A stretch of DNA of 61,568 nt, counting the filler, from Jimgerdemannia flammicorona (lineage: Eukaryota): the NCBI GenBank assembly GCA_003990765.1. It is 2 parts of 2 records of this genome, joined end to end, with 100 filler letters (N's around TTAATTAATTAA, not from the genome) between each part and the next. Parts side by side here need not be neighbours in the genome. Positions count along the whole stretch, not along the records: positions 30,846 to 61,568 come from RBNJ01000427.1; 1 more part is not named here. One strand, 5' to 3'. How positions within the stretch are numbered: the stretch's first letter is position 1; every line of letters begins with the position of its first letter. Below are positions 1 through 61,568 of the stretch, in pieces. Made by a program: the position numbers and the translations under genes. The notes beneath the pieces are model-generated. The model did no database searches. It was given only the letters and a program-made list of their open reading frames with translations, and had not been told where the DNA came from.

Positions 1-1
1 G

Positions 2-3000
2 GACTCAGAACCACCAAACCGAAGGAATGACACCCAGTACAAGAAGACTGAAGCCCATCCTGTTGAAGATTTTGAGGAAGCAAGCAACAGTGAAGACTAC
101 AGTGACCTAGACTTGTACCCTACCAAGATTACCACCTGAAAGACAGTCTATCCAATAGAGAAAAGAAAGAGACCTGTGGGAAGACCATCCAGGAACATCA
201 GCAGGAGAATTATTCAAGAAGAAGATGAAGAATATGAGGAGGAACAAGTTGAAACACCTCCCCAAACCCTTTCACCTTTCGTGCCCGAGATAAACGAGTT
301 GCCACCAGAAGATGAAGAAATGGAACAAGAAGAATGGGAACCTGCTGCTCCAAAGCCTAAGAAAAAGTATACCCCAAAGACCATGCCTAGAGACATTTAC
401 AATGAAGCCTGGCAGAAGATCCAAGAAGCCAAGATGGAAGTTCCTCTTTTGCAGTTCTTGCAATTGATACCAGCCGGAGTCCGAAACAAATTGCTGAGAA
501 CCACCAGGTCTAGCACTGGCCAAGTTCCAATCCCACAGCAAGAACCAGCTCCCATCCCAGTTCAAGCAGCTGAAAGACATGTCAGCACCTACTTACATGG
601 AGATATTGGAGGACAAAAAGTGAAAATCCTCATAGATACAGGAGCAGCTGTCTGTGTCATTGCCAAACGATTCCTGGACACCCTCCAATGGCCCATTGAT
701 GGACTATCCAACCTCAGCATCATAGTAGCAGATGGAGCCCGAACTCAACCCCTTGGAGAAGTACAAAATATCACCATCTCCCTTGGACACATTCAGTTCT
801 CCATCCCCAAAGCTGTTGTCACCGAAGCTGTCACCTATGACATAATTCTTGGTACCAACTGGATGAAGGAAATGAATGCAGTTGTCAATATTGGCCAACA
901 AGTACTCAAGTTTGACTACTGAGGCAAGAAGTATAGAGTTAAGGTGACCAGCTATGAGCAATCAAAGAAGAAAAAGAAGGTCACTATTCAGGAAGAGTAT
1001 GTCAGCAGTGAAGAATCTACTACAGAAGAGGAAGAAGAATCTGAAGATGGGAATGATCCCAGGCTCAATCCCTGAATCAACCTGGTGGATGACAGACCAG
1101 AAGACAATGTGTGGGCCAAAAACACTATCCCTATCACCATTGGAGCCATTGCAGGGGAAGGCAAAGGATGCCCTACATGCCTCAAGAGACACAAGTGTCC
1201 CAAGCACTCCTCCAAGATCATGGGAAAAAGGAAATCGCCTGGTGCAGCCTGCCCAGAATGCAGAAGAAAGAAGAAGAAATGCAGACATGTTCCAGAAACA
1301 CCTGCGACCAAAGCTACAGAAGTACAAGCAATTTGGGGTCAAGAATCATCTGAGGAAGAAGAAACTTCTGACCAAGAAGTTCCTGAACAAGAAGCACCTA
1401 ATGAAGAAGAAGTCCCTGAACTCATCCCCTGGGATGACCCTTGCTGGACACCACCTGAAGACAATGACCCCTGGAATATAGAGGAAGGACTCAGTACCAT
1501 CACCATTATCCCCAAGAAAGAAACCCACCAAGAGAAAGCTTTCTGGCTAGGAAGATGTCCACATCAAATGGTCTTCCACTCTCCCCAAGACTACTGCTAT
1601 CAGTGTCATCTGTTGGACCAACAAGAAAGATAGAGACCCCAGAGACCAGAACTCCCAACTACTCTTGCACAGTCCACCACCTTTCAAGAGGTCACCATAA
1701 GGTTACAAAGTCGATTTAGGGGACAAGGCTTCTTCACCCAAACAGAAATATACCCCTTGTCTACCCTTTCCCCAACCTATGATCAGGATGGGTACCGATT
1801 CCCAAGACAACAAGAGATAAATAGCCAGGAACATCATTTCCAAGCAATGGGATATTGCAACCATGGGAGACATCCTGATTGCTGAGACTGCAGACACCAG
1901 AAGATTCACCTCAGCCATGATGTTGCAGTACACACCTTGAAGAAAGGAGATAACCAAAGCCAGATCCGAAAAAGTCAGATTCGAAAAAGCCAGACCAAGA
2001 AGTCTGGAAAAAGAATCCTCAAGATCTACGATTTGGGAGAGGATATCCTAGCCCTCATCAGGCATGCAACCCACCAAGGATGGGCAGAAGATGCCACCAA
2101 CTTCATGGAAGCCCTTGACCCTACAGGAAAGAGGGGAATCAATTACCTCTGAGATCCCTCTACTGGAGCCAGATGGCCACACCTCAACCTTAGAGCTTGG
2201 AGGCTTTCTGCTAGTGAAGCTTCAGCCTTAGGAAAGCCTGAACTCAGCAAGGACATTGCCCAGTATACCCTGCTGCATCTCAAGGCCAAACTCCCGACCA
2301 AAGCCCACCCAGAGGATGTAGGATATGATCTTCACAGCCTAGAGGACGAATCCATCAAGCCTGGAAAAACCTTCATGGTCAGAACCGGATTGGCCATGCA
2401 GCCACCTCAAGGAGCTTATATTCAACTGACCTCAAGGTCTGGACTTGCCAGACAAGGAATAACTGTAGAAGGAGAAACCATTGACCCCGGATATACAGGC
2501 AAAATCAAGGTTATCCTACACAACAGCAGTGCAGAATGGCACTGAATCATTAGAGGACAGAAGATTGCCCAAGCAGTCTTCATGAAGGTCAAGACCCCAC
2601 AGTTACAAGAAGTCTCTGAACTAACTGAAGGAATAAGACAAGCCAAGGGATTTGGAAGTTCAGACAGGAAAGAGGTACACCTCCTTCAAGTCAACTGCCT
2701 CAAGAGGAATGTTCCCCAGCAAGTATACTGGCAACCAGTCAGACTATACAAGAATCTCATCCTGGAGCCTGGAGAACAAACCACCTTCGAAATATTTGCA
2801 CCACCCGACCCCAGAAACCTTTTCTTTGAACCCAAGGAAGATATCCCACACCTAGACATAGAGGGACACACATTCTCTGACAAGATGAACCCAGTACACT
2901 CCCGAGAAACCAACCAAAGTTGGGAGACCATCATCCTGCCAAAAGGAACCATCATAGGATATCTGGTGCCTTTTCTCAACCGAACTCATAGGGAAGTTTA

Positions 3001-3076
3001 TGAACTAAACCTACCAGGAAATGGCAAAAGGTCCCAGAAGAAAGGAAAGGCCCCTTTGCGACCCAGGAGACAGTGA
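2..3076 (+). pseudogene. E1 gag C-terminus / aspartic protease / uncharacterised domains / dUTPase polyprotein
   Basis: ORFs 176, 1085, 1937 and 2582 share one frame broken only by point stops. Protease motifs ILIDTGAAVCVI and DIILGTNW. Confidence 0.9.
2261..2662 (+). pseudogene. E1 dUTPase domain
   Basis: Manual translation: VGYDL, TSRSGLA, GETIDPGYTGKI, KIAQ, RQAKGFGSS match the five trimeric dUTPase motifs; one internal TGA. Confidence 0.92.
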
Positions 3077-4488
3077 AGCCTTCCACCAACATTGGAGAAG
3101 AATTGACACCTCAACAACAGCAACAACTAGTAGAACTTCTCAATAAATATCAAGATATCTTCACCACCAACTATGGCAACCTGCCATACAACCCATCATA
3201 TCACCACAGCATAAATACAGGAAGTGCAACACCCATCTGGCAGAAACTCTATAGAATACCCCATCACTTGAAAACATTCGAAAAGGAGCACATCCAAGAA
3301 CTCTTAGACAATGGAGTCATCCGACCCTCTACCAGCCCCTGGGCCAGCCCTATACTTATTGTGCCAAAGAAAGGAGGATAGAGACTCTGTGTGGATTATA
3401 GAAAACTCAACTTAGTCACTGAAAAGGATGCTTATCCTTTGCCCAGAATTGATGACCTTTTGGACCAGTTACAAGATGCCAGATATTTCAGCAGTATGGA
3501 CCTCTTCACGGAATTCCATGAGATCCCCATGGACCCCAAGGACATTCAAAAGACAGCCTTCCTTGCTCTAGGAAAATTGTTTGAATACCTCCAAATGCCC
3601 TTTGGACTTTGCAATGCACCACCCACCTTCCAGAGGATGATGAATTCAGTCTATGCCCCCTTGATCCACCACTGTCTGATTGTATACATAGATGATTCCA
3701 ACATCTATTCAGCAAATTTCAAAGAACACCTGCACTACCTAGAGGAATTATTCAAGCTCACCTGCAAGAATCACTTGAGACTGAATGCAAAGAAATGCTA
3801 CTTTGGAAAACAGAAACTCAAATTCCTGGGATTCATGGTCTTAAAAGAAGGAACTCATGCAGACCCAAAGATAACTGAGAAGATCAACAATTGGCCAGTA
3901 CCCAAGACTCCAAAGGAAACACTATCATTCTTGATGCTAGTATCCTACTACAGAAGGTTTATCAAAGATTTTGCCCAAATTGCTGCCCCAATCTGAATCC
4001 TTCTCAAGAAAGGAATGACATTCAAATGGACAGAATCACAGGAAAAAGCCTTCAGAGAACTCAAGAACCACATGACTACAGCACCAATCCTTGTGCGCCC
4101 CAATCTACAGAAGCCATTCATCTTGTATATAGATGCTTCTAAAGATGGCCTAGGAGCAGTTCTAGCCCAAGAAGGATCTGACCAACAGTACCACATGATA
4201 GCTTATGCAAGCAGAGCTACCAATCAGCAGCAGATGAACTATGGTAGCACCAAACTGGAATGCCTTGCAGTCATATGGGCAGTCACCCTGTTTAAGCATT
4301 ACCTCATCAGAAAAAGGTTCACCCTGATTACAGACCATGCAGTCCTCAAATGGCTATTCAACCGCAAGGAACCTGCTAGAATTCTAGCCTGCTGGATCCT
4401 TATCCTTCAGGATTACAAAATCACCATCATTCACAAAGCAGGGAAAGCCCACAACAATGTTGATGTACTTTTCCGCCAGCCCCAATGA
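3016..4488 (+). pseudogene. E1 reverse transcriptase + RNase H
   Basis: SPWASP, DYRKLN, YPLPRID, MPFGLCNAP, VYIDD; RNase H YIDAS, KLECLAV, TDH. In the -1 frame relative to the upstream ORF. Confidence 0.95.
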
Positions 4489-5564
4489 ATCAGAGGAAGG
4501 GTGTCCCAAGGAACCACACCCTAAAGGAAGCTCCTCAGACCATCAAAGCACAAGAAGATCTTATCTGAAAAGAACATCAGAAAGCCCACCAAGGACAGAC
4601 AAGCATAGAAGAGAGGATTTGAAAAGAATATCAACATTGGCCCCACCTCAGAACTCAAGTTCGGGACATCATCCAGAAATGTGACATCTGCCAGAAGTAC
4701 CAAGAAAAGAAGAACTATCAAGCCCCTCTGCAACCAATTCCCCCACCCACTCACATCTTTCAAAGATGGGGAGTAGATGTAATTGGACCTCTACCAGTTA
4801 CACCAAGAAGAAATAAATACATTCTTGTATTCGTAGAACATCTGACCAAGTGGCCTGAGGCTTTCCCAATAGAAATCGCTGATGCCTTAACTATTGTAGG
4901 CCTCCTCCATGGACTCACACTCAGATGTGGACCTCCAGAAGAACTCATCTCTGACCGAGGCACAGAATTCATCAACAACATAATCACAAGTTATGCCTGA
5001 ATTCACAAGATCCACCTCAAAAGGACCACATCATACCACCCCCAGACCAATGGCATTACAGAAAGAATGAACCAGACCATCAAGAAGGGACTTGCCCAAG
5101 TCAACCCTACTAATTGGGACCTCTGCTTACCTGAGATCCTGTCAGAAATTCAGAATACCCCTGCCACATCTACCAAACAAAAGCCATTCGAAATGATGTT
5201 TGCCAAGAAAACCAGAGCTGCTGACCATGAGAATCTTGGAGACCTCCTCAAGAAGGCAGAACAGTTACGAAATCAAGCCCAAGGACAGATTATCAAAGCC
5301 CAGGAAAGACACAAGAAGTACTATAACCAAAAACAGAAGGATCAGGAGATCAAGATTGGAGATCAAGTCCTAGTTTAGAGAAGCATGATTGAGACAAACT
5401 TTGCTGCCAAACTGGAACCAAAATGGGAAGGACCTTATTTTGTACACAACATCAGAGGAACCAGTATCTATTTAAGAAGCATGGATGGATGAACCCTGAG
5501 AACACCAGTACACATCAATCGCCTCAAGATATACCTCTTCTCACACCATGAATCAGAGAGTTGA
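4485..5564 (+). pseudogene. E1 integrase (separate ORF)
   Basis: HHCC (H..H..CDIC), WGVDVIGPLP, ISDRGTEF, YHPQTNGITERMN, KWEGPY; starts at an ATG overlapping the RNase H TGA. Confidence 0.92.
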
Positions 5565-6060
5565 CAACTGCCTTCAAACTCTTGTTCTCAGTTCCCTCCA
5601 AGCCCTACTAGTTCCCCTGCCTCAGTTCCGGGAACCCAATGGAACCTATCTTCAGAGAATCCAAGTTCATCAAGAGAACCTCACCCTGGCCGAGAGACTA
5701 CTCCAGGTCCACCAGCTGCAGGCATATTATGCAATTAGAGAACAATTGCAGAATTTTCCTCTCCCAGACCTAGCCTATATCCAAAACACCACTGGCCTGA
5801 ACAGAAGGAACACTACTGCTGCAGACAGACTATACACCATATATAAACGAAATCCTTCTGCCTTAATCCAGGCCCAGTTTTCCCTGAATGACCTCCAAAG
5901 GATGACTCTACCCACCTACCTCAGCATTATTCACCAAGTAGAGACCCTATTTCCTGAGGAAGAAGAAGAGCCCCTGGAATGGAGTGACCGCAGCTCAGAT
6001 GATGATGATGGAACAGGTATAGATGCAGAAGCTGCTTATGCCTATTGGGATAATGACTGA
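5548..6060 (+). CDS. E1 accessory ORF of unknown function (170 aa, acidic C-terminal tail)
   Basis: Intact ATG-to-TGA ORF between integrase and PPT; shares a Y-x2-G/R-x2-L ... A-x-R-x-Y-x2-F/Y pattern with ORFs in E2, E3 and E4. Confidence 0.75.
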   Translation: MNQRVDNCLQTLVLSSLQALLVPLPQFREPNGTYLQRIQVHQENLTLAERLLQVHQLQAYYAIREQLQNFPLPDLAYIQNTTGLNRRNTTAADRLYTIYKRNPSALIQAQFSLNDLQRMTLPTYLSIIHQVETLFPEEEEEPLEWSDRSSDDDDGTGIDAEAAYAYWDND

Positions 6061-6094
6061 AGAATAGTCTGGGACAGACTACAGTGGAGGCTGA

Positions 6095-7604
6095 TGTAAC
6101 AAGACCAAAATGTACCACCTGAATTATAACTTAGCCAGATGATGCAAACAATTAGCATACTTACTCAGCATGATGTAACTTCCAGTATATCATAGTTACT
6201 CATGCCCACCACACTTATAATTAGCCAAGACACCAGATCAGGATTGTTTACCTATGTCCTGAGGACACACTCATGTCCTGCGGACACACTCATGTCCTGT
6301 GGACACACTTATGTTCTACTGACATACTCATGTCCTGCGGACACACTCATGTCCTGCGGACACACTCATGTCCTGCGGACACACTCATATCCTGTAGACA
6401 CACCTGTACCCAGAGGACACACCCAAACATTACCAAAGATAGCAAATCTATAGTTAGCCACATAGTAACCAGATAGCAACCAACTTGTATAAATTACCCC
6501 AGAGGTACAAGTGAATAAAACCTCAGTCTGAATTGAAGTGCAAACCAAAGAAGCCTCTAAAGATTGAGCAATTGGTCCCCTTATTCCCACTCTGGTCCAC
6601 TTTCTGATACAAAGAAGAGTTTGTTATGTTTTTGGTTCACTTGCCAGATAAGCCTGAAGATTTGCCACCTAAGTTCAAGGAGAACTTTGCTGCCTTTTGA
6701 AGAACCCGCTGCTTAAAGGAATAAGCCACACTATTGGTATGCTTGCCAGATAAGCCTGAAGAACCCTATTCTCTGCCTTCCCAAGAAAGCCGCCTTGCTC
6801 AAGCCAGTTTCTGATGCAACTTCGCAGTGATCCGTTCATGCAAACGAAGCCAATCTTTGATGTAACTTTGCCAAGAGACCCTTTCCCAAAGAATGCTACC
6901 AGTTGTTCATATTCCCAGTAGAAGCCCACCAATTCAGGAAGAATCCGCGCCATCCCGTTTTCCAGTTAAGCCGCCATCCTCAAGAAACCACCGATTTAGA
7001 AAGAATCTGCATTGTCTGAATTACCCGAGTTATTGAATTATCTGCCTCTCGTGACATCTGAGTTATTCATCATTCCCAGTGAGCCTGAGTTATCGAGTTA
7101 TCCGCCACCCAAGATAATTCCCAGTTGAAGCCACTGAGTTATCTGCATTCCCCGAGAACCCCACCATTTCAGGAAGAATCTATGCCATACGATTCCCAGT
7201 GAGCCAAATTGAGTTATCTGCTGAATTATCAGAACATCTGCATAAAGAACCCGCTGCGCTACATGAAGATCATCATGCTACACAAGATCGTCATGCAGAA
7301 ATCATCTGCCACCCAAGAAGGAGAACCACTAAATTGCCAGACTGTCACACACAAGGAGATTGTCATGCTACACAGAAATTGTGCTATTCCCAGTTGACTC
7401 AAGAAGGAAAAGACATACAAATTGCTGCTACACCCAGAGAACTATCCCAATAAGGAAATCACATGCACAGTATCCAGATCTTGACTATTATACCGCTAAA
7501 CACCAAGAATATTTTGTTGCTTTTAACAAAGTAACTGGGGGCTCAAGCCAAACTACATCAACCCCCAACCTTGTAATTTGCCTCCATTGAGCCAGCATGT
7601 TACA
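6095..7604 (+). repeat. E1 3' LTR (~1.5 kb)
   Basis: 7-bp inverted termini TGTAACA/TGTTACA, preceded by a purine tract; TATAAA at 6488 and AATAAA at 6514. The partner LTR is not in the window. Confidence 0.8.
6254..6421. repeat. 19-bp tandem repeat (GGACACACTCATGTCCTGC) x ~9 in E1 U3
   Basis: Head-to-tail units visible directly, no spacers. Confidence 0.92.
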
Positions 7605-8346
7605 CTATATAATAGTCTAAATATTATTAAAGGATTTCTCTATAGTTAGGAGCTTAGTAAAATACTATTATCTTTCTATAGCTTATTAGGTAGTATTAAT
7701 AATCTTAAATTATATTTGAGAGTTTTTATAACTAAAAGATAGTTATATATATATATATATATTTTATACAAAATAAGGCTCTTCTTACTTAGGTTCTAAT
7801 TTTTATAACTATAAAGTTTCTACTATATTTTAATATATTAGAATCTTCTATCTTAATAATCTCCAGAGATTTTTAAATTTTTCTATATTATTTAATTATA
7901 GTATCTATATCTTAATTATATAATTCATAGTCTTTTTTCTTATTAATATAGTTTTTATATCTATATATGTATCTATTATAATATAGTAGATACTTAATTT
8001 TAGAAGTATGGCAGATTTCTTTATCTTAAATATATAATCTTCTTTAACTTTTCAAAGTTTTTAGAGATATAAGGTAAGTGAGTTCAAAGTATATCTGTCT
8101 ATAGACTAACTAGTTCTCTTGTCTCTTTACTTTGAACTATTTTGATCTAAAGTTTATTTATTCTAAATATTGAGAATATTTATACAAGTTTGCTAATTAT
8201 ATAATGGCTAAGTATATGACTTTCTTTTATCTTACAACTATAAGATTATATAACTACTAACTATATTACTATACTATATTGAAAATTAGATTTAGATATT
8301 ATAATTAAATATCTATCTCTTGATTCTTATTTCTTATTTAGATTAT
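7605..8346 (-). mobile_element. Highly eroded gypsy remnant (E3-like integrase end/accessory ORF)
   Basis: 7620-7710 matches 23430-23520 and the reverse complement of E3 33836-33920; very AT/TpA rich. Confidence 0.6.
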
Positions 8347-9954
8347 TATTACATAGTGGTCACTGAGTTCTTCAAATATACCAGATTCTCTTCAAGGTAT
8401 ATCTCTTAGACTAACTCAAGTTTGTTATAAGCAAGTTCTTATTAGAGTGCCTTCCCAAGGTCCTATAGTCCTCAAACTTCTTATCTTTAAACTGTTTTGT
8501 TATCTCTTAGATTGCTTGCAAGGAAGTATATATATTGCACTGAGAGGAACTGACTTTATTTCAGAGGAAATATGTAAGAGGAGTATTTATACAAAATATA
8601 ATTTAATGGTTGCTAAGATATAAAGCTAAATATAAATTCCAATAACTAAAACTACTAAGTTCCAGAGTCAGTACTGATGGTTGTACAGGTTCAGGATGCT
8701 GGAATAATTTAGTTTTACATCAGAATACTGATACTGGAATAATTTCATATCACCTCAGAATACCAATACTGGCATTATCCAGTATTATATAAGAATACCA
8801 GTGCTGGCATTATCCAGTATTACATGAGAATACCAGTGCTGGCATTATCCAGTGTTATATGAGAATACTGGTACTGGCATTATCCAGTGTAATAAAGAAC
8901 TTAGAGCAGAAAGTTCAAGACCATGGAGGCTTCATTATCATCATCATCATCACTGAAGGAGATGAGATCTACGAATTTGTTATATAGGTCGCATGTTTTG
9001 TGTACTTCGATGTCACATGGGATGATGTCATCACTGATGACATCATTACATTTGACCATGGGAAGGAGGTCTGGGGCTCTCTAGTCTATGAGGTTCTCTT
9101 CTACAAAATAAGGGACAAATGTGGGGTCTTGGGAGATCTAACCCAGATACTTGGGCCTTAAAATACTGAGATCAACCCTTGCAGGAATTGGTCTGGGTTG
9201 TCCTGGAGGATAGGGTGCCAGAAGTCTTCTACTTCATCACTATTGAGAGTAATAGTGGACTGGGCTTCTGTAGCCACCCTGGCTTCTAGTGTATTGATAT
9301 GGTGGAATGACAGGTTTCTGAAATCTGAGACTCTAATATACTCTAAGTTGGGGATTGACCATGGTGCATGCCTGAAGATCTGATAGATCTTCTTAGCTGT
9401 CCTTGTTTTGTATATATCCATGAGAGTGGCATCTTATAGCTCTTGAGTGCTGGTCTGTGGGAACTCCCAGCAGAGGAGGTTTTCTATTTCATACTCCTGC
9501 CACATTTAAAGGCATTCAGTAGTAATGGTGATCCTTGTTTCCATTTCATGATGATAGAGGATAAAGTGATAGGGATCTGCAGTACTCAGGTTAACACTAG
9601 AAGTCCTTCTTGAGCAGGTCCTAATGGCTCTTCTGATGTCTTGAAACATCCTTTCTTTGACTGAGATATCTTGGTGGTTCCTTGACCTTGAGGTTTGGTG
9701 GGCAGCAGGCATTTCATTTGTGGTAAGTCTTTGAGCTATTTTGGGATTGGTGGTTCTTATTGGTTGCTGCTACTGTGGTTCCTTGATCCTTCTTTTATAT
9801 TCTTCAGGATACTTGTACTGTGGTCACAATGACTCACAGTTGGTCATCATTGCTCATCTCATATACTATATAATCTTCTTGTGTTCTGATCTAGTGGCTT
9901 GCAAGGAAAGGCTGTCTCCTGTGCTGATGTCATCATTCTAGGGTCACTGTTACA
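8347..9954 (-). repeat. E2 3' LTR (~1.6 kb)
   Basis: Matches 15605-15814 + 21717-23030; on the minus strand it begins TGTAACAG right after the PPT. Contains a 35-bp tandem repeat (~8690-8890). Confidence 0.95.
8901..9712 (-). pseudogene. Accessory ORF embedded in E2 3' LTR (~270 aa)
   Basis: Pieces 9506-9712 and 9158-9421 plus an acidic tail (DDDDDNE) ending at TAA 8901-8903; aligns by eye with the E4 LTR ORF. Confidence 0.8.
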
Positions 9955-9964
9955 TCTTCCTCCT
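9955..9964 (-). promoter_or_regulatory. E2 polypurine tract
   Basis: AGGAGGAAGA immediately 5' of the LTR start on the minus strand; identical to the E3 PPT (34301-34310). Confidence 0.88.
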
Positions 9965-10302
9965 GAATAAGGATCTTCCGGAGCATCCATATTTATTGGT
10001 CCAGTCCTGAAAAATTTGCTGATCCCATAACCTCTGGCAAGGGGTTGAAAAGTGGTGTTTATGGGCTGGCATCTTCTCTTTGTATTTTGGTGTGATGGTG
10101 AAGGGTCACTCCCTTCATATAGAGCAAGGGTCTGATTCTGATCTTGACCAATCAGTTGATGGTTAAAACTCCTCTGACTTTGAAAGTCTCACAGATGAGT
10201 AGTTGCCAGTGCTGTATCCCTTAGAGAATAGTCCAGACAGATAGCCTGCTGGTCATAGGACATGCTGTTATGATTCGTAGACTAGAACCTTATGGGTGGT
10301 CA

Positions 10303-11477
10303 TCACATTTTGCTTCTCTTGTATAGGTTCGTGGTACTTCTTGAGTCTGTTCCTATATACTATGGTAGGCAGTATGGTCCCTGAGATTTTTCTAAGCCAG
10401 AAGATAGTTCTCTTGATATCTTGCACATAGAAGGGTCCTTCCCATTTGGGCTCCAGTTTTCACAACCATGAGGCTTCTACCATATTTCAATACAGTAGAA
10501 CCTTTTCTCTGATGCGGATGGGTTCTAGGGTCTTGTGATTCTTTTCCGCATTCTTTCTTATCAGTGCTTGTGACTTGGTGATGTAATCTTCAGCCTTCTT
10601 CCTGATTTGGTGTAGTCTCTGGATTTCTGCATCAACCCATCTCCAAGTTATATCTAGATTCATAGCTAAGGTTCCATCAGAATCTTCTTCTCTGAAGAGC
10701 AGCTCTCTTGGGGTAAAGTGTGTGCTTTGTGACCATATGTCTCATAGGATAGAGAGGGCAGTTGGGAGATAGTTATCCCAATTCTCATATGTCTCTGAGA
10801 TCTTCACTAGGATGTTCTTGAGGGTGGTACACAGTGGTCTTGATGTGCTGGATCTTGTATTTCTGATATATTATCTCATAGAATTCATTGACAAATTCTG
10901 TTCTACAGTCTGTTGTGATTTGCTTTGATGTCTTGTAGTGGCAGATGATTTCTCAGTAGAGGAAGTTGGCTATAGAGAGAGCATTGGCTTTTTGTAATGC
11001 TCCTGCCTCTATCCATTTGGTGAAGAGGTCTACAATAACTATAATATAGCAGTTTCCTGATAGTGTTACTGATAGTGGTCCAATGATATCTATTGCAATG
11101 TGGTGGAAGGGGATAGGCTCAATTCTTGATGAACCAAGTACCTGGTCTTACTGATCTTGTTTCTGTTTTTGGTACTTGTCACACCCTTTGACAAATTGGC
11201 ACAGGTCTTCTTCCATCTTGGGCCACCATATGGTTCTTCTTGCCTTATCATATATATTGGTTCCTCCTAAGTGTCCTTGCTTGTGTACTTCCTTCATTAC
11301 TTGATACTTCTTGTGTTTGGATATTACTAGCTTTCCTTGTTTTCTGAATATAGTGTTGTCTAGTTCAAACTGTTTCCAAGTCCAGCTGATGATGTTGATT
11401 GTCCAAGGTTTGAGGTGGTTGGGTATCTTCCACTGCCCAAGGTAGCTGATTAATCCATAGTATAGCTCCTTATTCAT
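10303..11477 (-). pseudogene. E2 integrase (separate ORF)
   Basis: MNKELYY start, HKQGHLG..WWP..CDK, IAIDIIGPL, TTDCRTEF, KWEGPF; internal deletions. Confidence 0.9.
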
Positions 11478-11502
11478 ATTGAATAGTCTTGATGAGGGTG
11501 TT

Positions 11503-14500
11503 TCAGAGTGTCCTTGAGAGTGCATCGGCATTGGTGTTGGTCTTTTCTGAGCAGTGCAGTCATACTCTTGCAGCCTGTAGATCCATCTGGTATATATTCC
11601 TTTGGGGTTCAGAGTGTGGAATAGTCAGGCAAGAGCAGAGTGGTCTGTTTGAATAATGAAGTGTTTCCCAGCTAAGTAGTAGTGGAACTTGTCTACTGCC
11701 CAAACTACTACTAAGCATTCGAGCTTGCATGATTTGTAGTTCTGTTCTGCTCTGTAAGTACCTCGGCTTATATAGGAGATGACATATTCATATCCATCTT
11801 TCTTCTGAGCTAGGACTGCTCCAAGTCCTATAGCACTCATGTCTGTCTGCAGGATGAATTCTAGATTCCACTCTGATCTTCTGAGGATAGGTGCTTGGGT
11901 CAACCTGGTCTTGAGTTCATTGAAGGTTTCTTAGTACTCCTTGGTTTATTCGAATTTGGTCTCCTTCTTCAGTAGCTCGTAGATAGGTGCTGCAATATTG
12001 GAGTATCCTTTAATGAATCTTCTGTAGTAGCTGGCCAGTCTAAGGAAGGCATGGACTTCTGTAGTTGTTCTGGGTCTTGGGTAGGCTGCAATAGCCTTGA
12101 TCTTTATGGGGTCTGTGTAGATTCTGGTCTGGTTGATGAGGTGTCCTAGGTAGGTGATTTCTTGAGCTACAAACTTATATTTTTTGGGCTTGATATAGAG
12201 ACCATGCTCCTTGAGCTTCTTGAGGGCTAGCTGTATGTGATTGACATATTCCTGTATAGTATTGCTGAAGATGATCACATCATCAATATAGACAAAGAGC
12301 CATTTTCCAATCTCATTTCTGAAGACTCTGTTCATTATTTACTAAAAACTTGCTGGGGCATTGCATATTCCAAATGGCATTTGCAGGTAGATATAGGTAG
12401 CATCAGGTGTGATGAAGGCTGATTTCTCACTAGCATCTTGAGTGAGACCAATCTGATGGAAGTCTGAGAACAGATCTAAGATAGTATAGTATTTGGCTTC
12501 ACTTCTAAGGGTGGTAAGAATCTCTTGAATATTCAGCAAGGGCTGCCTATCCTTCTTGATGATGGCATTGAGCTTCCTATAATCAATGCAGAGTCTTGGT
12601 ACAAATTCTCCAAGTTTGCTTCCTTTCTTCAGGGCAAGGACAATGAGTGAAGCCCAGGGGCTGATAGCTTGCTTGATGATTCTGGCTTCTTCCATTTTCT
12701 TGAGTTCTGCTCACAGCCACTCTTTGTAGGTAGGTGGTATAGGTCTGGCTTTCTGGTAGATGGGCTTGGTATCACCAGTGTCAACTTCATAATAGTACTT
12801 GGGTTCTTGATTGTGGATATCCCTGAAGTCTGTAGCAAGTACTTCTTCATTCTGGTACAGGATCTTGAGAAGTTGTTCCTCCAGGGGAAAGTTTTCTCCA
12901 ATGGTATATGTGTGCTTGTTCTGGTCCTTATCTTTCTTGTGCTCAAGTTCAGTAATCTTGATAGCAGTATAGGCTCCTCTTCTAGTAGATCCAAAGCCTT
13001 GTTCTCCTCTCTTGGTCTTGATGAGTTTGATGGCTTTAATGATCTTGGGTTTCTTGATTTCATGGATCAGCATCTGGCCAATCCTGTCATACTTCTTGAC
13101 TTCAAAGGGGGTGGTGTGGTTGTAATTTCTGACTATGAGGAAGATCTCACCAGTGTAATTGGGGTCAATTACTCCTCCTTCAACTGAGATTTTGCTTTTG
13201 GCCAGACTGCTCCTGGTCTTGATAATTCTGGCATAGTTCTCTGGCAGCTTGACTCCAATTCCAATACCAAGTAGGGTGGTGGTCTGTGGTTTGAGGGTAG
13301 CATCTTAAATGCTGGCAAGGTCCATTCCTATGGCTCCTTCAGTCTTATATTCTGGGATCTTGGCTTTGGGGTAAAACTTCTTGATCTTGAGGGTGATGTC
13401 TGATTCTTGTTCCTCCTCATCATTACTGTCAGCTTGGAGCTCTGGGAGCTGGTCATCTTCTTTGGCTTTCCTTTTTGCTTTGGTGGCTTCTTGCTCATGT
13501 TTCTGTTGGTAGATTTTCCTGACTTCACTGATATAGGACCAGCAGTCATTCAGGTGTTCAGAGTAGTACATCCTAGTACCATGGGGGCATCTTCCTTGAG
13601 GGGCATAGCCATCAATGATCTTGTTATACCACTGGTCATCTGTGAGCTTGGGTGTCTTGTTCTTGTTCTTGTTCATCAAGTACATGAAGACCTCTGTGTC
13701 TTCTTCATCTCCATCCTCCATGTCTGGTAGAACTCCTTTGTGGACATTGATGGAGACTTGTACCTTTCTTCCTCTATAGTTGATCTGCATCTTCTGGGCA
13801 TTGAGATCAATGATGGCCTTGGTCTTGTGAAGCCATTGGTTGCCAATGAGGATGTCATAGTTGGTGGTGCTTGTAACAATCATATCTACTGGGATAGTAT
13901 CTCCTCCTATCTTGATGGAGACTTCTCAGATTTTGCCAAGGGGGGTAGCTTGTGTACTATCTGCTATAACATAGACCATCTTGGTGGACTCTTAAATGTC
14001 CCAGCCTAGGTGGTCAATTGCCTTCTTGCTCATGAGGCATCCTCCAGCACTGGTATCAATGATGGTATCAAAGATATAGTCTTCAATCTGACATAAGGTA
14101 TAGACTGATGTCTTGCACTAGTCTTTGGATTCTTCATCTGAGTTCTCAGATTCTTCCTGTGCATTGTGAGCTTCTACAATCTTGTACTCTTGATTCTTGG
14201 TGGTAATTGCAAGTCCTACTCTCAACTGCTGTCTGAAGGCAGGGACTTCAGCTAGCTGTCCAAAGATAGCATTGACTTTCTGTTCCTTGAGATCCTTGTA
14301 GATGTCATACTGATGGATCTTAGTCTTGCACAGCTTCTGTTCCTTCTTGCTTTTGCTTTCTCCTGAGACTGGGGTAGTGCCTTCAATAATTTGGCAGGCA
14401 GCTTCATCTAACTCCATATCTTGATCAATTTTCTCAGATTGGGTCTTACTTTGAATAGTGACAGCTGGGGTCTTCTTTAGTCTTCCAACTGGCTTGCTGT

Positions 14501-15484
14501 TGCTCTTCTTGTCATAGGGCTTAGACCAGGTTCTGGTATCTTCAGTAGCAGGGTAGAATTCAAGCTCCTCATAGTATTCTTCATCATCAGTATCATCAAT
14601 CTCCTTGATGACTACTACATTGGTTTATTCTCTGGTTCTGCTAGCATTACTTGGTTGGGCTTTGTATCTTGTTTTGGTCATGTAGTTCTTTACATAGTGG
14701 TCTTATTCTCTACATCTGAAGCATGTGATATTGCATTCTTCTATAGCAGCTACAAATCTCTGCACTGGTCTCCTGTTAGCACTTTGGACTTCTCTAACAA
14801 CCTCACCAAGGTGTGCAGTCATCTTGGCAAACTGCTTGGCAAGTTCTTCCACTGGGTCAGCTTTGGTTGTCTTGGGGGTAGGTGGGGTTGGTTGTCTGTT
14901 TACAACTATGGCAGATAAGATACTAGTTGGCTTTGATGGCTCCATTTTGATGCCAGTTATTTTTCCATTGAGTGTTCTGCAGGGTGTCTGGCAGTCCAAT
15001 ATCTCTGTGCAAAGACCACTTTCTGATCAAGGGTCAGTACAGCTGGGGTAGACCAGATTGCTAGAGCAATTTCAGGGTGAACTCCTTTGAGGAAGGTTGA
15101 ATCTGCTATTTGTTCCTTGAGGCAGTCATCATAGCCAGCCAAGACAATCTGGTGGCAGATTCGGATATAGAATGAGGTGGGATCTTCACTAAGTCCCTGG
15201 CAGATAGTATTGAGTTGATCTTTGAGAGCTTGCTTGATCTCTTTGGTATAATATGTTGTTCTGAGGAAGGTCTTCATGTTGGCAAGTTTGGCTGCACCAG
15301 CATCAGCAATGGTGGCTATATTGAACTTGTCTCTAGTAGGTCCTCTGAGGCTGACTAGTAGAAGGGCCAATTGAGCATCCATACTAAGGACTTATATGGC
15401 AGCAAATTGTTCAAAGTCTTCAATGAAGGTTAGGATTGACTCTTTGGTAGTATATCCATAGAATGTGGGGGGATGCATTTCCAT
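11503..15484 (-). pseudogene. E2 gag-PR-dUTPase-RT-RNase H polyprotein
   Basis: Gag capsid-like region, CFRC knuckle remnant, protease DTSAG/DILIGNQW, RT LCIDYRKLN/VYIDD, RNase H QTDMSA/TDHSAL, ending NADALSRTL*. Confidence 0.93.
12984..13397 (-). pseudogene. E2 dUTPase domain
   Basis: AIGMDL, TRSSLA, GGVIDPNYTGEI, RIGQM, RGEQGFGST; in frame with RT. Confidence 0.93.
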
Positions 15485-15592
15485 CTTATCTTAAATTCTT
15501 ACAGGAGTAACTCTTGTAGTCAGGGTAGTTGTTGTGGAGGTTGTTCATTTTTCAGCTTGAAAGTGAGAGATTCATCTTGAATCACCAGTCAA

Positions 15593-15601
15593 TGGGCACC
15601 A
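15593..15601 (-). promoter_or_regulatory. E2 primer-binding site (TGGTGCCCA)
   Basis: TGG start 3 nt inside the LTR end. Cognate tRNA uncertain (His-like, or Lys-like TGGCGCCC after CpG decay). Confidence 0.75.
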
Positions 15602-15910
15602 AGTTGTCACATAGTGGTTGCTGAGTTCTTCAAATATACCAGATTCTCTTCAAGGTATATCTCTTAGACTAACTCAAGTTTATTATAAGCAAGTTCTTAT
15701 TGGAGTGCCTTCCCAAGGTCTTATAGTCCTCAAACTTCTTATCTTTAAACTGTCTTGTTATCTCTTAGATTGCTTGCAAGGAAGTGTATATATTGTACTG
15801 AGAGGAACTGACTTCGGTTTGTAGTCATCACCTCTTTCCAGTACCATTCAGGTTACACAACCTTTGGAAGGCACTTTCGACAACGTTTTCAGCAAAAAGA
15901 GACTAACAAC

Positions 15911-17935
15911 ATGGCAACCGACAGACAACCTGAGGTGCATACTGGGCAGGGCAGCCTTAGTGCTTTCGACTGGCAGCAGGTGGGGAGGGGGCCAGGCCTG
16001 GGGGGCGGTATGAGGGGCCTGCTGGTGGGTGGACATGGAAGGGGTGGAGGAGGTGGTGGAGGATCAGGATCTGGGAGGGCAAGCTTCGCGGAGATGGTGA
16101 AGGGGAGATAGCAGGCATCCGGGCTGGAGGGCTGGCTGAAAAAGGGCAAGGGGACCGAGAAGGAGATGGGGCCGGGGGGTGCGGCCCTTGGAAGGGGGGG
16201 TGGTGGAGCTGCAGGAGTAGTGGCTGGGGGGGGTGTGACTGCTGATGGTGTTGGGACTGTCAATCTGGAAAAAAATCCAGATGTGATGGCTGATGGTGAG
16301 GCTGAGCGGCTGAGGCTTAGAAGGCAAGGGGACTTGGCAGATGGTGTAATGGGTCTGGTGGTGGCTCCGTTACTCAAGAAATCGATTTCGGCATTCGCGG
16401 TCACACTATGCTTCCGGGGCCTGGTGGTGACGGCAAAAATGGTGCTAGGGCTCATCGCTAAGCAGGTGGCAGGTACAGTATCTGTGAAGTTTTTGAAGGG
16501 ACTGGAAGGAGTGGAGGTGGGTTTTGAGGAGGCGGCACCACTGGAGGAGGTGCTGAAGGTTGGATTGGTGGTTGGGGAGGTATGTGTTCCTATGGCATGG
16601 TGCTTGAAGTGGGACCCCAGGGTGGTCCAACTGCTGGTAAAGGGAGTGCCGACAGTGATAGCAATGGAGACAAGGAAGAGGGTTGAGGATTTCATGGCAG
16701 AATATGGCGAGGTGGTCAATATCGGGTTCAGGGTCTGGGAGGGGACCTCACTCAGAACTGGTGATGTGGATGTGAGGATTTGGCTGGCTGGGAAGGAAGC
16801 CACTGGGAAGGCAAGGGATTGGCCTTCGGCAATAGTCTGGGGAGCGATCCTGTGTAAGGTGATGAGGGTGAAGGGGAGTGAGGAAGAGGAGGAGGATTTA
16901 TTAGAAGCACTCGAAGAGCTTGGGGGGGCTGTGGAGAGGCGAGCGAAGGCTTGGGAGGCTTTTGAAGAGGCGACACACTTGGAGGTGGTGGATGGAAAGC
17001 GGATTCGAGTGACCAAGGAGCAGTGGGAAAGGGCTCAGGGGTGTAAGAGGCAGAAGGAGTTGTTGGCCAAGCTGGATAGCGGACCACTGGGGGAGGTGAG
17101 CAGGGTGAAGGGCACAGGGGGAGCTGGAGTGAGTGTCTGGGCCGGCAAGGGGGAGGGGAAGGACAAGAAGGAGGCAGGGGAGGACAAGAAGAAGGCAGGG
17201 AAGGACCTGTATACAGATGGTATACTGGAGGTGTGGGAGGAGGACTGGGTGGGTTCCCCTAGCCCTACCCCTCTCATCAGGTGTGGCCCGGCTTCTCGGA
17301 ATAGGGTGGTGGAAGATGTACCAATGCGAGGGGCCCAGCGGGTGCAATTTGGAGTTCCAGAGGTGGTGTATGGGGGACAGGTAGAGGCGGATAGTGAGGA
17401 GGAACTGGTGGATATCCCGGAAGTATGGGATGAGTCTGCAAGTACTGGAGCTGACACCACAATGTTGGATGGAGGGAGGCCGGTGACTCCAGGGGGGAAA
17501 GAGGTGGGGAACTTGCTTTGGATGTGCTGGATGATGAATAACCTGGCGGCGGAAGAGTTGGGGGAAGTGGACTTGCGAGTGATGAGTGATGAGCACTGGG
17601 CGGGAATCCTGCAGGGGGATGGCATGATGAAGGCATTGAAGGCAGAAATTCTTACAGTATACCTGGAGGAGGAAGGATATGAGGTGGATAAGGAGAGGGA
17701 GGAGGAGATGGCAGTTGTTGCTGGAGAAAGAGCTGAATACTGCTGGAACAAGCGACATGGACTACAGCTCTGGCAGGAAGCATGCATCGAATACTGCGAG
17801 GAGTTTGAGGAGAAGGCTGATGGCGAGATAAATGAACTACTGGCTGGATTGGAGGCTCAGAGGGCTGAAGAGGAGGAGGTGGCTGTGGAACATAATTTGG
17901 ACAGGGCACAGGAGGAGATGAGCATGGAGCAGTAG
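15911..17935 (+). pseudogene. LINE-A ORF1 (~674 codons, Gly/Glu-rich, RRM-like central segment)
   Basis: ORFs 15911 and 16166 share a frame, separated by one TAG. VQLLVKGVP..EYGEVVNI resembles an ORF1 RRM. Confidence 0.85.
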
Positions 17936-17968
17936 AGGCAGATTGACAACATCACATATATCATCAAT

Positions 17969-20900
17969 ATGAACAGTACAATAAACATTTTCTCTTTGAA
18001 TGTGAATGGGTTACAGGGCACTTCTTGACGTAGGAACATTTTTACTTAGATGAAGGGATTGGAGGCCGATCTCTTCCTCTTGCAAGATGTCTGGTGCGAA
18101 GATGACTCTGATAGGTTAGAATGGACAAAGGAATGGGGAGGTGCAGCGATTTGGAGGGGCAAGGTTGGGATTTTGGTTAGGAGAGGCAGAGGGGAGATAC
18201 AGAATGTGCAGTGCTGGGGGGAGAGACTGATCTGGGGAGAGTGGATTTGGGTAGGCTGGGAACCAGTTACGGTTAGTTCTTGTTACTGCCCTGCAGTACA
18301 GAATGAGAGGGTTGATTGGGTGAAGGGACTACAGGAGAGTGGATTACTTGCGGAGGCTGGGGTGGATGTGCTAGGGGGAGATTTCAATATGGTTAGGGAT
18401 ATACTGATGGATAGATCAGATAGAGGATGAAGTGCTGAGGGCAGGAGTGGAGGGCTGGCAGCATGGGAGGAAGTCAAGAGGCTGAGTGTGCTATTGGATG
18501 CTGGAAGGGAGTGCTGGGGGAGTAGGAGGGTCTATACACATTGGGCAGGGGGTCTGGGAACTAGGATCGATTGGATTTTGACAGCTTGCTGCTGGGGACT
18601 AGATGTTTGGAAATCATTGGAGGTGGAATGGTGCCCATGGTTGGATCACTGGGGGCTTTTGGGACAGGGGTGCTTTGGGGGAAGTGGGGATGGGCCTGGA
18701 CATTGGCGCCTCAATTCCTCTTTGTTAGATGACAAGACCCGGTGGGATGAGTGGACTAAAGACATTCAGCTGAGGGTGGAGACCTGGAGGCAGGAAGGGG
18801 CTGCAGTTGGGACTCAGTGGATGAGGATAAAGGAAATGGCCAGGATTTACTGGAAGGAGGCTGGCAGAGAGGCAGGGAAGCAGTGAAAACAAAAGGTGCA
18901 CTGGGCCTCTGCTCAATTGACAAGGCTCCTGGAGGAGTGGGCGCGGCTGATGATATTGGAGGGAGAAGAAGATTGGAGATTACTGAGGGTGAAAATGGAG
19001 GTTGGGGAACTTCAACAGGTGCTGCAGGAGGAAGAAGAGGCAAGGGTACAAAGCTTGGCAGCATGGCTCCGTTGGCAGGATCTGGAGGAAGGAGAGAGGC
19101 CTTCCAAGCTTCTTTCCAGGGCCCTTAGGGTGAGGCGGGTCCAGCAATGGTGGGAAGGGGTCTTGGACTCTGATGGTGTGCTGGTGCATGGTGTACAGGA
19201 TATTCTTGGATCGCTGAAGGAGAGATGGAGTGGATTGTGGAGTGAGGAGGAAGGTGGGGCAGATGCCGCTACGATTGAACATACATTGGAGGATTGGCAC
19301 CCACCACAAGTTGAAGGGCTAGGGGACCTGGTGATGCCTGTACAGGAGGGTGAGATCCACCAGGTTCTTGCCGCGACAACATCCGGTATGGCACCTGGGG
19401 AGGATGGGCTGCCCTGGGACTTTTGGAAGTGAATGGTTGAAGTCCCAGAGGTGATGGGAGAGATGACAGCATTGTGTGACCTTATTCTACAGACAGGTAG
19501 ATGGGTGGGGGAGCAGAACCTTGGGCTGGTGACGCTGCTCTACAAAAACAAAGGAGGGCGAGAGGATTGGAAGAACTGGCGGCCGATAATGCTGCTAGAT
19601 ATGGACAGAAAGTTGGTAACCAAGGTGGTGGTGGCAAGATTACAGAAAGTGGCCCAGCAAGTCGTGGGTGTGGAGCAGAGGGGATTTGTGGGTGGTCAGC
19701 TCATCAGGGATGGCACCGCCTGGGTGCATGGCATCATCGAAGGGGCGAGAGCATGTGGGCTAGATGGGCATCTAGTTTTCTTGGACCAGGAGAAGGCTTA
19801 CGACCGGGTGCGAAGAGTCTGGCTAGAGAAAGTTCTGGATAGAATGGGGGTACCGCATCGATTCCAGTCGACAATGGTCAGCCTACTGGAAGGGAGTAGG
19901 GCTGCACTCATGTGTAATGGACATAGAGGGGTAGCGTTCCCCTTGGGAAGGGGCGTGGCTCAGGGGGATCCACTGTCCCCCATTTTGTATACTCTTTCCC
20001 TGGAACCACTTATGGACCAGATTAGGCAGAGGATAGTGGGGCTCTCTATCTTTGGCATTGGTTGGAAGGTTGGAGCCTTTGCTGACAACATGGTGGTGGG
20101 CTTGGGTTTGATTGCTGATGTTGAGGAGCTCAAGAGGACTGTGGAGTGGTATGAAGAGCATTCTGGAGCTAAGCTGAACTGGCATAAGTGTGAGATAATG
20201 GTGCTTGGTAACAGCCTGGTAGGAGGGGAGGTTATAGGAACAATTGTCCCCACCAGTGAAGCAGTGCAGTACTTAGGTATCTACTTGTCAGTCTATGGGT
20301 CAGTTCTGCCCAAGCTTTGGTGGGAGCAGAGGATTGGAATCTGGGAGGAGGCTCTGTGGAGTTGGGGGGGAGACATTTTTCTCTAGCAGGGCGGGTCTCT
20401 GTTTTGAATGTCTACTGGCTGTCAAAGTTGTGGTATCTGGCATATCATCTGGACTTCCCAGCCTGGGTAGTGAAGAGATTGATGAAGGCAGCAAAAGGAT
20501 GGATTTGGGCTAGCAGGCAGAGCCAGATTAGTTGGGAAACCTTGTTCCTACCAGTGGCAAGAGGCGGTCTTGGGCTGGTTGACTTCCCAAAACAGTTACA
20601 CTGCTTGAGAGCATAGTGGCTGAAGAGGGCGGTGGAGTTGAGAGGAGGTGGATGGGTTCCTCTGTTACAAAAGATATGGGAGAGGCAGACATCGCCAAGG
20701 GGCTCAACCGGTGATCTCCTCTCCTTGGTTGGGCTTCAGAACACTGCCCAACTATGATATAAAGGATTTTGGTGGGGAATTGCAGAAGGAGCACACCGCA
20801 TTGATATTCGTTGGCAAGGGAATGAAGGGGAGGAGGATTGGGACTCGGCAATGTGGAGATGGGACTGTATACTGCTGGGTGGTGCTCCTTTAGCTGAGTT

Positions 20901-21624
20901 CGATATTGGAGATGGAATGGAATGCCAAAGGGGACCAGGCCAGGATCTGTGGCCTAGCAGTTGGCAAGGAGTTGGAATTGGCGAAGAGTGGAACTGGCAT
21001 AGTGTTTGGACCTGGAGTACTGCGGTGAGAGCATGACTGCCACCAAAGTACTGGGTGGTCTGGTGACACATGCTGCAGAGGAATGTTATGCTCAACTTTC
21101 GCTCAGGGCACCTGGTTGTAGGGGGTTGCTTCGACTGTGAGGAGTGCCATAATGTAGGGCAGGAGGGGGGTTATGTACAGATGCCAGAACATTGGCTAGG
21201 AGAGTGTGAGGTGTTGGGGGATTTTTGGTAGACAATTGGGGATCACTTAGGGGTACAGGGTAGGAGTAATGGAGTACAGGGGCGATGGGAGGACCTGAGG
21301 GTTAGATTGGTAGGGGGGATAGGGAAGGAGTGGCTCACTTTAGGTTAGGCCTTGGCTATTTGGGTGGGGTTGGTCAGTTATTGGCTATTTATCTTTGAGG
21401 ATGGGAGGAGGCAGAGCTTGGGGGACTGGCTGCTGCAATGGCATAGGCTTATGGAAGACACCTTAACAGGCTGGTGGCTGGGTTGAGAGATGCGGGGTGG
21501 TTGGAGGCACTGCTTGGTGGCGAAAATCTGTGGGCAAAGTGGGGGGAGAGTGGGGGTCGTTGGTGAAAGGGTGATTTTCATTTGTGAGGAAGTAGGGAGG
21601 GGCCCCCTGGTGGGGATTGGATAG
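17969..21624 (+). pseudogene. LINE-A ORF2: APE endonuclease - RT - C-terminal Cys motif
   Basis: IFSLNVNGL, LGGDFN, RIDWIL, LDH; PGEDGLP, NWRPIML, LDQEKAYDRV, GVAQGDPLSP, FADN (catalytic DD mutated), YLGI; CFDC..H..C; multiple stops. Confidence 0.95.
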
Positions 21625-21986
21625 TGGGTCGGAATGATGTATAATTATTCATAGACTGGTAATAAAGGCAGAGTCCAAGTGACTATAAAAAAAAAAAAAA
21701 AGAGAGGAACTGACTTTATTTCAGAGGAAATAAGAGAGGTATTTATACAAAATATAATTCAATGGTTGCTAAGATATAAAGCTAAATATAAATTCCAATA
21801 ACTAAAACTACTAAGTTCCAGGGTTGGCACTGATGGTTGTACAGGTTCAGGATGCTGGTATAATTCAGTGTCACATCAGAATACCAGTACTAGAACAATT
21901 TTGCATCACCTCAGAATACCAGTGCTGGAATAATTTCACATCACCTCAGAATACCAGTGCTGGCATTATCCAGTGTAACAAAAAAC

Positions 21987-22788
21987 TTAAAGCAGAAAGT
22001 TCAGGACTATGGAGGCTTCATCATTATCATCATCATTACTGAAGGAGATGAGATCCATCAATTCATCATATAGGTCACATGTTTCATATACTTCAATGTC
22101 ACATAGAATGATGTCATCACTGATGATATCATCACATTTGGCAGCAGAGAGGAGGTCTGGGGCTCTCCAGTCTATGTGGTTCTCTTCTACAAAATAAGGG
22201 ACAAATGTGGGGTCTTGGAGAGATCTAACCCAGATGCTTGGGCCTGATCAACTCTTGCAGGAATTGGTCTGGGTTGTCCTGGAGGATAGGGTGCCAGAAG
22301 TCTTCTACTTCATCACTATTGAGAGTAATAGTGGACTAGGCTTCTGTAGCCACTCTGGCTTCTAGTGCATTGATATGGCAGGATGACAGGTCTCTGAAAT
22401 CTGAGACTCTAATATACTCCAAGTTGGGGATTGACCATGGTACATCCCTGAAGATCTGATGGATCTTCTTAACTGTCCTTGTTTCGTGTATATCCATGGA
22501 AGTGGCATCTTATAGCTCTTGAGTGCTGGCCTGTAGAAACTCCTGGCAGAGGAGGTTTCCTATTTCATACTCCTGCCACATTTGGAGGCATTCGGTAGCA
22601 ATGGTGATCCTTGTTTCTATTTCATAGCGGTAAAGAATAAAGTGATAGAAATCTGCAGTACCCAGGTTGACACTAGGAGTTCTTCTTGAGCAGGTCCTCA
22701 TGGCTCTTCTGATGTCTTAGAACATCCTTTCTTCAACTGAGATACCTTGGTGGTTCCTTGACCTTGAGGTTTGGTGGGCAGCAGGCAT
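21987..22788 (-). pseudogene. Accessory ORF copy in E2 5' LTR
   Basis: Duplicate of 8901-9712; ORF 22510-22701 reads LQMWQEYEIGNLL through a position that is a stop in the other LTR. Confidence 0.78.
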
Positions 22789-23034
22789 TTCATTTGTGGT
22801 AAGTCTTTGAGCTATTTTGGGATTGGTGGTTCTTGTTGATTACTGCTATTGCGGTTCCTTGATCCTTCTTTTATATTCTTCAGGATGCTTGTACTGTGGT
22901 CACAATGACTCACAGTTGGTCATCATTGCTCATCTTGTATGCTGTATGATCTTTTTGTATTCTGATCTAGTGACTTGCAAGGAAAGGCCATCTCCTGTGC
23001 TGATGTCATCATTCTGGGATCACTGTTACATTAT

Positions 23035-26000
23035 ATATATATTATAACTTCTTTCTAAATGGATAATTTTGTCTCTAAAATATTCTATTTAAACTTCTAT
23101 ACTTCTATCTCTTATAGAGTCTTATATTGTATAATCTGGTCAATAATATTTCTCTAGTAATATCTTCTTATCTATATAAAATCTGTTAATACTACTCTTT
23201 GAATATAAGTTAAGACTGATTTATTATCTTTAAATAATTTGAAATTTTGTTTAATAATTGTGATCTAAATATAAGAGATCTGGTAGAATAGAATCTACTC
23301 CTTTTTACTCTTATTTGAATACTGGTAGAAAAGTTATCTCAACTTAAAGTACTCTGAAAACTCTACTCTATATATATTGATAGACTCTAAAGTGAGAGAT
23401 TTGAGATAGATAGATTTATATAACTCTGAATACTATTAAATAATTTCTCTATAATTAGGGGTTTAATAGAACACTATTATCTTTTTATAATTTATTAGGT
23501 AGTACTAGTAATTTTAAGGACTATAGTAGTGTTTTATTTATTAGTTATAATATTTTTTGAGTCAGTTTTGGTAAATAATAGTAAAGATAATAGTATCTAA
23601 AAGTTTTTATAGTCAAAAGGTAATTTCTTTTATATTTTATATAAGTAAGATTCTTTTTATTTAAGCTCTAGGTTTTGTAACTATGAAGCTTTATTATATT
23701 CTAAAAATTTTCCATCTTAATAATTTTTAAGAGTTTGTAAATGTTTTCTATATTATTCTATTACAATATCTGTATCTTAATTATATAATTCTCAGCCTTC
23801 TTTCTTATTTATCACAATCTCTATATCTTAGTATTTATATATTTCTATACTATATCTCTATTAGATATAATAGGATTTCTTCAGAACTTTCTTCTCTAAA
23901 CAGTAATTTTCAAGAGATAAAATGAATACTTTGTAATCATATATTCTAAAGAGTAGATAATACTATCGACAGATAGTGATATTAGTTTTTATAGTTATTA
24001 TAGATCTTAGTAATAATATTCTTGAGCAAAATATTGTTGACATCTTTCTCTAGTACTATTCAGATTACACAAACTTCTAATAATACTTTCAGCACAACTT
24101 TAGAGAAAAGGTGATAGTAATATAGAGATCAATGATCATTCTGAGGTATATGCTAAGCAGGACAGCCCTAGTATATTTAACTAGCAGTATATTGAGTAAA
24201 GTCATGGCTTGGAGGGGAGTCTTCTGGACTCTCTTTCAGATAAATATAGAGGGAAAAACAGTAGTACTAGTGGGCAAGAGATGGAGAAGGTGAGCTTTGC
24301 TGATAAGGTCAAGGCTGGGCATCCATTGATAAGTTTAAAGGATTGACTATAGAGAGATAAGGAGAAGAAGAGAGCAGCTGAGTCTGAGAGGGTGGTCCCA
24401 GATAGTAGTAGTGGTAGAGCTGGAGGAGTAGCAGCTGAGAAGAAGAAGAGGACTGCTGATGGAGAGGGGACTGTTAATCTAGAATAAAATCCAGATATGA
24501 TAGCTGATGGTAAAAATGGACAGAGGGGGAGGGGGGCATAAGGTCTGGAAATCTGACTAATGGTATAATGGATCTGGTAGTAGCACTATTACTCAAGAAA
24601 TCAGTATCTAAATTTACTATCATATTATACTTCTGGGGCTTGATAGTCATAGTGAAAATAGTTCTAAAGCTACTGGCCCAGAAGATGAAAGAAGTGGTCT
24701 CAGTAAAGTTCTTGAAGAGACTGGAAGAGATAAAGATAGGCTTTGAGGAAGATAATTTGATACTAAGAATATTGGAGAAAGAAGTAATAGTAGGAGGAGT
24801 AGCAATCTCTATGACTTAGTCCTTATGCTGAAACTCCTAAGTAGTATAGTTAGTAGTAGTGAATATACCTATAGTGAAGAAAGAGATGGCCAGAAGGCTG
24901 ATTGTTAATGCTATTAAGGAGTATGAGAATGTGGTTGATATTGGATTCGGTATAGAGTTCAGGATGGGAGATGTGGATATCAGAGTAAGGCTAGTAGACA
25001 AGGAGAATATTGAGAAAAGAAGAGATTTGCTAGCAGTACTTAAGTAGAGACTAGTAGAGTATAAGGTCTCAAGGATAAAAGAGATGCCAGAGGAGGAGAA
25101 GAACTTGCTAGAGATATTGGAGGATCTGACAAGAGCCATTGAGAAGAGGAGGTTAGTCTTGAAAGGAGTTTGAGGCTAAGACAGTAGTAGAGGTTGTGAA
25201 TGGCAAGAGAGTGAGACTAGATTTGACTATCTGAGAGAGGGTATAAGGGAGGCAGTGTTAGAAGAATTTGTTGACAAATCTGGAAGAGAGGGCAGAGAGG
25301 AAGAATACTACTGAAGGAGTTGGATCAAGAGCTAGTATTTGGGTAAGAGAGAAGAGAGTAGTTCTGAAGGTGACCCTGGAAGAGAGAGGAGACTTAGGAT
25401 AGAGTACAGTGACTGAAGATAAGGTGATGGTAGAGAGGGCCCAGGTTCAGTATAGTATGTATACCTACAGGAGAAGAGCTACAGGATGTGTTAGAGGAGA
25501 ACTGAGATAAGTTAGTAAGGATAAATACTGATAGAGATCAGGGGGTTGGGGGACAGGAGGTGGCCCTGGGAGTGGATGAGGCTATTGGAGATGAGAGATA
25601 GTTGTGAAAAGTACTAATGAATATTTGTGGTAGATGAGTTAGATGAGGTAGATTTCTGGATACTTAGTGAGAGACACTGGAGTGATATCTTATGAGGAGA
25701 AGAGGTGGTGTGAAAGCTCCAGGATGAGTTGATAGTGAGCTTACTGGAGACAAAGAAGTATGAGATAGATGATAACTAGGAGGTAGTGCTTCTGATAATT
25801 GCAAATAATAAAGTGGCCTATCTGTGGAGTCTTAGGAAGAGGTTGGAAAAGTTGTAGATAGTGTGTGAAGAGTACTGATCTTTCATGGAAGTACAGAATA
25901 GTGAGAACTACCAGAAGATTTTGGAAGCACTAAATACTCAGCAGAGGGAGACAGATGAGTTTAAAACAGAGAGAAACCTAGATGTCACTGGTGATATAGT

Positions 26001-29000
26001 GAGTATAAAATTGTAGTATGGGTGATTCTTTTCTAAAATATTATTTAATATGAATAGTATAACTAGAATCTTCTCTTCAAATATCAATGGTTTATAGAGT
26101 ACAGTGAGGCATCAGAATATTTTCTACTAATTAAAGAAACTGGATGCTGATCTGTTCTTACTGTAAAATATAGGATATAATGAGAACTTAGATATACTAG
26201 ACTAGATGAGAGAATGGGGAAATGTGGCCATATGGTAGGGTTAGATAGGTATTCTTGTTTGGAAGGATAAGGGGAATATTGGGGACATTGGACACTAGGA
26301 GAGCAGAGTAGTATAGAGAGTGTGAAAGAGGCTGGTCTGTAGCCTCTTAACTATTGGGTCCTATTATTGCCCAGCAGAAAGAGAGGAGTACTTGGAGTAG
26401 ATAAGAGGATTATAAAATATAAGTGCTATAGTTGAAGTAAGAATTGACTATTTGGGTAGAGACTTTAACATAGTTTATAATAAGTGATTAGACAGGACAG
26501 ACCAAGGGTATAGAATGGCTGACAAGAGTGAAGAAATAGAAGACTGAAAGGAGATCAAAAGTCTGAGCTCACTGGTGGATATAGGGTGACTTGAGTGAAG
26601 AGATTGTAGAGTCTATACTCACTGGGGGGTGGGGCTGAGCTTGAGGATCAATTGGATTTTGACTACTGAGTGCTGGGGTAGGAATATATATCTGAAGATC
26701 ATTAGAGATAGTTTGGTACTCATGATTAGATCATTGGGGTCTGCTAGATTGTAGAAGATTCAGAGGAAGTGGAAAGGGTCTTGACATTAGTATCTAAATA
26801 CTTCATTACTAAAGGAGCTCTCTTTATAGAATGTATGAGTGATAAACATTAGCTCTAGGATCCTTAATTAGAGAACAAAGGGGCTGGAGATTGGAGATTG
26901 CTGGCAGTATTTGAAATCAGATACTTAATAGTTCTGGGGGGAAGCAGAGAGAGAGAGGGGTACTCAAAGGAGGAGTCTTTTAAGGTGGGCTTCCAGGAGG
27001 TTGGAGAAGTTGTTAATAATATAGACTGAATTGCTAAAGAATAAAAAGGAGGAGGATTGGAGGGTCCAGCAGATCTGACTGGAGGTAAAGGAACTGAAAG
27101 GGCTGCTGAGATAGGAGAAGGACTTATAGGTAAAGAATATAGTAGCCCAGCTATAGTGACAGAGCTTAGAAGAAGAGGAGAGATCTACAAAGTTTCTGTC
27201 AAGACTTCTTTGAGTGAGAAAGGTGAGGCAGCAGTGAGAAGAAGTATTGGATGAGATAGGAGAGATAGTGGTAGGGATGCAGGAGATCTTAGACCAGTTG
27301 AGTATAAGCTGAGAGTAACTGTAAAGTAAGGAGGAGGGTAGAGAGAATATACTAGACATTGAACAACATCTGGAGGACTGACACCCAGACCCAGTAGAGG
27401 GTTTAGGTGAACTTAGAGTATCTGTCTGAGGGGAGGAGATCTGTAGAGTGTTGGTGATGACAAGTTTTGAGATAGTCTCCGGAGAAGATGGCTTATTGTG
27501 GGATTTCTGGAAGAGAATGGCAGGTGTTGAGTTGGTTTTAGAGGAGATAATATAGATATATGATGATATTATTGACTCTAGAGCTTAGATTGGAAGACAG
27601 TACCTGGGTCTTATAGCTCTATTATATAAGAACAAGAGGAGAAGAGTGAAGTGAAAGAACTGGAGGCTAATCATGCTCCTAGATATAGATCATAAGCTAA
27701 TTATGAAGATTTTGGTAGCTAGGCTATAGAGAGTGGTGCAGCAGATACTGAGAGAGGAGCAGAGGGGCTTCATCAGTAGCTGTTTGATAAGAGATAGAAT
27801 AGTATAGATACAATGTATCATTGAAGGAGTATGTGTTACAGAAATAGATTATTGGCTAATATTTCTAAATTAGGAGAAGGTTTATAATAGAGTCCAGTGA
27901 GTGTGACTAGAGAGAGTACTGAAGCATATTGGAGTTCCTGCTGAGTTTTAGAGATTATTGGTAAGTCTGTTGGAGAAGAGCCAGACAGCTATTCTGGTAA
28001 ATAAATATAGAGAGGTTTCTTTCTCTCTGGATAGAGGAGTGTTATAAAGGGATCTGCTATTGCTAATTCTTTATATCCTCTCTCTGGAGCCTTTGTTGGA
28101 TAGGATTAAGTATCAGGTAGGGAGATTGAACATTCTTAGAGTGAATTGAAAGGTTGGGGCCTTTGCTAATAATATCATAGTTGGGCTAGGCTTTGTGGAT
28201 GATATAGCAGTATTTAAGAGAGTAGTGAAATAGTATAAAGGGTATTCAGTTACTAAGCTTAATTGATATAAGTGTGATACTCTAGTATTGAATAGAGGGG
28301 GATGTAATTGGAATAGTTGTCCCAGCAAGAGAGGTAGTTTGCTATCTGAGGATCTACTTCTCAATATATAGTTCCTTATTGTCTAGGGGATAGTAGTAGT
28401 AGTAGCTGATAGAGTAGGAGAGTATACTACTGAGATAGAGCAGATAATATATCTCTCTGGTAGGAAGAGTGATAGTGTTGAATATATATTTGTTATCTAA
28501 GTTATAGTATCTAGAGTATTACTTGGACTTTCCAGTATAGGTGGTTAAGAAATTATTGAAGATAGTCAGAACCTGGGAATAGGGTGACAGAGTCAGATTG
28601 GTTAGAAGGTATTAATATTGCTGGTAGACTAGGGGAATTTGGGTCTAGTGGACTTTGCCAAGTACCTATACTACTTGCAGATATGGTGGCTGAAGTGAGC
28701 TGGCAAGTTAAGGAATTGAGAATAGATATCTTATATAGAGAGTATGAGAGGTGCAATTCTCTCCCCATGATACATCTAGTGACTTACTTTCTCTAGTAGT
28801 ATTGGAGGAGAGCCAGAAGATGTACTTTAGGAGATTCTGGTTGAGAGTGATTAATAGAACTTAACATATTGGACTCTAATAGTAGAGTGATGAGAGAGAG
28901 ATAGACTGGAAATTCCAGATGTAGAGGTGAGACTGCCTTCTATTGGGGGGTATACTAGTGGATAACTTCAGTTTGGAGAATAGTATAGAGTATCTTCAAG

Positions 29001-30040
29001 AGCATAGGAGAGATTTATAGTCTGAGGCTTGGCAGGAGGTGGGAATTGGTGAGAAATAAGACTGGAATAGTATTTAATCATAGAGCAAGCAGATGATATA
29101 GTGGATTCTCTCCAAGTTTTAGATAATGTAGTAGTGGCTTCTATAATACAATGTGATGTTGAACTTTCAGTTAGGATATCTGATAGAAGGAGGGGCCTTG
29201 AAGTGTGAGAAGTATCTTAATGTTAAGCAAGAGGGAGAGGTAGTACAGACTTCTGAGCATTGGCTGAGAGAGTATGAGGTAATGGGAGACTTTTGGAGAT
29301 TGATTGAGAATCAAATTAGGGTATACCCACCTGGGCTAGAAGTGGTTGAGAGGTAGGGTTATCTCTAGAGAAAGCTGGTAGGAGAAGTTAGTAATGAGTG
29401 GTTAACTATTAGGTAGGCTCTGGCTATTTGGATTCAGCTTGCCAGACATTAGCTATATGTATATATTTGAGAATAGCCAGAGGTTGGTGCTTAGAATGTA
29501 GATTATAAAATAGAAATAGTTGTTACTAGAGCTTTTGAATAGTTAGTAGTGAGGGTAGAGACCTGGAAGAGGGCTCTATAGGAGGCTTGTGGAGAAGATT
29601 TGCAAGCAGAGTTGGGGGAGAATTGGAATGGCAGAGGGGATAGTGATATTCTGGAGAGAAGAGGAAGAGAGAGAGACTCTTTGTGAGATTGGGTGAGAGA
29701 TTTATCTATAATATATAGTATAATATAGACTAGTGAATAATAAAGTGGAAGTCTAAGTGACTAAAAAATATATATATATATTCTTGAGAGTCTTATTGAT
29801 CCTTTTTATCTATCTATTTTCTTAGATATAATAAGCTATAGTTTGAATATACTGAATTTTATATTTCTTATAAAGAATCTCAAAGAGCTAGTTTACAAAT
29901 TCTATTTTTCTATCTATATATAGTTACTTACTTTGGGATCTTGAATTAGCAGATGATTTTTCAGTAAAAAAAATTAACAATTAACTATATATTGACTTTT
30001 TTAAGAGATCTTATTTCTGTCTATTTTGTGAAGAAATCTA
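23035..30040 (-). mobile_element. Highly eroded E3-like gypsy remnant interrupted by LINE-B
   Basis: Reverse complement matches the E3 accessory ORF/PPT region. Joining 24026 to 29789 restores integrase sequence KRINKTLKNIITKI (E3: ERTNKTLKNVITKI). Confidence 0.7.
24027..29777 (+). mobile_element. Full-length but heavily decayed LINE-B (LINE-A family)
   Basis: Collinear similarity to LINE-A 5'UTR, ORF1 (LVVALLLKKSVSKF), ORF2 and 3' end; 11-bp TSD ATATTCTTGAG (24016-24026/29778-29788). Confidence 0.9.
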
Positions 30041-30061
30041 TATATATATATATATATATAT

Positions 30062-30730
30062 ATTTGTTTTGTTTTTATAAGCACTAGGTCCCTTTATTAA
30101 CTAACCTATAATATACATATATACAGTCCTCATATCACACTGGTAGCTCCAACCCAACTCCACTCTACTTTACTCTAATATATACTCTCTTTCCCACCCT
30201 CTTCTTTTTAAAAACTACTAGAATATTAACTACTCTAATCTACCTATCACTTCTCTTATATATTTCTTCTATCAGATATCTATAGTAATCTCCTTGAGGG
30301 CTCAACCCCTTCTATCAACTTAACAGAATATCTACTATCAATTCTTTCTACCTTATTACTCTGTTTTCTAAAACTGTCTGTCTCTTATCCTCAAATACAT
30401 ACTACTAGTATCTAGCCAATCTTATCTATATTACCAATATCTACTTAACTATAAGTTACTCATTACCAATATAATCCACTAACTACTCTCTCAAGTTATC
30501 CCATCTCTCTCTCTCTCTACCATCTTACTACTCTACTCTCGATAACTTCCAACTATTACTCAGAAGTCACTAAGTACCTTATACTCTTCTAACTAATGTT
30601 CTGATATCTATATAATCTCTCCCTTCTGCTTAACATTATAATACTCCTTATACTCAAAACTTCTCCTTTTACCAAGTGTCCTAATCTAAAGTTCAATATG
30701 ATATTTCTTCTCAAGATATACTACTATACT
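30062..30730 (-). mobile_element. Decayed LINE 3' fragment
   Basis: Pyrimidine-rich plus strand; reverse complement resembles LINE-A/B 3' region (e.g. AACTTTAGATTAGGACACTTGG vs LINE-A 21094-21115); runs into the gap. Confidence 0.65.
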
Positions 30731-30745
30731 ACTTTTTTTTTTTTT

Positions 30746-30845
30746 NNNNNNNNNNNNNNNNNNNNNNNNNNNNNNNNNNNNNNNNNNNNTTAATTAATTA
30801 ANNNNNNNNNNNNNNNNNNNNNNNNNNNNNNNNNNNNNNNNNNNN
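30746..30845. other. Assembly gap with artificial TTAATTAATTAA linker
   Basis: N44-TTAATTAATTAA-N44, exactly 100 nt; the linker gives stops in all six frames. Confidence 0.95.
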
Positions 30846-31647
30846 AAGTGACGACATCTTGAAAACTGATGATGTCAGAAGTCAGAAAACTGCTCAGACT
30901 TTGCCAGTGATGATGTCATCAATAGTGATGTCATCAAAGACTAACCAGACAGTGCCTAAACCTATAAATAGCTTAGCAATCATAGTATAGATAGATTAAC
31001 CTTGTACGACATGACTGTGAACTGACTCAGCAGTCAGACGATCTCTTGACATGTCAGATCACACTTGTACTATATGACTGCATTCCGACTCAGCAAAGCA
31101 CTTAGTGCTACACCCATATCTAGCCTAGTCCAGATAGCCCTTTACTAGTATAAATACCCCCTCCCCCAGACCTCAGAATCTCAGACTTGAACAGACTTGA
31201 ACAATCCGAATACAACTCCTGAGCACTTCCCCACAATATTCCTTCACACAACTACTCCTAGTATAGCAATATCATGAATAGCAAATAAACCTATTCCATA
31301 ACCCACAAACCACTCTTAAGTAAATCCGCTCTCTGTTAGGTCCTACTCCTAACCCTGTCACGAAATTTCCTAATTGGGTATTGTCTGCAGCGATACGCCG
31401 ATTCAACTAAGCTGGTCTTAGTTTCTTGAACTTCCTGAAATATGGAAAATCCTGAACATCCAGAACTAGTCCGGAAAAGGACTTTGGTTGAGACATCAAC
31501 CCGATCTTGAAATCAATAAGCATAGAGGACATACTCCATATGAAATTGATCTTGACCATAAGAAAACGGTCTTCCAGAATATCCAGAACCTCCAGAAAAC
31601 CCTTCTAGAACTACATAACGGTCACCCTAAAAAGTAACCCTCTTACA
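30846..31647 (+). repeat. LTR of family X (~0.8 kb) abutting/inserted in E3 RT
   Basis: Matches the reverse complement of 60153-60942 over its length, ends CTTACA, and is followed directly by mid-RT sequence LTEAVSEKSAFITPD. Confidence 0.85.
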
Positions 31648-34600
31648 CTCACAGAAGCAGTAAGTGAAAAGTCAGCCTTTATAACTCCAGATAGAACATA
31701 TGTCTATCTGCAAATACCATTTGGAATATACAATACATCAGCCAGTTTCCAGCAAATGATGAACAAAATCTTCCACTATGATATGAGAAAATGGATGATG
31801 GTTTATGTTGATGATATAATCATCTACAGCTATACACTAGAAGAACTCTGCAGCACATCTAGCAGATAATAGAAAGACTGAGAAAGCATAGCCTATACAT
31901 CAAGCCTAAGAAGTGCAAGTTTGCAGAAATTGAGATCTCCTATCTTGATTATATTATCAACTAAGATAGAATACACACTGACCCCCTCAAGATACAAGCA
32001 GTAGCAGTATACCCAAGACCCACTATGGTTACTGAAGCTCAGGCCTTCATGGGACTCACTTCATATTACTGAAGATTTATTAGAGAATTTTTTAATATTA
32101 CAGGTCCAATCTATGAACTCAACAAGAAGGATACCAAGCTCCAATGAACTGGCAGGCAGCAACAAGTATTTGATGAGCTCTAGGTCAGACTGACCTAAGT
32201 ACCCATCCTTAGAAGAGCAGACTGGACCCAAGAATTCATCCTTCAGATGATGCAAGTGCACAAGAACTAGAAGTAGTCCTAGTTCAAAAGAAAGACAAAG
32301 TAGAGTATATCATTGTATATCTCAGCTGTAGAACCTGAGAAGCTGAAAAAGAATATGAATTATACAAGTTGAAGTACCTCACAGTTATCTGGACTATAGA
32401 AAAGTTCTACTACTATCTGGCCAGAAAATACTTTACTATTCAAACAAACCACTCAGCTCTTACCTGGCTACTGACCACTGGACAACTCAAGGGAATCTAT
32501 GTCAGATAGATCATGAAGTTGCAAGCCTATGATGTAACCATCATACAGTGCTCAGGAAGAACCAATGCCAATACAGATGCCCTCTCATGGACACTCTGAA
32601 GGACCCCCAACCAACAAACCAATAATGAATAAAGAGCTCTACTACAGAATTATCATATATCTGGGATAGTGAAAGATGCCCCAACATCTGGAAGAATGGA
32701 CACAAATGATTATCAACAGAATATAGAAACAATTCGAAACTGATGGAGAAATACTGAAGAAAGGAAAACTACTAGTCATACTAGAACACAAGAAGGAGTA
32801 AGCAATAAAATCAGTATATGAACTCAGCTATCTAGGAGGAACCAATATATATAATAAAGCAAAAAGAACAATATAGTGGTCAGGAATGGATGAAGATATC
32901 AGACAATTTGTCAAGACCTGTGACAAATACCAAAAATAGAAACAAGACTAATGAAATTAAGCCCCAGGATCAGTACACATAGAACCAGTGCTATTTGCCT
33001 ATGTTGCAATAGATGTAATTGGCTCTCTACCCTTGACTCTGACTGGCAACCAATACATCATTGTTATTGTAGACCTCTTCATAAAATGGATAGAGGCAGG
33101 ACCCCTCAAAGAAGCCAATGTACAGTCAATTACTGATTTCTTTCATGAAGAAATCATCTGCTGATTCAAGACCCCAATACAAGTAACCACAGACAGAGGG
33201 ACAGAATTCATGAACCAGTTCTTCGAGGTTCTCTACAAGAAGTATAAGATCCAGCATATTTGGACCACAGCCTATCACCCTCAAGGAAATGGATAAGTAG
33301 AAAGGACTAACAAGACCCTCAAAAATGTTATCACAAAGATCTGCAATAACTACAAAAACTGAGATCACTATCTGCCAATAGCATTATCTGCTCTCTGGGA
33401 TATCTGATTATAAAGCACCCACTTTATCTCTTGAGAAATGCAATTTGGAGAAGAAAGTTCTCAAGGAACTCTATTGTCCAATAGAGATGCTGTATAGAAA
33501 CACATGGATATGGAGATATGGAAACTACACCAAATCAAGAAGAAGGCTGAGGATTACATAAACAAGATACAGACACTACAGCAGAATAATACAGAAAATA
33601 TTCACAAGCCCCTGGAGATTATCAAGATAGGAGACAAAGTCCTAGTATATTGGAACATGGTAGAAGCTTTATGGTCATGAAAACTGGAGCCTAAGTGGGA
33701 AGGACCTTAACTTGTGCAAGATATAAAAGGGATCACCTTTTGGTTATGAAAACTCTCAGGCACAATCATTCCTACTACTATTCACCAAAACTGCCTCAAG
33801 AAGTATCATGACCAGTCAAAAAAGTAATGCTACTGCCCTCAAGATTACTAGTACTGCCCAGTAAGCCATAGAAAGACAGTAGTGTTCCACTGAGCCACCA
33901 ATGATAGAGAAATCCTTTGACAGTATCCAGAGTATAGTGCAAATATACCTATTACAAATCTCACATTTCAAGGCCTATCAGAACTAAACTAAGTTCCTGG
34001 AATACTTCAAGTTGGGACAGCTACTAAATTCAAAACTGAAGATGGAAAAAGAAGACTAGATCAAGAAATGTTAGCTCTCCTATACTCAAATTATAATTGC
34101 AAAAAGAGTGTACAAATTATTCAAGGATAATGAGTCAGCCTTAACCTATTTCCAAGAAGTAACTCCAGGAGACTTTGGATATATCAAGAGATAATATTAA
34201 AAGAACATAATGACACAAATTGCACAGTATAAGGAAATACAAATTATAGAAGCCTGGAAATTTGAGTGAATAGGATACTCCAGAGATGAATCACCTATTC
34301 AGGAGGAAGATATGATGGCTGATCCAAATTAGTAATATGAAATAGAGAAATTAGACATTTGATTATAATATTTGAATCTAATTTCCAAAATAGCTTAACC
34401 TTATAAATAGCAGTCATATTCTGCAAAGTGCAGAAACTTTACCATTTGCAAAGATTTAAGAGATGTTAGAATATTTGTAATTAGTACAATCCTAGCAAAT
34501 GTTAAAAGATTCAATACTTGTAAAATGACTCATAACTTAGCCACCTTATAAGCTAGTAAAACATATATAAATAATCTAGCATCTTAGAGTGAATAAACCT

Positions 34601-34778
34601 CAGATCAAAATAGTTCAATGCAAAAGAGAAAACAAAGGAACTAGTAAGCCTGTGGGCAGATATACTTCGAACTCACCCACCCCTGCAACTCTGAGGACTC
34701 TGTAAGAGTCAGAACAAGTCAAGTTTCAAAATACAGAAATCTGATATACTTCAAAGGTTAAGCATCCACTATATTATA
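31648..34778 (+). mobile_element. Ty3/gypsy element E3, 3' half (RT-RH, IN, accessory ORF, PPT, 3' LTR), decayed
   Basis: VYVDD, RNase H, integrase VTTDRGTEF/AYHPQGNG/KWEGP similar to E2. PPT AGGAGGAAGA at 34301-34310; LTR from 34311 with TATAAA 34566 and AATAAA 34592. Right end approximate. Confidence 0.88.
33808..34269 (+). pseudogene. E3 accessory ORF (154 codons, several TAA/TAG)
   Basis: Manual translation FLEYFKLGQLL...IAKRVYKLFKDNESAL; ATG overlaps the integrase end in the +1 frame as in E1. Confidence 0.7.
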
Positions 34779-35178
34779 ATATTTATAGTTTATATATATA
34801 AGTCTACTATACATCAGTTATAACTACTAGTAAGGTATAGTTACTATTAGCTATAAGATGTAAGTAAGCCATTCTGCTCTCTTTAGCTACTTCTTTATAA
34901 GTCTGATAGTAATACTTCATATTATAGTTGAAGGTCCTATATTCTATATAAGATATATTTAATAAGTTTAAGAATAGTTTTAACTTAGAATAGTCTATTT
35001 CAGTAATACTATATACTACTTTAGTATATACTTAAAGGATTGACTTCATTGGTTCTCATTTGCTAGAAAACTACTTCTAGTACTCCAAATAAGTTAATTT
35101 AAATCAAATCTGAATTTGATTCATTATGTAATAGTTTGACCTAAATCTCAAATCTGAAACAATCCAAACTAACTTAAA

Positions 35179-35495
35179 TTAAAATTACTCTATCTGAATT
35201 ATTCAATCTAAATTACTTAATCTGAATTACTCAATCTGAACTACTCAATCTGAACTACTCAATCCAAATTACTCATTCTGAATTACTCTATCCAAATCAC
35301 TCTATTTAAATTACTCAATCTGAACTACTCAATTCAAACTACTCAATCCAAACTACTCAATCCAAACTATACAATCTGAATCATTCAATCTAAATTATTC
35401 AATCCAAATTATAATTCAAATCATTCAATTTGAATCATCTAATTCAAATTCTCTAATCTAAATTCTTCTATCTGAATCTTCTAATCTAAATTCTC
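35179..35495. repeat. 14-bp minisatellite (TCTGAACTACTCAA) x ~20, degenerate
   Basis: Tandem units read directly, e.g. 35221-35400. Confidence 0.88.
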
Positions 35496-35860
35496 TACAT
35501 AACTCATTTACTAGATATATCTATATTTATAATATATATATATATAAATACAGTATGCTAATATACATATATATGCAAATATATATATATATATAAATAT
35601 ATACATATATATAAATACATATATGCAAACATACAAATATGTATATCAATAGATCAGTTTTCAACAGCTCATAGTACTGATGATACTTCAAGTCAAACAT
35701 CCTTGATAGTTCTATACTTTTCATATAATCCTCATTCTAAAATCTGGAAACATTGTACTAAAACTGGAGATGATGTTATTTATAGATATAAAATTAAAAA
35801 AAGAAGATATATTTATGATATAACTGAGTCTTTTATTTGATACATATATAATATTATTTG

Positions 35861-37185
35861 TATCAATCTCTTATACTATATCGCCAGAAGTTCAAAATAC
35901 TTATGGGTTTAACTTTAAATATATATTAACATATAAAAGACAAATACTTCAACAAAATTAAAAAGAACATTGAAACTAATAAAATTGATATCTAAGCTAT
36001 AGTGGGTATATTTATCTAATTGCCCAATCATTTCTGTAATAATAACTCCATTTAATCAAAAATATTTGACCATATTCTTTAGTAGAATTTTGAAATTAAC
36101 TCATTTGCTAGATTGTGTATATAGATCAGTCATTCACAACTATTAAGAGTGATCAATTACATAGTATTCTTGGCCTCCTGAAGTATGATTTATATCTATC
36201 AAGTACTGATACTATTTGTAAAAATATCCTGAAGGTCTATAGGAAGAACTATAATAATCTTCACCAGATACTTTAGATAAAATAAATAAATAAGACCAAT
36301 ACTATGACCATTGTAAGCTAAATTATATATATATATATATAGAGCTCACTAATTTAATTAAACAGAATTCAGCAGACAGAATTTCAACTATAATTGATAT
36401 ATTGATATCCTTTAATATAATTTTATTTCTAGATATTACCAGTATTAAATTGATCTTGATTGATAACTTAAATCTCTTACCCTTGACTTCACCAAACTTG
36501 TTAGTCCTTATTTTGGAAAAACATTAGAGATGTTTTTATTAGTTGTATTCTGGAGCTTAGAATTACAACTAAGATAAAAAGAGAGACTTACTATCTAGCA
36601 TTTTGAGCAACTGAATATCATGATATTGTTTCTATCAATCTCTTATACTATATAGCTAGAAGTTCAAAATACTTGGTGGTTCAACTTCAAACATATATCA
36701 ATATATAAAAGACAAATACTCCAACAAAATAAAAAAGAATACAAAAATAAATAAAATCAATATTCAAGCTATAGTACATTTATCTAATTGCCCTACAATT
36801 TCTGTAACAATAACCCTATTTAATTAAAAATATTTAACCATATTCTTTAGCAAAATTTCCAAATTGACTTATTTGCTGAATTGTGTATATAGACTAGCTA
36901 TTTACAACTATTGAGAGTGATCAATTGCATAGTATCTTTGATCTCCTCAAGTATGATTTATATCTACCAAGTACTGATAATCTTTATAAAGATATCCTGA
37001 AGGCCTATAGGAAGAAATATGATAATCTTCACCAGATACTTCAGATAAAATAAATAAATAAGAGTAATACTATGGCCATTGTAAGCTGAATTATACATAT
37101 ATATATATAAAGAGCTTACTAATTTAATCTCACATTTAATAAATAGAATTTAGTAGATAGAATTTCATTTAAAATTGATATATAG
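35861..37185. repeat. ~770-bp tandem duplication; second copy continues at 49755-49946
   Basis: 35861-36595 matches 36633-37185 + 49755-49946; the first copy shows the empty E4 insertion site. Confidence 0.88.
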
Positions 37186-39550
37186 TGTGATGTACACAAT
37201 TGACAATAGAGTACCGGTGACTGCTAAGATCAGACAACATAATGGCATGACAATCAAATAGACAGCCTGACCCATTAGGTGATCATCCCAAAAGAAGACA
37301 AGATGATCCAAGCCAAAATGAAGACCACATTATTTAAGGAACCATACTCTGCCTCAAGGATCAGCACCAAAGAACCAAGTACCCACCACACAATGCCTCC
37401 TATTCGCCGAACCAATCAGACCTCCTGCCGCTCTACCCCTTTGCCTGGCCCAAAGACCCTGATCTTTGAAGCTATCAAGAAGACCATCTGGCGCCCAGAT
37501 ACTTCCAAACACTTGAACTTCTATACTGAGGACGTTGGACACTTCATCAACTACCAGTATATAATGACCCAACAGCTCAAAGACACTACCGAACGAATGA
37601 CCCTCTGGCATGACTATGAAATCGGACACCACCTTCACAATGAGACTCAAGAAGGTGACCAGGAAGACCTCATTGCCGAAATGATAACCACCAGCCAGCT
37701 AATCAAGAGAGCCCTCTGTGTCCATCAAATCTTCTGCCATATTCCCTGGGCTATAGCACACTTACAAGGAGTGACAGCTGGCAGCCTCTCCCACCTTTCA
37801 ACTGAAGATGCTGACTGGATAGAATCTGAAGTAGCCAATGCTATTGGCAGCAACTGCATTGCCATAGGAAGCCAACAAACTGAACCTACTCAGCCAGGTT
37901 TCCACACCACCCCACTCTAAGACAACCATCAAGGTCACCTAATGAGTCTTATGGAGATATTTGAAGGACCGCCCATCACTATAGAGGCACCCATTGGAGC
38001 TACCCCAACCACCCACCACCCTGTCAGCCATAATTCACAGCTCATCATTTGGGAACCAAATTAAGAGGAGGCCCAAGAACTCCAAGACCCTGCCCCTGAA
38101 GAAACCCCCTCTGACACTGAAACTGATGAGCCTTCAGAAGAAGAAGAGGAGCAACAGAGAGTCTACCAGTCCTCTGTCCACATTCAAGCTGTTCAAGGGT
38201 TGGAGAATGTTGTTGAAGATGACTGGCCACTTTGCTACCCCCTCACCTCTTGGCCAGCACTTCCCCCCTTTGAGGAGAGATATGATGAAGAAGAAATCAC
38301 AACCCAGCAAGATTTGCCCACCACAGATGAAGGGTACTATTTCCTCTAGAGTACCATCCATCAGCTATGAGAACCCAGCTTTTGTCAGCAAGTCCGTTTC
38401 CAGCATTGCTACCCAGTACCACCATTTTCAGCATTTTGTCAGCAGGTCCAAATCCAGCATTGCCACCCTCCACAACCACTTCTGGCAACAATCATCATAT
38501 CATGTCAGCTCATCTGAATCCAGCATTGCTACCCAGTACCACCATTTTCAGCATTTTGTCAGCTCATCCGAATCCAGCGTTGCTATCCCCTATAACCCAA
38601 TCTGTAGTAAACAATGGCCTGCATCTCGCATTGTGCAAGCCAATAGCATAGCGAAGTTCACTACAATGTAGTATACCTTAGCCTTAGTCACGCCCCCTCC
38701 TCCATAGCTAGCAAACTTGTATAAATAACCCATATTCTTAGAGTGAATAAACCTCAGTCAGTTTGTGTTTAAAAGTAAAAGGAATTACAGAGAAACCACT
38801 GCCTCCAAGAGACCGGATAAATTCTGAGAATAAGATAACTAGAGCAACGATCGCTCGAGGTTTGAGTAAAAGAATTTTCTCTTGCCATGGAAAGAAAACA
38901 TTACCCGACCGCCGCCATTCGACTGCTATTTGAGACCCAAGACCCAGCCAAGGATTCAAGACCAGACTGCCATTCGGACTGCTATTCGGACTGCCATTCG
39001 AGACCCGAGACTCAGCCAAGGATTCAAGACCAGACCACCATTCAGACCACCATTCGGACCACACATTCAGACTGCCATTCGAGATTCAAGACCCAGAAAC
39101 CCAAGGATACCCAGACAAAGGATACTAGACTGCCAAAGACCAACCTGCTGCCAAAGACCTGAATGACCACCAGGAACCTAACAAGTTAAGATGGACAAGC
39201 AAGCCATCAACCTCTGTTTTTCCGAGCTACTGTGTCACGAACTGTTCAAAGTCAAGCCTGTCATCGCCGCCAAGTTATTCGCTGCCCTTTTCTACTAGAT
39301 ATTGAGCCATTGAACAATCAAACGACCTCATCCACTAAACAATTGAGCTGCCATCATTGAACAACCAAACATCCCCACCATCGATGTTCTGAGCCCTCTG
39401 ATGAACAATTGAATTCCTGCTATCAATTATTGCACATTTCGAATGACCTGTCACGTGACCAGCGACCTGTGAACGTCACCAATGCCTTCAGTTATACATC
39501 GCGTGCTTCACCAGTGGCACACATTAAGCCGTGCAGTCGAAGTTCATTAT
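37186..39550 (+). repeat. E4 5' LTR (last 17 bp missing)
   Basis: Near-identical to 47372-49733; TATAAA 38720, AATAAA 38746. Confidence 0.95.
37393..38349 (+). pseudogene. Accessory ORF in E4 5' LTR (318 aa consensus)
   Basis: ATG 37393 to TAG 38349; two TAA stops are CAA in the 3' LTR copy. Confidence 0.85.
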
Positions 39551-42500
39551 TGACCATTTGGCTCAAGAACCCAGCTATCTACAGTGGAGAACTTAGCAGG
39601 ACCAAGTCAGCAACCAAACCAGGGGCAGCAACAGCCCTCCTCAGCAGAAAAGAAAGCCCACACCCTTGTCAGAACAGTAGCCAGGACCCTATTCAACACC
39701 AGTAGCCAGAAAACCGAATCAGAAGAAAGAAGTGACCCAGATTACAGTTTGACTTCAAGAGAAAGGAGATGACTCAGAGGACAACCAGAACTGCCCCTTC
39801 AGATCCAAGACTTAGACCAAGAAGAAGAAGAGGATATCCCTGAGGAGTATCAGACCCTTATCCATAGGAAGAACTCAGACAGAAGCAACTACATAACTAC
39901 TGTTATCACTCGAGTCACTCCACTAGACCAAGTATACTTTGAAACATCAGAAGGAGAAGAGGACTATCATCCATATCAACCAGAACAAGATGACGATTGG
40001 GGATCAGACCATCAAAGGGATGAATTCAACCTATACTATTATCCTGACAGCAACACTGACCCACAACAAGGCGAACAAGACCTCACTACTTCACAACAGC
40101 AAGGGGCAGACGAACTCACTATCAGTTATATCAGTCCACTCCCACCATCAGTTGCTCAAACTTCAGTACCCTGGTCACTCACACCTCACCACTATCACCA
40201 GTCTATCAGAAGATCTCCACCACTACCCAGGACTTCAACCCCAGCATTAATTAGAAGAGCCAGATTACCCTCACCCTCACCAAGACACCCTCTGCCAGCA
40301 CCACTAGTTCATCAAGTACTAGTACCACCACCTTTCCCATCACCCCGAGGATCTGCCAGATCTCCTACCCCTGAACAATACTCAGATAGTGAAGATGAGC
40401 CAGACATGAGCTACCTTCAGAAGTTCCATGGTGCAGACAATGAAGATATCGAGGAATTCTTTGGAGAAATTGAAGTTCAAGCAGCTGCCAAACAATGGGA
40501 TGCTGCAAGAAAACTCAGAATCATGGAGTCACTCCTGAGAGGACCAGCCCTACAGAGGTATAATCAAGCCAAGCAAGCCGGAGGAGGAATCCATACAGAG
40601 GAACTGAATGATGGCCTTCAACCTGATAGGAACCATGTAGCAAGGTACATGATTCACAAAGCCTGGCTCCATGCCCAGTTCAATGGATTCGAGCGTCAAC
40701 AAGAAGCACAGGAGGCTTTGACCTATATGAGCCAAGCTGCCAATGAAACTCCCAAGAGTTTCTACCATCGGATTCAAGCTCAAATGATCAAGGTGAACCT
40801 TCAACCAGCAGTCCAACTGGCCCTAGCCTCAACTACCTTCCTCAATGGCTTATACCCAGAACTCTGAAGGCAAGTTATCAGGATGGGATATCGAAACATT
40901 GAACAGCAAGTTGCTGGAGCACAAGGATGTTGGGAAGCAGATTATAGACCAGTACAACAAGTACAAGGCTATCCTGAGCCAATCCAAGCTGAAACCCCAA
41001 GGACCTGAGGAACAACTATGGAGTAAGAGAATGCCTTCCTCAGAGCCCAGATAGCCAACTATGAGAACAGACCAGCATCCACAAATCCGACTCCATTCAG
41101 GCAATCACAGCAGCAGCCACCATCAAGAGTTCAAGAAGACCCTATGACAATGCTCACCAAGCAAATGAAGGACCTGGCCATCACGGTTACCCAGCTGAAC
41201 AACCAAGGTAGAAGACAACAAGACTACCATCATGATAACAGACCAGACTACTGGCAACAAGACAACAGAGGTCCTGCCCCCACACTACCAGCTGCAACTA
41301 CAGCCTCATCAGTGACTGGTTCCTATGGTCCCACCTGCTTCAGCTGTGGAAATCAAGGCCACATCCAGAGGAATTGTCCAAGGAACCAATCCACCCAGTC
41401 CAATGACAGAAATGTCAACCTCTTTCAGGTAGACAAAGAGACTCAGGAGATGGAAGAAGAAGCAGCCTGGCTCCATGGTCAAGAAGATGACATCTATCTG
41501 TACTTCGAGGTCTTTCCATCCAAGGTGACATGGGAAGCTGCCCCCGCAGAGACCAGAGGGCGAGGAAGACCACGAAGGAACCCCCCACCTCAACTGCCAG
41601 TAACTATATCCACAGGCAAGCATCCGTGGCATGGCTATTCTTCTTCAGACACTCCACAAGAACAGGGGAAGTGAGTTAGAAGAGATACTCCTGAACCAGA
41701 AGCCAGACCATCTAGGACAACCCCCAGCTCTACCCTGCAGACCTTGAAGAAGATGAGCATATGAGCATAAAATCTTCAGCTGATGAAATGCCCATCAGGA
41801 ATGAGAGACTACACCCCAAGGGACCAAGACACCGAAGAAGCAGCAAGCCCCATGCAGCAGCCTCACTTTGGGAACATATCCGCCTACAGAATGCTGGTCT
41901 TACAGTTGAGCAAGTCCTCAAGAATGCACCAGAGGTCAGGCGAAAATTCCTGAAAGAAGCCAAGGAAGATACCAAGAGACTTCCAGTCCAAGGACCACAC
42001 ACTCAAGAACCTAGCACTATCCACACAGTCCATGAGAGCCTGCGACACAAAAATCAATCTACAAGACTCGCTGATGGAAAAGTGCATGGTGAAAATGCCA
42101 GAATTCTCGTCGATACTGGAGCAGCAGTATGCATCATCACCCAAAGAATGTTGGAGCGAATTGGATGGGGAATAGATGAAGGAACCAAAGCAAGAGTTAT
42201 CATAGCTGATGGATCAGCTTCCACACCCCTTGGACTTGTCAGAGACATCCCCATTCAAGTTGGAAAGGCCCGCCTCAATGTACCCAAAGCCGTCGTGACC
42301 CCCACAACCTCCTATGACCTAATCCTGGGAACTGACTGGTTAAGCCGAGTGGGAGCCAATATAGATATCAAGAAACAACTCCTGGTCTTCTCCACTCATG
42401 GACAGAAGCACAAGGTGCCTATTGACTCGAAAGGATTATCTAAAAAGACGAATCAAGTCTTAGAAACAGAATGGCAAGGACATGGCAACACCCCCACTAC

Positions 42501-44406
42501 TACTGAGGATGAAAGCAAGGCCAATTTCCTACAAGAACTAGGAAGTGATTTCGATGCCCCAAGGGACCAAGAAAGCGAACAAGAAGACTCTTTCATTGGA
42601 GTTATTGGTGTTGAAGGCCTGGAAGAAAGCATTGATAGAGCCATTAATGTAAGGGCAGCACTTGAGTTTGCAGGACCTTCTGCTCAACCACCACCACCAC
42701 TGGTAGAAAATCAGATCATGCGAGCCTTTCATCGAGGCATATACGAACACTTCATTAGCTTCCACTCACCAAGAGATGATTGCAGCAATTGCCGAATCCT
42801 GGATCTCAAGAAGGTTCCAATGCCAGAAATTGATAACAAGGACAAATTGAAGCAAGCACCATCCTACAGCCAAATACAACCTCCAACCCCGAAGACCTTC
42901 AAGAAGACCTATAAGGAAGGACAGAAGATCCTCGCCCGCCAAACATTTGAGTCCCTTACCATCGAAGGAGAAAGCAACAGCTCTTACACTATCACTCAGG
43001 CCCTCCAGATCATACAGCCCACCTATGACAAGTATCGGAAGAGATTCCCTACCAGTAGGGAGGTCAAACAGTGAAATGAAGACTTTGTCAAGAAGAGACA
43101 TTGTGATTGTGGAAAAACCTTTATCTGCTACTGGTGTGAACATCGAGATATTCACCTCAGCGAAGATGTCTACAAGAGCCGAGTCAAGAGAAAGGACCCC
43201 ACCCTGCAAGAACCTCGAATTCGCTGGGCCTGTCAGAAGTGCAAAGAAATCAACCATAAAGGAGATTGCAAGTTCAAGAGCAAGACCTCTATCTGAGACC
43301 TACTATTGGAAGTTCTTGCCATCATTCGCTGGTACTGCCGCCCTCATCAAGGAAAAGAAGGTATCAATCTTGCCTTCATCGTTATGGAAGCTCTGGACCC
43401 TCTAGGAAAGACTGGATTCAATTACACAAGAAACTCAAAGATAGGAGCTCACTGGCCTTTCTTCAAACTGGAGTACATGGACTTCTTACCTACAATGGCA
43501 ACAGCTGAGGCGCCATTTCTCAAAGCTCAACCAATTATCCAGGTCAAGCTGCTTTCTCCCTGGGCACAGCCACCTCTTGCACAAACAGAAGGATCAGTTG
43601 GTTATGACCTCTGCCTCCCCTACCAAGCAAGAATCCGCCCCAGAAGTACCAGGACTTTTGACCTACAGATCACACTCGCTATACTACCTGGGCATTATGG
43701 ACAATTGGCCTCAAGATCCTCATTGGCAACCAAAGGAGTCACAGTAGAAGGAGGAGTCATTGATCAGGACTACCGAGGTCCCTTGAAGGTCATTATCTGC
43801 AATTCTAGTAGAGCCAGCCAATTCTTCAGTCCTATGGAAGCCATCTGCCAAATCCTGTTTATCAAGACATTACAGCCGACCATCCAAGAGGTAGACCAAC
43901 TAGAAGATACTAACAGAGGACAAGGAGGCTTTGGAAGCACCAATAGAAATCTACGAACACCACCTATCGAGGTTCATTTGGCAACAGTTGCTCAATTCTG
44001 ACAAATGAGACCCCACATCTGCCACCCAATCTGAGCAAGAGAAGACATCCTCCTGCAGCCCTACCAGCAAAAAGGCCTAGATGTGCACCTACCAGTAGAA
44101 GCAGACAACTTGATATTTGCACCATCACTGGAGCTTCAAAAGGAATACCACATCCTCCTGGCTGAAGAACGAATTCATGACCAGATGTCACCAATCCACA
44201 TCCCTATCAGAAACTTGGGCTTCGAAGTGATAACTATCCCCAAGGGAACAACACTGGGATATTTCGAACCATTGATAGACACCTACAAGGAAGAAGTCTT
44301 TGAATTCTTGGGAAATGGCAAGCCCTCTCTGGTGAGACTGATGGTACCAGGGAGGAAGACTCAGCAAATTCAGCAATCAAAGCCATCGACATCGAGACAA
44401 CTCTAA
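39551..44406 (+). pseudogene. E4 gag-PR-uncharacterised domains-dUTPase polyprotein (5' end deleted)
   Basis: Gag with CFSCGNQGHIQRNC knuckle, protease LVDTGAAVC/DLILGTDW, dUTPase; mostly CGA>TGA-type stops and one frame change near 41700. Confidence 0.92.
43540..43941 (+). CDS. E4 dUTPase domain (uninterrupted)
   Basis: VGYDL, ASRSSLA, GGVIDQDYRGPL, AICQI, RGQGGFGST. Confidence 0.94.
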
Positions 44407-45842
44407 TCAAGGACCAGTAACAACAAATACAGGAGTTGATAGAGGAGTACAAAGATATATTTACCACCACATATGATAACTTCCCACCATATCAATATGG
44501 AGAACACCCTATACATACTGGAGATGCAAGACCAATCTGACAATGACCCTACCGAACACCACATCATCTGATTGAATTCGAACAATAACACATAGACGAA
44601 ATGCTATAAAATGGAGTCATCAGACCATCATCAAGCCCCTGGGCCTCACCAGCAATCATAGTACCAAAGAAAGGAGGATGGAGATTAGTCGTGGATTTCA
44701 GAAAACTCAACAAAGTCACCACAGAAGATGCCTACCCACTGCCAAGAATTGATGACCTCATCAATGCCCTTGGAAAAGCCAAATACATGACCACTACCGA
44801 CCAGTTCCAAGGATTCCAAGTAATACCCATTGCCAAAGAAGATATCTGCAAGACGGCCTTCATCACCAGACGAGGACAGTATGAATACCTATGAATGCCC
44901 TTCAGACTCTGCAATGCACCCGCCTCATTCCAATGAATGATAAACTATGTCTACCGGGACCTCATTGGAAGAAATGTACTAGTGTACATAGATGATGTCA
45001 TCATCTACTCTGAGACATTCAAGCAGCATTTGCAAGATCTCCATGAAGTATTTGATACCATTCGAAATTCAGGACTCAGACTCAATGCCAAGAAGTGCTT
45101 CTTTGGAAAACATCAAGTCGAATATCTGGGATATGTTGTCTCAGCTCAAGGAACACATGCCGACCCCCGCAAGGTAGAGAAAGTCAAGAACTACCCAACC
45201 CTGACCTCAGCAAGGGAGACCCTATTCTTCCTTATGCTGGCATCCTACTATTGATGATTCATCCCAAGGTTTTTGGATAAGGCAGCACCTCTCCGAGATA
45301 TCTCCAAGAAGGACCAATCATTCTACTGGAAAAAGGAACAACAAAAGTCATTCGACCTACTCAAGAAGGCCCTTACTGAAGCCCCTGTCCTGGTGTGACC
45401 AGACTTTGGCAAACCATTCATCCTGGCAACTGATGTCTCAGCCTTAGGACTTGGATCAATTCTGTCTCAGCAAGATGACCAAAAGAGGGAGCATGTTATC
45501 GAAATGCTAGCAAGGCCACGAATGAAACACAAGTGAACTATGGAGCCACTAAGTTGGAATGCCTAGCAGTAGTTTGGGCTGTAGACCACTTCCAACACTA
45601 TCTCTTAGGAAAGAGATTCACCCTCATCACTGACCATCAAGCTACAATGGTTGTTCAATAAGCCGGAGCCCTCAGGAATCTTTGCTAGATGGATCATGTC
45701 CCTGCAAGAATATCAGTTCACTATTGTCTACAAGAAAGGTGCTAAGAATTCCAATGTTGATACTCTGTTAAGAATCCTGCGAAACCAACAAGAAGGGAAG
45801 GAGCCCCCACAAGAGAAGGCTGCTTCCTGCCCACCCAAATGA
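44310..45842 (+). pseudogene. E4 reverse transcriptase + RNase H
   Basis: SPWASP, DFRKLN, YPLPRID, VYIDD, ATDVS, TDH; in the -1 frame relative to the upstream ORF. Confidence 0.95.
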
Positions 45843-47046
45843 ACCAAGAATTGCACCTCGCCCTCACCTGGAGCCTGCACCATAGAAGCTTCAAAAAAGG
45901 AATTCAACCAGTCCACAAGTTGTTTATCCAAAGGAATTTCAAGAAATTCCAAGAAGGCGATGGCAAACTTTGGAGAGTAGAGGGAGAGCAGTACACCCGA
46001 GTTCTAAGAGAAGAAGAAATATTGAAGATCCTGACAACAAATCATGACCAAAATGCACACCGAGGAATTGGTGCCACAATTGCAAGAATCAAGAAGCGAT
46101 ACTGGTGGCCCAAGATGAGAAAACAAATTTCAACACACATTCAACAATGTGATACCTGCCAAAGATACCGACAAAAGCCTACTGACAGAGCACCATTAAT
46201 ACTGATCGCAGCACCAGCTGGAGCCTTTCAAAAACTAGGAATAGACATTATTGGACCCCTACCAGTAACTGGATGAGGAAGATGCTACATCCTCACTATC
46301 GAAGACCACCTGACAAAATAGCCTGAAGCCTTTGCCATCGAGACTGCCGATGCCCAGACAATTATTGGGATCCTGTATGATGAAATTTTCAGCTGTCATG
46401 GTGTGCCCAAGGAAATCATTACAGACCAAGGTTGAGAATTTATCAACCAAGCCATGAAGACCTTTGCGAGCAACTTCAAGATCAAGCTATGACCAACAAC
46501 AGCCTACTACCCACAGGCAAATGGACTCACTGAACAAATGAACCAGACCATCAAGCGAGGTCTCAGTAGAACTGGAGATCAACTAAACTGGGATATCTAT
46601 CTACCGGCAATTCTGTTCATCCGTACCTCTAAGGCAACTGCTACCCCTTCTATTTGGTGTATGGCCGAGAAGCACAAGATCCTACTGAACCAGTCCAGCT
46701 AGATCTGTCAAAATGAGTCACAGAAGAGATCACCCGGTTACACAATATATGCCAGCAAGCACGAGGATTTATTGCCAAGGCACAAGAACGCCAAAAGAGA
46801 TACTATGACCGCAAAGCCGACCTCGAACCCCTGCTCATTGGACAAAAGGTTCTGGTGTACCGTACCATCATAGAAGGAAATTGGAGTGCCAAGCTTGAAC
46901 CAAAATGGGAAGGCCCCTATCTCATACACCAAGTATTCTTGAACCACACTTATCAACTCAAGACCTTGGATGGAGTTATACTCAAGACCAAGATACATCG
47001 CAACCGCATAAGAATCTACTACTCAAGAGAAGCAAAACGCATTTGA
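45839..47046 (+). pseudogene. E4 integrase (separate ORF)
   Basis: HDQNAHRG..WWP..CDTC, GIDIIGPLP, ITDQG, PQANGLTE, KWEGPY; ATG overlaps the RNase H TGA. Confidence 0.93.
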
Positions 47047-47371
47047 ACAATCCTGTTCACTCTGTCTGTGTCATCTCCACTGGAGATATAATGGACGTTT
47101 CACTCAGAACTCAAGAAAGCCAACAACGTTGAAACCAGACTTAAGCCCATCCATGTGACAGACATTGTTACTAATAAATTGCCTCGGATTACAAGTAATA
47201 CTATTTCCGATTGGTTCAAACCCCTAGCTGTGACTATGGGAGCCCTCGCCCTAGACAAGGATGGCCAGTCCTCACAAATGTACCAGCATTCCGCTTGTCC
47301 CTGGAGTTAAGACCACTCAACTCTGTATAACCCTCACCACCGAGGACGGCTCTAATTTTGCAAGGGGCAGA

Positions 47372-49750
47372 TGTGATGTACACAATTGACAATAGAGTAC
47401 CGGTGACTGCTAAGATCAGACGACATAATGGCATGACAATCAAATAGACAGCCTGACCCATTAGGTGATCATCCCAAAAGAAGACAAGATGATCCGAGCC
47501 AAAATGAAGACCACGTTATTTAAGGAACCATACTCCACCTCAAGGATCAGCACCAAAGAACCAAGTACCCACCACACAATACCTCCCATTCGCCGAACCA
47601 ATCAGACCTCCCGCTGCTCTACCCCTTTGCCTGGCCCAAAGACCCTGATCTTTGAAGCTATCAAGAAGGCCATCTGGCGCCCAGATACTTCCGAACACTT
47701 GAACTTCTACACTGAGAACCTTGGACACTTTATCAACTACCAGTATATAATGACCCAACAGCTCAAAGACACTACCAAATGAATGACCCTCTGGCATGAC
47801 TATGAAATCGGACACTGCCTTCACAATGAGACTCAAGAAGGCGACCAGGAAGACCTCATTGCCGAAATGTTAACCACCAGCCGGCTAATCAAGAGAGCCC
47901 TCTGTGTCCATCAAATCTTCTGCCATATTCCCTGGGCTATAGCACACTTGCAAGGAGTGATAGCTGGTAGCCTCTCCCACCTTTCAACTAAAGATGCTGA
48001 CTGGATAGAATCTGAAGTAGCCAATGCTATTGGCAGCAACTACATCGCTATAGGAAGCCAACAAACCAAACCTACTCAGCCAGGTTTCCACACCACCCCA
48101 CTCCAAGACAACCATCAAGGTCACCTAATGAGTCTTATGGAGATATTTGAAGGACCACCCATCACTATAGAGGCACCCATTGGAGCTACCCCAACCACCC
48201 ACCACCCTGTCAGCCACAATTCACACCTCATCATTTGGGAACCGAATCAAGAGGAGGCCCAAGAACTCCAAGACCCTGCCTCTGAAGAAACCCCCTCTGA
48301 TACTGAAACTGACGAGCCTTCAGAAGAAGAAGAGGAGCAACAGAGAGTCTACCAGTCCTCTGTCCGCATTCAAGCTATTCAAGGGTTGGAGAATGTTGTT
48401 GAAGATGACTGGCCACTTTTCTACCCCCTCACCTCTTGGCCGGCACGTCCCCCCTTTGAGGAGAGATATGATGAAGAAGAAATCACAACTCAGCAAGATT
48501 TGCCTGCTACGGACGAAGGGTACTATTTCCTCTAGAGTACCACCCATCAGCCATGAGAACCTAGCTTTTGTCAGCAAGTCCATTTCCAGCATTGCTACCC
48601 AGTACCACCATTTTCAGCATTTTGTCAGCAGGTCCAAATCCAGCATTGCCACCCTCCACAACTGCTTCTGGCAACAATCATCATATCATGTCAGCTCATC
48701 CGAATCCAGCATTGCTACCCAGTACCACCATTTTCAGCATTTTGTCAGCTCATCTGAATCCAGCATTGCTATCCCCTATAACCCAATCCATAGTAAACAA
48801 TGGCCTGCACCTCACATTGTGCAAGCCAATAGTATAGCGAAGTTTGCCACAACATAGTATACCTTAGCCTTAGTTGCGCCCCCTCCCCCATAGCTAGCAA
48901 ACTTGTATAAATAACCCATATTCTTAGAGTGAATAAACCTCAGTCAGTTTGTGTTTAAAAGTAAAAGGGATTACAGAGAAACCACTGCCTCCAAGAGCAG
49001 ATAAATTCTGAGAACAAGATAACTAGAGCAACGATTGCTCGAGGTTTGAGTTAAAGAATTTTCTCTTACTATGGAAAGAAAACATTACCTGACCACCACC
49101 ATTCGACCGCCATTCGAGACCCGAGACCCAGCCAAGGATTCAAGACCAGACCAACATTTGGACCACCATTCAGACCGCCATTCAAGACCCAAGACCCAGC
49201 CAAGGATTCAAGACCAGACCGCCATTCGGACTGCCATTCGGACCACGCATTCAGACTGCCATTCGAGATTCAAGACCCAGAAACCCAAGGATATCCAGCC
49301 AAAGGATACTAGACTGCCAAAGACTGACCCACTGCCAAAGACCCGAACGACCGCCAGGAACCTAACAAGTTAAGATGGATGAGCAAGCCATCAACCTCCA
49401 TTTTTCTGAGCTACTGCACCATGAACTGTTCAAAGTCAAGCCCATCATCACCACCAAGTTATTCGCCGCCCTTTTCCACTGGATATTGAGCCATTGAACA
49501 ATCAAACGACCTCATCCACTAAACAATTGAGCCACCATCATTGAACAACCGAACATCCCCACCATCGACATCCTGAGCCCTCTGATGAACAATCGAATTC
49601 CCACTATCAATTATCGCACGTTTCGAATGACATGTCATGTGACCATCGCCCGCGAACGTCACCAACGCCTTCAGTTATACATCGCGCGCTTCACCAGTGG
49701 CACACATTAAGCCGTGCAGTCGAAGTTCATTATACATAACTGACACCACA
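47372..49750 (+). repeat. E4 3' LTR (2379 bp)
   Basis: TGTGATG...CACCACA, duplicate of the 5' LTR. Confidence 0.96.
47579..48535 (+). pseudogene. Accessory ORF in E4 3' LTR
   Basis: Same ORF; ATG>ATA and one CGA>TGA, otherwise open (47783-48535). Confidence 0.85.
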
Positions 49751-52454
49751 ATAGATATCTTTCAATTTAATTTCATTTCTGAGCATTATCAGTTATTAGA
49801 TTGATCTTAATTACAACTTAAATCTCTTACTCTTGACTTCATCAAACTTACTGGTCCTCATTCTAAAGAAAACATTGCAGATATTTTTATTAGTTATATT
49901 CTGAAGCTTAAAATCACAACTAAGATAAAAAGAGAGACTTGCTATCAGTTGGCATTTTGAGAGAAGTCTTAAAACAAACTAGATTTTAATAATTATTTAT
50001 TTTCACATAAATTTGCCAACTGAATATTTCAAGTTACAGATTTTGGCCATTATAATAGACAATACTATAAACAACTCTACATTTTTCTGAATTTTAGTAA
50101 CTAGCCTTAAATAGGAAAATGTGGCCTTTTATATAAAAAACTACTATATATATTATCAGATCTATGTACTAAATCTTGCTATCAGAATAATCTTATGCAT
50201 GTAGACAAAATATCCAAAAGTAGGGAAACTCTGAATATTATTTCCAAGCTGTGCAAACTGGTTATATTAGCCTGATCATCTCAACAATAATGGGACAAAT
50301 TTACTATATAGTATAGAGTAATTAGTTTAGTATCAAAAGAGCTAATATTGAATGTCTATATATGTATATTAAAACTCAATATTTACAATAATTTAGTATA
50401 TACTGGAGTTTATTATGGTATGTACTCTTTTTTTAGTTGGCTGAAGCAAATTGTTTTAAATAACTGAGGATTGTTAATTAATTTCAAAATAAATTTTTTT
50501 TTTTTTTTTTTAAAAAAAAAGCCAATGTATTCAATAGTTGCTACTAATAAGAAAATACAGAGTGAGACAATAAATGAAAGTGAGTAGGATATACAAAGGA
50601 ATATTATCAGAGTTTTGAAAGTAAGTAATAATTGCTTTGAATTCAAGTTTATTTTATCTATCTCTATATAGTAATATAACAATTCACTATTATTAACTAC
50701 CAGTGTTTTAATAATTATATAAAGAATATAGTCAAATAAAATATCTCAATAATAAGCTCTGCAATACTGGTATATAATCTTTTGATTGATCAATTAGAAG
50801 ATAGGCTCCAGGACAGACTAGAGAGTAGTAATGATTTCTGGTTTAGTCTAGATCAGAGAGATGCTGTTGAGGTTACTGAGTAAGCTTAGAAAATAGTAGT
50901 TGCTCTTAAAAAAAAAGAGAAACTCCTGCAAAACTCAACCTCTTTTCTCAAAACAGTATTGGATTCATACTTAAAGCTATAATACTATAAAGATCAGAGG
51001 TAGGAGCAGTACTATATTAAGGAGACCAAGTAAGTCATAATTGAAATATATCAGAAAAACTATGTACTACTATAATGAAGGATCTCTTCTGTCATATATT
51101 TACTTCAGCAGAAAGAGAAAGTGAGAACTATTAGTAAAAGAACTACTATCAATAGATAAACTTACTATTTACCTTCTCAGCAACCATATGATCCTACTGG
51201 AGGATACAGAGCTACTCATTTAGTCAAAGATAGATTGTCATTTTTTCTGTAGATAGTTGGTGGAGTTGGGTCAATTTTAACTACTATTCTAATAACCATT
51301 TTACTTTCTAGAGTATGTGATCACAGATGCATCAAACAGACTTCCCCAATCTGTGTGGTATGACTTAGAATTACATGGCTATTTCTACTTCTAGTGCTCT
51401 AGTCAAGCAGGTGTTCTCTAGAGGAGTAGATCTCATTTCTCCTAAGGGAAGTATACTGAATACTGAGGCAATCTGAGATTGTATGTGCCTAAAGTCTTAG
51501 TAGAGTATAGGCTACTAAAATTGGGTAAGTCCTGTGATATTAAATAAATAAATTATTTTTTAAAAAAAAGAGAGTTCAGCTTAGAGTATAAGGTGATAGA
51601 TAAGGAAGCATATTAGAGTTTATAGTCTATAGGGGACTATCTGAGCAGTCTGAGTAGAGTAGAGACTGGTAGAGTTGATAGAGAGAGTGCATAGAATTTG
51701 TAGCCCTCTACTAGCAGTAAGGGGCAACTCTAAGCTATCAGTTAATGTATAAGGCTGGGTCAGAGGGAATATACAGAATTTGTAACCCAATGATCTACTA
51801 TAAGAAGTAGCTTTAAGCAATCATATTCCTGTACAGATTTGAGCCCCTGTACAGATTTGGGTCTCACAGGTACTATGGTCCTATACTGTAGTACTATATC
51901 AGTAGTACTATAAAGTAATGCTAAGAGACCAGTAGAGCCTAGCAAAAAGCTAAACTAGTGCTACAAAAGAGATATCTGACTGCCTGTCTAACCTTTACAA
52001 AAGATTGCTTAACTCTCACAAAACTACTCTATCTGCTGATTCCAGGCCTTGATGAGTCTAAATTAGTTCTATAATGTTTCATAAAATTCTATAATAAGCT
52101 ATAATAGAATAATTAGTACTGAGAAAAGACAAAAAATTTTCAGTGAAGTCTTAATATTAAGAAAAGATTATTAATATTCAGAGAGTATTAAAATATTATA
52201 TAAAGATAGAAAAGAATGAAGTAAAAAAAATATATAACTCAGAAATTATTATATTTCTCCCTTTTTAAAAATAAATATACTTAACAAAATTTCTTAAACT
52301 TATATTTGATATCATTATAAACAGTTAGTTAGTTTATTAAGTAAGAGCTAACAGTATAGTAGCTAAAGTATAAATCTTATACAGAAAAATCCTTATTGTC
52401 TAATTATATAATATCTACTAATAGTATACTTTATATATATATATATATATATAT

Positions 52455-53085
52455 TTTTTATAGTCACTTAGACTTTGCTATTTATTACTAGTCTATAAAT
52501 AAGTTTACAGTATCACCTCTCACTACCCTATTCCTATAGGGAAGCCTCTTCCTATATCATCATGAATAAAAACCACCTTCTCACCCACTATGCCTACCCT
52601 TCCCCCACTCTATCTACAGATTTTCTCCACTAAGTACTGCCTTCAACCACCCTATAATCCCTAACCAAGCCACAAGCCTGTCAAGGTGTCTTCTATAAGG
52701 CTATGCCAACACAACAGCCAGTCCCCCAAGCCCAGTCTCCTCTCCTCCTCAAAAACAAATAACCAGTGGCTGGCCAGCCCCACCTAAATCACCAAAATCC
52801 AGTCTAAGGTAAGCCACTCCTTCCCCACCCCCCTCCACCAGTCTATTTCTCAAATCCTCCCACTGACTCCATGCACTATCTCCCTGACACACTACCCCCA
52901 AACGATCCCTAAAAGTCTGCCAAAAGTCACTAAGTACCTCACACTCTCTTAGTCAATGTTCAGGCATCTGCACAAATTCCCCTTCCTGCTCAATATTGTG
53001 GCACTCCTCATAGTTGAAGCAACCCCCCTTGATAAGGTAACCTAAGTGGAAGTTAAGCATCACATTCCTCCTCACCATACACTAC
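52455..53085 (-). mobile_element. 5'-truncated LINE (LINE-A family) 3' end
   Basis: TTTTTATAGTCACTTAGACT is the reverse complement of the LINE-A terminus; similarity continues to LINE-A ~21060. Confidence 0.88.
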
Positions 53086-54540
53086 CAGAGTATATCTTAT
53101 ACATATATATATCTTTATATTTAAATTTATTAAATTGTTTATTGGGATGGTAACTCAATATATAGATATATGACTTTATGCCATATGCCATTCTAGTACT
53201 TATTTCAAAATAACTCAACTTATAATTTATTCTATTACTCATTTGAGTTAGTAGAGATAAAAAAAAAAAAAAAAAAAAAATCTGAAGATTTGGCACTTTT
53301 AGAATTATTGCATCCTACTTAATAATTATCAAAAAAAGGAATATTCAAGATAAAAAATCACTTTTAGGGCAATGATAAATTCTTTCTCATATAAATAGTA
53401 TACAGACTACTGATCAAATATAGTAATGATGATAATAAAGTAATAATAGTGATAATGATAATAATGGTAATAATAGTGGTTGGAGAGAGTTTTGATAAAA
53501 TATTATAGAGATTCAGATCTTAGAATTTATTAACCTTATAGCTATTATATAGCAGTTTTTGTGGAGAAGCTAATAAAGATATAGGTTGTAATTATATAAT
53601 ATATATTTTTAATTATAAGATGATTAATTTCACTTTGATCTAAATTTTATTTTTTTTTATTTTTTTTTCTTTCTATCCTTAGAGCCTACAACTCTATAAT
53701 AAGATCTGCTATCTTTATTTATAATATCTAGTTAAGATAAAGAAGTCTAGAGAATCATTTAAGATATATCTTTAGTAGCTAGTTATTGAGTTAAGATATT
53801 ATATGACCAAAATCTCAAAAGGAATAGAACTAAGTATTTATAATCATTCTTATATAACTCAACTATATGTAATTAAATTTTTTTAAAAAATAAATTTGCT
53901 AAATTCACAATAACTTATATTTCAAACTAAAATCTATTCTTAGATTAAGACTTAGTTTTACTATAGAAGGAAATTCAAAGTAATCCAAGTTCAAATATAT
54001 CTAGCTTCTGATAAATTAAAGAAGTTGAGTGCTAGTTATTCAGTATGAGTAATATTAGTATAATTATTAAGGCTTGGAACCAATATTCAAATCAAAAAAA
54101 ATTATATTATTATTAATAAATATAGAGAGGGGTTTATGCTAGTAATGTAGAGTCTCTTTAATGAAGAACTTTACTACTATTTTAATTAGATTTATGAGAA
54201 TTTTATGTATAAAATATTAGATAATAGAGAAAAGTGAGTATAATAAGTAAAGAGGAGAAGTTTGAATAAGAAATAAATATATAGTAATATTAGCAAAGAG
54301 TGGGTTTCTATATTTTTTCAAATTTCTCACATCTGATAATTTTTAAAGAAATTAATGAATCATATTATAAATATCTAAAGATATATATATAGAATACTAT
54401 ACTCTTATTGAAATTTTAAAAGTAAATTAAAGATCAAGTTACTTATAAGTATAATATAGCCTGTATAATAAATACAGCTATGTTCTGAGAATATTTGAGT
54501 ATATTGCTGGAGTGAACAGCAGACTAGCTTAGCAGTATTC

Positions 54541-54602
54541 TTAGGATTGGATTAGGGTTAGGGGTAGAGTTAGGGTAGGGTTATGTTAGGGTTAGATGTA
54601 GG
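54541..54602 (+). repeat. Degenerate interstitial (TTAGGG)n-like tract
   Basis: About 10 imperfect units, several of them exact TTAGGG. Confidence 0.65.
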
Positions 54603-57519
54603 CTTTAAGTAATAATTTATTCATTATAGAATAGGCAAAGTATATAGAGACAACAAACAGTAAAGCCACCAAAGATAAGAAGAGAATAGTTGTTCGAAAT
54701 ATCTAAAATATATTTAGTTAATAAAAAATAGTTATAATATTATATAAGACAAAAAGAATAAAGTAAAAGAGATCAGTAAAGTAAACAAATAGCTAGGAAA
54801 AACTAATCAAAGGCCAGAGAAGCAACTAGTCAAGAAACAGACTAGATAAACTATTTTTGTTATAGCTATAAAGAAGATAAGAATATAAAAGTAAAGATAA
54901 AAGAGATTAAGTAAATATATATATATCTAATATAAACTATAGAGTATAAATATCATCAACTGAAATATCAAATATCTGATATAAAATGAATTATTCAATA
55001 TGCTCTCAACTATGAAGAAATTAGAATTAATTAGAATATATAAGAAAAAATGAAATTCTAAAGAAAATATATAACTACTCAATTATCTAAGTTCTTTATA
55101 ATTTCAATTAATCAGAACTTAACCATAAGATGGTTATCAGAATTATGTAAGTATCTATAGTATAGTAGACTGTCTCATACAGAGCATAAAGAAAAAAGAT
55201 ACAAATTTCTCTTACTTTTATTATTAGTAAACCAGTCTAACTACTTATGATTAGAATTACTTTAAAAAGCTAAATATGAACTATTAAGGAGACTATATCT
55301 AGGAGATAACTTTAATAAAACCAATTACAATAAAGACAGGGGCAGGGTTGGCTAAAGTAGCTATAGTAACAGATGAGAAGAGAATGTATAAGTCAGAAAG
55401 AGATAGAGAGAATATAATTAGCCTTATATAACTGCAAGCAGCTATGAGATGTCTATATCAAATAAGTATTTGAAAGAAGATCTGAAAAAAGAAATAGAGT
55501 AAATATACTTTATATATCTAGTAGCTAAAGTCTCAGTACTAGTTAAGAAAGTTAAGCCAGAAGATCTATTAATAGACCTTTTTAATAATAAAACCTAAAA
55601 GAGATATATATGATGAAATATATACTAAGAGAGCTGATAGAATTATTATCAGACTTATCCCACTAGTCAAGATAGACATAAAATATATAGCAGAGGTATG
55701 ATATATAATAAAGAAAAGAAAAGAGATTAAAAATTGAATACTAAATAAGAACTTACTATAAAATTAAGCTGCCTAAGCAATAAACTCATTAAAGATCTTC
55801 TCAGGATATTTCAATATCTAAAGCCCTATAGTAGTAGCTAGACAAGATGCCTAAATAAGAGAAAGGCCATATTTTAACTAAGGTTTAATAAATATTAGTA
55901 TAATAGTCAGCTTAACTGTAGACAATCAGAGAGAACTATGAGTATAATAGAAGTCAAGAGTTCATTCTACCTTAGCTATATTCTGCAATATTAGATTGAT
56001 AAAGTTAAACTCTTTATTAGTATATAATATACCAAGATATATATAAGAGAGAGACTATAGATATAGTTTGTCTCCAATGAGTATGGTATAGTTAGTTGGA
56101 CTAATATAACCACACTTTTTGAGATTGAGCTCTATATTATTGATATAGAGCCAATCCTTATAGAGATTGATCATCCTCTATCTCTCTATAGTAGTATAAG
56201 GGATGAGAGCAATATTATCTGTAAAAAAAAATTCTAATAAGAAGTTATATATCATAAAGAAATTATCAAAGAGGTCAATAAAGATATCAAAATACAAAAG
56301 AGAGAGGAGGGAGCTCTGAAAGAGATTGTACTCACTATAGACTAGGGGTATGATGTAGATATTAATAATTATCTAATAAGAATAGTAATTGAAAAGACTA
56401 TGCATAATACTAAAAAGAGCTATATCAGTATCTTATATCACAAGCTAAGTAGAATAAGCTTAACAAGAACTCAATTATATATCTATCAAAGATCCAAAAA
56501 GATATAATAGCTTTATCTCTTTACTTATATCTTGTGCAAGAGTAAGATATGAGAGAGAGATGAGAAGTAGATTCAGAAGCTGTCTTAGCAGTATAATAAT
56601 ACTGTCAGACTACTTTGGTTCTTGATGTAGTTTTCCAAACAGTACTCAAAGAGTTGGTAAAATATCTTAGTAAGAGTGATAGAGCAAAAATCATCAATAG
56701 TATAAGTTAGGAATCTGGAAAATGATAGTAGTATTTTAGTAATAGAGAGTGAGTCTCCAAACTATATATAACTAGAAGAAAAAAAAAAGGCTTTCAACAG
56801 ACTATAGAGAGTATTCTTCTTACTTACTATCACCTAAAGAATCTAAATATATAAAGGGTCAGCCTCATAGATCTTTATGAGAAATAGCTATAAATGGCCC
56901 TCTATACTACAGACTGATCAAACTAAAACTACAGTCTAAGGATCTGCTAAGAGAGAAGATATCTTCAGAATTATTAAGATATATCAGACTGGCCAAAGGT
57001 TGTAGAAAGTAAGTAATATATTATTAAATATATAGATAGCAAGATGAACTCAGAATATTCTTATAGATAGACTATAGACTAGAGATCAAAAGAGAGTCAA
57101 GAGAATCTACAAACTCTTAATAATCTTCTATGGAGTAAAAGTCAGAGATATAGTCCTAAATGGCATTAATGGACTGAATAATAATATTGTAAATAATATC
57201 TGAAGATTTCAGAATATGAGCTTGAATAATAAGACTAGAGAGATACTTTATAGAGAGTTAATAGATATCAACCATAATAGTAACTAGTAAGAGAGAGAAG
57301 AGGAGAAGATAGTGAGAAAAAAAGAGTAGTCAGTAGTAATAAAGAGAGTAGAATATAAGAGAGATATATGGAGAGATATAGTAATATTGAGAACTGCTCT
57401 TTTCTCTATTATTATACTATTATAAGATTTTGAAGTTTCTTTTTATAACTTATTCTCTCTCTACCTCTGGTTGATTTGCTATATCTGTTGCAGAGTAGTA
57501 AGAGAGAGACAATAGTGAT

Positions 57520-57897
57520 ACTGGCTATTTGAGTTGGTCTTATCAGATATTAGCTATATATATTTGAGGATAATCAGTAGCTGGTGCTTAGAGTATAAGT
57601 TGTAAGATAGAAATAGTTATTATTGGACCTATTGAATAGTTAGTGGCAGGGGTGGGGACCTGAAAGGAGGCTCCATAGGAGGCTTATAGAGAAGATAATA
57701 GATAAAGTTGAGAGAGAATTGAGATTGCTGAGAAGATAGTATATTTCTGAAGAGATGGGGAAGAGTGGAGAGAGGAAGAGGGAGAGAGGCTCTATGTGAG
57801 ATTAGGTGAGGGGTACTTTTGGACATTTGTATTAGTATAACATAGATTGGAGGATAATAAAGTAGAAGTCCAAGAAACTATATAAAAAAAAAAAAAA
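57520..57897 (+). mobile_element. 5'-truncated LINE tail (LINE-B-like)
   Basis: Matches 29420-29765; AATAAA, poly(A) and 15-bp TSD AGAGACAATAGTGAT (57505-57519/57898-57912). Confidence 0.9.
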
Positions 57898-58749
57898 AGA
57901 GACAATAGTGATGTATTGTCTCTTTATTAGTATCAGATTGATACTTCCTCTATTTTTTTTATAGTTCTGATACCTCTTATTATATCTAGAAAATATCTAT
58001 TTGATATAGTACTTTTTTTCTTTAGCTATTATCAATAAGGTATCATTATAGTATATAAATATCAAATATCAATATAGATTATCTACAGGTTATCAGTATC
58101 TATAGTAGAGTTCTCTGAGCTTTGGTAAGCTTTCTGATAAGTGTGGTTCTGAAATAAGTAACTGTTTTTTTGGATAGTATTGGAATTGGGGAAGAGATGA
58201 TCATTATAGTTAAGAGAAAGAGTAATAATAGTGAATTAGTCAAGTGTCAGAATGGGGACAGTTATTGAAGTTAGAGTAAATATTATTTCAGTAGAGTCTT
58301 TTAATTAGCTAATAGACAGTAGAGTAGTATAGTATTGACATTTTGATTATACCTAGCCAGAACTAAGAGCTAATATATATAGCAATATATGCAATTGAGA
58401 CTTATCATAAATTTATTCAACTTTCATTTGATAGTTGGAGGGTTTTTCTTATTTTTAGATTTTATTTAAGATTAGAGAGATTATATTATTCAGTTCTGAT
58501 ATAACTGAATCTGATATATAGATGTACTCTCATGATCTTAGACTGATAATTCAGCTTTAGTAAAAAACTAGTCTATATATATAGTAAAAGTCAGTATATT
58601 CAACATATATAGCTAGAATGATAAAACTTCTAGTTCTCTCTATAGCTTAAGAATAATAGAAAGATAGTACTCAGAGAGAAGTGGGGGAGAGTTTTGGCCT
58701 ATATTGTCTAGGTTCTCTTCTAATTAAAATCTACAAAGACTTAATTCTA

Positions 58750-58779
<30 letters not shown>

Positions 58780-58781
<2 letters not shown>

Positions 58782-60152
58782 GATATAATAGTAAACATAT
58801 AGTCAACATATGGAACCAGTGACCAGAATCAAGTGGTTCAATAATTACATTATTATGAAGATGTTGACAATATCTATCTGATTCTGAGGACTAGAGATAA
58901 TATTATGTTATTACTAATTAATAAAACCTTATTCTTAAAGAAATTAGATATAAGATTATAGAAAACACTAATAGAAAGAGAGAGAGAGATAAATACTCTA
59001 ACTAATACCAGACTCTGAAATATGAGCTAGATATAGAAGAGATCAGTAGAGGACTCCAAAATGAGTAAAGTGAAATAGTTTGATACAAGGACTATGAGAC
59101 TACTATTTTGATAACCTACAACTCTGTATAAGGTAGGTGGAGAAGATATATCTATAAAGGAGTAGAGATAGATATATAAAGTAGAATATAGTATATTTTA
59201 TAGATAAAAAGAATATTGAGAATAGAACCAATCAATCAACTAAGTATATTGAACTTTTTCTAAGTTAGCCTATATATATTGAGAAACCTAACACTTATTA
59301 GTAGTTAGATATATTAATATCAATAGCTAGAGAGATATCTAAAACAGAGACTTCTATCTTAAGATTTATTATCATCTCACCTATCTAGCAATGATATCAC
59401 CTGCCTTAAAAGTGGGACTGGCTAATAAGAATATAAGAAAGAGAAGGTTAAAGTTGAGTTCTGTAATCTACTCTTATAGAAGTTTTATATCTCAGGTCCC
59501 TTTACAGTAGTATTACTAGACAGCTATCAATCCAAGTGTGGAAAGACTGAAGTACTCATATTTTCACAGCCTTCATAGTATTCACATTATAGGAGAGAGT
59601 GAATTCTCAGATCAAGAGTACTGACCCAAGTATTTTTGTCTTCTTTTGGAATACTATAATATAATTAAAGTATAAAAGAAACTTAATAGTCAATGCTAAG
59701 ATGTATAATATATTGAGAATCTTAAACAATATAATATAGATGTTGTATAAGTTCTTTTAGATCCATCTAATCTTCAAATAAGCAAATCTATTAATATAAA
59801 TATACTGCAGTCTAGTACTCTTCTCAGTTGATAATAAATGAGAGATTGGCTTTTAGATCATAATATGAAGATGGTTGCAGCAGTAACCCTCTCTAGTTCA
59901 GAGTAGATCTGGGTCCTATTCTTGATAGAGATCTTCTAGATAATAGCAATATAAGATTTGGAAGCAGAGCTCAAAGCAGGAGACAGAGATAGGTCTTAAA
60001 TCTATAGGTGAGATCTGAGATATTAGTTCAGGAGCCTTAGCCTTGCTCTTTTTAAGGGGTGCAGACTTGGTGACTAAAGGCAGAGCTGTAGGAGTTGCCT
60101 CCTTTAGCAATAGACCAGTTTGCAATATAGTGGCTTTAGCAGCCTGCTTATC
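58780..60152. mobile_element. Possible eroded LTR-retrotransposon remnants
   Basis: Weak integrase C-terminal-like text (KVG..GPFTV near 59410-59510); not resolvable further. Confidence 0.3.
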
Positions 60153-61552
60153 TGTAAGAGGGTTACTTATTAGAGTAACTGTTATGTAGTTCTGAAAGAG
60201 TTCTCTAGAAGTTCTGGATATTCTGGAAGACTGTTTTCTTAAGGTCAAGATCAATTTCGTATGAAGTATGTCCTCTATGCTTATTGATTTCAAGATTGGG
60301 TTAATATCTTAACCAAAGTTCTTTTTCATACTAGTTCTGGATGTTCAGGATTTTCTGTATTTCAGGAAGTTCAAGAAACTAAGACCAGCTTAGTTGAATT
60401 GGTGTATCACTGCAGACAATACCCAATTAGGAAATTTTGTGATGGGGTTAGAAGTGGGACCTAATAAAAAGTGGATTTACTTAAGAATAGTTTGTGGGTT
60501 ATTAAATAGGTTTATTCGCTATTTATGATATTGCTATACTAGGAGTAGTTGCATAAAGGGGTATTGTAGGGAAGTGTTCAGGAATGTTCTTGTGTATTTG
60601 AGTCTGAGATTCTGAGGTCTGGGAAAGGAGATATTTATACTAGTGAGAGGATATCTGGGCTATATTAGATATGAATATAGCACTTAGTGCCTTGCTGAGT
60701 CAGAATGCAGTTATATAGTACAAGTGTGATCTGACATGTCAAGAGATTGTCTGACTGCTGAGTCAGTTCACAGTTACATCATACTAAGCTAATTTAACTA
60801 TACTTTGACTGCTAAGCTATCTATAGATTTAGATGCTATCTGATTAGTCTTTGATGACATCACTATGGATGACATCATCTCTGGCAAAGTCTGAGCAGTT
60901 TTCTGACTTCTGACATCATCAGTTTGAAAGGTGTCATCACTTCTATCTTTTGTAAGATTAAGGCTATCCTTAGTGGTAGTGGTTGTATAAGAATAACAGG
61001 TCTTAGTTCTCTTTTTTTTTTAGACTACTGGCACATTTGTGAGAACTGGCCATTCTTGTCTAGGGCAAGGGCTCCCAATGTCATGGCTGGGGGTTCAAAC
61101 CTCTTGAAAATGATATTTTCTGTAATCTGAGGTAGTTTCTAGTAGTAATATCTATCATATAGATAGCTTGAGATTGGTTTCAATGATGTTGGCTTTCTTG
61201 AGTTCAGATGAAGTATCTGTCATTCTCCAATAGAGGTGATACAGATAGAGTGAATAGAGTTGTTCAAATGTATTTTACTTCTGCTAAGTAATGAGGTCTT
61301 GTATAGTCACAATATATCTTGGTCTTGAGTTGATAAGTGTAGTTCATGAATCTGTGATGGATGAGATAGAGTTCTTCTTGTCTTGGTTTGATTTTGGTAC
61401 TTTCAGTTTCCTTTTATAATAGTACAGTATACATACCAAACTAATTATAGAGATTCAGAGTTGGTCTTATGGTTATAGTACTTCTTCTGGTATTCTTGTA
61501 TCTTGGTAGTAGGTTCTCATGCTTACTAGCATATTTTGTGTAACCAGATGAT
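60153..61552 (-). mobile_element. 3' end of gypsy element E5: integrase tail, spacer, PPT, family-X LTR (60153-~60942)
   Basis: The reverse complement of 60943-61545 aligns with E4 46730-47371; the LTR matches 30846-31647. Confidence 0.85.
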
Positions 61553-61568
61553 CTCTTTTTTTTTTTTT

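Follow-up and report, generated by a model that had tools for sequence, protein, structure and literature searches.

Introduction

A few retroviruses are known to harbour protein-coding genes within their LTRs. Examples are sag of MMTV, nef of primate lentiviruses and the long LTR ORF of bovine foamy virus, which all are sense ORFs that precede the LTR promoter in the 5' part of U3. According to one study, nef and sag are located in a common part of the LTR, where such long ORFs are rare among LTRs in general (PMC2664473). For LTR retrotransposons, we found no report of a protein-coding gene within the LTR in the open-access full-text literature. Between pol and the 3' LTR, an env-like ORF3 follows the integrase in insect errantiviruses and in plant Athila/Tat elements, and ORFs in the same place are found in LTR elements of bdelloid rotifers. 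The latter are reported to have captured additional ORFs (PMC5408684). Finally, the rice elements Retrosat2, RIRE3 and RIRE8, which are gypsy elements with long LTRs, contain an extra ORF (ORF0) that diverges far faster than pol, as illustrated in a comparison reported for Retrosat2 and Sorsat2, where similarity exceeds 60% in pol and is about 10% in ORF0 (PMC3485330).

Here we have analysed a stretch of 61,568 nucleotides, filler included, from the genome of Jimgerdemannia flammicorona (GCA_003990765.1), termed the window, with four elements (E1 to E4) that carry an accessory gene either between integrase and 3' LTR (E1 and E3, outside form) or in U3 (E2 and E4, inside form). The placement of sag and nef is thus shared by E2 and E4 but not by E1 and E3, where the gene is located upstream of the LTR. 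In contrast to the retroviral cases, the host element is of the Ty3/gypsy type and lacks env, the gene of E2 and E4 is entirely inside U3 whereas nef merely extends into it, and the E4 type has its own candidate TATA element upstream. Sequence likeness between sag or nef and the ORFs of E1, E2 and E4 is not detected by Pfam. The gene of E1 and E3 occupies the same place as the env-like ORF3, but the E1 version is far smaller (170 aa), has no match to an envelope family in Pfam and its start overlaps the integrase. The evolutionary pattern resembles that of ORF0, with pol sequences that are 55% identical and an accessory gene whose relationship is undetectable by BLAST, although ORF0, which is unrelated in sequence, precedes gag-pol and is neither 3'-terminal nor LTR-borne.

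Results

Elements of the window

The domain order gag, protease, dUTPase, RT, RNase H and integrase defines the elements as LTR retrotransposons of the Ty3/gypsy type (Metaviridae). In E1, E2 and E4, Pfam identifies gag-asp_proteas, RVT_1, RT_RNaseH, Integrase_H2C2 and rve in this order, with an additional zf-CCHC in E2, and a dUTPase domain between protease and RT, which is the same location as in other dUTPase-carrying Ty3/gypsy retrotransposons. E3 matches the pol of E2 from RT through integrase (tblastn). Further hallmarks of the class include the LTR pairs of E2 and E4, short terminal inverted repeats, a polypurine tract (PPT) preceding the 3' LTR and continuations resembling a primer-binding site (PBS) in metagenome contigs. 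To our knowledge, earlier descriptions of dUTPase-carrying Ty3/gypsy elements do not contain an accessory gene at the 3' end or in U3. The features of the four elements are summarized in Table 1.

Table 1. Positions of accessory genes, spacers and LTRs in the window. TATA and AATAAA entries are candidate signals.
Feature	Position	Strand	Description
E1 integrase C-terminus	5274..5564	+	in-frame stops 5376, 5490; pol stop TGA 5562-5564
E1 accessory gene, 170 aa, intact	5548..6060	+	open frame; 9 database relatives
E1 gap, accessory stop to LTR	6061..6094	+	imperfect purine-rich stretch, putatively for priming, terminates ...GGAGGCTGA
E1 3' LTR, 1510 bp, TGTAACA...TGTTACA	6095..7604	+	TATA/AATAAA block near 6487-6530
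E4 3' LTR	8347..9954	-	U3 gene 9712-8904, stops and frameshift
E4 3' LTR signals	upstream TATA 9800; main TATA 8591; AATAAA 8561	-	upstream TATA is ATATAAAAG
E4 spacer, 313 nt	9955..10267	-	integrase stop 10270-10268; PPT AGGAGGAAGA at 9964-9955
E4 5' LTR, remainder	15814-15604	-	separated by nested insert 15815-21730
E4 5' LTR, U3 part	21731..23030	-	second broken gene copy 22788-21990; upstream TATA 22876
E3 accessory pseudogene, 7 internal stops	33808..34269	+	start context as in E1; matches both profiles
E3 PPT CAGGAGGAAGA	34300..34310	+	identical to E4 PPT
E2 5' LTR	37186..39550	+	U3 gene 37393-38349 with 2 internal stops
E2 5' LTR signals	TATA-like 37331; main TATA 38720; AATAAA 38745	+	TATA-like is TATTTAAG
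E2 spacer, integrase stop to LTR, 325 nt	47047..47371	+	PPT GCAAGGGGCAGA at end
E2 3' LTR	47372..49733	+	U3 gene 47579-48535, start codon altered (ATG lost), 1 internal stop

Accessory gene outside the LTR in E1 and E3

An earlier note on this DNA had described an ORF between integrase and PPT in E1 and E3, starting with an ATG that overlaps the integrase end in the +1 frame. We find this layout in both elements, with an uninterrupted frame of 170 codons in E1. Its ATG falls within the last codons of the integrase frame, with an overlap of 17 nt (5548-5564), and its end is located outside the LTR, 34 nt 5' of its start. The pol of the same element, over about 850 codons, is interrupted by in-frame stops at 3379, 3994, 4998, 5376 and 5490 and by at least one frameshift. 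The openness of the accessory frame, taken alone, is within chance. We regard the ORF as a gene because nine database proteins of the E1 type (44-72% identity) have preserved the frame. The ATG is retained in E1, in E3 and in all eight database proteins that cover the N-terminus.

The E1 protein contains an N-terminal Leu-rich stretch and a core where the motifs YYAIxEQL and AADRLYTIYKRNPSAL are located, and its acidic tail has aromatic residues at the end. The protein is predicted to be all-helical in a model of low pLDDT. No Pfam family was assigned to the accessory ORFs of E1, E2 and E4 at E-values up to 1, and in a sequence search of the PDB the E2/E4 profile remained without a match and the E1 profile matched at chance level only. 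The ESM Atlas contained no usable match for E1, and for the protein P0009 only matches under 0.9 with a TM under 0.5.

The purine-rich stretch between the accessory gene and the LTR of E1 would act in priming, as suggested by its likeness to the PPT of E4. The LTR starts with TGTAACA and ends with the inverted form TGTTACA, and it is the only LTR of E1 within the window. Behind its end at 7604, contigs from other copies continue with loose ends of PBS-like sequence, as found in two runs, and a single contig of 415 nt spans 5914-6293. All contigs placed on the window are DNA-type contigs from soil metagenomes. A scan of metagenomes with the E1 family yielded 554 pattern matches, none of which was confirmed, and no relatives of either the E1-type or the E2/E4-type family were found in viral contigs.

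The accessory copy of E3 equally resides 5' of its PPT, and its ATG is located within the same His codon of the integrase as in E1, likewise in the +1 frame. Owing to its seven in-frame stops this copy is a pseudogene, and the earlier description as an ORF thus holds for its layout but not for its intactness. As the second LTR of E3 is absent from the window, the start of the LTR was placed by its likeness to E4 and is probably found at about 34311, directly after the PPT.

Gene within U3 of E2 and E4

In E2 and E4, a gene coding for 270-355 aa is wholly contained within U3 of LTRs of 1.6-2.4 kb, which were verified as LTR pairs. It begins 207-241 nt after the start of the LTR, upstream of the candidate TATA element and poly(A) signal of the repeat, and is disrupted by stops in all four LTR copies of the window. 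The versions of E2 and E4 are clearly alike (BLASTP 9e-8, tblastn down to 1e-19), and ten database proteins of this type were identified. An intact E4-type gene of 323 aa is found on the metagenome contig L001, where it is followed by the same TATA/AATAAA block, and the upstream TATA is common to this contig and both LTRs of E4. Purifying selection acts on the E4-type gene, with a dN/dS of about 0.15 in the comparison of L001 with the two E4 copies (pN 0.22-0.25, pS 0.67-0.70, dN/dS 0.15-0.16). At position 8354, in the 3' LTR of E4, a metagenome contig has a loose end with PBS-like sequence. The other locus of the scan with the E2/E4 family, L002, matched over 15 residues only and was dropped, and a search for a U3 gene in the LTR of the E6 type returned no significant match.

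Relationship between outside and inside forms

Both sequence motifs are found in one register across the two forms of the gene and their spacing is equal to within one residue, in line with a similarity in spacing noted earlier from the sequence. The decayed copy of E3 provides a bridge between the forms. With X placed at its stops, it obtains 11.8 bits with the profile of E2/E4 and 13.3 bits with that of E1, values that none of 1000 shuffles reached in either case, and the matching stretches overlap in the same register. Among 1230 six-frame segments of the window, E3 is the top non-self match of both profiles (iE 0.022 for E2/E4 and 0.016 for E1). Profile-profile comparisons with hhalign in the register of the earlier note resulted in P-values of 0.079, 0.017, 0.003 and 0.021 as sequences were added, and those between the E1 family and the E4 type in values of 0.003 (74 columns) and 0.0011. 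Overall, six of ten comparisons selected this register (P 0.079-0.0011) and four settled elsewhere (P 0.06-0.26), and the best P-value, corrected for ten tries, is about 0.01. The score was reached by column shuffles in 2 of 300 cases and in later comparisons in 0 of 400 and 0 of 250, and by a harsher null, where blocks of 10 columns were kept, in 2 of 200.

Direct comparisons of E1 with the inside forms are not significant, with BLASTP E-values of 4.8 for E2 and 0.036 for E4, and the same applies to comparisons of the protein P0016 with P0008 (0.84) and P0005 (25). The earlier note had proposed to score an HMM of the E2/E4 ORFs against the outside forms, and while this detects E3, E1 obtains 3.4 bits, a value reached by 15 of 1000 shuffles, and 2.2 bits (iE 6.6) in the scan of the window. 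In general, single sequences scored against the HMM of the opposite family obtain between -0.2 and 3.4 bits, with 9-279 of 1000 shuffles reaching these values in six pairs. For the E2 type by itself, which comes from the pol sister of E1, no likeness to the E1 family was seen (hhalign P 0.098, in a different register), and the aligned part covers about one third of either protein, whereas the N- and C-terminal parts do not align. Results of this kind favour an explanation where the outside ORF and the U3 gene have been acquired or have arisen separately, with the motifs in short helical segments resembling each other by chance or convergence, which is also consistent with the different register chosen in four of the profile comparisons and with the score attained by the block-preserving null. 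We consider such independent origin rather unlikely in light of the matches of E3, which involve the same residues in both profiles and rank first in both scans, the climb of scores in a single register upon addition of sequences and the two column-shuffle experiments that never reached the score. It is further opposed by the acidic tail and the collinear predicted helices that are common to both forms. The offset of these helices (+13 to +15) equals that of the sequence alignment, although the argument is weak because the AlphaFold models, with pLDDT values of 44.5 and 38.6, are too poor for a comparison of folds.

There is thus moderate support for homology between outside and U3 forms in their helical cores, which comprise about 60-75 residues with the two common motifs. 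Such homology would imply that a single gene family is found at two locations, one before and one behind the PPT and the LTR end. The same strength applies to the earlier suggestion of a single gene family in all four elements, where the bridging by E3 and the profile-profile comparisons argue in favour, and the weak direct tests of E1 and the lack of likeness of the E2 type against.

Position of the gene and pol lineage

At the location of the E1 gene, E2 and E4 contain spacers of 325 and 313 nt, which the earlier note had described as non-coding and in which we equally find no detectable relative of the E1 type. The spacer of E2 is 76% identical to that of the partial element E6. Searches for a relic of an E1-type gene in the spacers of E2, E6 and E4 gave best scores of -0.9 to -2.6 bits, which were matched by 141-205 of 300 shuffles, and blastn of the spacers revealed nothing shared outside integrase and PPT. 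A match noticed by eye behind the integrase stop of E2 (RIxxxLxTLxxSS) was without statistical support, and a match of the E1 profile in the +1 frame of the E4 integrase (10421-10305, iE 0.047) was judged as chance. In the LTR leaders of E2, E4 and L001, relics of the integrase 3' end were not found, with Smith-Waterman scores being reached by 14-348 of 500 shuffles in 12 pairs. Since these leader scores are not robust, the TATA-like sequence TATTTAAG, which precedes the ATG in both E1 and E2, was left as coincidence. In outside and inside forms alike, an LTR-terminal motif (TGTAACA or TGTGATGTA) is found directly behind the PPT.

The pol sequences group E1 with E2 (55.5% identity) and E3 with E4 (57.4%), compared to 34-40% across pairs (310 shared columns), and 34 informative sites of the four window copies support this grouping versus 3 and 3 for the two others. 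An outside form is thus paired with an inside form in each pol clade, and the position of the gene does not track the pol lineage. A single event can therefore not explain the pattern, which instead requires at least two moves, an exchange of the 3' module or recombination, or a reciprocal loss of old paralogs. A plain shift of the priming site fits poorly because the LTR-end motif remains beside the PPT in both forms. The gene would have switched sides relative to the PPT and the LTR end, for which a new PPT alone does not account well. A grouping of LTRs indicative of recombination was not found, the TATA/poly(A) block being the only part common among them. Given the distribution of informative sites, the motif next to the PPT and the lack of a relic and of such a grouping, the entry into the LTR that the earlier note had envisaged, either through recombination or through a shifted priming site, is not supported by these data.

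In case of a reciprocal loss, nothing would have moved. The ancestor would have possessed an outside and a U3 gene, for example by duplication across the PPT, of which the U3 copy would have disappeared from E1 and E3, and the outside copy from E2 and E4. This scenario needs no repeated moves to accommodate the pol tree and agrees with the U3 genes of the E2 and E4 types resembling each other far more closely than they resemble the outside forms of their respective pol sisters, with the start at an ATG in the same His codon in E1 and E3 despite their different pol clades, and with spacers in E2 and E4 whose location and length (313-325 nt) are roughly as expected, the one of E2 being conserved in E6. 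It demands four losses, no E1-type relic was found in the spacers of E2, E6 and E4 and an element with both genes was not seen in the window, and we regard it as unlikely. Less probable still is that the E1-type product is no separate protein but extends the integrase C-terminus, through ribosomes that shift by +1 where pol ends (GAG AGT TGA, with a slip of one base reading GTT in the frame of the ORF), since the +1 frame with its 17-nt overlap and the heptamer-like GAG AGT T immediately 5' of the pol stop, reminiscent of the +1 frameshift site of Ty3, are opposed by the conservation in E1, E3 and 8 of 8 database proteins with an N-terminus of an ATG that integrase does not need, by the CAC at this codon in E4, by the lack of such a heptamer in E3 and by the forms of E2 and E4, which plainly are free-standing genes.

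Discussion

In our analysis, it appears fairly probable that the segment 5548-6060 contains the sole intact copy in the window of a lineage-specific and fast-evolving gene that forms one family at two sites, and whose position has changed repeatedly, or whose module was swapped, or whose paralogs were lost. More tentatively, the accessory gene may have crossed the boundary defined by PPT and LTR end more than once within one group of elements, and thereby may have become a self-contained U3 cassette that is doubled with each insertion and survives in solo LTRs.

The encoded protein would derive from the 3' end of the element and combine a helical core with a disordered acidic tail that has an aromatic or hydrophobic end. 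It could serve as a regulatory or adaptor factor of the element, which might for instance activate the element's LTR or counteract silencing by the host. Judged from sequence motifs, the outside form might be translated from a subgenomic or reinitiating message, whereas transcription of the U3 form of the E4 type might start from its own TATA, 60-90 nt upstream of the ATG, and end at the poly(A) signal of the LTR. Every LTR, including solo LTRs, would in this case constitute a complete gene cassette.

The gene represents an accessory protein family that is hitherto uncharacterised and lacks relatives in Pfam or the PDB, in elements that already bear a dUTPase. If the outside and inside forms belong to one family, the group displays both states in close relatives, which would make the route of a gene into the repeat amenable to tests, as well as the effect of its presence in both LTRs and in solo LTRs on copy number and expression and the tolerance of a U3 promoter for a coding insert. 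If the gene has indeed crossed the boundary, these elements would offer a retrotransposon counterpart to the arrival of sag- and nef-like genes in retroviral LTRs, with living intermediates in sister lineages.

Organization of the retrotransposons

The window consists of eukaryotic DNA densely filled with retrotransposons, and near-copies of its parts are present in soil-metagenome contigs. Besides four LTR elements of the Ty3/gypsy type (E1 to E4), it contains a fifth, partial, E2-like element (E6), whose post-integrase spacer is 76% identical to that of E2 over 307 nt. In E1, E2 and E4, Pfam domains follow the order protease, dUTPase, RT, RNase H and integrase, with E-values for the dUTPase down to 6e-30; E2 also has a zinc knuckle of gag, and a tblastn search with the pol of E2 as query finds the same order in E3. 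The pol gene of E1 carries at least one frameshift as well as in-frame stops at 3379, 3994, 4998, 5376 and 5490. Where the window differs from its metagenome copies (4500-10500), the changes are nearly all transitions, with 73-108 places for each of the four transition classes and 2-9 per transversion class in one run of contigs (X1), and the stops in the LTR genes of E2 are also of the transition kind.

An E6-type LTR is found again beside E3, right after two N runs; no U3 gene was detectable in this LTR type. The 5' LTR of E4 is split at an AAATAAA site by a GC-rich 5.9-kb insert with strong G skew, which contains an RVT_1 ORF and a 607-residue ORF without Pfam match and therefore looks like a different, non-LTR-like retroelement. 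Elsewhere, a 6-kb stretch with very strong skew of G over C (0.44-0.49) holds ORFs without Pfam match, and a 14-nt sequence is repeated in tandem about 14 times downstream of E3.

Coordinates of elements, genes and repeats in the window
Feature	Position	Strand	Remark
E1	1 to 7604	+	5' end cut off by window edge
E1 dUTPase	2153-3073		
E1 accessory ORF	5548-6060		
E1 LTR	6095-7604		
E4	about 23030 down to 8347	-	
E4 dUTPase	12714-13304	-	
E4 LTR starts	9954, 23030	-	
E4 U3 gene starts	9712, 22788	-	
E4 35-nt tandem repeats	8697-8894, 21853-21980		
Insert in E4	15815-21730		
Insert, RVT_1 ORF	19433-20383	+	
Insert, 607-residue ORF	16112-17932		
G-skewed stretch	24000-30000		
N runs	30746-30789, 30802-30845		
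E6-type LTR	30846-31600	+	
E3	about 31600 to 35100	+	truncated, decayed, adjoins two N runs
E3 accessory ATG	33808		
14-nt array	35155-35434		
E2	37186 to about 49733	+	
E2 dUTPase	43297-43998		
E2 LTR starts	37186, 47372		
E2 U3 genes	37393-38349, 47579-48535		
E2 TATA	38720, 48906		
E6	60800-61558	-	right end of window

An accessory gene between integrase and PPT

The earlier note had described in E1 and E3 an ORF located between integrase and the polypurine tract (PPT), which starts in the +1 frame at an ATG overlapping the integrase end. This description holds for E1, where the integrase frame runs to a TGA at 5562-5564 and the ATG combines A and T of a His codon with the following G, so that the open frame of 170 codons is +1 to pol with an overlap of 17 nt. 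A gap of 34 nt separates the end of this gene from the LTR, which begins with TGTAACA, ends with the inverted TGTTACA and is followed by AT-rich flank. In metagenome contigs from other copies (four of run X1, one of run X6), a sequence resembling a primer-binding site, TTTGGGGGCTCAACTGGG, lies behind position 7604, and a 415-nt contig spans 5914-6293; thus the layout of gene, gap and LTR is shared beyond this copy. Since the pol of E1 is broken, 170 open codons are unremarkable on their own, and the assignment as a gene is based not on openness but on database relatives with 44-72% identity, four found by word search and five by HMMER in a full scan covering 1.84 billion representatives; one relative carries an in-frame deletion of five residues.

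In E3, the ATG is placed in the same integrase His codon and likewise +1 to pol, as claimed, but the frame is not an ORF: it contains seven internal stops and the copy is therefore a pseudogene. Behind it, CAGGAGGAAGA is identical to the PPT of E4, with a 16-nt exact match found there by blastn, and from this likeness we infer that the LTR of E3 starts at about 34311.

A gene within the LTRs of E2 and E4

The LTRs of E2, which are about 2.37 kb long and about 95% alike, begin with TGTGATGTAC directly behind the PPT GCAAGGGGCAGA and carry a U3 gene that starts 207 nt into the LTR, upstream of TATA and AATAAA. Those of E4 begin with TGTAACAGTGA directly behind AGGAGGAAGA, and their U3 gene starts 241 nt into the LTR. 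The gene is broken in all four window copies; intact relatives comprise 10 proteins and, on the metagenome contig L001, a 323-residue gene with a TATA/AATAAA block behind it as in the window LTRs. Comparison of L001 with the E4 copies (pN 0.22-0.25, pS 0.67-0.70) gives a dN/dS of 0.15-0.16, while between the two E4 copies the ratio is 0.58; the E4-type U3 gene is therefore under selection as a coding sequence. Homology between the E2 and E4 types is clear from a BLASTP E-value of 9e-8 and from the alignment. ATATAAAAG, common to both LTRs of E4 (9800 and 22876, minus strand) and L001 (3-11), is located 60-90 nt upstream of the ATG and might be a second promoter inside the LTR. Tandem repeats of 35 nt lie between gene and TATA in E4, and by eye, TTAGCC-like words recur in the U3 of all elements ahead of the main TATA (6130-6480, 34530-34560, 38690-38715; L001 1030-1200).

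Relationship between the two forms

Direct sequence comparisons between the outside form of E1 and E3 and the U3 form say little, with BLASTP E-values of 4.8 (E1 with E2) and 0.036 (E1 with E4), pair tests between database relatives at 0.84 (P0016 with P0008) and 25 (P0016 with P0005), and six single sequences scoring -0.2 to 3.4 bits against the HMM of the other family, which 9 to 279 of 1000 shuffles match. In 10 profile-profile comparisons, the register proposed in the earlier note, which places YYAIG on YEIG and AADRLYTLYKRN..AL on AKKIHQIFRHAPWSI with one gap, was recovered in six.

Profile-profile comparisons of the outside with the U3 form
Outside form	U3 form	P	Register
shallow E1 alignment (5 sequences)	first E2/E4 alignment (9 rows)	0.062	other
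shallow E1 alignment (5 sequences)	E2/E4 alignment (15 rows)	0.14	other
E1 family, 10 sequences	E2/E4 alignment	0.079	as proposed
E1 family + E3 (X at stops)	E2/E4 alignment	0.017	as proposed
E1 family + E3	E2/E4 + L001	0.003	as proposed
E1 family, no E3	E2/E4 + L001	0.021	as proposed
E1 family, no E3	E4 type only	0.003 (74 columns)	as proposed
E1 family + E3	E4 type only	0.0011	as proposed
E1 family, no E3	E2 type only	0.098	other
E1 family + E3	E2 type only	0.26	other

The observed profile-profile score was reached by 2 of 300, 0 of 400 and 0 of 250 column shuffles and, under the harsh null of shuffled 10-column blocks, which leaves single motifs intact, by 2 of 200. The strongest single result suggesting one family is the bridging of both profiles by E3, with scores of 11.8 bits for the E2/E4 and 13.3 bits for the E1 profile, neither of them attained in 1000 shuffles. 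The matching E3 stretches overlap (residues 67-116) in identical register, and among 1230 six-frame window segments E3 is the top non-self match of both profiles (iE 0.022 and 0.016). The next matches of the E2/E4 profile are unrelated, with an iE above 1; that of the E1 profile, at 10421-10305 (minus strand), where the integrase C-terminus of E4 is read in the +1 frame, is weak (iE 0.047) and was judged to be chance. In poor AlphaFold models (pLDDT 44.5 and 38.6), the predicted helices of both forms are collinear at an offset of +13 to +15, which equals that of the sequence alignment and lends weak support to homology.

Scoring the E2/E4 profile against E1 and E3, the check proposed in the earlier note, gave 11.8 bits for E3 and 3.4 bits for E1. 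The claim of that note of one gene in all four elements is favored by E3 and by the similarity of the E1 family to the E4 type, and weakened by the direct tests and the E2-type comparisons; on balance, the two forms are probably homologous.

Gene position and pol lineage

Over 310 columns present in all four elements, pol identity is 55.5% for E1-E2, 57.4% for E3-E4 and 34-40% for cross pairs, and 34 informative sites group (E1,E2)(E3,E4) compared to three for each of the other groupings. The integrase C-terminus and the PPT give the same result, thus each pol clade contains one outside and one inside form, and gene position does not track pol lineage. Nor do the accessory genes show the pol pattern: E2 and E4 types are far closer than E1 to E2 or E3 to E4, and the E1 family resembles the E4 and not the E2 type.

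Three histories remain, among them repeated relocation of the gene. A second is the exchange of LTRs by recombination, a route named in the earlier note, although a blastn search among the LTRs of the elements found no grouping beyond the TATA/AATAAA block, their sole conserved part. A third is the reciprocal loss of two old paralogs; a relic of the outside gene was sought in the spacers of E2, E6 and E4 and not found. Search of the LTR leaders for a relic of the integrase 3' end was equally negative. The LTR-terminal motif adjoins the PPT in both forms, which is a poor fit to the other proposed route, in which only the priming site would have shifted.

Known systems and proposed function

Further gypsy-type elements with extra ORFs after pol are known. 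PMC5408684 reports captured ORFs in LTR elements of bdelloid rotifers, and according to PMC3485330 pol is conserved while the extra ORF0 of Retrosat2 has diverged rapidly, the same contrast as here. As in E2 and E4, the ORFs of MMTV sag and lentiviral nef are located in U3, and a long ORF is present in the LTR of bovine foamy virus (PMC2664473). Full-text searches of open-access papers gave no case of an LTR retrotransposon with an ORF within its LTR; PMC6673714 was set aside as precedent, its phrase referring only to ORFs between LTRs.

For both forms, predictions indicate a helical build and a disordered, acidic tail with aromatic or hydrophobic residues at its end, and libraries gave no family assignment for either. 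A helical core with acidic tail would suit a regulatory or adaptor protein. Given the conserved ATG within the integrase end, the outside form would need a subgenomic message or reinitiation. A less likely alternative is its synthesis as an extension of integrase through a +1 frameshift, for which the pol end of E1 (GAG AGT TGA, 5556-5564) offers a sequence where a forward slip by one base would give GTT in the accessory frame and which presumably resembles the site of +1 frameshifting in Ty3. With a TATA of its own upstream, the E4-type U3 form would use the poly(A) signal of the LTR, and this would make every LTR a gene cassette.

Follow-up and report, generated by a model that had tools for sequence, protein, structure and literature searches.

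Retrotransposon LTRs are regarded as non-coding control regions: pipelines for the annotation of transposable elements mask them, and gene callers label ORFs within them as orphan 'hypothetical proteins'. HIV/SIV nef and foamy-virus bel/bet and Tas are 3'-terminal accessory genes that overlap U3 and are expressed separately from gag-pol, and foamy-virus Tas is a transactivator, produced from a separate internal promoter, that acts on the LTR. The VANC protein of the Arabidopsis VANDAL (Mutator-like) elements is fast-evolving and family-specific; it targets the tandem repeats of its own element and relieves DNA methylation. MMTV carries a dUTPase together with an LTR-encoded gene (PMC11998498, in part), and the gypsy element Cer1 needs an accessory protein, CERV (PMC10309623, in part). 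Extra conserved ORFs are also present in plant Ty3/gypsy elements, namely ORF1 of Ogre, the antisense aORFs of Retand and Grande and the env-like ORF of Athila, some of them with promoters of their own (excerpts of PMC7264820); a phrase search of the excerpted review found no mention of ORFs within LTRs. In the literature searched (mostly open-access papers, main text) no account of a conserved ORF within a Ty3/gypsy LTR turned up; among the papers listed for terms such as 'LTR ORF', MMTV sag was the commonest subject, and the others used the wording in different senses. An LTR-borne accessory gene in the retroviral style is not normally seen in Ty3/gypsy elements.

The window analysed here is a stretch of 61,568 nucleotides of Jimgerdemannia flammicorona DNA (assembly GCA_003990765.1), made up of two parts joined by filler; its background is AT-rich (25–30% GC). 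The two elements of main concern, E4 and E2, are set out in Table 1. The LTRs of E4 are 93.7% identical over 2365 nt (blastn of the window against itself), and its internal region matches the Pfam families zf-CCHC (E = 4e-05), gag-asp_proteas (3e-14), dUTPase (6e-30), RVT_1 (2e-14) and Integrase_H2C2 (2e-18), in that order, which is the Ty3/gypsy order with integrase after RT. RNase H was not detected in the decayed E4 ORFs of at least 100 aa and was found in the related element E1; no PBS was recognisable on inspection of the E4 sequence. The gag of E4 gave merely weak Retrotrans_gag-like leads in the ESM Atlas. For E2, the same blastn comparison gave the repeat pairs 8766–9955/21852–23031 (88%) and 8351–8556/15609–15814 (96%), and the TG...CA ends, purine tract and PBS-like site are terminal features of Ty3/gypsy elements. 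Having terminal repeats, a polypurine tract and this domain order, the carriers are Ty3/gypsy (Metaviridae) LTR retrotransposons. A dUTPase between PR and RT is likewise present in bdelloid-type elements (PMC5408684). Between E4 and E2, identity is 26–38% across gag, PR, dUTPase, RT and IN.

Table 1. Features of the E4 and E2 elements, in positions of the window
Feature	Position	Strand	Basis
E4 5' LTR, 2365 nt	37186..39550	+	direct repeat of 47372-49733; flanks gag-PR-dUTPase-RT-IN
TATA-like box 1 TATTTAAGG, 62 nt upstream of ORF ATG, E4 5' LTR	37331..37339	+	both E4 LTRs (37331, 47517)
LTR ORF, E4 5' copy, 318 codons; interrupted by two stops in frame (codons 176, 224)	37393..38349	+	frame reading
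54-nt tandem array, 3.7 copies, directly after E4 ORF stop codon	38376..38585	+	TRF
CCAAT, E4 5' LTR	38640-38644	+	
TATA box 2 TGTATAAATA with AATAAA 26 nt downstream, E4 5' LTR	38718..38751	+	motif pair; presumed genomic-RNA promoter and shared poly(A) signal
CpG-rich tandem arrays (12, 25, 68 nt), presumed U5	38915..39081	+	TRF
E4 internal region: gag (zf-CCHC), protease, dUTPase, RT, integrase	39773..47046	+	Pfam; decayed, many stops
Polypurine tract GCAAGGGGCAGA, adjoining E4 3' LTR	47360..47371	+	direct reading
E4 3' LTR	47372..49733	+	direct-repeat partner of 37186-39550
LTR ORF, E4 3' copy; lacks its start codon, single stop in frame (codon 68)	47579..48535	+	frame reading
TATA box 2 TGTATAAATA with AATAAA, E4 3' LTR	48904-48937	+	motif pair
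E2 3' LTR, ~1.6 kb, TGTAACA...TGTGACA-type ends; purine tract CAGGAGGAAGA ahead	8347..9954	-	repeat pairs and direct reading
TATA box 2 with AATAAA, E2 3' LTR	8555..8593	-	motif pair
35-nt tandem array, 5.1 copies, directly after E2 ORF	8711..8888	-	TRF
LTR ORF, E2 3' copy	8901..9712	-	frame reading, homology
TATA box 1 of E2, TATAAAAG, 87 nt upstream of ATG	9792..9799	-	both E2 LTRs
PBS-like TGGTGCCC, 3 nt past E2 5' LTR end	15594..15601	-	direct reading; primer-binding role inferred
E2 5' LTR, remainder	15605-15814	-	separated from major part by 5.9-kb poly(A)-ended insertion
E2 5' LTR, major part	21702..23030	-	repeat pairs and direct reading
TATA box 2 with AATAAA, E2 5' LTR	21715-21749	-	motif pair
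LTR ORF, E2 5' copy; in-frame stops and frame shift	21990..22788	-	frame reading, homology

A preliminary description of this DNA had held that each E4 LTR contains the same ORF, with complementary lesions in the two copies. Both points are borne out: the 318-codon frame is present in each LTR, and the lesions of the 5' copy fall at other codons than those of the 3' copy. The peptides quoted from E4 are at 37462, 37540, 37591 and 37708, and recur in the 3' copy; those quoted from E2 were located on the minus strand at 9649, 9568 and 9400 in the 3' LTR and at 22593 in the 5' LTR. Broken copies were translated with X at stops, their sequences being left unrepaired. The E2 3' copy is interrupted in its conserved domain by three in-frame stops, is shifted in frame once, near 9125, and has another stop in the tail. 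The ORF lies wholly within the LTR in sense orientation, its ATG 208–242 nt from the LTR 5' end and preceded by A at -3 in all three lineages checked. A tblastn search and a profile hmmsearch of all six frames found these four copies and no others in the window; for E1, a third dUTPase-gypsy element (1 to ~6000; LTR not delimited), the profile hmmsearch gave no homologue downstream of pol. All four copies are dead and the substitutions between the E4 LTRs look neutral within the ORF (20 synonymous and 26 non-synonymous, where 32% synonymous is expected for random transitions), so the window gives no sign of current function.

Comparison between families gives evidence of another kind. The ORFs of E2 and E4 align at 28% identity over 181 aa (BLASTP, E = 4e-19), which upholds the claim that the E2 LTR carries a clear homologue, a claim that had been staked on such an alignment; the intact relatives P0003 and P0014 align with E = 1e-21. 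At the DNA level the E4 and E2 LTRs gave no alignment (best blastn match E = 0.038), and in a tblastx comparison of the whole LTRs one of the 14 listed HSPs was significant and lay within the ORF frame (E = 4.7e-14). Codon alignments among E4, E2 and the metagenome contig L001 (NG86) gave pS of 0.70–0.76, which is saturated, and pN of 0.37–0.50, which is not; between-family dN/dS, proposed at the outset as a check, is ~0.18–0.35 where dS is finite. Naturally open frames exist in four lineages, represented by P0003, P0006 and P0010 (324–331 aa), P0011 (342 aa), the L001 ORF (291 aa) and P0014 and P0018 (247 aa), and because of these intact homologues the case for an intact protein is independent of any consensus. 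The E4 5' copy is 73–77% identical to the intact environmental proteins P0003, P0006 and P0010, and the E2 3' copy is 84% identical to the 247-aa P0014 over residues 1–176; an alignment of 10 sequences contains 30 invariant columns. That the ORF is no gene at all and simply a chance open frame in a long LTR, as the breakage of every window copy might suggest, is refuted by homology of the LTR families at protein level only, by pN far under saturated pS, and by the intact frames in four lineages; its probability is negligible.

The divergence of the ORF about equals that of gag-pol, so the ORF is read as an old, selected part of dUTPase-bearing elements. We consider it very probable that it is a real, selected protein-coding gene wholly inside the LTR. 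On these alignments it is a long-maintained accessory gene of a dUTPase-bearing Ty3/gypsy clade, common to two deeply diverged families.

The family is tiny, with seven matches among 1.84 billion protein representatives, and its conservation rests on four lineages. L001, a 1.5-kb contig with an LTR layout like that of E4 and E2, was the one locus recovered among 166 pattern matches in metagenome contigs. Its nucleotides 10–57 match at 81% a segment 85–130 nt before the E4 3' LTR, and its ATG follows ~320 nt further on; it appears to supply an LTR context for the ORF in a third lineage. Relatives 85–99% alike are present in soil-metagenome contigs (from four of the nine matching sequencing runs: X1, X3, X4 and X5). 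Each of the nine runs matched with a small share (0.05–0.14), and X5, possibly an RNA run, covers the LTR at an uneven depth that allows no interpretation. Together with the AT-rich background and published dUTPase-gypsy elements, such relatives may point to a soil fungus, for instance an arbuscular-mycorrhizal or basidiomycete species, as host.

This distribution bears on whether the gene might be a passenger, a captured host gene or a de novo gene that is carried in the LTR but is of no use to the element, or that has been co-opted by the host, in the way that endogenous sag copies of MMTV serve their host (PMC11998498, in part). No stand-alone or fused cellular homologue accompanies the seven protein matches; pattern matches gave no relative in viral contigs (0 of 63) or in prokaryote genome contigs (0 of 25), and no fused or longer homologue was found among proteins of 600–2000 aa, which is weak evidence. 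A passenger of no benefit to the element is also hard to explain, since the gene has been retained in the same place though pol is only 26–38% identical. We regard a passenger as very unlikely.

Across intact relatives the protein is 247–342 aa long and is predicted to be soluble. A short, basic, Pro-rich N-terminus (MPxxR...PLP; charge +2 to +5 in the first 20 residues) leads into a conserved domain of ~180–200 aa with the motifs W-[HQ]-[DE]-Y-E-I, H-Q-[IV]-F-x-H-x-P and F-[EQ]-G-P; its pI of 5.4–6.5 is near neutral, not basic, and AlphaFold2 predicts it, with low confidence, to be mostly helical. The tail is fast-evolving by comparison with the domain, and is probably disordered (pLDDT ~25–35, AlphaFold2). 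It is acidic, as had been noted at first sight: its net charge is -14 to -25, with bulky hydrophobic W/F/L residues interspersed. In three of the four lineages it contains the motif D-L-I-x-F-[SE] followed by acidic runs, a motif absent from E4-type tails, and the hydrophobic C-termini are preceded by acidic residues. Hydropathy analysis of seven members showed neither a signal peptide nor a TM segment: the N-terminus is hydrophilic, and Kyte-Doolittle means over 19 residues peak at 1.19 or less in 7/7, so the protein is neither Env-like nor Sag-like; the preliminary description had set Env aside on the same grounds.

The protein matched no described domain. Searches of Pfam returned no family at E<=1 for any of 10 members; phmmer found no PDB sequence at E<=1, and a profile search of the PDB gave a best E of 0.51; P0003 found no usable match in the ESM Atlas. 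AlphaFold2 models were poor (mean pLDDT 41.6 from a 10-row alignment and 48.2 from a 15-row alignment), and with the second of these the best scores were a VIA Z of 3.6 among 48,161 chains and a Foldseek E of 0.61. Because the models are poor the fold comparison is uninformative, and provides no evidence of a new fold. On these comparisons the protein would constitute a new family, matching no described sequence family and with no outstanding fold match for the poor models.

The arrangement of signals around the ORF suggests how it might be expressed. In three lineages TATA box 1 has a conserved position ahead of the ATG, at a distance of 62–87 nt, TATAAAAGAA standing at the equivalent place in E2 (87 nt) and L001 (82 nt). 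Downstream of the ORF the tandem arrays of E2 and E4 occupy the same relative place and are unrelated in sequence. Beyond them, as the preliminary description had it, comes a TATA box: the pair TGTATAAATA...AATAAA is found in all four E2 and E4 LTR copies. It occurs five times in the window, four of the five in these LTRs (chance expectation 0 in 100 shuffles), and is the sole DNA motif common to both LTR families. From the positions of these motifs it is tempting to suggest that the LTR is a self-contained cassette, in which TATA box 1 would drive an mRNA of ~1.2–1.4 kb ending at the LTR's own AATAAA. With AATAAA 26–31 nt after TATA box 2, genomic RNA would start at or after AATAAA and would therefore have a whole poly(A) signal at its 3' end and nowhere else. 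In the cassette layout the gene would lie in U3, at the 3' end of the genomic RNA, and a spliced message would be an alternative route to its expression.

Since TATA box 1 lies upstream of the ATG, placement of the gene in U3 depends on which promoter is used for genomic RNA. Were it TATA box 1, then R would be ~1.2–1.4 kb long and include the ORF, which would be the first cistron before gag and not a U3 gene. The conserved position of TATA box 1 in three lineages, and the A at -3 of the ATG in all three, are consistent with such a leader protein. Such an architecture would need read-through of the AATAAA in the 5' LTR as well as an unusually long R, and what the two LTR families share in their DNA is TATA box 2 followed within 26–31 nt by AATAAA, the classic layout with the signal ahead of the start, so that its use is confined to the 3' end. 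We think a leader protein improbable; it is a proposal about expression alone, and any of the functions considered here could go with it.

The E4 LTRs carry a record of their treatment by the host. Differences between the pair affect cytosines at 98 of 202 CpG, 7 of 233 CHG and 32 of 744 CHH sites, a pattern from which it appears that the host methylates these elements at CpG. RIP was rejected, the decay being CpG-specific, and since CHG sites show no elevation a methylation pattern of plant type is unlikely.

The reading that we favour is that the ORF is a real LTR-borne gene whose product, specific to its family, regulates the family's own LTR positively; for this statement as a whole we put the probability at roughly 0.35. 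The protein would be brought to that LTR, the family-specific array between the ORF stop codon and TATA box 2 being a plausible site, and the acidic-hydrophobic tail would then activate transcription or counteract host silencing by CpG methylation. A trans-activator or anti-silencing factor, as suggested in the preliminary description, is thus far a candidate drawn from composition and position. Several considerations count against a regulator. No DNA-binding fold was found for the protein (Pfam, PDB and fold searches with poor models), and its conserved domain is near neutral. Many proteins with no relation to one another have acidic-hydrophobic tails. As for the tandem arrays, they may be LTR enhancers of the ordinary kind, or mere products of slippage unconnected with the protein.

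The same tail would suit a host-factor antagonist or adaptor analogous to Vpr, Vif or Nef, whose domain would bind a restriction or silencing protein while tail motifs route the target to degradation or sequestration. D-L-I-x-F-[SE] with its acidic runs, and the acidic residues before the hydrophobic C-termini, resemble what we take to be SUMO-interaction motifs (SIM) or, at the C-terminus, Atg8-interaction motifs (LIR); a fast-evolving tail on a conserved domain is what would be expected of conflict with the host, and the elements are targeted by CpG methylation. Such short linear motifs also arise by chance in acidic, disordered sequence, however, and E4-type tails are without D-L-I-x-F, so that an antagonist seems to us rather unlikely. 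Nor do we favour an RNA-handling accessory protein analogous to Rev, Rem or CERV, which would bind unspliced genomic RNA and serve its nuclear export, stability or packaging. The basic N-terminus, the predicted helical domain and the position of ORF and arrays at the presumed 3' end of the genomic RNA would fit this role, and Cer1, itself a Ty3/gypsy element, depends on such a protein, lineage-specific and without homologues, whose gene lies 3' of pol (PMC10309623, in part); but Pfam and PDB searches gave no RNA-binding motif and no family match, and a long acidic tail is atypical of Rev-like proteins. Such a role is doubtful.

The favoured reading, a positive regulator of its own LTR, can be taken a step further. 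Promoter, ORF and poly(A) signal together might make the LTR itself the gene, producing a family-specific trans-acting factor that keeps the LTRs of the family transcribed, or unsilenced, in a methylating host; we offer this tentatively, as a possibility with the odds against it. As each LTR copy brings the gene with it, and solo LTRs may retain it, gene dosage would follow the copy number of the family. If the LTR does act as a gene, then each insertion, and possibly each solo LTR, would contribute one or two units of expression. The Metaviridae would thereby have their first accessory gene embedded in an LTR, and a counter-silencing circuit, self-reinforcing and dependent on copy number, would reside in the very repeat at which the host silencing machinery is aimed. 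The gene provides a testable candidate for self-regulation of large LTR elements or for resistance to silencing by CpG methylation.

Set beside the systems described at the outset, the locus carries the idea of accessory genes over from retroviruses (sag, nef, tas) to Ty3/gypsy elements that have no env. Whereas nef, bel/bet and Tas merely overlap U3, the E4/E2 gene lies wholly within the LTR, and Pfam, PDB and poor-model fold searches revealed no similarity of sequence or fold to regulators of complex retroviruses. VANC offers a possible functional analogy, resting only on the adjacent family-specific arrays and the CpG-methylated LTRs; it is an unrelated protein of DNA transposon origin. With the additional ORFs of plants the gene shares its standing as a conserved extra of Ty3/gypsy elements to which no function has been assigned (excerpts of PMC7264820). 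CERV, from Cer1 of C. elegans, is likewise a lineage-restricted gypsy accessory protein without homologues; its gene lies 3' of pol, and the protein is required in trans (PMC10309623, in part). In contrast to CERV, to which Pfam and PDB searches revealed no sequence similarity, the E4/E2 gene is inside the LTR with a TATA box of its own, and by that location is duplicated at both ends of the element. MMTV Sag is a type II transmembrane glycoprotein, whereas the E4/E2 protein is without a hydrophobic segment or a Pfam match: neither the type II TM feature nor similarity to Sag was found (KD(19) <=1.19 in 7/7 members; no Pfam family for 10/10), and the carrier here is an env-less Ty3/gypsy retrotransposon. 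The likeness to MMTV is one of architecture: sag is a gene of ~320 codons inside the LTR, upstream of the main promoter, in a virus that has its dUTPase next to the protease (PMC11998498, in part), and in E4 and E2 the ORF has the same Sag-like position, upstream of TGTATAAATA in both LTR copies of each element.

The window holds a nest of decayed retroelements; the DNA around them is AT-rich (25-30% GC). Six-frame profile search together with tblastn located exactly four copies of the LTR ORF, a reading frame lying within LTRs and 318 codons long in E4; the profile search of the window gave no further match below E 0.1. As the preliminary description had claimed, the same frame occurs in each LTR of the element E4, with different lesions in the two copies; the homologue that it placed in the E2 LTR is carried by both LTRs of the element E2, here with stops and a frameshift. 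Each peptide quoted in that description was found where it had been placed.

Features of the LTR ORF and its carrier elements
Feature	Position	Strand	Details
LTR ORF, E4 5' copy	37393-38349	+	318 codons; in-frame stops at codons 176, 224
LTR ORF, E4 3' copy	47579-48535	+	start codon lost; one stop, codon 68
E4	37186-49733	+	LTRs 2365/2362 nt, 93.7% identical
E4 LTR pair	37186-39550 and 47372-49733	+	
E2 3' LTR	8347-9954	-	
E2 5' LTR	21702-23030 + 15605-15814	-	split by 5.9-kb insertion ending in poly(A)
E1	1 to about 6000 (1-6057)	+	third dUTPase-gypsy element, decayed
dUTPase-bearing gypsy fragment	about 31600-34000	+	decayed
TATA box 1, E2	87 nt upstream of ATG		TATAAAAGAA; in both E2 LTRs
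TATA box 1, metagenome contig L001	82 nt upstream of ATG		decamer identical to E2's TATAAAAGAA
TATA box 1, E4	62 nt upstream of ATG		TATTTAAGGA; in both E4 LTRs

The interior of E4 runs gag (zf-CCHC), protease, dUTPase (PF00692, E 6e-30), RT and integrase, and a purine tract directly adjoins its 3' LTR. It is a Ty3/gypsy element with dUTPase between PR and RT, an arrangement reported for basidiomycete and bdelloid gypsy-like elements (PMC2864245, PMC5408684). The LTRs of E2 have TG...CA ends, the 5' LTR being followed by the primer-binding-like site TGGTGCCC, and its interior encodes protease, dUTPase, RT and integrase. The pol of E1 is 38-52% identical to that of E4; the stretch downstream of the E1 integrase gave no LTR-ORF homologue, and the E1 LTR could not be delimited. 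The fragment at 31.6-34 kb is inverted relative to E2 pol, with which it shares 69-77% DNA identity. The insertion in the E2 5' LTR (15815-21701, +) is a GC-rich (54-56%) element of about 5.9 kb with strong G skew, an RVT_1 domain at 19433-20383, a 607-codon ORF at 16112-17932 without Pfam matches and a poly(A) end at about 21686-21701. It resembles a non-LTR retrotransposon that entered the LTR about 20 nt past its AATAAA. A contig from the soil-metagenome run X1 (depth 2.2; shorter side 32 nt) joins the E4 flanks 37181/49751, skipping the whole element. It could stem from an unoccupied site or from a paralogue of the repeat in the flanks, where 36401-36607 resembles 49751-49961 at 83%.

The two E4 copies of the LTR ORF differ at 46 of 954 nt. 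Transitions account for 41 of these changes, and 23 lie in a CpG context; 20 are synonymous and 26 non-synonymous, where random transitions predict 32% synonymous. Divergence since insertion has been roughly neutral, and the copies in the window are dead. Over the entire LTR pair, differences affect 98 of 202 CpG cytosines, against 7/233 CHG and 32/744 CHH. Such almost purely CpG decay indicates that the host methylates the cytosines of transposons CpG-specifically, clearly including the E4 LTRs; with differences so concentrated, the pattern is neither RIP nor the plant-type CHG one. The presumed E4 U5 contains, at 38915-39081 and 49100-49270, short tandem repeats rich in CpG (12-, 25- and 68-nt units of GACTGCCATTCG type), and these are the most diverged stretch of the pair.

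The LTR ORF is nonetheless a gene, on four lines of evidence, and a chance ORF is excluded. Between the E4 and E2 LTRs nothing is alignable as DNA (best blastn E 0.038), whereas on translation the ORF frames pair at E 4.7e-14, the sole significant match among the 14 HSPs listed; the protein alignment, which the preliminary description had anticipated, extends over 181 residues at 28% identity (E 4e-19). Codon alignments of E4, E2 and L001, a 1535-nt metagenome contig with an intact 291-codon frame, gave saturated pS of 0.70-0.76 against pN of 0.37-0.50, far from saturation. This contrast is the robust result: NG86 dN/dS between lineages, about 0.18-0.35 where dS is finite, is rough because dS is saturated. 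Among 5.8 billion proteins, a word-indexed search yielded three relatives from 524 candidates, the best (P0003, 325 aa, 73% identical) representing a cluster of six. When 1.84 billion representatives were scanned exhaustively with phmmer, seven relatives emerged, among them P0011 (342 aa, 33%), P0012/P0017 (36%) and P0014/P0018 (247 aa). This last pair is an E2-type protein with an intact frame, 84-88% identical to the E2 copies in the window. Such rarity may reflect poor sampling of the host rather than a truly rare family. Across ten family members 30 columns are invariant, conservation that rests on four lineages. Finally, the 28% identity between E2 and E4 compares with 26-38% for gag, PR, dUTPase, RT and IN; the ORF has therefore travelled with the element since before the two families split, under constraint about as strong as that on Pol.

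The ATG lies 208 nt (E4) or about 243 nt (E2) from the first base of the LTR. Nucleotides 10-57 of L001 match at 81% the segment 85-130 nt before the E4 3' LTR, so this contig runs from the last part of an internal region into an LTR that has the ORF in the same place, and it gives a third lineage sharing the layout. The matched segment, of about 45 nt (47242-47288; GCCCTAGACAAGGATGGCCAGT.CTCACAAATGTACCAGCA-like), is also 78% identical in an element fragment at 61028-61072 (-), whereas the ORF flanking the segment reaches only about 29% protein identity. The segment may act as a conserved cis-element close to the PPT, on its upstream side, or may encode the very C-terminus of pol. A weaker look-alike stands in E2, 30-65 nt ahead of the 3' LTR.

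A TATA box stands upstream of the ATG in all three lineages (E2, L001 and E4), and E2 and L001 have in common the 5'-UTR string AGACTTACCACAAA. Directly 3' of the stop, E4 and E2 each have a tandem array peculiar to the family (3.7 copies of 54 nt and 5.1 copies of 35 nt, respectively; none at the score threshold in the short 3' flank of L001). Then comes TGTATAAATA, with AATAAA 26-31 nt further on. This module, the TATA box upstream of which the ORF had been said to lie, is indeed 3' of the ORF in all four LTRs; it occurs five times in the window against none expected. The fifth copy (8153-8186, -), just beyond the E2 3' LTR, seems to be part of another LTR, the target of the E2 insertion, and indicates a core promoter/poly(A) module common to three or more LTR families, although the search detected no homologue of the LTR ORF next to this copy. 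A TATA box with a poly(A) signal near the expected start suggests that full-length RNA begins at or after AATAAA and so carries the whole signal at its 3' end only. The ORF would then belong to U3 and stand at the 3' end of genomic RNA, and TATA box 1 could give a 1.2-1.4-kb ORF mRNA that terminates at the poly(A) site of the same LTR; a spliced message would be an alternative route. This layout, with its start, end and splicing, is drawn wholly from motif positions, from which TATA box 1 might also be the genomic promoter, with a very long R, though we consider this improbable.

In seven of seven members tested the protein is without a hydrophobic segment (maximum KD(19) <=1.19) and has a hydrophilic N-terminus, in agreement with the earlier claim that it lacks signal and TM segments; it resembles neither Env nor Sag. 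The first ~20 residues are basic and contain much Pro (MPxxR...PLP), the conserved domain has a near-neutral pI of 5.4-6.5, and the tails are acidic, as described, with net charge -14 to -25. Helices are predicted across the conserved domain at low confidence, from poor models, and the tail is predicted to be disordered (pLDDT about 25-35). Pfam gave no family at E<=1 for any of ten members, and searches of PDB sequences and the ESM Atlas likewise gave no match, so in these resources it corresponds to no described retroelement domain; fold searches used a poor predicted model and assigned no fold. The product is a selected, LTR-borne, soluble protein comprising a conserved, predicted helical domain and a variable acidic tail. 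Three lineages have a tail motif D-L-I-x-F-[SE] beside acidic runs and a C-proximal P-x-[IV]-L-N-F, in place of which E4-type tails have DDWPLF.

The LTR ORF sits between a TATA box and the main promoter module of the LTR. We consider it most likely, at a probability of roughly 35%, that its protein serves as a positive, family-specific regulator of the LTR that encodes it, and would act as a transcriptional activator or counter-silencing factor, because the tail is composed like an activation domain, because the gene lies next to repeats peculiar to the family and to the core promoter, and because the host methylates these LTRs (the 98/202 CpG differences). It might instead be an RNA export or packaging factor, by analogy with CERV of Cer1 (PMC10309623), a host-factor antagonist acting through the tail motifs, or a passenger gene.

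We rate the LTR ORF as an accessory gene of a kind known in retroelements, with a new protein family and a location new for Metaviridae, since the literature covered by the search yielded no description of a conserved ORF within a Ty3/gypsy LTR. The additional ORFs of plant gypsy elements lie in the internal region (PMC7264820) rather than in the LTR. The nearest formal parallel is MMTV, in which dUTPase likewise stands beside protease and the LTR encloses a gene of some 320 codons (PMC11998498). Sag, however, is a membrane protein of type II, and a protein with no hydrophobic segment does not belong to the Sag-like class.

Follow-up and report, generated by a model that had tools for sequence, protein, structure and literature searches.

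The position of a recoding signal fixes the ratio of a retroelement's proteins, and one locus in the genome of Jimgerdemannia flammicorona (GCA_003990765.1) raises the question of how such an element reaches its polymerase. In the LTR element that we call E4, the reading frame changes between the dUTPase and RT: is this a programmed -1 ribosomal frameshift, the boundary of an ORF that is expressed by another route, or simply damage? The window, that is, the whole stretch of DNA that was analyzed, is 61,568 nucleotides long, filler included, and joins 2 parts of 2 records with 100 filler letters between them; all positions are counted along it, except those given for a metagenome contig. An earlier, sequence-only reading had proposed a probable -1 shift, placed after the dUTPase and directly before RT.

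E4 lies on the plus strand between two LTRs of ∼2.4 kb each, a 5′ copy at 37186..39550 and a 3′ copy at 47372..49733 (limits approximate), which are paired through the direct repeats D2, D3, D5, and D7, spaced ∼10185 nt and 90–97% identical. Between them, Pfam places zf-CCHC (the zinc knuckle, 41027-41671), an aspartyl protease (PR; ORF piece 41716..43071, gag-asp_proteas, E 3.3e-14), RVT_1 (44610-44891 and 44937-45251), RT_RNaseH, and, further downstream, Integrase_H2C2 and rve, in that order, as in Ty3/gypsy elements. The dUTPase (ORF piece 43297..43998, E 5.9e-30) sits between PR and RT. Judged by sequence, E4, its relative E1 in the same window, and their relatives in the databases form a rare Ty3/gypsy-type lineage among LTR retroelements.

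The dUTPase is followed by one more conserved domain of ∼120 aa before RT is reached, so that the putative shift does lie after the dUTPase, as had been proposed, but does not follow it directly. This post-dUTPase spacer domain, together with the tail of ORF1, occupies 44035..44403 in the zero frame and includes the putative shift site; a Pfam search with it gave no family match, although it aligns with E1 and with the database proteins P0003, P0004, and P0017. A TAA at 44404..44406 closes ORF1. RT-RNase H (44304..45776, Pfam RVT_1 and RT_RNaseH) is decayed and can nonetheless be aligned in a single frame with the RT-RNase H of the metagenome contig L001, described below (49% identity over 496 positions, tblastn).

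The frames at this junction are clear. PR, dUTPase, and the ORF at 44035-44403 all have mod3=1, and RT has mod3=0, which is -1 relative to PR and dUTPase. The last -1-frame stop upstream is the TGA at 44301..44303, and the overlap of the two frames runs from 44304 to 44403. Within it, the heptamer GGGAAAT at 44310..44316, read G-GGA-AAT, is the sole strict X-XXY-YYZ in phase with the protease-dUTPase frame (the phase was anchored on the ORF 44035-44403), and it is followed by the 7-nt spacer GGCAAGC at 44317..44323. Letters and phase at 44310-44323 are just as the earlier reading had them. By inference, ∼0.13 in-phase X-XXY-YYZ sites would be expected by chance per 33-codon overlap; GGGAAAY itself is rarer than expected on the two strands of the 61.5-kb window (5 occurrences versus 17.2 from shuffles).

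It is important to remember that E4 is a dead copy that carries numerous stops, the majority being of the C-to-T kind. The -1 frame does open after the TGA at 44301 and does lead into RT, but it is interrupted on the way: there are 4 stops between 44304 and 44606, and 7 per 316 codons over 44304-45251, so the frame is not open, and the RNase H shows a local frame disturbance near 45520-45660. One rival explanation is that the frame change is mutational decay, an indel in dead copies, with the heptamer and the stem behind it coincidental. The stops and the RNase H disturbance fit such a view, as does the frame difference between gag and PR of E4, a junction at which no slippery site is found either. 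A second programmed shift at that place was considered and set aside, as it has neither an in-phase heptamer nor a clean overlap and the relatives are single-frame there.

Decay of E4 alone does not account for what is seen in E1, which is likewise a dead copy. Its dUTPase and spacer domain (2153..3073, plus strand, mod3=2; Pfam dUTPase) match residues 312-1343 of P0017 at 68% identity in a single frame, and its RT-RNase H (3004..4485, plus strand, mod3=1; RVT_1 2.7e-28, RT_RNaseH 7.2e-36, Pfam) is in the -1 frame. The change falls at the place of E4's GGAAATGGCAA: at 3016 E1 has AGGAAATGGCAA, with the same -1 offset as E4. Its heptamer, A-GGA-AAT at 3016..3022, is homologous to the E4 site, although the first base is not strict, and it is flanked by a -1-frame stop at 3001-3003 and a zero-frame stop at 3074-3076, leaving an overlap of 3004-3073. 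The two copies show only 46–52% protein identity in RT, 33–34% in dUTPase plus spacer, and 65% DNA identity over 1173 nt of RT. Because E1, ∼50% identical to E4 in RT, shifts at the same motif, the offset is not a private indel. The earlier claim that E1 has E4's offset at 3016 is thus confirmed, with the frames passing from mod3=2 to mod3=1 and the motif in place. A further strict heptamer of E1, CCCTTTG at 3052, was rejected as a shift site since it is conserved in neither L001 nor E4.

A third copy comes from metagenomes, where a search of assembled contigs returned one related locus only, the 4101-nt contig L001, whose RT-RNase H is 82.6% identical to that of E1. L001 is the most intact of the DNA copies, and its site is canonical: G-GGA-AAC at 1322-1328 is strict, in phase, and the sole strict in-phase X-XXY-YYZ of the overlap (1310-1379). 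A -1-frame stop lies 13 nt upstream of it, and the -1 ORF (1310-2791) is intact over 494 aa (RVT_1 1.1e-32, RT_RNaseH 2.9e-38). No ATG precedes the RT core in this ORF2, its first Met being inside the core. Across E4, E1, and L001 an 11-nt block, GGAAAYGGCAA, is common to all, whereas its flanks are poorly conserved. Searches with the junction alignment, P0017, or P0003 found no related locus in viral or genome contigs.

Proteins from the databases extend the comparison to the zero frame. In an exhaustive HMMER search with the E1 ORF 2546-3073, only 3 clusters matched among 1.84 billion representatives, which makes the lineage rare in current databases. P0017 is an unbroken ORF of 1343 aa in which Pfam finds PR and dUTPase and a CCHC motif can be read from the sequence. 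P0003, 38% identical over the spacer region, is an unbroken ORF of 1179 aa for which Pfam gives zf-CCHC, PR, and dUTPase. Both have gag, protease, dUTPase, and the post-dUTPase domain in one frame that ends just beyond the site: the C-terminus of P0017 is the residue matching E1's stop, and P0003, like P0004 (312 aa), which also finishes here, ends 30–45 residues beyond the aligned site. The Gly-Asn encoded by the heptamer is kept in all seven E1-family proteins that cover it (P0001, P0009, P0011, P0013, P0017, P0002, and P0022), and six of these end at the residue matching E1's stop, with P0013 ending a few residues earlier. P0003 (L-G-K) and P0004 (I-K-K) do not have Gly-Asn at the aligned place. 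Two other dUTPase carriers, P0005 and P0007, proved unrelated and were left aside.

Conservation across copies had been suggested as a check on the proposal. The same offset and GGAAAY are present in all three DNA copies (E4, E1, and L001, two of them from one family), and ORF1 ends past the site in P0017, P0003, and P0004. Several features of a canonical -1 signal are found here: an in-phase heptamer (the first base differs in E1), a -1 overlap without a start codon, and a conserved site.

Sequencing runs offer a further view of the E4 site itself. Ten runs contain part of the stretch, 8 of them labelled soil metagenome and none listed as RNA. The contigs of 4 runs were aligned to the stretch at 80% likeness, giving 185 pieces; those of run X1 number 20, 66, 57, and 11 at ≥99%, 95–99%, 90–95%, and <90% likeness, respectively. 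Of the pieces listed, two span the heptamer, both with 0 gaps: X2 record 12 (44140-44383, 7 differences) and X1 record 3 (44245-44354, 19 differences, ∼83% alike); runs X4 and X5 leave 44305-44438 uncovered. Among the matches listed for these 185 pieces, there is no indel within 44100-44600, and the sole indels are two that compensate each other, at 44684/44690 of one X2 contig. Decay would have to have produced an identical offset in E1, E4, and L001, at the point where two intact ORF1s (1179 and 1343 aa) terminate and an intact 494-aa RT-RNase H stands in the -1 frame of L001, while the listed contigs carry no indel at the site; we regard it as very improbable.

Copies that are in frame here had been named as evidence that would count against the shift, and elements of an in-frame type do exist. 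In E2 (minus strand, 14063-11553), PR, dUTPase, and RT share one frame, as the sequence-only reading had noted in giving E2 no shift at this point; E2 is without the spacer domain, and its dUTPase runs almost straight into RT. Similarly, of the 120 relatives listed for the L001 RT-RNase H, 4 carry a dUTPase as well as RVT_1 on a single protein (P0068, P0108, P0125, and P0140), at 44–47% identity to L001. On sequence grounds, the E2 type is a sister lineage that does not have the spacer domain, and the putative shift is lineage-specific. As members of another lineage, the in-frame elements do not refute the proposal.

Because motif, offset, and the intact ORF1 and ORF2 of relatives agree, we think it likely that this lineage makes Gag-PR-dUTPase at the level of Gag and rations RT-RNase H by -1 frameshifting. 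ORF1 would encode Gag, the protease, a Cys-rich linker, the dUTPase, and the further ∼120-aa domain, and ORF2 (RT-RNase H), with no start codon of its own, would overlap its end in the -1 frame. In active members, a fraction of the ribosomes translating ORF1 would slip one base back on G-GGA-AAY, the Gly-tRNA in the P site moving from GGA to GGG and the Asn-tRNA in the A site from AAY to AAA, and would read on into RT-RNase H to give a Gag-PR-dUTPase-RT-RH fusion. Ribosomes that do not slip would terminate 17 codons on in E1 and L001 or 29 codons on in E4. If this is true, protease and dUTPase are produced in bulk alongside Gag, at Gag-like levels, and rationing falls on the polymerase alone. 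Production of Gag-PR-dUTPase at Gag levels had already been proposed; the single ORFs of P0017 and P0003 speak for it, and the differing gag and PR frames of E4 do not.

The ORF1/ORF2 boundary could also be conserved while ORF2 is expressed by a spliced or subgenomic mRNA, for which the Pol of foamy viruses provides a model, by internal non-AUG initiation, or by slippage at some other place in the overlap. No shared stimulatory structure is evident at the junction, the same elements seem to use a stop-start overlap, which is not a frameshift device, for their integrase, and E1 does offer its second strict heptamer. CCCTTTG is, however, missing from L001 and E4, and the in-phase G-GGA-AAY with its GGCAA is the only block conserved across the junction. 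The ORF2 of L001 has no AUG ahead of the RT core, and no way is known for RT without a Gag fusion to enter the particle. All of these other routes, taken together, appear improbable to us, and we retain -1 slippage on G-GGA-AAY as the preferred reading.

What might stimulate such slippage is less clear than the site. In E4, a candidate hairpin at 44324..44355 (plus strand) begins 7 nt past the heptamer, its 5′ arm (44324-44334) reading CCTCTCTGGT(G) and its 3′ arm (44345-44355) reading (T)ACCAGGGAGG, around a 10-nt loop. A 10-bp stem with one G-U pair had been described before; the letters are as given then, but the minimum free energy fold (ViennaRNA) has 11 bp and two G-U pairs. The 45 nt past the spacer fold at -17.4 kcal/mol, with z -1.72 and 6.8% of 500 dinucleotide shuffles folding as well, and the hairpin segment ranks within the best 0.16% of the 2549 windows drawn from the interior of E4. 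The RNA folding that had been suggested as a check thus gives a strong result against the element's own windows but not against shuffles.

The other copies have something weaker at the same distance. E1 and L001 share an interrupted stem, GGUCxCAGA/UYUGxGACC, 7 nt past the heptamer, and the lone difference between them in the 3′ arm turns G-C into G-U and retains pairing. In L001 (GGUCACAGA/UCUGCGACC) it is predicted at -10.8 kcal/mol, with 22% of shuffles as good and a rank in the top 2% of that contig's own 1349 windows; the E1 structure is unremarkable, with 74% of shuffles as good. Folds of 91 nt around the junctions give z -0.62 and +0.50, and those of whole segments are unremarkable as well. 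The E4 stem sequence is not common to E1 and L001, and Rfam searches of two junctions gave no meaningful match. Possible pseudoknot pairings are only 5–6 bp long (E4 44339-44344/44383-44388; L001 1353-1357/1384-1388) and were not relied on.

We would put at about even the chance that the shift is real but owes nothing to the E4 hairpin, being stimulated instead by another structure, a pseudoknot, or a factor acting in trans, or relying on the heptamer alone at low efficiency. The hairpin sequence is private to E4, the stem found 7 nt past the heptamer in E1 and L001 is weaker and interrupted, and the shuffle tests are not significant. Set against this, the spacing and stem length in E4 fit known stem-loop stimulators, the best local structure of both lineages lies at an equal distance from the heptamer, and the E1/L001 difference in the 3′ arm keeps its pairing. 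A downstream structure at a 7-nt distance in both lineages is plausible as a prediction, and a hairpin or other structure there would probably stimulate the slip.

Comparison with known systems suggests that the mechanism is most likely a well-known one in an unusual position, after the dUTPase. PEG10 and the luteo/poleroviruses use G-GGA-AAC, so that PEG10 has the same heptamer as L001 and nearly that of E4 (G-GGA-AAT). In PEG10 it is the boundary of the gag-like part with the protease-bearing part that has the shift, whereas the proposed shift of the E4 lineage lies after the dUTPase, where no pseudoknot is established. Parts of PMC5009743 name G_GGA_AAC as one of the heptamers most prone to shifting on mammalian ribosomes and describe PEG10 as a Ty3/gypsy-derived gene with -1 frameshifting and a pseudoknot.

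The sequence-only reading had likened the junction to the betaretroviral pro-pol shift, a comparison that holds only in part. Betaretroviruses (MMTV and MPMV) express gag, pro, and pol through two shifts, with the dUTPase ahead of the protease and -1 slippage at pro-pol. The likeness is that the dUTPase coding region precedes the shift into pol; the differences are that the dUTPase here follows the protease and that P0017 and P0003 have gag, PR, and dUTPase in one ORF. A second shift of the betaretroviral kind, between gag and protease/dUTPase, is not what these two proteins show, since their gag and PR share a single ORF, and only one shift is left.

In alpharetroviruses (avian sarcoma/leukosis virus), the protease is in the Gag frame, and a single -1 shift on X-XXY-YYZ with an RNA structure rations RT onward. 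In the E4 lineage, too, PR shares the frame of Gag (P0017 and P0003) and a single -1 shift would precede RT, and by analogy the nearer counterpart of this shift is the alpharetroviral gag-pro/pol. The E4 lineage is a Ty3/gypsy-type retrotransposon and not a retrovirus, however, and its ORF1 adds a dUTPase and an extra domain, its heptamer differs, and its integrase lies outside the RT frame. Retroviruses arrived at this layout on their own, with regard to the protease in alpharetroviruses and to the dUTPase in betaretroviruses.

An account of a shift placed after a dUTPase was not found in the literature covered. That betaretroviruses carry a dUTPase is recorded in part of PMC2774666, and basidiomycetes, Tuber, and bdelloid rotifers are known to have Ty3/gypsy elements with a dUTPase between PR and RT (parts of PMC2864245 and PMC5408684). 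The same parts give the rotifer dUTPase elements the usual gag-pol shift and describe none after the dUTPase; the word "Frameshift" has 0 occurrences in PMC2864245.

These elements have practical sides as well. The heptamer plus ∼45 nt would make a compact natural cassette for G-GGA-AAY slippage. In addition, gene finders and transposon annotators built on the assumption of one pol ORF will break up or wrongly join such elements.

The integrase came to attention as a by-product. In E4, E1, and L001, the TGA of RT-RNase H overlaps a -1-frame ATG as ATGA, and this ATG opens an integrase ORF that begins Met-Asn-Gln; no in-phase slippery site is present at this short overlap in any of the three. 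Across the clade, the integrase looks like a separate AUG-started ORF, to judge from these junctions, and its translation may proceed by termination-reinitiation or a similar route. We tentatively propose, with rather more doubt than confidence, a three-ORF Ty3/gypsy clade in which the -1 shift rations RT-RNase H and a separate integrase ORF, coupled to the RNase H stop, is made free of Gag. Such a three-ORF plan, or a separate integrase ORF, is not described for LTR retroelements in the literature covered, and stop-start coupling of the integrase, if confirmed, would be the more unusual point of this lineage.

Proteins of the in-frame type end at a similar place, P0068, P0108, P0125, and P0140 all finishing just past RNase H. 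As a separate observation, many PR-RT-RH proteins among the matches listed are without an integrase domain. In E2 and in the element at 31.6–33.8 kb, the integrase starts Met-Asn-Lys in the +1 frame and adjoins the RNase H stops, either in the stop-start form ATGAATAA or across a short gap.

The integrase of E4 and E1, two decayed Ty3/gypsy-type elements of the window, can be read alongside that of L001, a 4101-nt metagenome contig that is a relative of both with an intact RT-RNase H frame. In each, the TGA that stops the RNase H frame shares letters with the ATG of the -1 frame, giving ATGA (45839-45842 in E4, 4485-4488 in E1, and 2791-2794 in L001). The integrase ORF begins M-N-Q at this ATG in 3/3 copies, and none of the three RNase H/integrase overlaps contains a slippery heptamer in phase. 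Taken together, these features suggest that the integrase is a separate ORF, reached perhaps by termination-reinitiation.

A frame change at the same boundary is found in two elements with an in-frame dUTPase, namely E2 (minus strand, about 11480) and the element at 31.6-33.8 kb (about 32620-32630). Here, the RNase H frame is closed by TGA after LS[RW]TL, followed by TAA, and the integrase starts with M-N-K-E-L-Y-Y in the +1 frame (AATGAATAA). The database proteins P0068, P0108, P0125, and P0140, which carry dUTPase and RVT_1 in frame, likewise end directly after RNase H. Within E2, GGGAAAC (11663-11669, minus strand) lies ~100 nt before the RNase H end, close to a frame change inside RNase H.

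In E4, the gag frame (mod3=2) and the protease frame (mod3=1) differ by -1 at 41640-41800, where both frames contain stops and no in-phase heptamer is present at the junction. This difference is probably a decay indel, because the intact relatives P0017 and P0003 carry gag and protease in a single ORF.

Decay across E4 and its LTRs (37186-49733) is dominated by transitions, and at repeat D7 the two E4 LTRs differ by C/T changes at CpG sites. Compared with the soil-metagenome copies, the window copy mostly shows T or A in place of their C or G; for sequencing run X1, window compared with metagenome, the counts are 30 T>C and 14 A>G against 12 C>T and 12 G>A. The transition bias, the CpG differences, and the excess of T and A are consistent with methylation-linked C-to-T decay of this copy.

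Between dUTPase and the candidate shift site sits a conserved domain of ~120 aa (E4 44035-44300; E1 2660-3010), which has no Pfam match in E4 or E1. E1, E4, P0003, P0004 (a 312-aa protein), and P0017 all have this domain, and E2-type elements lack it; only a handful of Pro, Gly, Phe, Asp, and Asn positions in it are invariant. Between protease and dUTPase is a Cys/His-rich linker, also without a Pfam match (P0017 residues about 690-740 and 880-900; E1 about 1100-1900), in which P0017, P0003, and the E2-type proteins show CxxC...H and C...C motifs.

Two runs of 44 N each (30746-30789 and 30802-30845) are assembly gaps or masking. Directly upstream of E4 is a tandem array of ~20 units with a 14-nt period (35154-35433; repeat family D1).

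Follow-up and report, generated by a model that had tools for sequence, protein, structure and literature searches.

According to the textbook view of retroelements, integrase reaches the particle as a covalent part of Gag-Pol and is freed by the protease. The stretch of DNA studied here (61,568 nt from Jimgerdemannia flammicorona, filler included; further referred to as the window) contains four dUTPase-bearing gypsy copies, E1–E4, and in all four the RNase H (RH) frame is stopped and the integrase ATG lies in another frame. This raises the question of whether the break is a gene boundary or damage and, in the former case, how the ribosome arrives at the integrase start. The four junctions are as follows.

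4485–4488, plus strand: E1 junction, ATGA overlap (integrase ATG 4485–4487, RH-frame stop TGA 4486–4488), integrase in frame −1
11475–11505, minus strand: E2 junction (TGA 11505–11503, ATG-free 25-nt spacer, ATG 11477–11475), integrase in frame +1
32597–32627, plus strand: E3 junction (TGA 32597–32599, ATG-free 25-nt spacer, ATG 32625–32627), integrase in frame +1
45839–45842, plus strand: E4 junction, ATGA overlap (integrase ATG 45839–45841, RH-frame stop TGA 45840–45842), integrase in frame −1

The coordinates, the ATGA overlaps and the 25-nt gaps had been given in the initial annotation, and all were confirmed on re-reading the sequence. The same holds for its observation that RNase H stops shortly past the N-x-D-x-L motif: the RH frame ends 6 to 25 codons after it (NVDVL in E1, NADAL in E2, NTDAL in E3, NVDTL in E4). 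The RH frame of E1 ends with FRQPQ before the stop and that of E4 with SCPPK, the respective integrases starting with MNQRKG and MNQELH. The integrases of E2 and E3 start with MNKELYYGL and MNKELYYRI.

The other identified parts of the four copies are listed below.

140–4488, plus strand: E1 pol, with Pfam matches to protease (140–919), a dUTPase remnant (2546–3073), RT (3382–3993) and RNase H (3997–4488)
4485–5564, plus strand: E1 integrase cistron, a single frame with several stops
10268–11477, minus strand: E2 integrase cistron, decayed, the frame being broken 3' of the YHPQ motif
32625–33827, plus strand: E3 integrase cistron, a single frame with about a dozen stops
37186–39550, plus strand: E4 5' LTR, 93.7% identical to the 3' LTR
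39773–41671, plus strand: E4 gag region, with a zf-CCHC knuckle in the ORF 41027–41671
41716–43998, plus strand: E4 protease (41716–43071) and dUTPase (43297–43998), by Pfam
44634–45842, plus strand: E4 RT-RNase H, its end running from NVDTL to SCPPK and the stop, with two private frame breaks and several stops
45839–47046, plus strand: E4 integrase cistron, decayed (four stops up to codon 274, the frame broken near 46640), with an H2C2 zinc finger at residues 58–111
47372–49733, plus strand: E4 3' LTR

LTRs were delimited for E4 and for E2 (about 8542–9955 and 21702–23031, 87–88% identity). Pfam domains follow the Ty3/gypsy (Metaviridae) order PR-RT-RH-IN along E4, E1 and three intact relatives described below (L001, L019 and L010). 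Gag features of this group are present as well: a CCHC knuckle in E4, and Retrotrans_gag, Ty3_capsid and CCHC in ORF1 of L019. The integrases contain H2C2 and DDE motifs and a GPY/F-type C-terminus. The continuous Pol with integrase, a usual though not strictly defining feature of Ty3/gypsy, is absent from both the window copies and the intact relatives.

The pol region of each copy is interrupted by many further stops and frameshifts. One of these, private to E2 and closely upstream of its junction, is a frameshift that places most of RH in the integrase frame. As all four copies are decayed, the window alone proves nothing about the split. Moreover, nucleotide identity is 65% between E1 and E4 and 67% between E2 and E3, and E1–E4 count as two pairs of related families rather than as four independent cases. 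The initial annotation had argued from four divergent copies against decay. Its conclusion was borne out, as decay is contradicted by the relatives, while the argument itself had a weakness, the copies being two dead family pairs and the window by itself insufficient. That the pattern exceeds chance is shown by relatives outside the window, not by the window itself.

In L001, an intact metagenome element, a 1577-aa CCHC/gag-PR-dUTPase-RT-RH ORF is joined by ATGA to a 418-aa integrase ORF. Intact L019 has ORFs of 895 and 859 aa, then TAATG and a 426-aa integrase. Two more intact elements have the same arrangement, with ORFs of at least 972 and 688 aa before a 423-aa integrase (L010) and an ORF of at least 1479 aa before a 418-aa one (L003). 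ORFs are also found 3' of integrase in L001 (5951–6652), L019 (7404–8258 and 8586–9179) and L003 (5842–6333). Among the 51 metagenome loci that include both the RH end and integrase, 11 have M at position 1 of the integrase profile behind a stopped RH ORF, whereas fused loci have other residues there. The position of this N-terminal AUG coincides with the start of the integrase N-terminal extension of fused relatives.

Stand-alone integrases were also considered. When longer proteins were searched with the 145-aa junction ORF of E4, a word-based method produced no match; an exhaustive search did. In exhaustive phmmer comparisons with the E4 integrase, the highest-identity matches (37–49%) were ORFs of 390–450 aa aligned from residue 1, whereas long fused Pols reached only 30–36%. 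At a threshold of E ≤ 1e-30 the integrase profile search yielded 1398 clusters; lengths were 394–571 aa throughout the best 120, and among these 99 of the 115 new stand-alone integrase ORFs start with M[D/N/E]xxx[Y/F/H]. A scan of IMG/VR returned six distant loci (27–34% identity), none of them in the split clade, and they were left out of the analysis. Some metagenome records label these integrases as InsO-family transposases. Clusters labelled Rotifera and Mucoromycota among the look-alikes are leads only.

Sequences listed as containing the internal region of E4 were solely soil-metagenome DNA contigs, with no RNA run among them. Contigs of the E4 family from four runs lack the private frame breaks of E4. 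The initial annotation had pointed to RNase H and integrase continuous in one frame in the family consensus or the youngest copies as the observation that would speak against it; in the contigs of other E4-family copies no indel is listed from the RH end to the integrase zinc finger (45642–46616), so its reading stands here. One contig joint skipping 46140–46213, at a depth of 2.3, was disregarded as unsupported.

On a tree of 80 integrases, 15 of them stand-alone proteins selected for being stand-alone, the own-AUG state requires three changes, compared to a mean of 26 in shuffled data, and none of 500 shuffles was as low. E1–E4 all fall into an 11-row clade (SH-aLRT 99) in which every row has its own AUG. 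One fused protein, P0088, is nested in the split clade and retains the M internally. Further, in 11 loci the RH-integrase link is broken but the conserved AUG is lacking, and their sisters are fused elements of nearly identical sequence; look-alikes of the split do arise by decay. The split itself is inherited, present in intact elements and kept over deep divergence, and the junction has changed freely in spacing and frame around a retained AUG. A separate integrase cistron that starts at an ATG of its own is thus supported by the intact relatives, by more than a hundred stand-alone ORFs with the same start and by the clade-wide state, and we consider it very probable.

The variation of the junction is considerable. 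The stop-to-ATG distance ranges from −11 to +278 nt, and within one clade, with the AUG fixed, integrase is found in frame −1, 0 or +1 relative to RH. Stop and start overlap or lie within about 20 nt in E1, E4, L001, L002, L018, L019, L035 and L052; among unrelated members, ATGA and TAATG overlaps are found repeatedly (E1, E4, L001, L019). The gap is 25 nt in E2 and E3, 30 nt in L010 and 62–278 nt in six intact relatives (L003, L005, L012, L013, L017, L021). The RH and integrase ORFs do not overlap in L003, L004, L009, L013, L017, L021 and L034, overlap by just 1–4 nt in L019, E1 and L001, and by 27 codons in E4 and about 40 in L002. They share a frame and are separated by a single stop in L005, L012, L035, L052 and L075, the last being one of the 11 loci classed as decay; L010 has two in-frame stops. 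The spacers are A-rich and G-poor. Those of up to 110 nt, about 478 nt in total, contain one ATG, where composition-matched shuffles have 5.1 (P = 0.029) and random windows 9.0 (P = 0.0016), a depletion that is only moderately significant. Within the RH coding sequence, ATGs are present 60–90 nt upstream of the integrase AUG.

Candidate signals were sought at the same junctions. Fifteen of the 17 junctions, including E1–E4, have no in-frame slippery heptamer at a distance of up to 150 nt; in the other two, where heptamers are present, the frames are the same or the ORFs do not overlap. The search for complementarity to 18S rRNA covered TGGGA, the UGGGA core of the calicivirus-type TURBS motif; it does not occur in the 120 nt preceding the stop at any of the 17 junctions. 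MFE folding, which is blind to pseudoknots, revealed no shared stable upstream fold, with z below −2 in two of 12 loci, a sister pair. By inspection, no conserved pyrimidine-tract/AG acceptor was evident across junctions, and no GT followed the RH stop in the spacers inspected. An alternative genetic code for the in-frame stops was rejected: TAA, TAG and TGA terminate integrase and RH ORFs alike.

These data bear differently on the ways in which such a junction might arise or be expressed. Coincident decay, by ordinary disabling mutations or by a defect inherited from a dead master, agrees with the many stops and frameshifts of the window copies and with the 11 look-alikes that lack the conserved AUG and are near-identical to fused elements. 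However, the same architecture in intact elements, the more than 100 intact stand-alone ORFs with a common start, the clade-wide own-AUG state and the E4-family contigs, free of E4's private breaks and of listed indels at the junction, make it hardly credible. Scarcely more probable is a short intron spanning the stop, removal of which would join RH and integrase in frame. Ogre elements have an intron of this kind between protease and RT, and the 62–278-nt spacers of some relatives are of fungal-intron size, but compact junctions (ATGA, TAATG, 2 nt, 9–30 nt) are too small for one, GT is missing after the RH stop in inspected spacers, and the conserved Met at the first residue of integrase homology would be left unexplained. 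Programmed recoding, either −1/+1 frameshifting or readthrough, would produce an RT-RH-integrase fusion with the ATG incidental. Retroelements use −1 frameshifts, +1 frameshifts and readthrough alike between gag and pol; the five same-frame relatives with a single stop and the long overlaps in E4 and L002 suit such a mechanism, and readthrough may operate in these five (L005, L012, L035, L052, L075). The readthrough layout is found in none of the window copies, though, their frames being −1 and +1, and slippery heptamers are missing from nearly all junctions, all four window copies included. Besides, the overlap is 1–4 nt in three loci and zero in seven, three frame relations coexist in one clade around a constant AUG, and Met is missing at that position in fused relatives while 99 of 115 stand-alone ORFs start exactly there. 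Occurrence of all frames, the wide range of spacing, overlap-free loci and ATG-poor short spacers favour independent initiation over recoding, which we regard as improbable.

Independent initiation might take place on a separate message. Integrase would then be read from a subgenomic mRNA, as is known for gypsy env, foamy-virus pol and Oikopleura Tor env. Such an mRNA could arise by splicing of a leader donor to an acceptor immediately 5' of the AUG, or from an internal promoter within the RNase H region. All spacings and frames are explained equally well by such an mRNA, including the 62–278 nt that fall outside the known range of viral stop-restart; ATG-poor, A-rich spacers would also suit a short 5' leader; a TURBS-like motif and a common fold were not found at the junctions; and the ORFs 3' of integrase in L001, L019 and L003 need a route of expression too. 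On the other hand, the ATGs 60–90 nt upstream in RH mean that the 5' end or splice joint of the mRNA must lie no more than about 50 nt from the AUG, the junctions inspected show no evident conserved acceptor, and a separate mRNA does not require the recurring ATGA and TAATG overlaps. We treat this explanation as a serious one, if rather unlikely.

Of the two routes, both already named in the initial annotation, we prefer translation from the full-length RNA, by termination-coupled reinitiation or by a short rescanning after termination. Ribosomes finishing RNase H would restart at the integrase AUG, which is conserved in the clade and opens a protein of the form M-[D/N/E]-x-x-x-[Y/F/H], and would yield a fraction as much integrase as Pol. 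With translation probably initiated independently at this AUG, integrase would be made as a free protein and not cut from Gag-Pol. ATG-poor, A-rich short spacers support scanning to the first AUG. Reinitiation fits the compact junctions of the window (ATGA, or 25 nt free of ATG) better than the wider ones of some relatives, and it is weakened by the missing TGGGA, the lack of a common fold and the 62–278-nt spacers of six relatives. Hence we give termination-reinitiation an even chance of being the way in which the ribosome is delivered to the integrase AUG. The chances are similarly balanced for the full description of the split clade as dUTPase-bearing and related Ty3/gypsy elements in which pol ends after RNase H and a downstream, AUG-led integrase cistron is expressed by reinitiation. 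More tentatively, with somewhat less than even confidence, we propose an ancient, species-rich branch of Ty3/gypsy with integrase permanently uncoupled from Gag-Pol, made free by stop-restart and joining the particle or cDNA in trans via its conserved N-terminal extension. Named members of the split branch come so far only from Paraglomus (Glomeromycota), and the branch is abundant in soil metagenomes. It possibly extends to Mucoromycota and bdelloid rotifers.

Full-text searches of the literature, subscription journals, Repbase Reports and supplements aside, yielded no account of Ty3/gypsy elements with integrase as a stand-alone cistron; to that extent, a large branch with such a gene is previously unremarked. 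A clade that has retained a separate integrase over deep divergence implies that covalent linkage is dispensable. With hundreds of intact ORFs, a fixed start codon and a junction drifting in frame and spacing, it offers a natural system for studying how free integrase is dosed and recruited, as well as a candidate for eukaryotic stop-restart or subgenomic expression inside pol. If integrase is indeed a diffusible trans-acting factor, then stoichiometry, mobilisation of non-autonomous copies and assembly of the pre-integration complex would all be affected. Annotation pipelines that expect a single pol ORF would call such elements broken.

Several known systems may be compared with this one. 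Foamy-virus Pol and gypsy/errantivirus Env are produced from spliced subgenomic RNAs. These too are retroelement proteins expressed independently of Gag-Pol and recruited in trans, as integrase presumably is here. However, they are a whole Pol or an Env and are spliced, whereas in the split clade integrase alone, known from sequence, is set apart. The env of gypsy/errantiviruses is a separate ORF (PMC6431247). In DIRS-like elements the tyrosine recombinase is encoded in a separate or overlapping ORF (PMC5006619; bioRxiv 10.64898/2026.05.21.726589). There, as here, the enzyme of DNA insertion is encoded apart from RT-RH, but it is a tyrosine recombinase in a different lineage with different termini, not the DDE integrase of Ty3/gypsy.

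Coupling of termination to reinitiation at UAAUG is described for ORF A/ORF B of hypovirus CHV1 (PMC2699510), and in the TURBS systems of caliciviruses and influenza B stop and start lie within 20 nt, with efficiency lost beyond about 30 nt (PMC10275272). As in these systems, overlapping or abutting stop and start codons (ATGA, TAATG) follow a long ORF. There the downstream product amounts to a fraction of the upstream one, and the same would be expected here. In contrast to the TURBS systems, the motif is found in none of the 17 junctions, and the spacers of many relatives go far beyond the tolerated 20–30 nt. The non-LTR retrotransposon SART1 couples ORF1 to ORF2 through UAAUG (PMC10275272). 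It resembles the split clade in that a retroelement enzyme is made by stop-restart on the full-length RNA, which for the split clade is a proposal. The SART1 junction divides a structural ORF from the whole enzymatic ORF, whereas here the break lies inside pol, between RNase H and integrase.

Victoriviruses express CP and RdRp by stop-restart, and totiviruses as a CP-RdRp frameshift fusion (PMC6631646). Victoriviruses of fungi make the downstream enzyme as a separate protein, in many cases at AUGA of a bicistronic RNA, while their sister lineage makes a fusion; a free replicative enzyme then needs packaging by itself. The split clade and its fused relatives would be alike in this. AUGA/UAAUG overlaps of the victorivirus type are present in E1, E4, L001 and L019. 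Unlike these elements, victoriviruses are dsRNA viruses with an upstream pseudoknot near the overlap; none is detectable here by MFE folding, with z below −2 in two of 12 loci and pseudoknots not modelled.

Canonical Ty3/gypsy elements (Metaviridae), including the dUTPase-bearing ones of basidiomycetes and bdelloid rotifers, have a single pol gene from which integrase is released by the protease (PMC2864245, PMC5408684). The available portions of these two papers make no mention of a split pol. The elements studied here share with them LTRs, a CCHC gag, the order PR-(dUTPase)-RT-RH-IN, an H2C2 and DDE integrase and a GPY/F-type C-terminus. They differ in that pol stops after RNase H and integrase has a conserved AUG of its own.

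The window (G+C content 40%, two short runs of N) is eukaryotic sequence and consists almost wholly of nested retroelement debris. Four Ty3/gypsy copies with the domain order gag–protease (PR)–dUTPase–reverse transcriptase (RT)–RNase H (RH)–integrase (IN) were delineated using Pfam, E1, E3 and E4 on the plus strand and E2 on the minus strand. The initial annotation had described a separate RH stop and IN ATG in each copy, and its coordinates proved exact on recheck:

E1, plus strand: RH-frame TGA 4486–4488; IN ATG 4485–4487; ATGA overlap 4485–4488; IN frame −1, start MNQRKG
E4, plus strand: RH-frame TGA 45840–45842; IN ATG 45839–45841; ATGA overlap 45839–45842; IN frame −1, start MNQELH
E2, minus strand: TGA 11505–11503; 25-nt spacer; ATG 11477–11475; IN frame +1, start MNKELYYGL
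E3, plus strand: TGA 32597–32599; 25-nt spacer; ATG 32625–32627; IN frame +1, start MNKELYYRI

Each copy carries numerous further pol stops and frameshifts, and all four are dead. Nucleotide identity equals 65% for E1/E4 and 67% for E2/E3; the copies form two family pairs, not four independent witnesses. Given that all are dead and paired in this way, an inherited design is indistinguishable from an inherited defect from the window alone. The LTRs of E4 are 93.7% identical. The E4 5' LTR is immediately preceded by a tandem duplication of ~570 nt (35844–36402 and 36615–37183, 84% identity), and a 207-nt piece (36401–36607) recurs past the 3' LTR at 49751–49961. E2 harbors a nested element (15600–21700) flanked by 211-nt direct repeats (8346–8556 and 15604–15814, 95% identical), in which a 607-aa ORF with no Pfam match (16112–17932) precedes an ORF for an RVT_1 reverse transcriptase (19433–20383).

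DNA contigs from four soil-metagenome runs were aligned to the RT–RH–IN region of E4 (44400–47370). Small indels separate these family copies from E4 where its RH and IN frames break, and sense codons stand at two E4 stop positions. The copies differ from E4 mostly by T>C and A>G; therefore C>T and G>A changes accumulated in E4, a pattern of decay that resembles deamination (methylation- or RIP-like). Between 45642 and 46616 no indel is listed in the short contigs of the four runs; one contig covers 45772–46112 gap-free, and a second covers 45366–45995 with only the upstream gaps. The substitutions shown, a set outside which 175 less-supported ones fall, include no difference in the four letters of the junction. 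Since no listed indel alters the −1 relation at the junction in copies lacking the private breaks of E4, the refutation proposed initially, namely RH and IN continuous in one frame in the family consensus or the youngest copies, failed on the E4-family contigs.

The query of an exhaustive phmmer search was codons 1–274 of E4 IN, X replacing stops. Long multi-domain Pols show only 30–36% identity to it; the most similar matches (37–49%) are ORFs of 390–450 aa whose residue 1 aligns to query residue 1. In 20 such ORFs aligned with E4 (mean column identity 33%), the first Met is invariant and the common pattern is M-[D/N/E]-x-x-x-Y-x-x-h-x-x-Y-L. A profile search limited to similar lengths yielded 1398 clusters at E≤1e-30. 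Every one of the best 120 has 394–571 aa, and 99 of the 115 among them that were new to the set start with M[DNE]xxx[YFH], several others having near variants. Among the matches listed, named sources are limited to Paraglomus brasilianum and P. occultum; all others are metagenomic. In one subclade of stand-alone integrases (database proteins P0093 and P0094, metagenome contig locus L021; IN ORFs of 529–576 aa), the C terminus is extended by a long, charged stretch that resembles a coiled coil and is dominated by E, K, R and Q. Among these eukaryotic retroelement integrases (P0016, P0130 and others), several metagenome records bear the label 'transposase InsO family protein' and one the label 'YihD (DUF1040)', misannotations of a bacterial style.

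A scan of metagenome contigs produced 80 loci, 51 of them containing both the RH end and IN. In the loci nearest the stand-alone integrases the RH ORF always stops soon after RH, except in L003, where a 315-aa extension comes first, and an intact IN ORF follows from the homologous ATG. Met occupies profile position 1 in 11 loci, and other residues occupy it in fused loci. The intact loci are:

L001: unbroken 1577-aa CCHC–PR–dUTPase–RT–RH ORF, then ATGA, then 418-aa IN
L019: 895- and 859-aa ORFs, then TAATG, then 426-aa IN
L010: ORFs of at least 972 and at least 688 aa, then 423-aa IN
L003: ORF of at least 1479 aa, then 418-aa IN

By its sequence, L001 is the window architecture in working order. 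No Pfam family matches the extension of the L003 RT–RH ORF (L003:3494–4438); in L004, a relative of L003, the corresponding place holds 521 nt that look non-coding. ORFs of 160–280 aa with no Pfam match lie 3' of IN in intact split elements (L001:5951–6652; L019:7404–8258 and 8586–9179; L003:5842–6333) and may be extra cistrons likewise needing means of expression. The dUTPase domain is located between PR and RT in all these elements, a placement that the accessible parts of PMC2864245 and PMC5408684 report for gypsy elements of basidiomycetes and bdelloid rotifers only:

E4, plus strand: 41716–43998 together with PR (dUTPase 43297–43998)
E2, minus strand: 12714–13304
E1, plus strand: 2546–3073
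L001: ORF residues 931–1058

A quick IQ-TREE phylogeny was built for 80 integrases, of which 51 come from the loci, 4 from the window and the rest from database proteins (15 stand-alone, 10 fused). The own-AUG state needs only 3 changes on the tree, where shuffling gives 26 on average and none of 500 shuffles comes as low, with a bias in that the 15 proteins were chosen for being stand-alone and the loci by the scan itself. E1–E4 all fall inside an 11-row clade (SH-aLRT 99) that is own-AUG throughout, E2 and E3 being sisters and E1 and E4 grouping with P0016. In 11 loci the RH–IN link is broken without a conserved ATG; these near-identical sisters of fused elements represent ordinary decay. 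Decay thus yields look-alikes of split elements, yet they are distinguishable. Intact relatives, stand-alone ORFs and the tree clade support the original reading of IN as a separate cistron with its own ATG rather than a product of decay; the uncoupling of IN from Pol appears to be clade-wide and selected.

The ATG is fixed while the junction is evolutionarily loose, the stop-to-ATG distance ranging from −11 to +278 nt:

IN frame −1 relative to RH: E1, E4, L001, L002, L003, L013, L017, L019, L021
IN frame 0: L005, L010, L012, L035, L052
IN frame +1: E2, E3, L018

RH and IN ORFs do not overlap in L003, L004, L009, L013, L017, L021 and L034, so joining by a single frameshift is impossible there. 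The L010 junction has two in-frame stops. Within 150 nt of the stop, an in-frame slippery heptamer is absent from 15 of 17 junctions, those of all four window copies among them. An alternative genetic code was rejected as the explanation of in-frame stops because the same stop codons end RH and IN ORFs. The spacers are A-rich and G-poor; those up to 110 nt, ~478 nt in all, contain 1 ATG, where composition-matched shuffles give 5.1 (P=0.029) and random windows from the same sources 9.0 (P=0.0016). Together, the loose junction, missing overlaps and heptamers, and ATG-poor spacers point to ribosomes that would scan to, and initiate at, the first AUG past the RH stop.

Such ribosomes could act by stop-restart on full-length RNA, ending at the RH stop and reinitiating at the IN AUG. 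ATGA and TAATG overlaps recurring among separate members and the compact window junctions favor this. Against it count the lack of TGGGA in all 17 junctions, the lack of a common upstream fold (z below −2 in 2 of 12, folding without pseudoknots) and the 62–278 nt spacers of six intact relatives, which TURBS-type systems do not tolerate according to the available portion of PMC10275272. We consider the chances that IN is delivered by reinitiation to be evenly balanced. Translation of IN from a subgenomic RNA is compatible with every spacing seen and also fits the extra ORFs 3' of IN in L001, L003 and L019; we regard it as a tentative, rather doubtful option, and all remaining explanations as improbable. 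The expression mechanism and the route of free IN into the particle are testable questions.

A full-text literature search, with most subscription journals, Repbase Reports and supplements outside its range, found no report of a stand-alone IN cistron in Ty3/gypsy, and pol is one gene in accounts of dUTPase-bearing gypsy elements from fungi and rotifers (PMC2864245, PMC5408684, in the sections available). The elements studied here agree with Ty3/gypsy in every structural test but continuous Pol. As far as the accessible text of each source goes, they come closest in function to the contrast between victoriviruses, which make a separate RdRp by stop-restart, and totiviruses, which make a frameshift fusion (PMC6631646), and to the UAAUG coupling of a hypovirus, likewise in a fungal host (PMC2699510). 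They also parallel the coupling of ORF1 and ORF2 in SART1 (cited in PMC10275272) and DIRS-like elements, which encode their recombinase in an ORF of its own (PMC5006619; a 2026 preprint).
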